This document shows, piece after piece, positions 1-26,852 of a stretch of 26,852 nucleotides of DNA; position 1 is the stretch's first letter; the number at the start of each line of letters is the position of its first letter. Both the position numbers and the translations under genes were made by a program. The notes below the pieces were generated by a model, which saw only the letters and a program-made list of their open reading frames with translations, ran no database searches and was not told the DNA's origin. The stretch spans positions 1-26,852 of the forward strand of contig CAYSTR010000001.1 of NCBI GenBank assembly GCA_964433745.1, in the 5' to 3' direction. Source of the stretch: an uncultured Oscillospiraceae bacterium (GTDB lineage Bacteria; Bacillota; Clostridia; Oscillospirales; Ruminococcaceae).

Positions 1-55
1 GTACCGTAAACCGGTCATAATTTCAACAAATATTTAGTCCTATCGTGACATCACC
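1..55 (-). mobile_element. Possible IS terminus interrupting the AraC gene
   Basis: AraC similarity stops abruptly at GGTGATGTCACGATAGG (minus strand, starting at 55). This is one mismatch from the GGCnnTG end motif described for IS1595-family (ISPna2 group) elements. No transposase or second end is visible in the window. Confidence 0.25.
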
Positions 56-295
56 GTATTTCAAAGCAATGTCTATAATTTTCTCGCTACCGTTTTGAAT
101 GTCAAATACGGCTTGCGATAATCTTCTTCGGCGAATATACTCTGAAATAGACATTCCTGCCATAAATGAGAATATGCGTGAAAATTCGTATACTGAGCAA
201 CCAACAATCTTTGACAACGATTCATAATGAATTTGCTGTGTTAATCTTTCCTCAATATACCCGATTACATTATTCATACCTTTAAGCCAGTCCAT
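23..295 (-). pseudogene. AraC/Rob-like transcriptional regulator, C-terminally truncated (90 aa)
   Basis: MDWLKGMNNVIGYIEE...SEYIRRRRLSQA...IIDIALKYG is the N-terminal double-HTH of Firmicute AraC regulators. After KYG the expected Y(E/D)SP..F.RAF helix is replaced by DVTIGLNIC*. SD GGAGG lies 6 nt before the ATG at 295, so the ORF-track start at 376 is too long. Confidence 0.75.
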
Positions 296-537
296 CCAAT
301 CCCTCCTCTCAAGTATGATTATAAGCGAACGAAGAATATGTTTCTTTACATCTCTTGCTAAGAATGGATAGTTCAAGTTAATATAAAAAAACTAAATCTA
401 TTTTATATTAGCATCGCTGATTTTTTTCGACTCCCTCGTTGCGTGAGCATATACATTCAAGGTAGTATTCCTGTTGCTTGAAGTGATAGAGGAGATATAT
501 AAACAGCCAAACGACAAAATAACCCCAGAACCTCTCT

Positions 538-1689
538 TTACGATTCAAGCATTATTTCTTTTATAGATATGCTCTTTATCTTTTGAGCGTAGGTGTACAT
601 CACAAACTCATATACCACAATAAATGCTGCGAGAGAACCAAGCATAGCCGGAAAATCAAATTTATATACCGGAACACCTGCTACACCGTTAAACACAACA
701 TCAACCATAATCCTAAGTAATATGTATTGATATATTGTTCCTATTACAAAGCCTACATAAGAAATAGGACGATATCCGCCCAGAAGTGCTTTACTGCATT
801 CTTTTTGCGAATAACCAAATACTCTCATCATTGCAATAGTTTTCGTATTTCCTTTGATTACGGTTGTTATAGCAAGAAAAAGGGTTGTACTGGCTAGAAC
901 AATTCCAATTACCATAATCATTGCGCCCATCATAACACTTGATAACTCTTTCATACTAAATGACATTTGTGTCATTGATGAAAAGCAAAACGAGGCAAAG
1001 ATAATAAAAAACACAAGTGTCTTTTTGCTTTTCAAGGTATTCCTTTTTAAGTCATCTATAAACAGACCATCTTTATCTCTTTCCTTTTTATGCTTCTTTA
1101 TCTTAGATGTGGTCTGATAGCTGTCCTTTAATAACGAAAGTACAGGTCTTCCCAGTTTATAAAACGCATAGTAAATCGCAAGAATTGAAAAGACAATAGT
1201 CGGTACTATAACTAAATAAAGAAGTAATACTGGATTAAAATGCATTAAAACATCGGGCAAAACCTCACCCTCATTTTGAAGCTCGTAGAAGTAGGGCATC
1301 ATAAGAAAAGCTCCTAAAAATCCAATAACCGCTCCTATAAAAACACTTATTCCAAACACCCAGAAATTTTTAGCGATTGTTAGATTTGAATAACCCAATG
1401 CCTTTAGTATCCCTAGCTCTTTCTTATGCGTATCAATATAATGCTTTATATAAAATATCAGCATTATAACCGAAGTAATCAAGAGACATCCTCCGCTGAC
1501 CATACTCGTGACATTGGCGGAGGACACTTGTGCTTCGTATAATTTCATTGCCTGCTCGGATGTTATGGCTTGCTTTATTCCGACTATGTCAATGTTATAA
1601 TTTATAAAAAGTGTGCAAACAAACACCGCACAAAATGCAATTATCGAAATTCCAATAAGCCGGGACGCATCCTTTATACCTACAACCAT
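538..1689 (-). CDS. ABC transporter permease, FtsX/MacB-type
   Basis: Multiple TM segments and two FtsX-like motifs (KKELGILKALGYS and KTIAMMRVFGYS). Directly follows an ABC ATPase gene. Confidence 0.88.
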   Translation of the reverse strand: MVVGIKDASRLIGISIIAFCAVFVCTLFINYNIDIVGIKQAITSEQAMKLYEAQVSSANVTSMVSGGCLLITSVIMLIFYIKHYIDTHKKELGILKALGYSNLTIAKNFWVFGISVFIGAVIGFLGAFLMMPYFYELQNEGEVLPDVLMHFNPVLLLYLVIVPTIVFSILAIYYAFYKLGRPVLSLLKDSYQTTSKIKKHKKERDKDGLFIDDLKRNTLKSKKTLVFFIIFASFCFSSMTQMSFSMKELSSVMMGAMIMVIGIVLASTTLFLAITTVIKGNTKTIAMMRVFGYSQKECSKALLGGYRPISYVGFVIGTIYQYILLRIMVDVVFNGVAGVPVYKFDFPAMLGSLAAFIVVYEFVMYTYAQKIKSISIKEIMLES

Positions 1690-1693
1690 ACTA

Positions 1694-2386
1694 TCACCAA
1701 CCTATTTCATAAGCAGTCTTTTGTGTATTATTTGCAATAATTTCTGATATTTTCCCGCTGTTCATTTTAACGACGGTGCTCGCCATTTCCGCTATATTCA
1801 AGTTATGTGTTACCATAACAATAGTAAAACCGTACTCCTTTTGCAGCTTACAAATATAGTCAAGCACCTGTCTGCCGGTTTTTTCATCTAATGCTCCCGT
1901 AGGCTCGTCAAGAAATAATACCTTGGGATTTTTAGCAAGTGCTCTTGCAACAGAAACCCTTTGTTGCTCCCCACCGGAAAGCTCGCTTGGGTATTTATAA
2001 AGCTTTTCTTTAAGCCCAACCGCTTCAATAATCTCTCTATAATTTTTGTTCCCAGCTAAATCTGCACCCATCTTTACATTTTTGTCAACATTCATATCAG
2101 GCAGTAAATAGTATTGTTGAAAAATAAAACCAACCTTGACCTTTCGGAACTTTGCCAATTCATTGTCAGAGAGATTAACAATGTCTAGGTCATCATAAAA
2201 TATTTTACCCCTATCCGGATGTTCAAGCCCTGATATAATATTTAGAAGTGTAGATTTTCCACTGCCCGATGCTCCTAGGATGACAATAAAATCTCCATCC
2301 ACAATGCTAATATCAATTCCTTTTAAAACATCTATCTTGCTTTCGCCATAACCGTAGGACTTTTCAATACCGCTTGCATTAATCAT
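1694..2386 (-). CDS. ABC transporter ATP-binding protein (LolD/MacB-like)
   Basis: Walker [11 protein letters not shown]-loop GFIFQQY, signature LSGGEQQRV, Walker [13 protein letters not shown]-loop MVTHN. Confidence 0.96.
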
Positions 2387-2960
2387 TTTTGCTACCCGCT
2401 TTCATTTTTATTAAAAGACCAACTGCCACATCTGTTATCATTTCATCTATCTCAATCTTTTTAAAGCTGCACATTTTAGTAGCACATAAGCTTGCTATAC
2501 CATGAGTGTAAATCCATAAATGATGATATAACCTTTGCGCACAGGTATCATTAAGGTCGTACCTATCCTTAATTGACGATAGTATTTTTTCATAGTTCTC
2601 TTCAATGATTAGCAATATTGTGTCAATCATAGGAGTTTTACTTTGTTCTGCCATAAAAAGAATCTGAAACAGTTTGGGTTCATCTTCGGCAAAGCTTATA
2701 TAAGCCATGCCGACACCTTTAAAGGGATTTTCTTCTAGTAATCCCTTCTCTGTGTATTCACTATATAATGCCTTTGCGGATTTAACTACAGCTTGATTGA
2801 TTTCATCCATATTTTGAAAAACCGTAAATATAGGTCTAGCCGAGCTGCCGAGAGCTGCACCTAATGCTCTGGCAGTTAAACCCTCCAATCCGGTTAATCT
2901 AACAATATTTATAGCAGCTTCTATAATCTCTTCTTTTGAAAATTTAGCTTTTGGCGGCAT
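2379..2960 (-). CDS. TetR/AcrR family transcriptional regulator
   Basis: MPPKAKFSKEEIIEAA...GLEGLTARALGAALGSSARPIFTVF is a TetR HTH, with a C-terminal LWIYTHGIASL helix. Start is probably the ATG at 2960 (track gives 2981). Overlaps the ABC ATPase start by 8 nt. Confidence 0.92.
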   Translation of the reverse strand: MPPKAKFSKEEIIEAAINIVRLTGLEGLTARALGAALGSSARPIFTVFQNMDEINQAVVKSAKALYSEYTEKGLLEENPFKGVGMAYISFAEDEPKLFQILFMAEQSKTPMIDTILLIIEENYEKILSSIKDRYDLNDTCAQRLYHHLWIYTHGIASLCATKMCSFKKIEIDEMITDVAVGLLIKMKAGSKND

Positions 2961-2990
2961 AATTCTTCTCATTCTCCCCATATTAAATGG

Positions 2991-3012
2991 GTCGTTTTAA
3001 AACGACTGTTTT
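2991..3012. promoter_or_regulatory. Candidate TetR operator
   Basis: Perfect 16-bp palindrome GTCGTTTTAAAACGAC (2991-3006) overlapping a second dyad AAAAC-GACT-GTTTT (2999-3012), immediately downstream of the -10 box. Confidence 0.7.
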
Positions 3013-3013
3013 A

Positions 3014-3042
3014 ATAATATCATGATATGAATAAAAAGTCAA
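3014..3042 (-). promoter_or_regulatory. Sigma-A promoter of the tetR-ABC operon
   Basis: -35 TTGACT (3042-3037), 17-bp spacer, extended -10 TGaTATTAT (3022-3014). Confidence 0.8.
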
Positions 3043-3051
3043 TAATTAAAA

Positions 3052-3108
3052 GCTAAAGAAACACATAGTGTATACGGTGATTAGCATACACTATGTGTTT
3101 CTTTTAGC
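3052..3108 (-). terminator. Intrinsic terminator after the dynamin genes
   Basis: Perfect 19-bp stem (3055-3073 / 3086-3104) with a 12-nt loop, extendable by 3 bp past a bulge. It is followed on the minus strand by a T-rich run, about 80 nt past the stop at 3185. Confidence 0.75.
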
Positions 3109-3184
3109 AATAGTTTATTGCATAATTATTTAACTTGGGTATCATATGGCGATAGATTGTGCAGCATTATTCATACTTATCTCT

Positions 3185-5305
3185 TTAAGCAATAGCTTCA
3201 AGCTGTTCAATGGTCTCGCATATACGGTTTTGCTCCTGTATCCTTGCTGCTAATAGCGTATCCAGAGAGGAGAGCTGTTCACGCTTTTCTGCTGTTATAT
3301 CCCTTGTAAGCCGTTCGCACATAGCGGCGGTGCGTGTCTTGAAGCTTTCGCCATATTGCAGAATCTCTGAAATAGACCTTGACATGAATCTGTCTATGAC
3401 GGATGCATAAGCTCCTTTAAACACCTCCATATCATAAACAGTATCTACATTTTCCGGGAAACGCTCTTTTAGCATATTAATAGCTTCATCGGCACTGTAC
3501 GACTTATCGGATGGGTTTAACGAAAGGCTTAGATTATAGAGCCTTTCCTCCAACATAGTAAATAATCCTTCCTGTTCCGAGATGAGGCCGTTATGTGACG
3601 TTATCGCAGTGTAGAGAGCATTTTTAAATTCAGACATATCACTAAACACCGAGAAAGCGCGGGTGTGTATGGACCTTGCCAATCCGGACAGATGCTCTAA
3701 ATCTAACACTACTTCATCTGCGCTGAAATAGTAGCTAATCTGCTCGGTCTGTTCGGTTTCATATCTTATTTTCCCCCATGTCCACGGTTTATAGAATACC
3801 GAATCATGTATCAGCTTTACCTGTGATGTTATCTCTGCTTTCGGCAGTTTTTTTGCCTCACGGTATTGTTTTCGCAGTGCATCAAGTTCACTGCGAGCCA
3901 TGTCCAGCTGCTGTTCTAGGGGCTTTAGAAATTCCGATACTGCTTCGGTCACATTTTCTGCCAATCGTGCGATGGGGACAGTAAGCGCACGCCTGTCCCG
4001 CTTTAGTACAGAGGTGTCTAAGGAGTCAAGCTTCAATCTAAGCTCGTCGCATATGTTATTAAGCTGTAATCTGACATCATCCTTAATAAGTATAATAAAT
4101 TCGGAAGCCTTATTTTCCAATAGTGAATCTTTCATCTCGACTAGCTGTGCAAACATTCCGGTTATTTTATCAAACCCCGATATCTCATTTATTAGCTCAT
4201 CGTTTGCGGTATTAACGCTGAATAGAGCATCCATAATAATTTTTTCAGATTCGGTTCTCTCCTCCTCTTTTTTACAGGAGATTCTATCTATCATCGCAGA
4301 TACAAACATTGGTGAGCGGCAGCTGTCCAATGCGGACATGAAAGCGGGCGGGTGCTGCTTTCCCGCCAAGGATGACAGCCGCTTGTCGGCACAATCTGCC
4401 GCGTAGGCACTAAGCCTGCGTTTAACCTGTTTAATCGTCTTAGTTATATCGGCATTTTCATATGACGCATCTATAAGCGCAGAATCAAACTGGCTGGCAA
4501 CAAGACAGAGCCTGCTAACACCCTTACGCGGCAGAAGATCGGTCAGCAGCGACATGTCTGTTTCATCTAGAAAAGCGGTACTCTTGCTTAGAAAAAATGC
4601 GGCATCGCACGTTTCAATAAAGGCGCGTGTCTTTCCCGAACGAAATCCAGCATAATCGTTTAATCCGGGAGTGTCAACCACTACAATATCCTTTAGTACA
4701 GGAAGATTTAGATATATGCTCACCTCTTTGACTAATGGAGCATCGCTTCCCTCATCATCCACATATCGGGACAGCAGCTCAGACAGCTCTGTATAATCCC
4801 CAAAAGGAATAGTCATAAGACAAGCTCGTTCCGTTTCCGCCGGAATATAGCTTGTCTTTTCGATACGCCGCAATATCTGTCCCGCAAGCCGGGATGGTGC
4901 AAACCTCTCCCCTACCTCCGACAAAGCCTTCAGCGATTTAATATCCTCACGCGTAAACAAACTGACCTCCAACCTGTTTTCACAGGCAAAGCATATACGT
5001 GTGGGTACAGCCGTTTTGGGAGAATAATCGCTGGGAAGAACATTTTTGCCTCCGAACAGCAGTCTATTTAAGAAAAAGGACTTTCCCGCTTTCACCTGAC
5101 CTATTACCGCAAGATTAAATCGTCTCTCTATGCCGAAAAAGTCCTCTGTCTTTTCCCTTATTGCCGCCGCCATCAACGAAAGCCGCGCCGGTTCTATGCA
5201 ATCTGCATAGGGTAAGAGAGCCTCACCCGTCTTTGACAGTCGTGATACTATGTCGTTTATCTGTCTTAGAAGCGTGTCAGTCTTTGGAAACAGCACACAG
5301 CTCAT
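3185..5305 (-). CDS. Bacterial dynamin-like GTPase (706 aa)
   Basis: G1 GQVKAGKS, G2 region PKTAVPT, G3 DTPG, G4 variant ASQFD, long helical C-terminal stalk with an aromatic FYKPWTWG tip. Confidence 0.88.
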   Translation of the reverse strand: MSCVLFPKTDTLLRQINDIVSRLSKTGEALLPYADCIEPARLSLMAAAIREKTEDFFGIERRFNLAVIGQVKAGKSFFLNRLLFGGKNVLPSDYSPKTAVPTRICFACENRLEVSLFTREDIKSLKALSEVGERFAPSRLAGQILRRIEKTSYIPAETERACLMTIPFGDYTELSELLSRYVDDEGSDAPLVKEVSIYLNLPVLKDIVVVDTPGLNDYAGFRSGKTRAFIETCDAAFFLSKSTAFLDETDMSLLTDLLPRKGVSRLCLVASQFDSALIDASYENADITKTIKQVKRRLSAYAADCADKRLSSLAGKQHPPAFMSALDSCRSPMFVSAMIDRISCKKEEERTESEKIIMDALFSVNTANDELINEISGFDKITGMFAQLVEMKDSLLENKASEFIILIKDDVRLQLNNICDELRLKLDSLDTSVLKRDRRALTVPIARLAENVTEAVSEFLKPLEQQLDMARSELDALRKQYREAKKLPKAEITSQVKLIHDSVFYKPWTWGKIRYETEQTEQISYYFSADEVVLDLEHLSGLARSIHTRAFSVFSDMSEFKNALYTAITSHNGLISEQEGLFTMLEERLYNLSLSLNPSDKSYSADEAINMLKERFPENVDTVYDMEVFKGAYASVIDRFMSRSISEILQYGESFKTRTAAMCERLTRDITAEKREQLSSLDTLLAARIQEQNRICETIEQLEAIA

Positions 5306-6758
5306 CCTTTATTTTCTTTAATTTCTCTATGTTTTTAAGTTTTTCTTCAATATCCGACCGACACAATGTTCCGTTATCCGTACTGGCTTTTCTCGTCTCA
5401 TTCAGTGCATGTTCACGAGAGTTCCTAGCTGCCTGCAAGCTGTCTCCTAATGTGCGTTCAAGGTTTTTTGATATTCGTTTAATAAGAGCCTCTGCCGCAT
5501 CGGGCACATAGGTTAAAAGATCAGACGAGTTTTTATTTGCCCGCATATTCCGAAGCTCATCCGCTCCTGACAATATAGCTAGCTCTTCGTTAAACGACCG
5601 TTCGCGTTCTTTTATCATTTCATCGCTTAAAAATTCATCTAAGCCGTAAAGCTTTAACACATCAAGCACTAATATTATACGTCTCTCCAGAACAGGCCAT
5701 AACTTATGCCTTAACGAAGAAACAAGCGTCCCCACCGCTAATTCATAGCATAGACTGCCTGTGTCCTGTAACGACATAAAATCCTCGATATTCTTCCGAT
5801 TATCTCTTAGCACATCTGCCACGAACTGCCTTGCATGTGTAATACATTCGGTTATAGCAGCAGTGTACCGACGATCGTTTTCGCTTAATGTCTTGTTTAA
5901 TGCGTCCAGCTCTGCTCTCTGGCTTAGTACACGCATCTTTATTTTATCAAGCGACAATAACCCCAGCTCAACATCCTTTGAAAGCTCGGAGGCCAAGAAG
6001 CTGCACCGCTCGGTTAATATGTCTGTTTTTTTCTTTTCACGTAGTCTTTCTGCACGGTTTCGGCATCTCACCAGAAAAGCGTCAGCACTTAAAACACCTT
6101 GCCCATGCTTTAGAGACGTTACGATTATATCCTCCGGGGTGAAGTGTAAACATTCTTTTATCTGCGTTTTAAGTCTCGATGCGGAAGTCTTTGCAATTTC
6201 GGCAGGTATCTTATCACATTTGTTGACCACTGCCAGAACCGGTATCTCCGAAACCTTTAGCTCTTCACACAACGTTATAGTCGTCTCACGCAGGACAGGT
6301 TCATCAGCAGAAAAAACAAGTACCGCCGCATTCACCCTGCCTATTAAAGAAGACGATACACCGGTTATATCCCCCGGCAGCTCTACTATCCTAATCCCGG
6401 ACAATTTAACATGATTATACTCAATAGCTACCGCTTTAATCCCGCTTAGACTGAAATGCTCGTCAAACAAGCTGTCTATCCCGATAGTTCTCTCGCTCAC
6501 CGCGAAAAAAAGATGGGCGCACCTGTTTTCCGAGTACTTGAGTGTCGTAGGTACACATATTCGGGGAGTAAGTCCTGTTGGCAGCAAACGGATACCCAGT
6601 ACACTATTAATAAGTGTACTCTTTCCGGTGTTTCGCATCCCGATAACAGCTACAGTAAGAAATTCTTCGTCTGCCGATTTTATGTGTACATGCATATCAT
6701 CGTTATTAATAGCGTGATATGTGCTTATGTCATCGAGTATTTTTATTATTTCATTCAT
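5277..6758 (-). CDS. Bacterial dynamin-like protein (493 aa), degenerate GTPase motifs
   Basis: G1 GMRNTGKST, LLPTGLTP, G3 ELPG (D to E), G4 NKCD, then a coiled-coil/helical region. Overlaps the next dynamin gene by 29 nt. Confidence 0.82.
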   Translation of the reverse strand: MNEIIKILDDISTYHAINNDDMHVHIKSADEEFLTVAVIGMRNTGKSTLINSVLGIRLLPTGLTPRICVPTTLKYSENRCAHLFFAVSERTIGIDSLFDEHFSLSGIKAVAIEYNHVKLSGIRIVELPGDITGVSSSLIGRVNAAVLVFSADEPVLRETTITLCEELKVSEIPVLAVVNKCDKIPAEIAKTSASRLKTQIKECLHFTPEDIIVTSLKHGQGVLSADAFLVRCRNRAERLREKKKTDILTERCSFLASELSKDVELGLLSLDKIKMRVLSQRAELDALNKTLSENDRRYTAAITECITHARQFVADVLRDNRKNIEDFMSLQDTGSLCYELAVGTLVSSLRHKLWPVLERRIILVLDVLKLYGLDEFLSDEMIKERERSFNEELAILSGADELRNMRANKNSSDLLTYVPDAAEALIKRISKNLERTLGDSLQAARNSREHALNETRKASTDNGTLCRSDIEEKLKNIEKLKKIKDELCAVSKD

Positions 6759-6760
6759 AA

Positions 6761-7879
6761 CTACCCTAGTATAATGTGTCCGCCTATCTCACCGTCACCA
6801 ATACCTGCCGTCTTAGGAGCGGACAGAGCAGAGTTTACATCGAGATAGCAGTGTGTATCTAAATGATTGTTCTTTCGCAGGATAACAATCTTAAACCGAG
6901 CATCCATCGGACAGTAGGCTTCGATAAGCCGTTCTATCGTCTTGTTGCTGACGCTCATCTCTGATTCACATAAATTAAGTATAACACAAAATGAGCCTGC
7001 GGTCTCACCGTAAAGCCGTCTGTATGTATTCTGTGAGGTTACGGAATATCGTGGATTCAGCCACTCAAAATGCTCTATTATCAGCGGACATACACCTGTA
7101 GCCAGCTTAATTATCTCCTCCAGTGCCTTTTTTGTCCCCTTTGCACCTTGGAATAAATCAATATGCATGGCTATATATCTAAGAGATTCCGGAGAGAATA
7201 AACCGCCGAAACTGTCAAGTCCCAACCAGCCAGCCAGTTCACTCACATAGGTATCGGGTGTTGTTCTTATGTCAAGAAAGCGTACAATATCGTCCACTCT
7301 TTGCTCTGTATCCATGTACATTGACTGAAACACAGATACGAATCTGTCAAAAAAATTGTTTCCGTGATAGACCTCCGGAAAGTACTCGGTAAACGGAATA
7401 AAGGGAAGAATTAGCTGCAATCCCTCAATAGTACCGCCGCATTCCCCCATTGGATGTAGAATTAGACAGATATATACATACCGTCCCCTCACACCCTGCA
7501 ATAAAATATCCTCCGCCGCCTTGCGGTTTACCGAACCGGGAAGCGCCGACAGAAGTGCGGCTTTATTTTCAAGGCTAATACCTGTATCGTGAAGGTAATC
7601 ACCTATCTCGCACACTGCACCGTCTATTAACGCCTCGGATGAGTCGGACGCCGCTACTATACATTCAAGCTGTATACCATCAAGCTTCGCATCAATTGTA
7701 AGCCGCCCAAAGGTGCAGTCCTGCTCACCGGTATCAAATACCGGTGCAATATACACCGCTGTTTTATTTCCTTTGTATTCAAGCCGACAATCTTTAGTTA
7801 TTGCAAGCTCCTCGGTATATCCCTTACATAGGTTCAGACCTATAAAATTTACCGCTTTATGTTTCATCCATAGACCCAC
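6761..7879 (-). CDS. Baseplate wedge protein with P2 gpI-like (phage tail protein) domain
   Basis: FLPEIY-like YFPEVYH...FFDRFVSVFQ...FLDIRTTP..YVSELAGWLG...KGTKKALEEIIKL. Follows the J-like genes. Start may be the ATG at 7867. Confidence 0.8.
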   Translation of the reverse strand: MGLWMKHKAVNFIGLNLCKGYTEELAITKDCRLEYKGNKTAVYIAPVFDTGEQDCTFGRLTIDAKLDGIQLECIVAASDSSEALIDGAVCEIGDYLHDTGISLENKAALLSALPGSVNRKAAEDILLQGVRGRYVYICLILHPMGECGGTIEGLQLILPFIPFTEYFPEVYHGNNFFDRFVSVFQSMYMDTEQRVDDIVRFLDIRTTPDTYVSELAGWLGLDSFGGLFSPESLRYIAMHIDLFQGAKGTKKALEEIIKLATGVCPLIIEHFEWLNPRYSVTSQNTYRRLYGETAGSFCVILNLCESEMSVSNKTIERLIEAYCPMDARFKIVILRKNNHLDTHCYLDVNSALSAPKTAGIGDGEIGGHIILG

Positions 7880-7882
7880 CTA

Positions 7883-9994
7883 TCAAACAAATTCTATCTC
7901 GGTCGCAAGCAGATAGCTTATAGTATCAGGTGCTAACAGTACATCCCCCTGTGCATTGGTTTTTGCCCCTACACCCGGGCATATAAGATGAAGATCAGAT
8001 ACCTTACTGACACATTCTAGCATCTCCAGCCGGGAGAAAAGCATTCCATACGATATCCTGCCGCCGAACTGTCCGCTTGCCACATGGTCGATAAGCTCTC
8101 TTATAAGCTCATTTACGTGGTCTCTTATCTCCTGCGAATTAACCGTCAACACAATACGTCCGCTCACCGTGATACCTGCATACCGAACAGACACTACCCG
8201 CAGTTCTACGGTCAAAAGCCTATATGCTTCCAGATACCAGGTAATACGTTTTTTATAAGCATCAGACAGATATGTCCGAGCCGCTGTGTCGGAGCAAGGC
8301 TTAACAGCTATAATTACCGCACCCGAAGCTATATCTCCGTCATACCATCCCAAAAATTCCCGCTCGCTTATGACGTTTACGCTGTCTATTCTAAGTCCCG
8401 GAGTATCCTTAGTAATTTTTATATAGTCCTCGGGTGTCACAACACGTCTCGGAATGAGAATTTTTTCCTCAATAAGCATTTCCAGTTCGTTTGAAATTTT
8501 AGGACATACCCCTCCATATGCGGGTTTTGGGTTTGTTATTGTAATGTCAGTTAGGTTATTGCTTTTAAATCGATTAATCTGACCGGCACGAACGTTTCCG
8601 CCGTCCAAAAGTGAGGTTTTTAGTCTAAGAGCGGCAACAACCTGACACCTGTCCGGCTGTACACCATGCTTACCGTCACCGAACACTATATGTCCGTTAT
8701 CCCGGTCTAGATAAAACACCCTCTCTTGATAGTCCGCCGCCGCAAGATCATCACATTTATCCCACAGCTGGAAGAAAATGCGTCCGTTTCTCTCGCTGTA
8801 AAGCCCCAGTCTTATATCTATAACATTCTCCGTTTTAAGCTCCAGTCGATCTTCTGCATACCCTGTAGTGTACCCCAGTGCTATTTCATCAGTATAATCT
8901 CTGTTTGTGAGCGTTACAACAAGCTTTTGCCCTGTCTTTGGTACAACACCGAATCTATCCTCATCAAAAACGACTATCCTCTGCCACTCATAAGCACCCG
9001 GAATCACATCGCACAGAGATGTCTCGTCCGGCTCAAAGCGAAACCATTCGCAAAATCCGTCATTTTCCTCTACCGCAACGCATATGAGCGTGTCCGCTCC
9101 GATATAATCGTTAAGCGACAGACTGCCGCTGCCGTCATATGTATATTCGATTACCTCTGAGATTGTATCGGTCTGCACTGCCTTGATATAATCGGGATAT
9201 ATCCAGGAGAGCTGAACAGGAGCATCTGCCGTGCCTTTCTTGGGGATAATTCTAAGATAGTGTCCGGCTGTCAGCAGCGGATTGGTATCAAGGATTTCTG
9301 TGCCATTATCTAGGAAAAGCTCGATAAAGCCCTCACGCAGAAACCCGCCGGTACCATCATTAAGAAGTACTGCCTCCCGCCATTCTGTTCCGTTAAAGTA
9401 TTCATATTTATATGCTGTAAGAAAAAAGTCATCGTAAAAATCGGTACGTCCGCGGCTTTTTGCTATATCGGCAAAAAACTTCACATTGCCCGACATACTG
9501 TGTAAAAAGCAGAGATATAGCTCCGAACTCCCCCCCGCATCAAAGTCCGAGAGAACAGCATATGAATCCTCCGCTTTTATGACAGGTGTAATATCTAAAA
9601 GCTGATTATTGCTCATATAATAAACGGCGGTAAGCTCATTTGTCTGACCGATATATGCCTCATCCAACTCGAATACGACATCCCCCGCAAAAAGCTTTGT
9701 TCCGCGCCCTAACGCTGTGTGTCGGCTTGAACAAGGCACAACATACGCTAAAGCCGCTTCAAGCTTAGGAGTAATCCCCAATAGGCTAAGATAGCCCATG
9801 CGGTGCTTCTCCCCTGTTGCATCAATATAGAAGTTCAGCATATCTATAAGCCAGGTCAGGACTTGAATGGTGGTAATCCCCGGATCGTGCAGATTAAAAT
9901 CTGTCCACTCGGAGGTAAGCGTAGGGATTTTGTCCCTTACCGCTTCAAACAGCTGTTCAAAGTTTTTATCGTCCAGTGTCGGTACGCGCAACAT
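7883..9994 (-). CDS. Baseplate assembly protein, gpJ/gp6-like (Afp11/Pvc11 type)
   Basis: LDDKNFEQL...EWTDFNLHDPGITTI N-terminus, FGDGKHG, GGNVRAGQI, RRVVTPEDY. Confidence 0.9.
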   Translation of the reverse strand: MLRVPTLDDKNFEQLFEAVRDKIPTLTSEWTDFNLHDPGITTIQVLTWLIDMLNFYIDATGEKHRMGYLSLLGITPKLEAALAYVVPCSSRHTALGRGTKLFAGDVVFELDEAYIGQTNELTAVYYMSNNQLLDITPVIKAEDSYAVLSDFDAGGSSELYLCFLHSMSGNVKFFADIAKSRGRTDFYDDFFLTAYKYEYFNGTEWREAVLLNDGTGGFLREGFIELFLDNGTEILDTNPLLTAGHYLRIIPKKGTADAPVQLSWIYPDYIKAVQTDTISEVIEYTYDGSGSLSLNDYIGADTLICVAVEENDGFCEWFRFEPDETSLCDVIPGAYEWQRIVVFDEDRFGVVPKTGQKLVVTLTNRDYTDEIALGYTTGYAEDRLELKTENVIDIRLGLYSERNGRIFFQLWDKCDDLAAADYQERVFYLDRDNGHIVFGDGKHGVQPDRCQVVAALRLKTSLLDGGNVRAGQINRFKSNNLTDITITNPKPAYGGVCPKISNELEMLIEEKILIPRRVVTPEDYIKITKDTPGLRIDSVNVISEREFLGWYDGDIASGAVIIAVKPCSDTAARTYLSDAYKKRITWYLEAYRLLTVELRVVSVRYAGITVSGRIVLTVNSQEIRDHVNELIRELIDHVASGQFGGRISYGMLFSRLEMLECVSKVSDLHLICPGVGAKTNAQGDVLLAPDTISYLLATEIEFV

Positions 9995-9997
9995 AGC

Positions 9998-12853
9998 TTA
10001 ATCCTCCACATACTGGCAGTATACAATATGCTCGCCGTTTACTGCCATTGCAAACGGTGACGTAATATGCCGGGATAGATTTTCGTCCACGGCATACTCG
10101 CGGTCGTCGTATTCGGCAGTCAAGCTTACACGGCTCACCATGGTTTCCGGCAGAGCAAGCTTTAAAAATGCCACAAGCTCGGCGGGAGAGGGCAGCACAC
10201 CAATATCCCATCCCCTACCCTCGAATCCGCCGGTCAGCGGATCGATAAACCGCGCTATTTCATTCATGCATTGCTTCTGTGTATCGTAGGCCGCCTCCAT
10301 TCGCTCACAAATCAGCCAGATACGTGCTGACATGCGCACAAAACGAGGCTGTGTCAATATAAGTGTTTTTCCCGCCGGTACAAGCCCGCTGCATGATATA
10401 AGACGTTTTCTTATATCCTCTTTCAACGACGAGAAGATGTGTCCGCCCTTCTCGTATTCGTCAATCAATACCGCAATAGTGAGTGCATCCTCACGCTGGT
10501 TGCCTAAAAGGTCTACACCGTTCATACACTTAATACGCTGTACCCCATAGGTCACCTGTGCAATAATGTCAAAATAATCCTCGCGTGTGACCGCACGAAG
10601 CCGCGTTCTTAGCATGTTGGATATAATCTGTGCCGATGTCTCTTCATTAAATCCGTCATATCCGCCGTATGCCGGAACAGGGTTATCCACCGACGATAGG
10701 AACTTAATAGAATCTGCGGTTGTGTTAATCGACCCCGATGGTACATTTGCCGCCTGTCCATGGTAGCTTTGATACTCCACCTTAATGGACGGTCCGTTTG
10801 TGTTTACCGGATAGACAGAGAATACATTCTTAGGGAACGAGATAATACCATACGGAAGATCAGCATCGTATACCCTCCCCATCTGATTTACATGCTGCGC
10901 CCTATTCCACCTGACCCAGTTTTCCGCATCGCCGCCCTGCTCGTTTATATATACATTTAACGATATAAGCCCTCCAGAGCTCAGATGAATACTGTTGTCG
11001 GTCTCACCAGTCAGGAAGAACAGCTCTGTCTGTGTACGCACATTCTCCGCCTTTGCCATGTTAGTGTATATTCCCGTAATGAGGGGCAGACGGTCGCTTA
11101 ACTGCTCATGACGGCGGCTCTTTATGCGAATCCAGTAAAGCTCACGCCCGAACAGTTCGCATCTTGCAATATCCTTTCCTATCATCATAAGCATAACACC
11201 CGAGCTTAACATACCCTTTGTGCCGTCCATAACCTTTAGCGGAACAAATTCAGTCTTTGTCATGTATTCCAAAAGATAATCTACAGGTAGGTCAGCACTG
11301 TTATCTATGCTTAGATAGAGTGATGTGGGCAGTCCCCACGGATTTTCATCAAAACCTATGTAAATGGAGGTATTATCCTGTTCGCGGGTATAAAAGGGCA
11401 CTATACTGCGTCGATTAGAAAGCAGCTCGGAAACATCCTGTCTCTCGATATTGTTGAGCGTAACCACACAGTCCGGGGTGAGCGGGGACTCATTATAGTT
11501 GTAGGAGAAGCGAAGGTTCTCAATAACCGGACAGTACTGGCGGGACGGAATCTGGTACAGCTTATCGGCGCGCATGAGCCTAAAACGCAGACGAGGCTGT
11601 CCCCCGGCATAGCTGTAGTCTATTATATCGTTGGGAACTGTAAACGGAATGGTCAGCTCCCCATTCTCCGAGCCGTTGAATATATGTGTGAGATGCTCTT
11701 CATTGGATAGACGTTTCCATCCTGTTTTGCTTAGATATTCTATAAGCACTGAATCGGCATGTATCTCTTGAACTATCGGCTTGGGTATAGTCGGTGCCTG
11801 TTTTAGCACAACCTTGTATTCGGTCTCGGTCTCGTACTCGGGCAGCAGCTGTTCAAACACCTCAAAGCTAAGGGAAAAGCTCACAGCCGCATTAGCACCT
11901 GTACGTGCTAAAAGTCCCGCCTGCTCTATCTCACAGGATGCGTAAATCTCCATAGGAAGCCCGAACGGTTTAAAATGCCCCACATTTTGTGTAACCCCCG
12001 AACAGACAACCATCTCCGGCAGTAATCCTGTGTCCGAAAGCTTGACCTTTAATCCGTCTATATGTATGGGGGCAGGTCGCCGAGACCGTATGGCGAGCTG
12101 ACAGCAGTCGCGCCCGGCTAGAGGTTCTTTAAATGAGTTAAAATGTTCTTTAGAGAGAATTATCTCGTCACCCTGCCTATTAACCGCATCAAAAGCTATG
12201 AATCCAGTTTCCTCTAATACAAAATATTCTACTTCATTAGAGCAGAGAAAGCTCAGTGTATTCGCTTTTTCTTCCTCAGTCGAAGCAGATATTAAAATAG
12301 ACAGACTAAGGTTCACTATATAATCAAGACTGCACTCAAATCCGATAAGGAGTGAATGCTCCTCCAGATTATCCTCTCCACTCATAAAAGCACGGAACCG
12401 GCAATTTGAGATGTCTCCGTCCTCTTCCGCTGAATATTGCTTTGACAGTATTCCTCGTGTACCGTCGGCGGTAAACACTGCGGCGGGTGCTGCATTTGTC
12501 ACTGTAAGTCCGTGTACCGTCTCAAAAACAATGGTTTCGTCACCCTCACCTGATGCTAAAAGTCTTGTTCCCTTGGGTACATGAAACGGCTCGGGTAGTC
12601 CCTCTACCGGAGTAAAACGTACAAAGCTCTTGGCACATTCCACCGGTTCAATCTTAAAACGGTCAAACATATTCAAGTATTGAATCTTGTGTTTATGAAG
12701 CGCCCTGTCATATCGTCCAAGACTGTCTTTAAGCAAATCGGCGAATAAAAGCGCAATAACCGAACCGGCATCGGGATTTTTTTCATTAAAGCTCCATTCG
12801 GGCACGTATGCCTTGGCGAGCGTCTTTAGCTTTTCTATTATCGCATCACGCAT
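9998..12853 (-). CDS. Large baseplate J-like protein (Afp11/12 type)
   Basis: LAKAYVPEW...PDAGSVIALLF N-terminus, VPKGTRL, C-terminal GGYDG...RAVTREDY and FIDPLTGG..G.GW.IG.LP motifs. Confidence 0.88.
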   Translation of the reverse strand: MRDAIIEKLKTLAKAYVPEWSFNEKNPDAGSVIALLFADLLKDSLGRYDRALHKHKIQYLNMFDRFKIEPVECAKSFVRFTPVEGLPEPFHVPKGTRLLASGEGDETIVFETVHGLTVTNAAPAAVFTADGTRGILSKQYSAEEDGDISNCRFRAFMSGEDNLEEHSLLIGFECSLDYIVNLSLSILISASTEEEKANTLSFLCSNEVEYFVLEETGFIAFDAVNRQGDEIILSKEHFNSFKEPLAGRDCCQLAIRSRRPAPIHIDGLKVKLSDTGLLPEMVVCSGVTQNVGHFKPFGLPMEIYASCEIEQAGLLARTGANAAVSFSLSFEVFEQLLPEYETETEYKVVLKQAPTIPKPIVQEIHADSVLIEYLSKTGWKRLSNEEHLTHIFNGSENGELTIPFTVPNDIIDYSYAGGQPRLRFRLMRADKLYQIPSRQYCPVIENLRFSYNYNESPLTPDCVVTLNNIERQDVSELLSNRRSIVPFYTREQDNTSIYIGFDENPWGLPTSLYLSIDNSADLPVDYLLEYMTKTEFVPLKVMDGTKGMLSSGVMLMMIGKDIARCELFGRELYWIRIKSRRHEQLSDRLPLITGIYTNMAKAENVRTQTELFFLTGETDNSIHLSSGGLISLNVYINEQGGDAENWVRWNRAQHVNQMGRVYDADLPYGIISFPKNVFSVYPVNTNGPSIKVEYQSYHGQAANVPSGSINTTADSIKFLSSVDNPVPAYGGYDGFNEETSAQIISNMLRTRLRAVTREDYFDIIAQVTYGVQRIKCMNGVDLLGNQREDALTIAVLIDEYEKGGHIFSSLKEDIRKRLISCSGLVPAGKTLILTQPRFVRMSARIWLICERMEAAYDTQKQCMNEIARFIDPLTGGFEGRGWDIGVLPSPAELVAFLKLALPETMVSRVSLTAEYDDREYAVDENLSRHITSPFAMAVNGEHIVYCQYVED

Positions 12854-12898
12854 GACTGACTGTCCTCCGGTTCTTTATGATAAAGTTAAAAATGATAA

Positions 12899-13309
12899 TC
12901 ATCCCCCGCTGCCCTCATACAGATAGTAGGGAAATACAAGGTTACCCGGATTGTTTGTCGCTCTCACGGTATAGCTGACATTGATGCTCACACGGCCGTT
13001 CATAAGCTCTGACATATCAATATCTGCATCAACCTCGATAATACGCGGCTCCCACCTGATAAGCGCCGATACGACCTCGTTTTGCAAGAGTGTCATGGAT
13101 GCCGCGTCCGGCAGCTCAAACACAAAGTCGGAGAGATTGCTGCCAAAATCGGGAAGCATCACCCGCTCGTTTTTTCGTGTCATTAATATAAGGTAGATGG
13201 ACTGTTTTATGTCCTCCTCGTCACTGCACATCCTAAACCGTCCAGTTACAGGATCGACCGACGGCGGGAAGTTAAGCCCTAATCCCAGAAATTCGTGTGT
13301 CCGTTCCAA
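12899..13309 (-). CDS. GPW/gp25 family baseplate wedge / sheath initiator (Afp9 type)
   Basis: FLGLGLNFPP...EDIKQSIYLILMTRKNERVMLPDFG...WEPRI...NLVFPYYL. Confidence 0.93.
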   Translation of the reverse strand: MERTHEFLGLGLNFPPSVDPVTGRFRMCSDEEDIKQSIYLILMTRKNERVMLPDFGSNLSDFVFELPDAASMTLLQNEVVSALIRWEPRIIEVDADIDMSELMNGRVSINVSYTVRATNNPGNLVFPYYLYEGSGG

Positions 13310-13320
13310 TACCCTACCCC

Positions 13321-14097
13321 CTAGTTTATCTTAACCATACCGCCGGACAGCTCGCTCATAGCTGCACCCTTGAGAGTTAACTTCTGTTTGCCATCAACTG
13401 TCAGCAGCCCACCCTCTACAGTAAACATGTTGTTGCTCTTTATGCTTGCGGTCTGCCCCGCTTCTATGGACAGTCTGTCACACTTTATGGTGAGAGCGCC
13501 GCCCTTTCCGTCCATTTCTATCGAGCACTTACCAGACTTTAAAGATAGCTTAGTGTCTGCCGTCACCTCTACTGCATTTTTCTTGGCATCCAGCTTTATT
13601 ACGTTCTTTCCGTTTTTATCTGTTATAGTCACTGTGTCATTACTGTCATCGATGGCGGCTTTTAATCCGTGGGGAAGGGTTATCTCTGCTTTTTCCTTGT
13701 CCTTTTCATCGGATAGGTTCATCTCAATGCCGCCCTTTGTTTTTAGACTGCGTTTAAGGTTCTTTGGGTCGTTGGTTTTTCCGGGAAGCCCCGCTCCTGC
13801 TGGGAAAAAGCTACCCATAATAAACGGATTTCGCATATCACTGCCCAAAAAGCCTATCAGCACAATGTCACCCACCTCAGGGACAATGAAACGTCCATGT
13901 TCCTTTCCGGCATAGGGTGTGAGAACCGGTATCCACTGGGATATACGCTGACCCTGTGCCCATGCGGTAAACTCTGCCTTGACCATGCCGGGGAAATCCT
14001 TGTTGCCGTTTTCCGACACTAAGCCTAAAACAAACTGACCCGCATTTTGCGAATATGCAGAAATACCTGTATCAATAAGTTCGGAAAGTCCATTCAT
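13321..14097 (-). CDS. Baseplate spike, gpV/gp5-like (C-terminal half of VgrG/Afp8)
   Basis: OB-fold motif VPEVGDIVLIGFLGSDMRNPFIMGS, then beta-helix-like repeats ending GGMVKIN. Confidence 0.9.
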   Translation of the reverse strand: MNGLSELIDTGISAYSQNAGQFVLGLVSENGNKDFPGMVKAEFTAWAQGQRISQWIPVLTPYAGKEHGRFIVPEVGDIVLIGFLGSDMRNPFIMGSFFPAGAGLPGKTNDPKNLKRSLKTKGGIEMNLSDEKDKEKAEITLPHGLKAAIDDSNDTVTITDKNGKNVIKLDAKKNAVEVTADTKLSLKSGKCSIEMDGKGGALTIKCDRLSIEAGQTASIKSNNMFTVEGGLLTVDGKQKLTLKGAAMSELSGGMVKIN

Positions 14098-15203
14098 AAC
14101 CCATTAATCCTCGCTTCAAACGCAGAATAGAATCCAGTATCATCATAGGTATGCCGCACATTCACGACATAACATTTCCGGCTTAGATCCTCTCCCATTT
14201 CCTTTAACTCAATAGTTCGTCCCGGACATATTTCTGGAAGCCCTATGCACCGGCATGTGACTATACCGAAGCTGCTCTCAATCTCGCGCATTATAACCTT
14301 TGCACGTTCTGTGGCTAGCTGTGCGCTCACCGCATACGGATCGAATACATTCTTTACCGATCCCGAAAACATTTTTGAGGCTGTCTGCCCTTTAGAGTAT
14401 TTGCCGGATAGCTTTGCCTCGCCGCTTATAGCCTTATTGTTAGCCGGATCAATCCCATTAACTACCGTCTTTTCATACAAACCGCTTCCTCTAAGCGAAA
14501 GACCTGCAGAGGTAATCCCGCCTGCATTGGGCGACAATGTAAGGTAGGCAGATGATGAAGCCGGTCTCTTTCTGAAATACACCTTGCCCTGTATGATGAA
14601 AAACTCATAACCCATATATTTAGTCCAATGGGTGATAAACTGGAAATCACTCTCGGCGGCAGCAGACACAAATTCGAGCTTTTCGTTCACCTTTTCGATG
14701 GATTTTCCCGATATGTACGAGCTAAAAGGCGGCGGCTCGATTAGCTCCTTTATCATCTCGTCTGCACTCTTACCCACAAACAGTCTAAGCCTGCGCTGTT
14801 TTATAAGCAGGCTCTTGGCATCCAGACACTCCACATGAACATAGGGAGCGGAGTATTGATCCCATATATATTCGACCTCGGCAACAAGACCGCTAAAAAC
14901 CTCCACTGTCTCAATATATCCCAGTTCAAGGCTAATTTTAGCACCCAGCTGCATGAGCGGAACAGCACTCTTCTTAGAAAAAGCAGACTTGGACGGGTCG
15001 TATGCGCACATTATATCAAAGCTGCAACCAGAGGCTTGACTTTCTACAGTCAGCGTCACCTCGACGTTCTGTACCACCGCCGCACACTTCTCAATAATCT
15101 CTGTACCGTCTACTTTTATGCGTAAGGCGGGAGCGGTAAACCCGCGGTATTTTCTTTTTAGTGCGGTAAACGACACGCTCTGCGTCATTAAATCCATACG
15201 CAT
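14094..15203 (-). CDS. Baseplate hub, gpD/gp27-like (N-terminal half of VgrG/Afp8)
   Basis: LGAKISLELGY...FSG.V, ESDFQFI...GYEFFII.GKVYFRK, IGLPEICPGRTIEL...YVVNVRHTYD..GF. 4-nt overlap with the spike gene. Confidence 0.88.
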   Translation of the reverse strand: MRMDLMTQSVSFTALKRKYRGFTAPALRIKVDGTEIIEKCAAVVQNVEVTLTVESQASGCSFDIMCAYDPSKSAFSKKSAVPLMQLGAKISLELGYIETVEVFSGLVAEVEYIWDQYSAPYVHVECLDAKSLLIKQRRLRLFVGKSADEMIKELIEPPPFSSYISGKSIEKVNEKLEFVSAAAESDFQFITHWTKYMGYEFFIIQGKVYFRKRPASSSAYLTLSPNAGGITSAGLSLRGSGLYEKTVVNGIDPANNKAISGEAKLSGKYSKGQTASKMFSGSVKNVFDPYAVSAQLATERAKVIMREIESSFGIVTCRCIGLPEICPGRTIELKEMGEDLSRKCYVVNVRHTYDDTGFYSAFEARINGL

Positions 15204-15226
15204 CTCCCATGCTCGTCCGCGTCACT

Positions 15227-16021
15227 CTATCTTATGGAGGGAAGCTTTAATCGTAAAACCTGCTCCATCATGCGCGGATTTAGTATATTGTTTGCCTTGG
15301 CTATAATTTTCCAGTAGGCGGGATCGCCGTATTCCTCGTTTGCCAGTGTGAAAATCGAGTCTCCGTACCGCAGCATTCGGTGTTTTGTACGGTCGGGGGA
15401 CTCATTGGGGTACTCGCTACGGTTTTGCACGTACTCTACTTCCTCACCGACAATGGATAGTGACACCTTAGCACGTACCGGCGTTCCATCCCGGTCAAAC
15501 ATTGTATAATCGGCAGATGAGGACACAAGCTTACCGGCAAAGTTTAGATGCCTGCCCCATATGAACCCAATCATAGGGGGTTCATGCTCCTCCGGTTTAT
15601 ATTTTAAGAGACCGATAATGTCCTCAAACAGCTTATTTACCTTGACATCTGCTTTGGGTGTACTTTCTTGATTCATATCCCAGCTGGGATACTTTTTATT
15701 TTTAAGAGAAGTGTATCCTCCGGTGATAAGCTTTGTAAGCTCCATATTTCCGGAATTTACTATATTCTGGGAGGCTTTAAGCTCGTTATAGCTGTCAAAA
15801 TACAGTGTAACCGATAATGTGGCGTTCTCTCCGTATACGGTTTGTAAAAGCTTGGGGTCGGTGTCCTTTGCAAGCCCCCTCATCTGCGAAAGCTGTGTGG
15901 AATGTGCTATACTGTACTCCGACGGATTGAACTGTACGGGATACTTTTTATCTACCTTCATGCTGTCGCCGGATTTTTTATAGACGACGACAACCGCCTT
16001 TTCAAGCTTACCGCTTAACAT
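15227..16021 (-). CDS. CIS tube-initiator protein with C-terminal LysM-like domain (Afp7/Pvc7 type)
   Basis: VQFNPSEYS, TLSVTLYFDS, PP..GFIWG...F.G, YTMFDRDGTPVRAKV, and LysM-like GDSIFTLANEEYGDPAYWKIIAKANNILNP. Confidence 0.9.
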   Translation of the reverse strand: MLSGKLEKAVVVVYKKSGDSMKVDKKYPVQFNPSEYSIAHSTQLSQMRGLAKDTDPKLLQTVYGENATLSVTLYFDSYNELKASQNIVNSGNMELTKLITGGYTSLKNKKYPSWDMNQESTPKADVKVNKLFEDIIGLLKYKPEEHEPPMIGFIWGRHLNFAGKLVSSSADYTMFDRDGTPVRAKVSLSIVGEEVEYVQNRSEYPNESPDRTKHRMLRYGDSIFTLANEEYGDPAYWKIIAKANNILNPRMMEQVLRLKLPSIR

Positions 16022-18586
16022 CTATATAGTCCCCCTCCTCAAACGCTCGGTTCGCAATCTACGCTCCAACGCGGAATACACCTTTTCTGCTATCATGTTA
16101 ATCTGCTTCTCTGCGGCGGCTGCCATATCGTCGCTTTTGGCAGTATTACTCTGTCCCGGAAGATTCACCGCAACATTTCGCTGTAATAAAGTATTCTTTA
16201 CAGACGCCGCTTCATGCTGCTCTGATGTCCTCTTAATAAACTCAATATCCCGGCTAGGCTCCGGCTGTCTCTCGGAAATCTTATTATCACCCTTAACAGG
16301 GGACTTTGGATATACAATAATAGCTTCTGTCTGATTCTTATTCCGAGGAATAAATACATTCGCTTTTTCCCTTATAACATTTTTTATCACATTGTTTTCC
16401 GGGAAAACATCCCTTACCCTATATATACCGCTAGTATAGTCGATGCGGCTGGCAAGTCTCATTGTTGGTGTTGAACCTACATCAGTCTGTGCAATTGATA
16501 TATTATTAATTGTAGGTATATTAATATCCCGCTGTGGTTTATGATAAACCGATACCGTGTTTTGTGATGATGTATTTAATTCCTTTTCTGTAGATGGAAT
16601 GATACTTGTAATACGGCGTTCGGAATATACCCTTTTCATATTAGCATCGGCGACAGAATTGTCTAGCTGATAGACATTTTTCGGTGATTCGCTATCCGTC
16701 TTTATACGAAACACTTTTAGCTGTGATGGAAGCATTTTTTGTCTTTGCTTCAGCACTGTTCGCACTTTAGGATTGACTATGACAGCCTTATTGTCAGCTT
16801 TAAAATAATCTCTCACACCCATGATAGGTGTATGATTTAAAGTGATGGTTTTAGGTTTTGTATCTGACTTAACGGATATATGAACGTCATTATTGTATTT
16901 GGCTTTTGTACTCAACGTATTTTTAGGAAAAGCTATTACCGTACTTTCGTTTACTGCATCAGCCTTATTGCTTGTTGCCGGTGCATGTTTAAATGATACT
17001 GCTTTTGCTTGTTCGTTAATATGGGGCTTAATATGACCGTCAAAATTAGCTGTTTCTTTATACAAGTGCGTTAACATTGGCTTGTCATTGTCCGTGGTAT
17101 TGTCAATCACCTTTTTAAGCATAATCTTTTCCGGAGATGACAGCACTTTTTGACGATACGTAACATACGAATGTTCCTTCTTGCTTACAGCCTTTATTTC
17201 TGATTGAAATAGCTCATTTTTATCCTTTAGGGGAACCTGCCTAAATGTCATTGATTTTGCATGATGGCTGTCTGAATGTACTATCTCGTTTGGCAGCTGC
17301 ATGAATATGGGTTTATGCAGTAACCTTTGTTTATAAACAGTTTGTTCCTGTTTTTGAGGTTCTTTTATAGAAAGTAATGTGTTTTCGTCATTAATAATGG
17401 ATTCCCGTACCCCCCTTAACAAACGAACAGACGGTATTGATGATTGCTGCTGTATTAATATGTCGCTATCTAGTGTTGCAATCACCTGCTCGTGCGGGGA
17501 TGACGGTAATATAATTGAACGTACCGGTAGTGTTTTCGTTTCTTGCTGTTGTATCTGTTCATGGTCTTTACCGGGAATCACAGCGTTATTATTTGTATTG
17601 CGGGGAGAAGCTTTGTAATTTTTCGTTGTCTCTTTGTGTCGTTCGGAAGTCATAGCATCCGATCTGCCGGATGTCTTTTTATCCTCTGCACCTTTATGCA
17701 GCATAAAAGCTTGTGGCGGTTTAATTCCATTTGATATAGGTAAGCTACTCGGTTTCGGTTCCACATTTAAAGACGGTGCTATCAGATTATCTGATATGAT
17801 TTCTGCCGATTGGTTTTTCAACGTAATGTTTGACAACGATAGACTGCTTGTGTGATGAATTGTACTGTCCCCCACACTGTCTAGCTTACTGCCTTTGGTT
17901 GATTCAAATAACGCAATAAGCTCACTGCGAGAACTATACTCGCGGATTTCCCTCGCCCGCTCATACAGATTTATCCCTTTAACAGCCGCCGACAAATCAG
18001 ACAGTGCCGTCAGGATGCTTCGCGGAATACATACAAGATAATCTCTTCCGCTTTTTTGCGCTTTATTTTCATACTCATACACAGCACACATGGGATAATA
18101 TACGACTGGTAGGTTAAACTCCCTTTGGATAATCCTTTGCTCCTTAACATGCGGGGGGAGAATGGACATTTCACTTTTTTTATCGTGGGATATAACTGTT
18201 GTATTTGTTATACTGCTGGGTAATGAATAGGTATTCTGTACGGCATCAGCGATTGTTATATCCTTTTTAAGCGTAAAAGGAGCTTTGACCGGAGAAATAA
18301 GATTCATAGTCCTAAAAAGCCGTGTCGACATTAGGTTCAATGCGTTTTGAAAAAGATTTCCGATAAACGCCAACGACATGTTCAGATTAATAATCTCATT
18401 GTGGTTGTAACAGTTGTGAATTAGAAAAAGGTTCTGTACGGATTTAGCGTATGTGCTTTCATTATTTTCGACAGAGCCGGGAAAAACAAGCCCTACTGGC
18501 GCACCGCCAAAGGGTGTACGTGACAGATACCGTGCCATAATACCCTTGGAAAAGCCCATACCTATTACCGTCCGCAACTGCTGCAC
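16022..18586 (-). CDS. Long low-complexity CIS protein (candidate tape-measure or lumen protein)
   Basis: 854-aa ORF between tube 2 and the tube initiator, rich in S/T/K/N/P/Q. C-terminal IAEKVYSALERRLRTERLRRG resembles the conserved tail of eCIS proteins at this position. Start uncertain (TTG at 18577 or ATG at 18559 fit the SD better). Confidence 0.6.
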   Translation of the reverse strand: MQQLRTVIGMGFSKGIMARYLSRTPFGGAPVGLVFPGSVENNESTYAKSVQNLFLIHNCYNHNEIINLNMSLAFIGNLFQNALNLMSTRLFRTMNLISPVKAPFTLKKDITIADAVQNTYSLPSSITNTTVISHDKKSEMSILPPHVKEQRIIQREFNLPVVYYPMCAVYEYENKAQKSGRDYLVCIPRSILTALSDLSAAVKGINLYERAREIREYSSRSELIALFESTKGSKLDSVGDSTIHHTSSLSLSNITLKNQSAEIISDNLIAPSLNVEPKPSSLPISNGIKPPQAFMLHKGAEDKKTSGRSDAMTSERHKETTKNYKASPRNTNNNAVIPGKDHEQIQQQETKTLPVRSIILPSSPHEQVIATLDSDILIQQQSSIPSVRLLRGVRESIINDENTLLSIKEPQKQEQTVYKQRLLHKPIFMQLPNEIVHSDSHHAKSMTFRQVPLKDKNELFQSEIKAVSKKEHSYVTYRQKVLSSPEKIMLKKVIDNTTDNDKPMLTHLYKETANFDGHIKPHINEQAKAVSFKHAPATSNKADAVNESTVIAFPKNTLSTKAKYNNDVHISVKSDTKPKTITLNHTPIMGVRDYFKADNKAVIVNPKVRTVLKQRQKMLPSQLKVFRIKTDSESPKNVYQLDNSVADANMKRVYSERRITSIIPSTEKELNTSSQNTVSVYHKPQRDINIPTINNISIAQTDVGSTPTMRLASRIDYTSGIYRVRDVFPENNVIKNVIREKANVFIPRNKNQTEAIIVYPKSPVKGDNKISERQPEPSRDIEFIKRTSEQHEAASVKNTLLQRNVAVNLPGQSNTAKSDDMAAAAEKQINMIAEKVYSALERRLRTERLRRGTI

Positions 18587-18608
18587 CCCCCTTTTTCATA
18601 TCGTTTAA

Positions 18609-19058
18609 TTAGACATACGGAAGCTCTGTTATACTTTTGTACACCCACTCCATTCGCTCGACAAAGACAGTACTGTTTGAAGCGTCTAAATCGGTAAAGC
18701 TACGCTTTTTTAGTACAACATCCTGCGCTACATATATGCGTTTCGGAAAACCGCCCGGTGTTGTAACCATAATAATAATAAATCCAAATATACTGCCAAC
18801 CCGTAAAAGCTGGTTTAATAAGCTTGTAACAATACCCTTGTCAGCTACTCCGCGTTCGAGTACAAGGAGCTTTTCGCTGGATGACGGCATACTCAAGGAA
18901 TGTGCAAATCGGTTTTCTCCGCCTTCCATTAGCACCTGTGTCTCCATCCCAATCTCTATACTGGATACCTTTGAGAATGAAAACTTTAGTACATCAACAA
19001 AAACGGTAAAGTTAAATGATGGAAGCGGATTTGAATGTCCCTGATTTAAAATAGACAT
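18609..19058 (-). CDS. Second tail tube-like protein (T4 gp19 family; Afp5 type)
   Basis: NPLPSFNFTV...FSKVSSIE...EGGENRF...LVLERGV...VERMEWVY. Confidence 0.88.
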   Translation of the reverse strand: MSILNQGHSNPLPSFNFTVFVDVLKFSFSKVSSIEIGMETQVLMEGGENRFAHSLSMPSSSEKLLVLERGVADKGIVTSLLNQLLRVGSIFGFIIIMVTTPGGFPKRIYVAQDVVLKKRSFTDLDASNSTVFVERMEWVYKSITELPYV

Positions 19059-19098
19059 AAATACTATTCCTCTTTAAGACATAATCCATTTTCTAGTG

Positions 19099-19302
19099 TC
19101 AGATTTCAAACGGATTCGGAGGTTCATTGCTCATATGCTTGTGAATGGCTGAGATTTCGCCGCAAAAACGGCGGCGGGTCTTGTGATCCAGCGTCATAAC
19201 CGTATCAAACGGCCAATGATAATAGTATGAGATAAAGGACATTTCCTTATATAACTCATTCTCTGGGTATACGGTTATTCCGCTGTCGTAAAATTTATGG
19301 GT
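19099..19302 (-). CDS. Unannotated -1-frame ORF, DUF6760 / P2 gpE'-like tail chaperone extension
   Basis: Hand translation: (KF)YDSGITVYPENELYKEMSFISYYYHWPFDTVMTLDHKTRRRFCGEISAIHKHMSNEPPNPFEI*. It has the YP...LY.E...Y.HW motif, no properly spaced SD and start codon, and overlaps the chaperone 3' end in the -1 frame. Confidence 0.8.
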   Translation of the reverse strand, partial: THKFYDSGITVYPENELYKEMSFISYYYHWPFDTVMTLDHKTRRRFCGEISAIHKHMSNEPPNPFEI

Positions 19303-19649
19303 TCATCAAATGTAGCACCGCACTCTGGACATGTACAGGTGTTTACTATGGGTTCGGCGGCGTTTATTACAGTGTACATGTTTTGCAGAAAATTAAGGTC
19401 GGTTGAGAAGAACTTCTCCACATGCTTGGGTTCTAGCTTTGTCATAGTGCCCAAGGATGTTATCACGCGGGAAAGAATTATTATCGTTAGATATCCCGGA
19501 TTTTGCACGACACGCGGGTCACGAAGCGGGAGAATCTCGTCGGCAGCTGTAGCAAGACGCATCGTTCCCTCACGGTGCAGTGTACCTGTCGAGTCTAAAA
19601 AGCCTTTGGGTAGGTTAAATGGAAATTCAGATACAAATTCTTTATCCAT
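19275..19649 (-). CDS. Tail assembly chaperone (G-like)
   Basis: EFPFNLPKGFLD..G.LHREGTMRLATAADEI.P..DPRV..NP.YL.IIILSRVI...DLNFLQ.MY..IN, with a C-terminal CPECG. Follows the tube gene. Confidence 0.85.
   Translation of the reverse strand: MDKEFVSEFPFNLPKGFLDSTGTLHREGTMRLATAADEILPLRDPRVVQNPGYLTIIILSRVITSLGTMTKLEPKHVEKFFSTDLNFLQNMYTVINAAEPIVNTCTCPECGATFDEPINFTTAE
19290..19296 (-). promoter_or_regulatory. Putative -1 ribosomal slippery site A_AAT_TTT
   Basis: Canonical X_XXY_YYZ heptamer in the chaperone reading frame (..ATA AAT TTT ACG..), inside the short overlap with the -1 ORF. Confidence 0.7.
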
Positions 19650-19682
19650 AAAATTTCTCCTAAGTTATTTTATCTGCCTTTT

Positions 19683-19706
19683 GCGGGAGAGCCTAAGCCC
19701 TCCCGC
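19683..19706 (-). other. GC-rich intergenic stem-loop after the tube gene, without U-tract
   Basis: GCGGGAGGGC-TTAG-GCTCTCCCGC (10 bp, one G-U) followed by AAAAGG. Confidence 0.65.
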
Positions 19707-19717
19707 TAGGCTTTCGG

Positions 19718-20179
19718 CTACTGATTGCGGCGCATCTCTTCAAATGCAAGCTCTACACTCTCAAATGCTATCTCACTGGATGTAGCATTGAAATCCGGAG
19801 CTGTGTACTTGCAGGGCCATGCGTTGTATAATGTCCAGCTGGCTATGTCGCTGTGCTTGTCATCCTGCAGATATATAACTATATCCTGTACCCTGTCCTC
19901 TGCCGCCGACTTTTCTCCGCTTGATATTCCGGACACCCACTCGTAGAACGACAGGCTCTCGGTCATACCCCACTTCAGAGTGACGTTTCCGTACTTTGTA
20001 AGTCCCGGCATCTTGCGGGGGGAGTTTATTGCCTCTGTACCCTCGCGATATTCAATAACGTCAACGCTGGCGTCAAAACCGCTTATCTCTGAGAAGCCCG
20101 CTACATCAATATTATCGAGCTGCACCCGGTAGTTATATTTTTTCATCGGATATGTATTTATCGCCATAAAACTATTCAT
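19718..20179 (-). CDS. Major tail tube protein (T4 gp19 family; Afp1/Pvc1 type)
   Basis: YPMKKYNYRV...GFSEISG...IEYREG...KMPGLTKYGNVTLKWG...W.LYNAWPCKYTAPDFNATSSEIAFESVEL. Start may be the ATG at 20167. Confidence 0.95.
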   Translation of the reverse strand: MNSFMAINTYPMKKYNYRVQLDNIDVAGFSEISGFDASVDVIEYREGTEAINSPRKMPGLTKYGNVTLKWGMTESLSFYEWVSGISSGEKSAAEDRVQDIVIYLQDDKHSDIASWTLYNAWPCKYTAPDFNATSSEIAFESVELAFEEMRRNQ

Positions 20180-20231
20180 CCTTTCTTAAAGCGCGTTTTT
20201 TATATGCTAAGACTATGAAAACCAAAATCTT

Positions 20232-21959
20232 TTATTCCTTGGTGTTTTGTGTTATACGGAAGATAACAAACTCTGCCGGACGGCTGGGCGCTACACCTAT
20301 GACACAGATAAGACGTCCGTTAAGTATATCCTGCTGGGACATTGTATCGCGTCCGACATTCACAAAGAATGCATCCGTTTCGGTAGCACCAACAAGGGCG
20401 CCGCTGCGGTACATGTCTCGTAAAAATGCCGTGATGGTGAGCTGTACGCGTGTCCAGAGCACTTCATCGTTCGGCTCAAATACCGCCCAGTTTGTCTGTG
20501 ATTTTATGGTCTCTTCCAGATAGATGAACAGTCTGCGTACGTTAACATACTTCCAGAGACCATTGCTTGAGCATGTTCTGCCGCCCCAAATGCGGATTCC
20601 CTGTCCCGGAAGTGCGCGGATTAGGTTGACACCCGCTGGATTTAAGAGATCCTGCTCACCCTTGTTGTATATACACGAAAGTCCCAGACAGTTGTTGACA
20701 ACCTCGTTTGCCGGAGCTTTATGTACACCTCTTGTATTGTCACTGCGGGCAAAGATACCGCAAACCGAACCGGAGGGCGGGATGTAAGAAGCTTTCTTAG
20801 CTCCTGCATCAAAAACCGAAAGCCACGGATGATACATAGCGGCATAATCACTGTCCACCATCTCACGATGTGTCAGCAGTTCGTGCGGCTTGTTCATGCT
20901 ATAAGGCATGTCGAGTACGGCAAAACGGCTTGCCAGATTCTGACACTGTGCAACGAGGGCCAGCTGAACCGCCGGTGAGGTTATACCGGGAATAGCCATA
21001 ATGCTAACATTTGCTATTTCAAGGAACGCCTCAAGACCTGTACGCTTGCCGGGAGTGTCTCCGCCGCCGATATAGATACCGTCATCCGATGCTTTACAGT
21101 CACCGTCACTGCCGCCCGACAACACAAATACCTCCTTAGCGGCATTGGTGTCACCCGACATTGCAAGCATCGGCGGGAATACGCCCTCGATAACATTGTA
21201 CTGTACACGGATAAGCTCGGACTTAGCCAGAGCATTGTCGATGTAGGATGCACTCTGCGGGTTAAAGGATACAAACTCAAAGCGTTCTGCCGTGTCCTCG
21301 TATGTAATCTCAAGGTTTAGCTCACACGAGACAATCTGCTTCTTGGGAACAAGGTTTTTATCCACTATATCCGCATCGAAATCATTCTCAAAGTATACAA
21401 CATTGTCCTGCAGCCTGGAAATGCGATTGTAAGATACGGGTACGCCCTTGTCTAAGAGAGCTACTGTATCGCCGACATCGAAACCGGCAGTGCTTTTGAA
21501 TGTATATGTCTTAGATGAGGTTGCCAGATCGTCCGCACTGTCCATAACCTGAGTTTTTGCCTTGGACGCGTTTGTAACGGTTACTCTGACATTGTTTCCC
21601 CATTTGCCGGGATTCTTAGCGTGTACGACTACAGAACTCATGACAGCGGTAGCCGCTTTTGCGTCTGTGGGAGCGACACGCATAATGTAACAGCGTGAGC
21701 CTCCGTTAGCAAAGAACTGCTCAACTGCATAGGGTAAAAAGCGGTTCATGCCGTGTGTCGTTTCGGACAGGTACCCGCCGTAGGTGCGGCGATAATCCGC
21801 AAAGCTGGTAATAAATACCGGTGTCCCTATGACCGGACCGCGCTCTGCCATGCCGATAAAGCCTGCCGTGCTAGTTCCGACACCCTCCATCGCCTGCATT
21901 CCCGACTCAAATTCTTCAACATACACGCCTGGAGATAGATATTCAGCCATAATCTTCAC
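20232..21959 (-). CDS. Contractile tail sheath protein
   Basis: MAEYLSPGVYVEE, PPSG.VCGIFARSD..RGVHKAPANE, LNP.GVN.IR...GIRIWGGRT...WKYVNVRRLF, FEPND..LW, VAPSRPAEFVIFRI. The conserved N-terminus begins at ATG 21950. Confidence 0.97.
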   Translation of the reverse strand: MKIMAEYLSPGVYVEEFESGMQAMEGVGTSTAGFIGMAERGPVIGTPVFITSFADYRRTYGGYLSETTHGMNRFLPYAVEQFFANGGSRCYIMRVAPTDAKAATAVMSSVVVHAKNPGKWGNNVRVTVTNASKAKTQVMDSADDLATSSKTYTFKSTAGFDVGDTVALLDKGVPVSYNRISRLQDNVVYFENDFDADIVDKNLVPKKQIVSCELNLEITYEDTAERFEFVSFNPQSASYIDNALAKSELIRVQYNVIEGVFPPMLAMSGDTNAAKEVFVLSGGSDGDCKASDDGIYIGGGDTPGKRTGLEAFLEIANVSIMAIPGITSPAVQLALVAQCQNLASRFAVLDMPYSMNKPHELLTHREMVDSDYAAMYHPWLSVFDAGAKKASYIPPSGSVCGIFARSDNTRGVHKAPANEVVNNCLGLSCIYNKGEQDLLNPAGVNLIRALPGQGIRIWGGRTCSSNGLWKYVNVRRLFIYLEETIKSQTNWAVFEPNDEVLWTRVQLTITAFLRDMYRSGALVGATETDAFFVNVGRDTMSQQDILNGRLICVIGVAPSRPAEFVIFRITQNTKE

Positions 21960-21990
21960 TGGATCGCGAAATCCGCGATCACTCCTCCTT
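21951..21990 (-). promoter_or_regulatory. Sheath leader: strong SD separated from the start by a hairpin
   Basis: AAGGAGG (21990-21984), AGT, GATCGCG-GATTT-CGCGATC (21980-21962), CA, GTG AAG ATT ATG. Confidence 0.6.
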
Positions 21991-22036
21991 TTAATGTTTT
22001 GTTAATTTAATAAGGGTTACCCCTTAATGCTGCCAG

Positions 22037-22423
22037 TTATTTAATTAAGGAATTTTGCTGTCCCGGATTATCAATTTTTATTACTCCAGCCCAGGCACAA
22101 TTTAAAATAGATGTGCTGTTTAGAGCATTTACCCCTCCGATAATCAAAGTGGGTGAACCGGGTGTCCAGGGGGCTACCGGTGCAGGGACACATGCCGCAG
22201 GTGTAAAAACACCCAGTTTTGCTGCTGTGGCGGCTATTACAGTGGGATTAGCTGCCGAATTACACAAGCTAAACGGTACTATATTTTTTATAGGTACGAA
22301 GTCCATAATAGTCGCGTACGGAACCTTGCAAATCGTTCTTTTTTCTGGTGTCACCAGAAGAGTACTGGGTCCTACTCCAAATGAACAGCTTATCATTGCT
22401 CCGCAGCAGGCAAAGAAAGCCAT
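22037..22423 (-). CDS. DUF4280 PAAR-like spike tip protein
   Basis: GAMISCSFG, NIVPFSLC.S.ANP.V.AAT...TP..CVP....PW.PG, ALNSTS.LNCAWAGVIKI..PGQ. No C-terminal extension. Confidence 0.92.
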   Translation of the reverse strand: MAFFACCGAMISCSFGVGPSTLLVTPEKRTICKVPYATIMDFVPIKNIVPFSLCNSAANPTVIAATAAKLGVFTPAACVPAPVAPWTPGSPTLIIGGVNALNSTSILNCAWAGVIKIDNPGQQNSLIK

Positions 22424-23094
22424 TTATCATCCCCCTCTCTACAATAAAGCGTTTGCGTGATTTTACTTGCCGTCCCGCAGTCTACAGGAATGTGACATAC
22501 CCTGCTTTCAAGACTTTTGGACATGTACACCCTATATAATGCTCCATATCCGGCTGTTTCGGGAGGGGTTATGTCTGTGCGGTATATGTTAGGTGAAATC
22601 ATCCTTAAAAGGACAAAGCTCTTATCACCGGGAGCTAGAGTAAACCGTTTTCCTAAACACATAGCCGTACCGTATCCGATAACGCTTATTCTGCCCCCAT
22701 CCTCATCCGGCGGAATAGCACTGGGACGAAGTGAATCTTCCTTTGTGAATACCGCTGAGTATGAATGGGCGGGACATTCTACCGTCACCCACTCGCAATC
22801 CCGGTATATCCCTGAATATTCTCGTAAAAGCCGTATATTTACGACAGGAAGCCCTGGATCGAGACAGCTTTTTATGACATATGCCCGTTCGGGAAGATAG
22901 TGCGGACGGTTAATCTCCACCGTTAGATTTTGCTCGCACAAACCTTTGAAAACATAATATCCCTCCGGTTTTAATAACGGTGTATACTGTCTTCCGTTAA
23001 CCTGAAACATGAGATTTGCGTCCTTAATTCGGGTGCCGGAATATTCATCAAAGATGCTAAGTGCAAAATCCACACCCCATAACCGCATACGCAT
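22393..23094 (-). CDS. Hypothetical CIS-associated protein, probably beta-sandwich (carboxypeptidase-regulatory-like) N-terminus
   Basis: LSIFDEYSG..I......V.G......KPEGYYVF.GL pattern. Sits between Pvc16 and the PAAR-like gene and overlaps the latter by 31 nt. Confidence 0.55.
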   Translation of the reverse strand: MRMRLWGVDFALSIFDEYSGTRIKDANLMFQVNGRQYTPLLKPEGYYVFKGLCEQNLTVEINRPHYLPERAYVIKSCLDPGLPVVNIRLLREYSGIYRDCEWVTVECPAHSYSAVFTKEDSLRPSAIPPDEDGGRISVIGYGTAMCLGKRFTLAPGDKSFVLLRMISPNIYRTDITPPETAGYGALYRVYMSKSLESRVCHIPVDCGTASKITQTLYCREGDDKWLSLPAAEQ

Positions 23095-23185
23095 CCCCCC
23101 TTAAACTTAAATTTTGAGAACACTTAACACACAGGCGGTTTTTTCACAAAACTGCCCAAATATTAAACTATTGAAAAAGTATAGA

Positions 23186-23761
23186 CTATTTTATCTTAAT
23201 CTCTACACGTCCGTCGGTCACACGTGTAAAGCGTTCTTTTATACCGGAAGATAGAAGCAATGGAGATACCATAAAGTATACTCCTACCTGGTAAGGACAT
23301 TGCAGAGCAGACCAGATTTTTGTCTTATCCTCAAAGCTCATTGTAATGGGCGAAACCATTGTCTCGTTCTCGGACTCGCTGATATATGGGTTTACATCCG
23401 ACAGTTTAAGCACATTATAGTCCAGAAGTGTCTGCATAGCCTTTCCGAACACCCGCTGTTCCGTCTCTGCTCCTGCTGCAATCTGTGCCTTACTGTTTAA
23501 GAACAACAGATAGTATAATGACAAAGGACTGGGCGGCCGCGTTCTCATATTTCCCTCGTACTGTATGGGAGAAGTCGCCCTGTACTCCCCTAGCTCCCTT
23601 ATATCATACAGATACATTCCCAGCTGGAAATCACCGTTTTTATCGGAGGGCGCTATCATCTGTATGGATTCCGGTGAGATGAGCGGGTCGGGGCACATAT
23701 GCTCACGCAATAGTCTTAGAAGTGCCGCCCCTGTATCGGCAATAACAGTGAAGTCTGCCAT
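23186..23761 (-). CDS. Pvc16/Afp16-like cap (tail terminator) protein, DUF4255
   Basis: MADFTVIAD...LL.LLRE, LGMYLYDIRE, PP..LSLYYLL, EQRVFGKAMQ.L.D, KIWSAL..PYQ..VYF.VSP. Confidence 0.9.
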   Translation of the reverse strand: MADFTVIADTGAALLRLLREHMCPDPLISPESIQMIAPSDKNGDFQLGMYLYDIRELGEYRATSPIQYEGNMRTRPPSPLSLYYLLFLNSKAQIAAGAETEQRVFGKAMQTLLDYNVLKLSDVNPYISESENETMVSPITMSFEDKTKIWSALQCPYQVGVYFMVSPLLLSSGIKERFTRVTDGRVEIKIK

Positions 23762-23772
23762 ATCTTATTCTC

Positions 23773-25644
23773 CTAACTCTCTATCGAAAAATACATGGGG
23801 GAATCGGGCTTTTCCGAAAGATAACAAAAGCGGTATGTGGACTGCTCAGACATATAAATCTTGTGCTCAATGCGTGAATTTAAGCTGATATTCCATACAC
23901 GTCTGAACAACTTATTTTGTTTATCTATCTCGTAGGAAAAGTCACTGAATGCTGTAGGCTGCTTTAAACGTATATTGTCAATGGCAACGCAGTCCTCGAT
24001 TCCGGGAACTAAATTATCCTCAACAGGCTTTAAATCGGACATCGATGGAACTCCGTCTCCTATTACTGTCACGCGTTTTATTAGTACCTTAGTCATATCC
24101 ACAGTCTTTTCGGACTGCCAAACATCCTTATCAATCTCAAAATACAGAAGCTTTTGCTTTCCTATAAAATCCGGTATGATAAGCTCGGGATCGGTCACTG
24201 CGGAGGATGCTTGCGACGAGGATGCCTCGGACGGATGATATATGTCTCCGTCTGGAATCTCCGAACTCCCGGATGATTCATCCGAACCAGATGAACCAGT
24301 CGAACCAGATGAACCGGTCGAACCGGATGAGCCTGATGATCCTGAACTGTTTGATGAACCAGACGAACTGGAGGAGCTGGGGGGATTGCCGCCGTTAGGG
24401 TCGGTGACAATAAGGCGAAGCGGAAGAATCACAGAAGCTTTGTCAGGTATTCGTGCGCTTGTGCTCATAATGCCGTCTGTTGATACTGTCTCCTCCTCCG
24501 GCATATAGTAAAGCGGTTCTTCCGAGGTAGTGCCGTCGGTAGGTCTATCCCATTCGTATACCTTTACGCGGCAATCGGTGGTTACAATTACCTGTGCCTG
24601 TTCAAAGAAAAAACATATACCGCCGTCGTTTTCATAATATATTGTGGGTGTTTCGCTGAAAGCTTCTTTTACATCCGCAAGGTTTGCTCCCACTAAGGAA
24701 CGGTAGTTTATCTGTCCGTCATACATCTCGCCGGTATAGATAAGCTTGCCTGTAGTTTTATAGAGCATCCCTTGACCTTGATATTTTCCGGAGTGAAATA
24801 AACCGGTGTAATGTATCTTTCCGTCAGAAAAATACTCTGTTCCGCTGCCGTGTCGATTACCCAATGAAAAAGTGCCCTCATAGCTAAGGATACCGCTTTC
24901 GTCAAACTGCTTGCCCTCACCCTCATACAGTCCATTGGTAAAAAGACCTGAATAGATAAGCTTTCCGGCAGCATTATAGAGTTTTCCCTCTCCGCTAAAC
25001 TTGTTATCCAGAAATGCCCCCTCGTACCCCACCTTACCGTCCGGCGTATAGAGTATCCCGCTTCCGGAAAACATGTTCTGCGAAAAACCGCCCTTGTACA
25101 CTATTCTGCCGTCTCGCGAGAAAAGAGTACCGGCACCCGTACACATTCCGTTTTCTATATCGGGGACATAGAAAACGGAATGTGTACGGGTGCCGGTACA
25201 CATTCCGTTTTCTATGTCCCCGATATAGACTATACTGTCATCAAATGCCTTTATGTTGGCAGCACCGGTATAATCCTTGAGGGCAAGGTCATCATAACGG
25301 AAGGAAACGTTGGTCATAATCCCTGTGAGCACACTGGGAAAGGGATCGGGATACTTAGAGAACATGGTAAAATATATAAACACCCCAGCACAGCATAGCA
25401 AAATAACAAATATGAACAGCTGTTTGAATACGAGAAATCGTCCTACTTTAATATAGTCGGTTTTTTTAGTTGGACGAAGCTTTAAAAGCTTACGAATCTG
25501 CGCTGTAAGAGGTTGAATGAGCTTTGCCGAGATAACGTTTACATTGAGAAGCCGCTGGAAACGTACAATTATAAGCCTAAATGGAGAGGTAACGGCGGTC
25601 ATTACACGCTTTCCCATTGATAGTAAAAGCTTTAGAAATTCCAC
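23773..25644 (-). CDS. Single-TM MORN-repeat protein with Ser/Gly linker
   Basis: Basic N-terminus, TM LFIFVILLCCAGVFIYFTMF, about six full YxGxFxxxxxxGxGxL repeats plus partials, then an SSG-rich linker and a C-terminal domain. GTG start with SD GAAAGGGG. Confidence 0.85.
   Translation of the reverse strand: MEFLKLLLSMGKRVMTAVTSPFRLIIVRFQRLLNVNVISAKLIQPLTAQIRKLLKLRPTKKTDYIKVGRFLVFKQLFIFVILLCCAGVFIYFTMFSKYPDPFPSVLTGIMTNVSFRYDDLALKDYTGAANIKAFDDSIVYIGDIENGMCTGTRTHSVFYVPDIENGMCTGAGTLFSRDGRIVYKGGFSQNMFSGSGILYTPDGKVGYEGAFLDNKFSGEGKLYNAAGKLIYSGLFTNGLYEGEGKQFDESGILSYEGTFSLGNRHGSGTEYFSDGKIHYTGLFHSGKYQGQGMLYKTTGKLIYTGEMYDGQINYRSLVGANLADVKEAFSETPTIYYENDGGICFFFEQAQVIVTTDCRVKVYEWDRPTDGTTSEEPLYYMPEEETVSTDGIMSTSARIPDKASVILPLRLIVTDPNGGNPPSSSSSSGSSNSSGSSGSSGSTGSSGSTGSSGSDESSGSSEIPDGDIYHPSEASSSQASSAVTDPELIIPDFIGKQKLLYFEIDKDVWQSEKTVDMTKVLIKRVTVIGDGVPSMSDLKPVEDNLVPGIEDCVAIDNIRLKQPTAFSDFSYEIDKQNKLFRRVWNISLNSRIEHKIYMSEQSTYRFCYLSEKPDSPMYFSIES
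24263..24379 (-). repeat. Imperfect 9/18-bp tandem repeat encoding (SSG/STG)n linker
   Basis: 18-bp units CGAACCAGATGAACCAGT (24283), CGAACCAGATGAACCGGT (24301) and CGAACCGGATGAGCCTGA (24319). Confidence 0.85.
25127..25229. repeat. Forward-inverted-forward triplication (two overlapping perfect inverted repeats)
   Basis: 32-bp arms at 25127-25158 / 25168-25199 and 34-bp arms at 25154-25187 / 25196-25229. Net 57-bp in-frame insertion duplicating DIENGMCTG. Confidence 0.92.
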
Positions 25645-25686
25645 ACCTGTTCCCCTTTCCTAATACTTTATTTTATACGTCTTTAT

Positions 25687-26852: not shown

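What the first reader, a model, noticed from the sequence alone, without database searches (positions are those of the whole stretch)
3185..6763. Tandem dynamin-like GTPases translationally coupled to the last baseplate gene, where tail fibre or effectors normally sit
Seen: gpI-like stop TAG (6761-6763), 2 nt, then the ATG of dynamin 1, whose end overlaps dynamin 2 by 29 nt. No promoter space exists between them. Known: paired bacterial dynamins (B. subtilis DynA, C. jejuni DLP1/DLP2, E. coli LeoABC/Eleos) tether or repair membranes, affect vesicle and toxin release, and protect against phage. Inference: they could release the particle without holin/endolysin, protect the producer membrane, be injected cargo, or couple the CIS to anti-phage defence.
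Basis: partly seen in the sequence, partly recalled or inferred. Interest (0 to 1): 0.85.

Follow-up and report, generated by a model that had tools for sequence, protein, structure and literature searches.

The report
Dynamin GTPase pair tied to injector
Two dynamin-like membrane-remodelling GTPases close the operon of a phage-tail-like injection machine in an animal-gut Oscillospiraceae bacterium, and intact close relatives of the pair were found only in genomes that carry the same machine, a partnership I found in no paper I could search.

Summary
On the minus strand a Cis12-like baseplate gene (6761-7879) ends TAG, and 2 nt later Dyn1 starts (5277-6758, 493 aa). Dyn1 overlaps Dyn2 (3185-5305), and a 20-bp-stem terminator follows. 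One correction: Dyn2 probably starts at GTG 5296, giving 703 aa and a 20-nt overlap rather than 29.

Both proteins are true BDLP/mitofusin-class dynamins by Pfam and by AF2 plus Foldseek. They do not match the Eleos/LeoABC or DynA models.

The main result is comparative. On a tree of 80 Dyn2 relatives, a fully supported 17-member clade holds all 13 CIS-adjacent pairs. The other four members also carry the same CIS type in their genomes. The 63-member sister clade (Lachnospiraceae, Selenomonadaceae, Bacilli) is never CIS-adjacent. Linkage survives three gene arrangements. Two broken copies of the CIS-clade pair lie in genomes where no CIS was found. CIS-clade Dyn1 lacks the hydrophobic trunk-tip segment that the sister clade has. 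About half of the genomes with this CIS have no pair, so it is a facultative accessory.

Function is inferred. My best guess is GTP-driven sealing or remodelling of the producer's membrane where the CIS fires. Anchor, release and cargo roles remain open. A first-stage reader noted the same pair on other DNA (e1-4310345), without follow-up.

The parts
5277..6758 (-). Dyn1: 493-aa BDLP-class dynamin-like GTPase. P-loop GMRNTGKST, G3 reads ELPG (Asp to Glu), G4 NKCD. No hydrophobic trunk-tip segment.
   Evidence: Pfam Dynamin_N 34.4 bits against a cut-off of 27. Translation. AF2 mean pLDDT 83.4. Foldseek top hits are BDLP, IniA and Cj-DLP, E 7.6e-14 to 1e-11. Alignment A2 and hydropathy.
3185..5305 (-). 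Dyn2: 706-aa longest ORF, probably 703 aa from GTG 5296. BDLP-class dynamin-like GTPase. P-loop GQVKAGKSF, G3 DTPG, G4 SQFD. A beta-hairpin at residues 487-527 carries the conserved PWTWGK motif in its tip loop.
   Evidence: Pfam Dynamin_N 51.6 bits. Translation. Invariant G1/G3/G4 residues and W510 across 33 homologues. AF2 mean pLDDT 86.3. Foldseek top hits are SynDLP, BDLP, Cj-DLP1/2, IniA and mitofusins.
6761..7879 (-). Cis12-like (P2 gpI-like) baseplate protein, 372 aa. It is the last structural gene, and its stop lies 2 nt before the Dyn1 start.
   Evidence: NCBIfam CIS12_fam 2.4e-20 and TIGR02242 53.7 bits, above its cut-off. Junction sequence. 35-46% identical orthologues in all related clusters.
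3056..3103 (-). Intrinsic-terminator-like hairpin (20-bp stem, T-rich tail) that closes the operon about 80 nt after Dyn2.
   Evidence: MFE -40.9 kcal/mol, z -5.8.
7883..23761 (-). Core CIS structural genes: Pvc16 cap, a 233-aa unknown, DUF4280 tip, sheath, two tube proteins, an 854-aa protein in the tape-measure position, CIS_tube, gpD hub, VgrG-like spike, gp25, and two TIGR02243 baseplate proteins (951 and 703 aa).
   Evidence: Pfam and NCBIfam. Same gene order in seven full clusters of relatives.
23773..26852 (-). MORN-repeat protein and HAMP-domain protein at the head of the operon. Both are conserved in every related cluster, with or without dynamins.
   Evidence: Pfam. tblastn 40-51% identity in G228, G059, G200, G180, G027, G009 and G301.

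Best explanation
Shown. The two genes encode a heterotypic pair of BDLP/mitofusin-class dynamin-like GTPases. They belong to a distinct clade that is a dedicated but facultative accessory module of one contractile-injection-system lineage. That lineage was seen only in this genome's own family, whose named relatives are labelled Oscillospiraceae. In this window the pair is the last cistron pair of the CIS operon.

Inferred. The pair derives from a general Bacillota dynamin pair in which Dyn1 carries a hydrophobic membrane hairpin. The CIS-linked clade has lost that hairpin but keeps conserved GTPase motifs and the Trp-rich hairpin tip of Dyn2.

Most likely mechanism (inference, about 0.35 on its own). 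Dyn1 and Dyn2 assemble like Cj-DLP1/2 and are recruited to the producer's cytoplasmic membrane where the tail-like machine fires or is docked. There they use GTP to tether, fuse or seal the punctured bilayer. This would be a repair or containment function, comparable with B. subtilis DynA at phage- or nisin-damaged membranes. It would serve as self-protection for a machine whose insult is the puncture itself.

I put the functional link to the CIS at about 0.85. The confidence given for this field is for link plus mechanism class (membrane action in the producer) together.
For: Identity of the proteins: Pfam hits, AF2 models with pLDDT 86 and 83, and Foldseek top hits that are all DLPs over the full length.

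Operon membership: a 2-nt gap, a 20- or 29-nt overlap and a terminator only after Dyn2. The pair's GC (0.43-0.45) matches the CIS (0.45) and the genome (0.46).

Linkage:
- Among the 80 best relatives in GTDB species representatives, a clade with SH-aLRT support of 100 holds 17 rows, 13 of them with CIS genes within 10 kb.
- The other four (L014, L024, L054, L067) all have a J703 orthologue at E 1e-122 to 1e-173 in the genome.
- L067's near-identical metagenome contig L182 shows the CIS directly adjacent.
- In the metagenome scan, 8 of 10 clade-A loci are CIS-adjacent against 0 of 70 clade-B loci.
- Three arrangements keep the linkage: co-directional after Cis12, convergent behind AAA and eCIS_core, and directly convergent with Cis12.
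- In a sample of 300 genomes of the family, the CIS type occurs in 11 and a strong Dyn2 hit in 7, with an overlap of 5, where chance would give about 0.3.
- Pairwise distances of Dyn2 and the baseplate protein J703 correlate at r = 0.97, Mantel p about 5e-4, n = 16.

Decay without the CIS: G220 (99% complete; no J703 or sheath match) has Dyn1 frameshifted and Dyn2 cut to 333 aa. L082/G694 (no J703 or sheath match; positive controls rang) has Dyn2 cut at about 430 aa.

Specialisation: clade-B Dyn1 has a hydrophobic stretch of about 30 residues (maximum 19-residue Kyte-Doolittle mean 2.1-2.5). Clade-A Dyn1 has none (at most 1.74).

Active-enzyme signature: the P-loop, G3 and G4 residues of Dyn2 are invariant in 33 homologues.

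Known biology: paired bacterial DLPs form 2:2 tetramers that tether membranes (PMC6104087). [quoted passage not shown]
Against: No experiment and no expression data exist. Only DNA runs from an animal-gut metagenome hold the locus.

In 6 of the 11 family genomes with this CIS type no pair was found, so the machine can exist without it. A repair function would then have to be dispensable or supplied otherwise.

Loss of the Dyn1 hydrophobic segment fits a classical membrane-inserting role poorly.

The window's own Dyn1 has Glu in place of the G3 Asp that every aligned homologue keeps. The window pair also sits on a very long branch (2.67 changes per site), so its activity may be altered.

Kinship inflates all the co-occurrence counts.

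The predicted Cis12-Dyn1 complex gave no answer.

Whether this CIS fires inside the producer, through its membrane, or only after release is unknown.
Confidence: 0.45

Rival explanations
1. Membrane adaptor or anchor. Paddle-less Dyn1 docks on the baseplate periphery or on the conserved MORN/HAMP membrane proteins. Dyn2's Trp-tipped hairpin binds lipid. The pair would then tether or position the CIS at the cytoplasmic membrane and gate firing by GTP, as the unrelated CisA does for the Streptomyces cytoplasmic CIS.
For: Clade-A Dyn1 has lost its own membrane segment, and a variable insert or a deletion sits at the same trunk tip. Dyn1 is encoded 2 nt after the outermost baseplate gene. No fibre gene was identified in the cluster, and membrane proteins are conserved at the operon head. 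There is precedent for a CIS that needs a membrane adaptor which is not part of the particle (PMC12237407).
Against: In 6 of 11 CIS genomes of the lineage no pair was found, so anchoring cannot depend on it generally. The MORN and HAMP proteins are present in every cluster and are the more obvious adaptor candidates. No interface was predicted for Cis12-Dyn1, but that is no evidence either way.
Confidence: 0.17
2. Release factor. The pair drives membrane fission, vesiculation or controlled rupture, so that assembled particles leave a Gram-positive producer that has no recognisable lysis genes in the cluster.
For: No holin or endolysin domain was found among the cluster's proteins. I recall, without checking it here, that E. 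coli LeoABC dynamins have been linked to vesicle-associated toxin release. The pair sits at the operon end, where late functions of phage-tail-like clusters often lie.
Against: Membrane remodelling does not breach the thick peptidoglycan of a Gram-positive cell. Half of the lineage lacks the pair. Lysis genes could lie elsewhere in a 715-contig genome.
Confidence: 0.12
3. Payload. The dynamins are effectors carried by the CIS and delivered to a target cell's membrane or to the producer's own. They would fill the swappable cargo slot at the end of the cluster.
For: The slot after Cis12 is variable. Dynamin-less loci carry a roughly 180-aa protein plus one or two paralogous Ala/Lys/Gly-rich proteins of 650-900 aa, and this family was not found in the window's genome or in the fetched pieces of the arrangement A/B loci. 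Loss of the hydrophobic segment would suit a protein that must be loaded. Large cargo translocated to membranes is known for an intracellular Streptomyces CIS (Sle1/Sle2, PMC13277306).
Against: Both N-termini are confidently folded helices rather than a disordered leader. The leader as a loading signal of known eCIS cargo is my recollection and was not checked here. No eCIS_core-domain partner was found in the window or its genome with the one query tried. The sister clade is an ordinary cellular DLP pair. In two cultured carriers the pair lies away from the cluster.
Confidence: 0.1
4. No functional tie. A general membrane-stress or anti-phage (Eleos-like) dynamin pair happens to lie beside the CIS and has been inherited together with it.
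For: Most relatives of the pair (63 of 80 and 70 of 80) have no CIS nearby. There is a weak PADLOC LeoA hit (1.8e-7, 96 residues of a 559-position profile). Co-inheritance within one family can mimic functional linkage.
Against: Linkage is kept through three different gene arrangements and at 26-31% Dyn2 identity. DLPs of this type are rare in the family, with 7 of 300 genomes giving a strong hit, and they track the CIS. The two broken copies are in genomes without the CIS. In the window there is no room for a separate promoter. No LeoBC partner was detected, and the scores are far below any family threshold.
Confidence: 0.13

Closest known systems
Campylobacter jejuni Cj-DLP1/Cj-DLP2 (PDB 5OWV/5OXF) and Nostoc punctiforme BDLP1 (2J68/2J69)
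   Same: Side-by-side operon pair of unequal DLPs. GTPase plus helical neck and trunk fold. These are among the best structural matches for both proteins (E 1e-11 to 1e-14) and the best sequence matches in the PDB for Dyn2.
   Different: Only 13-16% identity in the structural alignments. Sequence matches cover little more than the P-loop region. Dyn1 here has no hydrophobic paddle. Dyn2's tip is a beta-hairpin with a Trp-rich loop. Neither known pair is linked to a contractile injection system.
Bacillus subtilis DynA (fused two-headed DLP; membrane repair and delay of phage lysis)
   Same: A Bacillota DLP with two GTPase units working together. Dyn2 aligns to the second GTPase of the DynA model. 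DynA responds to membrane damage from phages and pore formers (abstracts), which is the closest functional analogy to a CIS puncture.
   Different: Here there are two separate genes, not a fusion. The NCBIfam DynA equivalog scores 37.7 bits against a cut-off of 1600. The B. subtilis dynA locus was not examined here, and no held paper links DynA to a CIS.
Eleos / LeoABC dynamin defence system (PADLOC LeoA, LeoBC)
   Same: Dynamin-family GTPases encoded together. There is a weak LeoA profile hit, and LeoA appears among the fold matches (4aur, E 1.5e-5).
   Different: The hits are partial: 96 and 30 residues of a 559-position profile, at 28.6 and 15.4 bits. No LeoBC match was found. The context is a CIS operon rather than a defence island.
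Streptomyces coelicolor CisA, membrane adaptor of the cytoplasmic CIS (PMC12237407)
   Same: A lineage-specific, non-structural accessory encoded with a CIS of a Gram-positive bacterium. It is needed at the membrane rather than in the particle, so the logic is comparable.
   Different: CisA is a bitopic membrane protein without a GTPase and shares no homology with the pair. CisA is conserved across Streptomyces clusters, whereas the dynamin pair is present in only about half of this lineage.
PVC/Afp-type extracellular CIS loci
   Same: Sheath, tube, gp25, VgrG-like spike, Cis11/12-type baseplate and Pvc16-type cap genes in one operon.
   Different: No fibre or toxin gene was recognised. The AAA+ ATPase is not in the contiguous cluster; a fragment lies at the edge of contig C288. 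HAMP and MORN proteins head the operon, and a dynamin pair ends it.

Membership tests
Bacterial dynamin-like proteins (BDLP/mitofusin class) | Dynamin-type GTPase domain above the Pfam Dynamin_N threshold | tested here: met
   Dyn2 51.6 bits and Dyn1 34.4 bits, against a cut-off of 27.
Bacterial dynamin-like proteins (BDLP/mitofusin class) | G1-G4 nucleotide-binding motifs intact | tested here: inconclusive
   Dyn2 has GQVKAGKS, a G2 Thr, DTPG and SQFD, with the key residues invariant in 33 homologues. Dyn1 has GMRNTGKS and NKCD, but its G3 reads ELPG where all 24 alignable homologues have Asp. The effect on hydrolysis is unknown.
Bacterial dynamin-like proteins (BDLP/mitofusin class) | Helical neck and trunk following the GTPase, with whole-chain fold likeness to solved DLPs | tested here: met
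   AF2 pLDDT 86.3 and 83.4. The top Foldseek hits are SynDLP, BDLP, Cj-DLP, IniA and mitofusin over 560-860 aligned columns. TM-scores are low (0.25-0.5), as expected for hinged proteins.
Bacterial dynamin-like proteins (BDLP/mitofusin class) | Lipid-binding element at the trunk tip | tested here: inconclusive
   Dyn1: not met, with no hydrophobic stretch (maximum KD19 1.47), unlike clade-B Dyn1 (2.1-2.5). Dyn2: a conserved PWTWGK loop on a beta-hairpin between the long helices is a candidate. Lipid binding itself is not testable here.
Bacterial dynamin-like proteins (BDLP/mitofusin class) | GTP hydrolysis, heterotypic oligomerisation and membrane tethering | not testable with these tools
   Only the paired, overlapping gene arrangement is seen.
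Eleos / LeoABC defence system | LeoA and LeoBC proteins matching the PADLOC models | tested here: not met
   LeoA hits are only partial and weak (1.8e-7 at 28.6 bits, and 1.8e-3 at 15.4 bits). No LeoBC hit was found.
DynA (Bacillus two-headed dynamin) | Single fused polypeptide with two GTPase units reaching the NCBIfam equivalog score | tested here: not met
   Two separate genes. NF052648 scores 37.7 bits against a cut-off of 1600.
Contractile injection system gene cluster (eCIS/Afp/PVC-like) | Sheath, tube, gp25, spike, Cis11/12-type baseplate and cap genes in one cluster | tested here: met
   Pfam and NCBIfam hits above their cut-offs for sheath, tube, CIS_tube, gpD, Phage_base_V, gp25, TIGR02243, TIGR02242 and Pvc16_N.
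Contractile injection system gene cluster (eCIS/Afp/PVC-like) | Afp15-type AAA+ ATPase and tail fibre in the cluster | tested here: not met
   Neither is in the window. The C-terminal 116 aa of a CIS-type AAA, 64% identical to that of L004, lie at the edge of contig C288 of the same genome. Relatives carry the AAA a few kb after the cluster.

The most novel reading that the evidence does not exclude
The dynamin pair is an integral working part of how a Gram-positive cell uses a phage-tail-like machine across its own membrane. One version is a GTP-driven fusion and sealing device that closes the bilayer around or after the fired tube, which would allow firing without killing the producer. The other version is that the pair is itself the payload the machine delivers to a membrane. 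Either would be a new job for bacterial dynamins and a new class of CIS accessory or effector.
Probability: 0.15. Interest if true: 0.9.

Novelty: new variant of a known kind. Interest (0 to 1): 0.72.

Why it matters
Bacterial dynamin-like proteins are widespread, but few have a known cellular job. Contractile injection systems of Gram-positive gut anaerobes are almost unstudied. How any such machine deals with the producer's own membrane (docking, firing, release, survival) is an open question, which CisA in Streptomyces has only begun to answer.

A dynamin clade that was found intact only together with one CIS lineage, and broken where that CIS was not found, gives both fields a concrete, testable link. 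The test needs a defined two-gene deletion, and two cultured carriers are available (Ligaoa zhengdingensis NSJ-31 and Anaerotruncus massiliensis AT3). There is also a natural comparison set of CIS loci without the pair.

If the pair seals CIS-made holes, that would be a new kind of self-protection for toxin-free puncturing machines. If it anchors or is delivered by the machine, that would be a new accessory or effector class.

Tried and rejected
1. Predicted complex of Cis12-like and Dyn1, using my own alignments A3 and A2. Score 0.00 in two runs and the controls were not run. The verdict was 'no answer', which is no evidence for or against binding. Dyn1-Dyn2 and Dyn-MORN were not tried because the cap is one job.
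2. Horizontal-island reading. I rejected it because the GC of the CIS and the dynamins (0.43-0.45) equals the genome mean (0.46). The low-GC part is the TetR/ABC/FtsX flank at 0.357.
3. Eleos or DynA membership. Rejected on the HMM scores.
4. Word-based homology search with Dyn1 found only 3 weak relatives. Homologues had to be taken from the ORF upstream of Dyn2 in the fetched loci.
5. Search for RNA evidence of co-transcription. Only four DNA runs of one animal-gut study hold the stretch.
6. Literature. Four queries combined dynamin terms, or the family name Oscillospiraceae, with CIS, eCIS or phage-tail terms. None returned a paper describing the association. The library lacks most subscription journals.
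7. Order-level sample of 400 genomes from 30 families. The close CIS type (E <= 1e-60) was found in none but the window's own genome, so no wider co-occurrence table could be built.
8. Pfam on the large proteins that replace the dynamins in other loci gave nothing, apart from an eCIS_core domain in one and a weak CBM_X2 hit in another.
9. The 'pseudo-GTPase' reading of Dyn1 from another first-stage note. I neither adopted nor excluded it. Only the G3 Asp-to-Glu change departs from the consensus.


Full report
WHAT IS THERE

The window is a whole 26,852-bp contig of a 3.47-Mb, 715-contig metagenome-assembled genome that is 93% complete. Only DNA runs of an animal-gut metagenome study hold it. 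Every gene lies on the minus strand.

From 26.8 kb down to 3.2 kb the order is as follows:
- a HAMP-domain protein, then a MORN-repeat protein;
- a Pvc16-type cap, a 233-aa unknown, and a DUF4280 tip protein;
- the sheath, a tube protein, a 124-aa unknown, and a second tube protein;
- an 854-aa protein in the tape-measure position;
- CIS_tube, the gpD hub, a VgrG-like spike, and gp25;
- two TIGR02243 baseplate proteins (951 and 703 aa);
- a 372-aa Cis12-like (gpI-like) protein;
- the two dynamins.

The flank below 3 kb (TetR, ABC ATPase, FtsX permease) has GC 0.357. The CIS (0.454) and the dynamins (0.43-0.45) match the genome mean of 0.46. The cluster is therefore not a compositional island.

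THE OBSERVATION

The junctions are as described. The first reads TAG-tt-ATG between the Cis12-like gene and Dyn1. At the second, the Dyn2 start lies inside the end of Dyn1.

The longest Dyn2 ORF (ATG 5305) overlaps Dyn1 by 29 nt. Three things favour the in-frame GTG at 5296 instead: it has an AAAGGA box 8 nt upstream, it is the start in the database's 703-aa gene call, and it reproduces the family's N-terminal consensus. The likely overlap is therefore 20 nt.

A 20-bp-stem hairpin with a T-rich tail follows Dyn2, with z = -5.8 against shuffles. Nothing promoter-like stands out in the region. The pair is thus the last two cistrons of the CIS operon in this genome.

WHAT THE PROTEINS ARE

Both proteins pass Pfam Dynamin_N. 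The AF2 models are confident (pLDDT 86.3 and 83.4). In Foldseek against the PDB every leading hit is a dynamin-like protein aligned over most of the chain: SynDLP, Nostoc BDLP, Cj-DLP1/2, IniA, the mitofusins and LeoA. By sequence, the nearest solved dynamin-like proteins are BDLP and Cj-DLP, matched only around the P-loop; for Dyn1 the top sequence hits are EngA/Der GTPases.

Dyn2 has all four G motifs, and their key residues are invariant across 33 homologues. It also has a long beta-hairpin (residues 487-527) whose tip loop carries the conserved PWTWGK motif.

Dyn1 has an intact P-loop and an NKCD G4. Its G3 reads ELPG, where every alignable homologue has Asp.

The pair is not Eleos/LeoABC, since the PADLOC hits are weak and partial. 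It is not a DynA equivalog either, at 37.7 bits against a cut-off of 1600. The genome has no other true dynamin.

THE COMPARATIVE RESULT

Dyn2 has hundreds of relatives at 25-35% identity, almost all in Bacillota. Three look-ups of the nearest ones already showed CIS genes beside the pair in two different layouts.

Among the 80 best loci from GTDB species representatives, 11 have CIS genes within 10 kb. The tree adds two more CIS-adjacent rows, the window and L004. On that maximum-likelihood tree of 80 Dyn2 proteins, a branch with SH-aLRT support of 100 separates two clades:
- Clade A has 17 rows: all 13 CIS-adjacent rows plus L014, L024, L054 and L067.
- Clade B has 63 rows (Lachnospiraceae, Selenomonadaceae, Caryophanaceae and others), none of them CIS-adjacent.

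All four 'non-adjacent' clade-A genomes carry the same CIS type elsewhere:
- Ligaoa zhengdingensis NSJ-31 has it on another contig.
- Anaerotruncus massiliensis AT3 has the CIS baseplate gene about 32 kb from the pair on the same scaffold.
- For L014, the CIS contig ends exactly at Cis12.
- L067 is cut right after Dyn2. A 99%-identical metagenome contig (L182) shows the CIS adjacent.

Of eleven clade-B genomes tested, ten lack the baseplate protein and one has only a distant CIS at 25% identity.

An independent scan of metagenome contigs gave 10 clade-A loci. Eight are CIS-adjacent, one is the Anaerotruncus type, and one is a 3.5-kb fragment. None of the 70 clade-B loci is CIS-adjacent. Several of the clade-A loci duplicate GTDB genomes, so they are not all new cases.

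The linkage holds in three arrangements:
- Cis12 > Dyn1 > Dyn2 on one strand, as in the window and most relatives. Gaps run from 2 nt here to roughly 170 nt elsewhere.
- Dyn1 > Dyn2 convergent with < AAA < eCIS_core < Cis12.
- Dyn2 directly convergent with Cis12.

In a sample of 300 genomes of the window's own family, the close CIS type occurs in 11 genomes and a strong Dyn2 hit in 7. Five genomes have both. A 400-genome sample of the order, spanning 30 families, found the CIS type only in the window's own genome.

Pairwise distances of Dyn2 and the baseplate protein J703 correlate at r = 0.97 (Mantel p about 5e-4, n = 16). This shows long co-inheritance, but shared species history contributes to it.

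Two broken clade-A pairs were found. Both are in genomes where neither J703 nor the 70%-conserved sheath gave a match, while the positive controls did:
- G220 (99% complete) has Dyn1 frameshifted just before DTPG and Dyn2 ending after G4.
- L082/G694 has a Dyn2 that is 66% identical to that of the CIS-linked L018 but stops at about 430 aa.

The counts so far are: intact clade-A pair, 17 of 17 genomes with the CIS; broken pair, 2 of 2 without it. These genomes are related and the numbers are small, so no significance test is claimed.

THE PAIR IS AN ACCESSORY, NOT A CORE PART

Seven complete clusters share the order HAMP, MORN, cap through to Cis12, whether or not dynamins follow. In six of the eleven family genomes with this CIS no pair was found.

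In two of those six (G180, G027), and in Ligaoa, the slot after Cis12 holds a roughly 180-aa protein plus one or two paralogous Ala/Lys/Gly-rich proteins of 650-900 aa with no Pfam match. That family was not found in the window's genome or in the fetched pieces of the arrangement A/B loci. In other genomes an eCIS_core-domain protein and an AAA+ ATPase follow Cis12.

The window's cluster has no AAA+ ATPase. The C-terminal 116 aa of a CIS-type one lie at the edge of contig C288 in the same genome.

A MOLECULAR SIGNATURE OF SPECIALISATION

In clade B, Dyn1 carries a strongly hydrophobic stretch of about 30 residues (19-residue Kyte-Doolittle mean 2.1-2.5). In the model this falls at the tip of the helical trunk, where BDLP1 has its lipid paddle (PMC6104087).

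No clade-A Dyn1 has such a stretch (at most 1.74). The position instead holds a variable polar insert or, in the window, a deletion. Dyn2's Trp-rich hairpin tip is conserved in both clades.

I infer that the CIS-linked pair evolved from an ordinary membrane-anchored pair and gave up Dyn1's own membrane anchor. The direction of change is an inference, because the tree is unrooted.

HOW IT MOST LIKELY WORKS

What is shown:
- the proteins are dynamin-like GTPases;
- they are co-transcribed with the CIS in this genome;
- their clade is found intact only in genomes that carry this CIS type.

What follows from known biology:
- Paired bacterial DLPs form heterotypic complexes that bind and tether membranes when assembled (PMC6104087).
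- B. subtilis DynA gathers at membranes in response to pore formers and phages, and cells lacking it are lysed efficiently after phage infection (abstracts).
- A cytoplasmic CIS of another Gram-positive group needs a non-structural membrane factor to fire (PMC12237407).

My best reading, at about 0.35 for the specific mechanism, is that the pair is recruited to the producer's membrane where the machine fires or docks, and seals or remodels the punctured bilayer.

The rivals are a GTP-gated membrane adaptor (0.17), a release factor (0.12), cargo occupying the variable end slot (0.10), and no functional tie (0.13). The one complex prediction I could run (Cis12 with Dyn1) gave no answer.

NOVELTY

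Four full-text searches combined dynamin terms, or the family name Oscillospiraceae, with CIS, eCIS or phage-tail terms. None found a paper describing this association. The library lacks most subscription journals, so this is not proof of absence.

Within this scan, a first-stage reader noted the same kind of pair after a CIS operon on another genome (e1-4310345), and it was not followed up.

I class the finding as a new variant of known kinds: a CIS lineage with a new accessory module, and a bacterial dynamin clade with a new genomic and probably functional partner.

Noticed in passing
L091:5873-12021 (G180), L093:3271-9438 (G027), L095:3312-5258 (G009): In dynamin-less relatives of this CIS, the slot after Cis12 holds a roughly 180-aa protein plus one or two paralogous Ala/Lys/Gly-rich proteins of 650-900 aa with no Pfam match. 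This family was not found in the window's genome or in the fetched pieces of loci where dynamins sit beside the CIS. It may be an alternative accessory or a tape-measure-like effector module (compare Sle1, PMC13277306).
   Followed up: partly
L099:10245-12873 (G220) and L082:1384-4332 (G694): These are broken copies of the CIS-clade dynamin pair: Dyn1 frameshifted before DTPG, and Dyn2 truncated at 333 aa or about 430 aa. They lie in genomes where neither the CIS baseplate protein nor the sheath was found.
   Followed up: yes
window 5294-5310: Dyn2 more likely starts at GTG 5296 than at ATG 5305. The GTG has AAAGGA 8 nt upstream, matches the 703-aa database gene call, and fits the family's N-terminal consensus.
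   Followed up: yes
own genome contig C288:3946-4293: The C-terminal 116 aa of a CIS-type AAA+ ATPase, 64% identical to the one beside the CIS in L004, are cut by the contig end. The ATPase missing from the window's cluster is therefore probably encoded elsewhere in this fragmented genome.
   Followed up: partly
window 5277-6758 (Dyn1 residue 126 region): The window's Dyn1 has Glu in place of the G3 Asp (ELPG, against DMPG, DLPG or DTPG in all 24 alignable homologues). The window's Dyn2 also sits on a very long tree branch (2.67). This copy of the pair is evolving unusually fast.
   Followed up: partly
clade-B loci, e.g. L027:662-2302, L046:8279-9916: In the CIS-free sister clade, Dyn1 has a hydrophobic trunk-tip hairpin, and its G4 reads TK(C/S)(N/S/K/H)R, without the Asp that gives guanine specificity. 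Many other clade-B loci have a third gene of about 330-430 aa directly upstream of Dyn2, with the Dyn1-like gene 4-7 kb upstream.
   Followed up: no
window 1-3000: The flank with TetR, ABC ATPase, FtsX permease and an HTH_18 gene has GC 0.357, against 0.46 for the genome and 0.45 for the CIS. The compositional outlier is the flank, not the CIS.
   Followed up: partly
window 23773-26852 and L103-L113: The HAMP-domain protein and the MORN-repeat protein head the operon in all seven full clusters examined (40-51% identity). They are core parts of this CIS lineage and candidate membrane adaptors or sensors.
   Followed up: partly
L106:12265-14829 (G059) and L035/L058: In one subgroup of the co-directional arrangement, an 854-aa protein with terminal hydrophobic segments and a weak CBM_X2 hit follows Dyn2, ahead of the AAA+ ATPase.
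   Followed up: no

What the first reader, a model, noticed from the sequence alone, without database searches (positions are those of the whole stretch)
19099..19649. Probable programmed -1 frameshift giving a lambda G/GT-type chaperone pair in an eCIS
Seen: the 124-aa chaperone ends ..CCC ATA AAT TTT ACG ACA GCG GAA TAA. The -1 frame opens only two codons before the heptamer A_AAT_TTT (after TGA TGA) and runs to TGA at 19101-19099. It encodes a DUF6760/P2 gpE'-like peptide (YPENELYKEMSFISYYYHWP..). Its first ATG lies inside the conserved motif, with AAGGA only 1 nt away. A weak hairpin (GCGG-AATAA-CCGT) begins 6 nt after the slip site. Known: lambda G/GT and P2 E/E' chaperones are made by -1 frameshifting. 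Inference: a 183-aa fusion (120 + 63 aa), missed by the ORF track, suggesting eCIS retain phage GT recoding.
Basis: partly seen in the sequence, partly recalled or inferred. Interest (0 to 1): 0.8.

Follow-up and report, generated by a model that had tools for sequence, protein, structure and literature searches.

The report
Frameshifted tail chaperone in injection system
The helper gene that guides tail assembly in this gut bacterium's phage-tail-like injection machine almost certainly makes a second, longer protein when some ribosomes slip back one base. Tailed phages do the same, and it explains a "protein of unknown function" (DUF6760) that databases list as a separate gene.

Summary
The 124-aa gene (19275-19649, minus strand) is a tail assembly chaperone (TAC). 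It ends 4 codons after an in-phase A_AAT_TTT heptamer (19296-19290). The -1 frame opens 2 codons before the heptamer and encodes DUF6760 (E 1.7e-13). Its conserved residues start 15 codons upstream of its only ATG.

- Comparative test: in all 90 other DUF6760-bearing loci analysed, from Clostridia and allied classes, DUF6760 lies in the -1 frame.
- The heptamer is fixed at synonymous sites: GTA 58/59, AAT 79/79, TTT 80/80.
- 63 of 80 loci have no start codon between the slip site and the conserved YP motif.
- One metagenomic eCIS locus carries a TAC-only gene next to an in-frame TAC-DUF6760 fusion.
- The AF2 model's N-domain matches the HK97 TAC and YqbN (Z 6.5-6.8).

Instead, a long-range helix (19284-19265 with 19214-19190) starts 5 nt after the heptamer and shows compensatory changes.

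Verdict: a programmed -1 frameshift of the lambda G/GT and P2 E/E+E' kind, about 0.88 likely. It is a new member of a known kind. I found no paper describing it. Earlier notes of this scan report the same on other genomes.

The parts
19275..19649 (-). 0-frame ORF, 124 aa: tail assembly chaperone, short form (TAC-N, G-like). Stop TAA at 19277-19275.
   Evidence: Searches give the ORF. It matches phrog_508 'tail assembly chaperone' at E 1.5e-5. Sources name close homologues 'phage tail assembly protein' or 'FluMu gp41'. 10/23 relatives hit Gp41_Mu weakly. AF2 model residues 1-100 match YqbN (3klu) at Z 6.8 and the HK97 TAC (2ob9) at Z 6.5.
19290..19296 (-). Slippery heptamer A_AAT_TTT (A AAU UUU), phased X_XXY_YYZ in the 0-frame.
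   Evidence: One search shows the sequence. The exact heptamer is kept in phase in 79/81 loci of the first set, in 3/7 of an even phylum sample and in 2 relatives at about 42% identity. Synonymous sites are fixed. It belongs to the H_HH.U_UU.Y class, listed among the most efficient motifs in E. coli (PMC4066793).
19099..19290 (-). -1 frame extension: 63 codons plus TGA (19101-19099), the DUF6760 domain. The long form is join(19649..19290, 19290..19099), 183 aa (TAC-NC, GT-like).
   Evidence: PF20546 at E 1.7e-13. 23/23 orthologous extensions hit DUF6760. Alignment A3 has 11 invariant columns. Conserved Y8, P9, Y14 and E16 lie upstream of the first ATG. The AF2 model shows three helices at pLDDT 83-89.
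19303..19308 (-). TGA TGA in the -1 frame. They set the upstream limit of the shift window, two codons before the heptamer.
19285..19289 (-). 5-nt spacer between the heptamer and the helix.
19265..19284 (-). 5' arm of the long-range helix, the proposed frameshift stimulator. It contains the 0-frame stop codon.
   Evidence: RNAalifold on 18 close relatives predicts 16 pairs. 96.5% of cells pair, against 31-43% when the partner is slid. 13 compensatory cells are seen, reached by 0/500 shuffles. Pair col24-col96 reads CG:9 GC:6 UA:1. The window's 100-nt fold is -29.2 kcal/mol, z -4.09.
19190..19214 (-). 3' arm of the long-range helix, inside the DUF6760 coding region (codons ..W P F D T V M T L..).
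19240..19248 (-). AAGGA-A-ATG: the only canonical start in the -1 frame. It lies inside the conserved motif, with a 1-nt spacing. It is not a conserved start.
   Evidence: This Met is replaced in many relatives. The position of the first start varies from -64 to +80, and there is none in 4 loci.
19718..20179 (-). Context: major tube protein (Phage_T4_gp19, E 1.8e-43), directly upstream.
18609..19058 (-). Context: second tube-like protein (Phage_T4_gp19, E 4.6e-9), directly downstream.
16022..18586 (-). Context: 854-aa protein in the tape-measure position. It has no family match.
   Evidence: The tape-measure role is inferred from position only.

Best explanation
The 124-aa gene and the DUF6760 ORF are one recoded gene.

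1. Most ribosomes read the 0-frame to TAA and make the 124-aa tail assembly chaperone.
2. A minority slip back one base on A_AAU_UUU, with tRNA-Asn in the P site and tRNA-Phe in the A site. The slip is helped by an RNA helix whose 5' arm starts 5 nt downstream and pairs with a segment about 70 nt further on.
3. These ribosomes continue in the -1 frame and make a 183-aa long form with a three-helix DUF6760 domain at its C-terminus.

Shown here: the sequence anatomy, and the conservation of frame, heptamer and helix. Also shown are the lack of independent starts, the TAC-like fold and the existence of a natural in-frame fusion.

Inferred by analogy with lambda G/GT and P2 E/E+E': the short form coats the tape-measure protein, and the extra domain of the long form recruits tube subunits. 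Both forms would be needed in a fixed ratio and absent from the finished particle.
For: 1. Frame. DUF6760 lies in the -1 frame relative to the TAC in 81/81 loci. The same holds in 7/7 further loci from an even sample of 400 genomes of the phylum and in 2/2 relatives at about 42% identity. The distance from heptamer to the YP motif is 27, 30 or 33 nt, so indels kept the frame.

2. Slip site.
- AAATTTT is in phase in 79/81 loci. One locus has T_TTT_TTA.
- Other phylum members have T_TTT_TTA or G_GGT_TTT.
- Synonymous sites are frozen: Val GTA 58/59 against about 20% elsewhere, Asn AAT 79/79 against 42-72%, Phe TTT 80/80 against 64-95%.
- In-phase heptamers number 83 at the site against 33 in about 9,800 other codon positions.

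3. No own start. The window has no ATG, GTG or TTG between the TGA TGA and codon 22 of the open -1 frame. 63/80 loci have none between the slip site and YP. Four loci have none in the whole frame. Invariant residues precede the window's ATG.

4. Stimulator. A long-range helix is 96.5% paired, with 13 compensatory cells reached by 0/500 shuffles, z -4.09. Sister clades carry a local GCCGG..CCGGC hairpin 6 nt downstream instead.

5. Natural fusion. Locus L089 is an eCIS locus with sheath, 3 tube genes, Pvc16_N, AAA ATPase and eCIS_core. It has a 108-aa TAC-only gene, 54% identical to the window's TAC. Next to it lies a 159-aa single ORF that joins a TAC domain to DUF6760.

6. TAC identity. phrog_508, and fold matches to YqbN and the HK97 TAC that stand clear of the next hit at Z 3.3. 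The gene order sheath-tube-TAC-...-long protein is the same as P2 FI-FII-E/E+E'-T.

7. The motif class H_HH.U_UU.Y is efficient in E. coli (PMC4066793).
Against: - There is no direct evidence: no protein, reporter or ribosome-profiling data. The efficiency is unknown.
- The loci are related, so the counts are not independent events.
- 17/80 loci have an occasional GTG, TTG or ATG before the YP motif, 6 of them with an SD-like word. L094 has an ATGA stop-start overlap. Some lineages could therefore also initiate separately.
- Five of the 90 other loci lack a strict heptamer: L033, L084 and L085 read G_GGG_GAR, and L029 and L080 have none.
- The helix statistics come from 18 related sequences and can be inflated by shared ancestry. 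The arms also lie in coding sequence.
- The assembly role of the two forms rests on analogy only. A tube plus DUF6760 complex prediction gave no answer.
- The tape-measure identity of the 854-aa protein is positional only.
Confidence: 0.88

Rival explanations
1. DUF6760 is a separate small protein that starts on its own. The start would be the internal ATG at 19242, a non-canonical codon such as ATA at 19279-19277, or re-initiation after the chaperone's stop codon.
For: Gene callers and Pfam treat DUF6760 as a stand-alone family. L094 has an ATGA overlap that could couple translation. 17/80 loci have some start codon before the YP motif.
Against: - The window has no ATG, GTG or TTG before codon 22 of the frame, and that ATG has a 1-nt SD spacing.
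- Conserved residues Y8, P9, Y14 and E16 lie upstream of it.
- Start positions are not conserved, and 4 loci have none.
- This model does not explain the frozen synonymous sites of the heptamer, the universal -1 relation or the natural fusion.
Confidence: 0.06
2. The long form arises by transcriptional slippage: RNA polymerase drops a base in the A3T4 run. Ribosomal slippage would play no part.
For: The site is an A/T run. A few relatives have a T6 run (L078, L088).
Against: - From my own knowledge, known slippage-prone runs are homopolymers of about 7-9 or more bases. Here the longest run is T4.
- What is conserved is the X_XXY_YYZ phase in the 0-frame and a helix at a 5-6 nt spacing. These are hallmarks of ribosomal -1 frameshifting.
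Confidence: 0.02
3. The arrangement is a decayed or mis-assembled gene: a single ancestral ORF broken by a 1-nt indel, with no function for the second part.
For: The window is a metagenome-assembled contig. A single locus could not exclude an indel.
Against: The same two-frame layout recurs in 90 other assemblies, including cultured strains (L003, L007, L024, L055, L081). Both frames show strong purifying selection.
Confidence: 0.01

Closest known systems
Phage lambda gpG/gpGT and the conserved -1 frameshift of tail assembly chaperone genes of long-tailed phages (Levin, Hendrix & Casjens 1993; Xu, Hendrix & Duda 2004, cited in PMC3711429)
   Same: - Two overlapping ORFs between the tube gene and the long tape-measure-position gene.
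- The slip site lies a few codons before the 0-frame stop.
- The second ORF has no start of its own.
- Short and long forms share the N-terminal chaperone domain.
- The N-domain fold resembles the HK97 TAC.
   Different: - There is no detectable sequence similarity to lambda G or T.
- The heptamer is A_AAU_UUU (lambda uses G_GGA_AAG, from my own knowledge).
- The host is a cellular contractile injection system, not a siphovirus.
- A CPxCG knuckle sits just before the slip site.
- The stimulator here is a long-range helix.
Phage P2 gpE / gpE+E' (GenBank AF063097, -1 frameshift annotated at 19685; Pfam Phage_TAC_7 + Phage_P2_GpE)
   Same: - Contractile-tail context with the same order: sheath (FI), tube (FII), E/E+E', T.
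- The extension is similar in size: 56 aa against 63 aa.
- The two extensions share an (F/Y)HW(P/S) motif. hhalign of the DUF6760 alignment against E' gives probability 57%, E 1e-4.
- 3/23 DUF6760 members touch Phage_P2_GpE at best E 0.0056.
   Different: - The chaperone part does not match P2 gpE (hhalign probability 0.1%) or Phage_TAC_7 at threshold.
- A second tube gene lies between the chaperone and the long protein.
- The heptamer differs (P2 uses T_TTT_TTG).
Phage Mu gp41/gp42 (Pfam Gp41_Mu)
   Same: JGI names some homologues 'FluMu protein gp41'. 10/23 relatives hit Gp41_Mu below threshold, best E 0.0034.
   Different: All hits are below the curated cut-off. tblastn finds no match in 50,697 phage records.
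Published CIS/eCIS parts lists (Cis1-Cis16, e.g. PMC8894136, PMC12210884)
   Same: The locus has cap (Pvc16_N), PAAR-like DUF4280, sheath, tube, CIS_tube, spike, gp25, baseplate and CIS12-like genes.
   Different: The two papers I read contain neither 'chaperone' nor 'frameshift'. Cis6 is a spike plug, not this gene. The TAC/DUF6760 pair is therefore outside the current nomenclature, as far as I could search.

Membership tests
-1 frameshifted tail assembly chaperone pair (lambda G/GT type) | Lies between the tail tube gene and the tape-measure gene | tested here: inconclusive
   The tube gene is directly upstream. Downstream come a second tube-like gene and then an 854-aa protein in the tape-measure position, which has no family match.
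-1 frameshifted tail assembly chaperone pair (lambda G/GT type) | Second ORF overlaps the first in the -1 frame and has no start of its own | tested here: met
   the -1 frame holds in all 90 other loci analysed, and 63/80 loci lack a start before the conserved motif.
-1 frameshifted tail assembly chaperone pair (lambda G/GT type) | In-phase X_XXY_YYZ slippery heptamer in the overlap, conserved among relatives | tested here: met
-1 frameshifted tail assembly chaperone pair (lambda G/GT type) | N-terminal domain has the TAC fold | tested here: met
   AF2 model pLDDT 88.9. The best PDB matches are YqbN (Z 6.8) and the HK97 TAC (Z 6.5) over residues 1-100, with the next hit at Z 3.3. This is moderate strength: Z is under 8.
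-1 frameshifted tail assembly chaperone pair (lambda G/GT type) | Both products are made, in a fixed ratio, and are needed for tail assembly | not testable with these tools
   This needs a reporter assay, mass spectrometry or genetics.
Pfam DUF6760 (PF20546) | Score above the gathering cut-off | tested here: met
   50.8 bits against a cut-off of 27, E 1.7e-13. 23/23 orthologues match.
P2 gpE/E+E' family (Phage_TAC_7 + Phage_P2_GpE) | Sequence match of both parts above Pfam cut-offs | tested here: not met
   The window's TAC has no Phage_TAC_7 hit, and hhalign against gpE gives probability 0.1%. The extension shows only sub-threshold similarity. It works like P2 E/E+E' but is not a member by sequence.
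eCIS (Afp/PVC-type extracellular contractile injection system) | Cap (Pvc16_N), CIS_tube, sheath, tube, spike, gp25 and baseplate genes, with no capsid, portal or terminase genes | tested here: met
   No head gene is found among ORFs of 100 aa or more on the contig.
eCIS (Afp/PVC-type extracellular contractile injection system) | AAA+ ATPase (Cis15) and release of particles from the cell | tested here: inconclusive
   No AAA+ ATPase lies on this 26.9-kb contig. The window is the whole contig. Release cannot be tested here.

The most novel reading that the evidence does not exclude
Recoding of the chaperone gene is a general, unannotated feature of cellular contractile injection systems. DUF6760 would be their 'T domain', the part of the long chaperone form that brings tube subunits to the tape measure.

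The signal would be maintained by interchangeable parts:
- different heptamers;
- a local hairpin in some clades;
- a covarying long-range helix in this one;
- a duplicated gene pair, one short and one fused, in others.

The ratio of the two forms would then be the selected trait.
Probability: 0.6. Interest if true: 0.65.

Novelty: new member of a known kind. Interest (0 to 1): 0.55.

Why it matters
- It gives a function to a Pfam family of unknown function (DUF6760).
- It corrects a systematic annotation error, two genes where there is one recoded gene. The 124-aa chaperone alone has about 5,500 homologues in public data.
- It adds an assembly chaperone to the parts list of contractile injection systems. 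That list currently has none, in the CIS papers I could read.
- Anyone who expresses or engineers a chaperone/DUF6760-bearing system in another host, or recodes its genes, would lose the long form. The heptamer, the -1 overlap and the RNA helix must all be kept.
- The clade-specific stimulators and the two-gene alternative offer a natural series for studying how frameshift efficiency is tuned.

Tried and rejected
- **Local hairpin.** I rejected it as the stimulator.
- **Covariation in the sister-clade hairpin.** The Lachnospiraceae-type local hairpin is 80% paired against about 35% when slid, but it shows no compensatory changes. This is inconclusive.
- **Long-range helix in the sister clade.** None was found there.
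- **Complex prediction.** The major tube protein with the DUF6760 domain gave no answer (score 0.00, partner pLDDT about 43). This is no evidence either way.
- **Fusion alignment for structure prediction.** I used unmended separate rows instead.
- **Other apparent fusions.** Most apparent 'fusion' representatives (P0157, P0158, P0175, P0194) look like wrong-frame calls in high-GC DNA, and P0205 is a decayed fragment. Only P0243 was accepted.
- **Phage records.** tblastn of the fusion against 50,697 phage records gave no match.
- **Solved structures by sequence profile.** Nothing was found.
- **Rfam around the site.** Only chance-level hits appeared. No promoter or terminator signal exceeded shuffles.
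- **The 854-aa protein.** The atlas search gave unnamed clusters only.
- **Literature.** 'DUF6760' returned 0 papers. Combinations of contractile injection, chaperone and frameshift found no paper describing this. Subscription journals are not covered.
Full report
**1. Locus**

All genes discussed lie on the minus strand of a 26.9-kb contig. The contig belongs to an Oscillospiraceae metagenome-assembled genome (3.47 Mb, 93% complete). Pfam and NCBIfam give this gene order:

| Gene | Coordinates | Match |
|---|---|---|
| Cap | 23186-23761 | Pvc16_N |
| Unknown, 233 aa | 22393-23094 | none |
| PAAR-like | 22037-22423 | DUF4280 |
| Sheath | 20232-21959 | Phage_sheath_1 |
| Tube | 19718-20179 | Phage_T4_gp19, E 1.8e-43 |
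| 124-aa ORF | 19275-19649 | see section 5 |
| DUF6760 frame | 19099-19290 | PF20546 |
| Second tube-like gene | 18609-19058 | Phage_T4_gp19, E 4.6e-9 |
| 854-aa protein | 16022-18586 | none |
| Tube initiator | 15227-16021 | CIS_tube |
| Hub, spike, gp25, baseplate, CIS12-like | 6761-15203 | GPD, Phage_base_V, GPW_gp25, TIGR02243 x2, CIS12-like |

There are no head genes. This is a contractile injection system of the eCIS type. No AAA+ ATPase lies on the contig.

**2. The observation**

- The 0-frame ends CCC ATA AAT TTT ACG ACA GCG GAA TAA.
- The heptamer A_AAT_TTT is at 19296-19290, in the X_XXY_YYZ phase.
- The -1 frame reads TGA TGA ACC CAT AAA TTT TAC GAC... and stays open to TGA at 19101-19099.
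- The stretch open in both frames is 25 nt and holds only this heptamer.
- The -1 peptide matches DUF6760 at E 1.7e-13. The match starts at SGITVYPE, 15 codons before the only ATG (19242-19240).
- That ATG is preceded by AAGGA at a 1-nt spacing.
- A simultaneous slip gives a 183-aa product with junction ..EPINF-YDSGITVYPENELYK.

**3. Comparative test**

*Sampling.* A scan of one genome per species returned 80 loci with a relative of the 124-aa protein, at 53-71% identity. They come from Oscillospiraceae, Lachnospiraceae, Hungateiclostridiaceae, Syntrophomonadaceae, Desulfocucumis and others, and include cultured strains.

*Frame.* In all 80 loci and the window, DUF6760 lies in the -1 frame relative to the chaperone.

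*Heptamer.*
- 79 of the 81 carry the exact AAATTTT in phase within the overlap.
- L078 has T_TTT_TTA at the same place.
- L033 has only G_GGG_GAG.

*Independent sample.* An even sample of 400 genomes of the phylum gave 7 more DUF6760 loci, all in the -1 frame. Their sites are AAATTTT, T_TTT_TTA, G_GGT_TTT or GGGGGAA-type. Two relatives at about 42% identity (L093, L094) again have AAATTTT and the -1 frame.

*Synonymous sites.* The codon alignment shows that the heptamer is held at the nucleotide level, not only as Val/Ile-Asn-Phe:

| Codon at the site | At the site | Elsewhere in the gene |
|---|---|---|
| Val GTA | 58/59 | about 20% of Val codons |
| Asn AAT | 79/79 | 42-72% |
| Phe TTT | 80/80 | 64-95% |

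The -1 frame is often closed just upstream of the heptamer. Dual coding therefore cannot explain this conservation unless ribosomes enter the -1 frame there.

*Enrichment.* In-phase strict heptamers number 83 in the last 30 nt of the 81 genes. They number 33 in the other ~9,800 codon positions, which is the random rate.

*Indels.* The distance from the heptamer to the conserved YP codons is 27, 30 or 33 nt. Indels have occurred and always kept the frame.

**4. No independent start**

- In 63 of 80 loci there is no ATG, GTG or TTG between the slip site and the YP motif.
- In the other 17 it is usually a stray GTG at varying positions, and only 6 have an SD-like word.
- Four loci have no canonical start anywhere in the frame.
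- In the alignment of the extensions, Y8, P9, Y14 and E16 precede the window's ATG. They are invariant or nearly so.
- L094 does have an ATGA overlap. Separate initiation may exist in some lineages, but it cannot be the general rule.

**5. Identity of the two parts**

*Chaperone part.*
- The 124-aa protein hits PHROG 508, 'tail assembly chaperone', at E 1.5e-5.
- NCBI names its homologues 'phage tail assembly protein', and JGI names some 'FluMu gp41'.
- 10 of 23 relatives touch Pfam Gp41_Mu below threshold.

*Structure.*
- I predicted the window's fusion with AlphaFold2. The alignment rows were unaltered chaperone and extension translations plus one natural fusion. The mean pLDDT is 88.9.
- The model has an alpha/beta domain (residues 1-100), a beta-hairpin knuckle carrying CPxCG (102-117), a lower-confidence linker at the junction, and three helices (130-174).
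- Its two best PDB matches are B. subtilis YqbN (3klu) and the HK97 tail assembly chaperone (2ob9). They score Z 6.8 and 6.5 over residues 1-100, with the next match at Z 3.3.
- In the viral library the best matches carry the annotation 'T4-like baseplate hub assembly protein'. 'Tape measure chaperone' and 'TAC' entries follow lower down.

*Relation to P2.*
- P2 has the same order: FI, FII, E/E+E', T, with an annotated -1 site.
- The DUF6760 profile aligns to P2 E' through a shared (F/Y)HW(P/S) motif at 57% probability.
- The chaperone part does not match gpE.
- No phage record has a BLAST-level relative.
- The pair therefore works like P2 E/E+E' and lambda G/GT, but it is a family of its own.

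**6. A natural fusion**

I searched 1.8 billion representative proteins with the 183-aa fusion. Most apparent one-ORF matches looked like wrong-frame calls. P0243 (159 aa) is a clean in-frame join of a chaperone domain to DUF6760 without the CPxCG knuckle.

P0243 sits in an eCIS locus with sheath, three tube genes, Pvc16_N, AAA ATPase and eCIS_core. Directly before it lies a 108-aa chaperone-only paralogue. That paralogue is 54% identical to the window's protein and 45% identical to the fused one.

That lineage thus makes a short and a long form from two genes. This is what the frameshift model predicts the cell needs. It rests on one metagenomic contig.

**7. The stimulator**

*What does.* Folding 100 nt downstream of the heptamer gives -29.2 kcal/mol with z -4.09. 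RNAalifold on the window and 17 close relatives finds a long-range helix:
- alignment columns 13-32 pair with columns 83-107;
- in the window this is 19284-19265 with 19214-19190;
- the helix starts 5 nt after the heptamer;
- its 5' arm includes the 0-frame stop codon.

*Statistics.*
- 96.5% of cells pair, against 31-43% when the partner is slid.
- 13 cells show compensatory changes, reached by 0 of 500 shuffles.
- Two synonymous third positions 72 nt apart covary as CG:9, GC:6, UA:1.
- A second pair reads CG:9, UA:4, AU:1.

*Caveats.* There are 18 related sequences, and both arms are coding.

*Other clades.* The Lachnospiraceae-type clade has no such helix. It has a local GCCGG..CCGGC hairpin 6 nt after the heptamer, with z down to -4. 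That hairpin is 80% paired against about 35% when slid, without covariation. The stimulator appears to have been exchanged between clades while the slip site stayed.

**8. Plausibility of the motif**

Sharma et al. 2014 (PMC4066793) list H_HH.U_UU.Y among the most efficient heptamers in E. coli. A_AAU_UUU belongs to that class.

After the slip, tRNA-Phe re-pairs with UUU. tRNA-Asn keeps its first two pairs on AAA. This second statement is my own reasoning.

**9. Rivals**

- Separate initiation, about 0.06.
- Transcriptional slippage, about 0.02. The longest homopolymer is T4, and the conserved features are ribosomal ones.
- Broken gene, about 0.01. This is contradicted by the 90 other assemblies.

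**10. What is inferred only**

- The roles of the two forms are inferred: the short form on the tape measure, and the DUF6760 domain recruiting tube subunits.
- The tape-measure identity of the 854-aa protein is inferred from position.
- The efficiency of the shift is unknown.
- A tube plus DUF6760 complex prediction gave no answer.

**11. Novelty**

Programmed -1 frameshifting in tail chaperone genes is textbook for phages. I found no paper that describes it for contractile injection systems or that mentions DUF6760. Two CIS parts-list papers contain neither 'chaperone' nor 'frameshift'. The library lacks subscription journals.

Earlier notes of this scan report the same chaperone-DUF6760 frameshift in at least 28 other genomes, with other heptamers. 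I re-tested the claim independently here.

Specific to this window and clade are the A_AAU_UUU site and the covarying long-range helix.

Noticed in passing
window 3185-6758 (minus strand): Two dynamin-family GTPase genes (493 and 706 aa) follow the last baseplate/CIS12-like gene on the same strand. In eCIS loci this is where tail fibres or effectors usually sit.
   Followed up: no
window 16022-18586 (minus strand): An 854-aa protein sits in the tape-measure position. It has no Pfam, NCBIfam or PHROG match and a Ser/Thr/Asn/Lys/Pro-rich middle. In relative L094 the same position holds only a 114-aa gene.
   Followed up: partly
window 19683-19706 (minus strand), in the 68-nt gap between the tube and chaperone genes: A GC-rich inverted repeat, GCGGGAG-N10-CTCCCGC, has no T-run behind it. 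It may be an mRNA stability or attenuation element that separates the abundant sheath and tube messages from the low-copy assembly genes.
   Followed up: no
window 19290-19340 and 19099-19290 (minus strand); alignments A3, A4: The chaperone has only two invariant Cys, in a CPxCG knuckle right before the slip site. The DUF6760 extension adds invariant His, His and Cys (fusion residues 145, 156, 163). A metal site completed only in the long form is conceivable but untested.
   Followed up: no
L089:3668-4480: A metagenomic eCIS locus carries a chaperone-only gene (108 aa) directly followed by an in-frame chaperone-DUF6760 fusion (159 aa). This is a two-gene alternative to frameshifting.
   Followed up: partly
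L084, L085, L033 (junctions): Three loci replace the strict heptamer with G_GGG_GAA or G_GGG_GAG, next to a short GC hairpin in L084. A single-tRNA slip on G_GGG is possible.
   Followed up: no
window, whole contig: No AAA+ ATPase (Cis15) gene lies on the contig. A MORN-repeat protein (23773-25644) and a HAMP-domain protein (25687-26724) lie upstream of the cap gene on the same strand.
   Followed up: no
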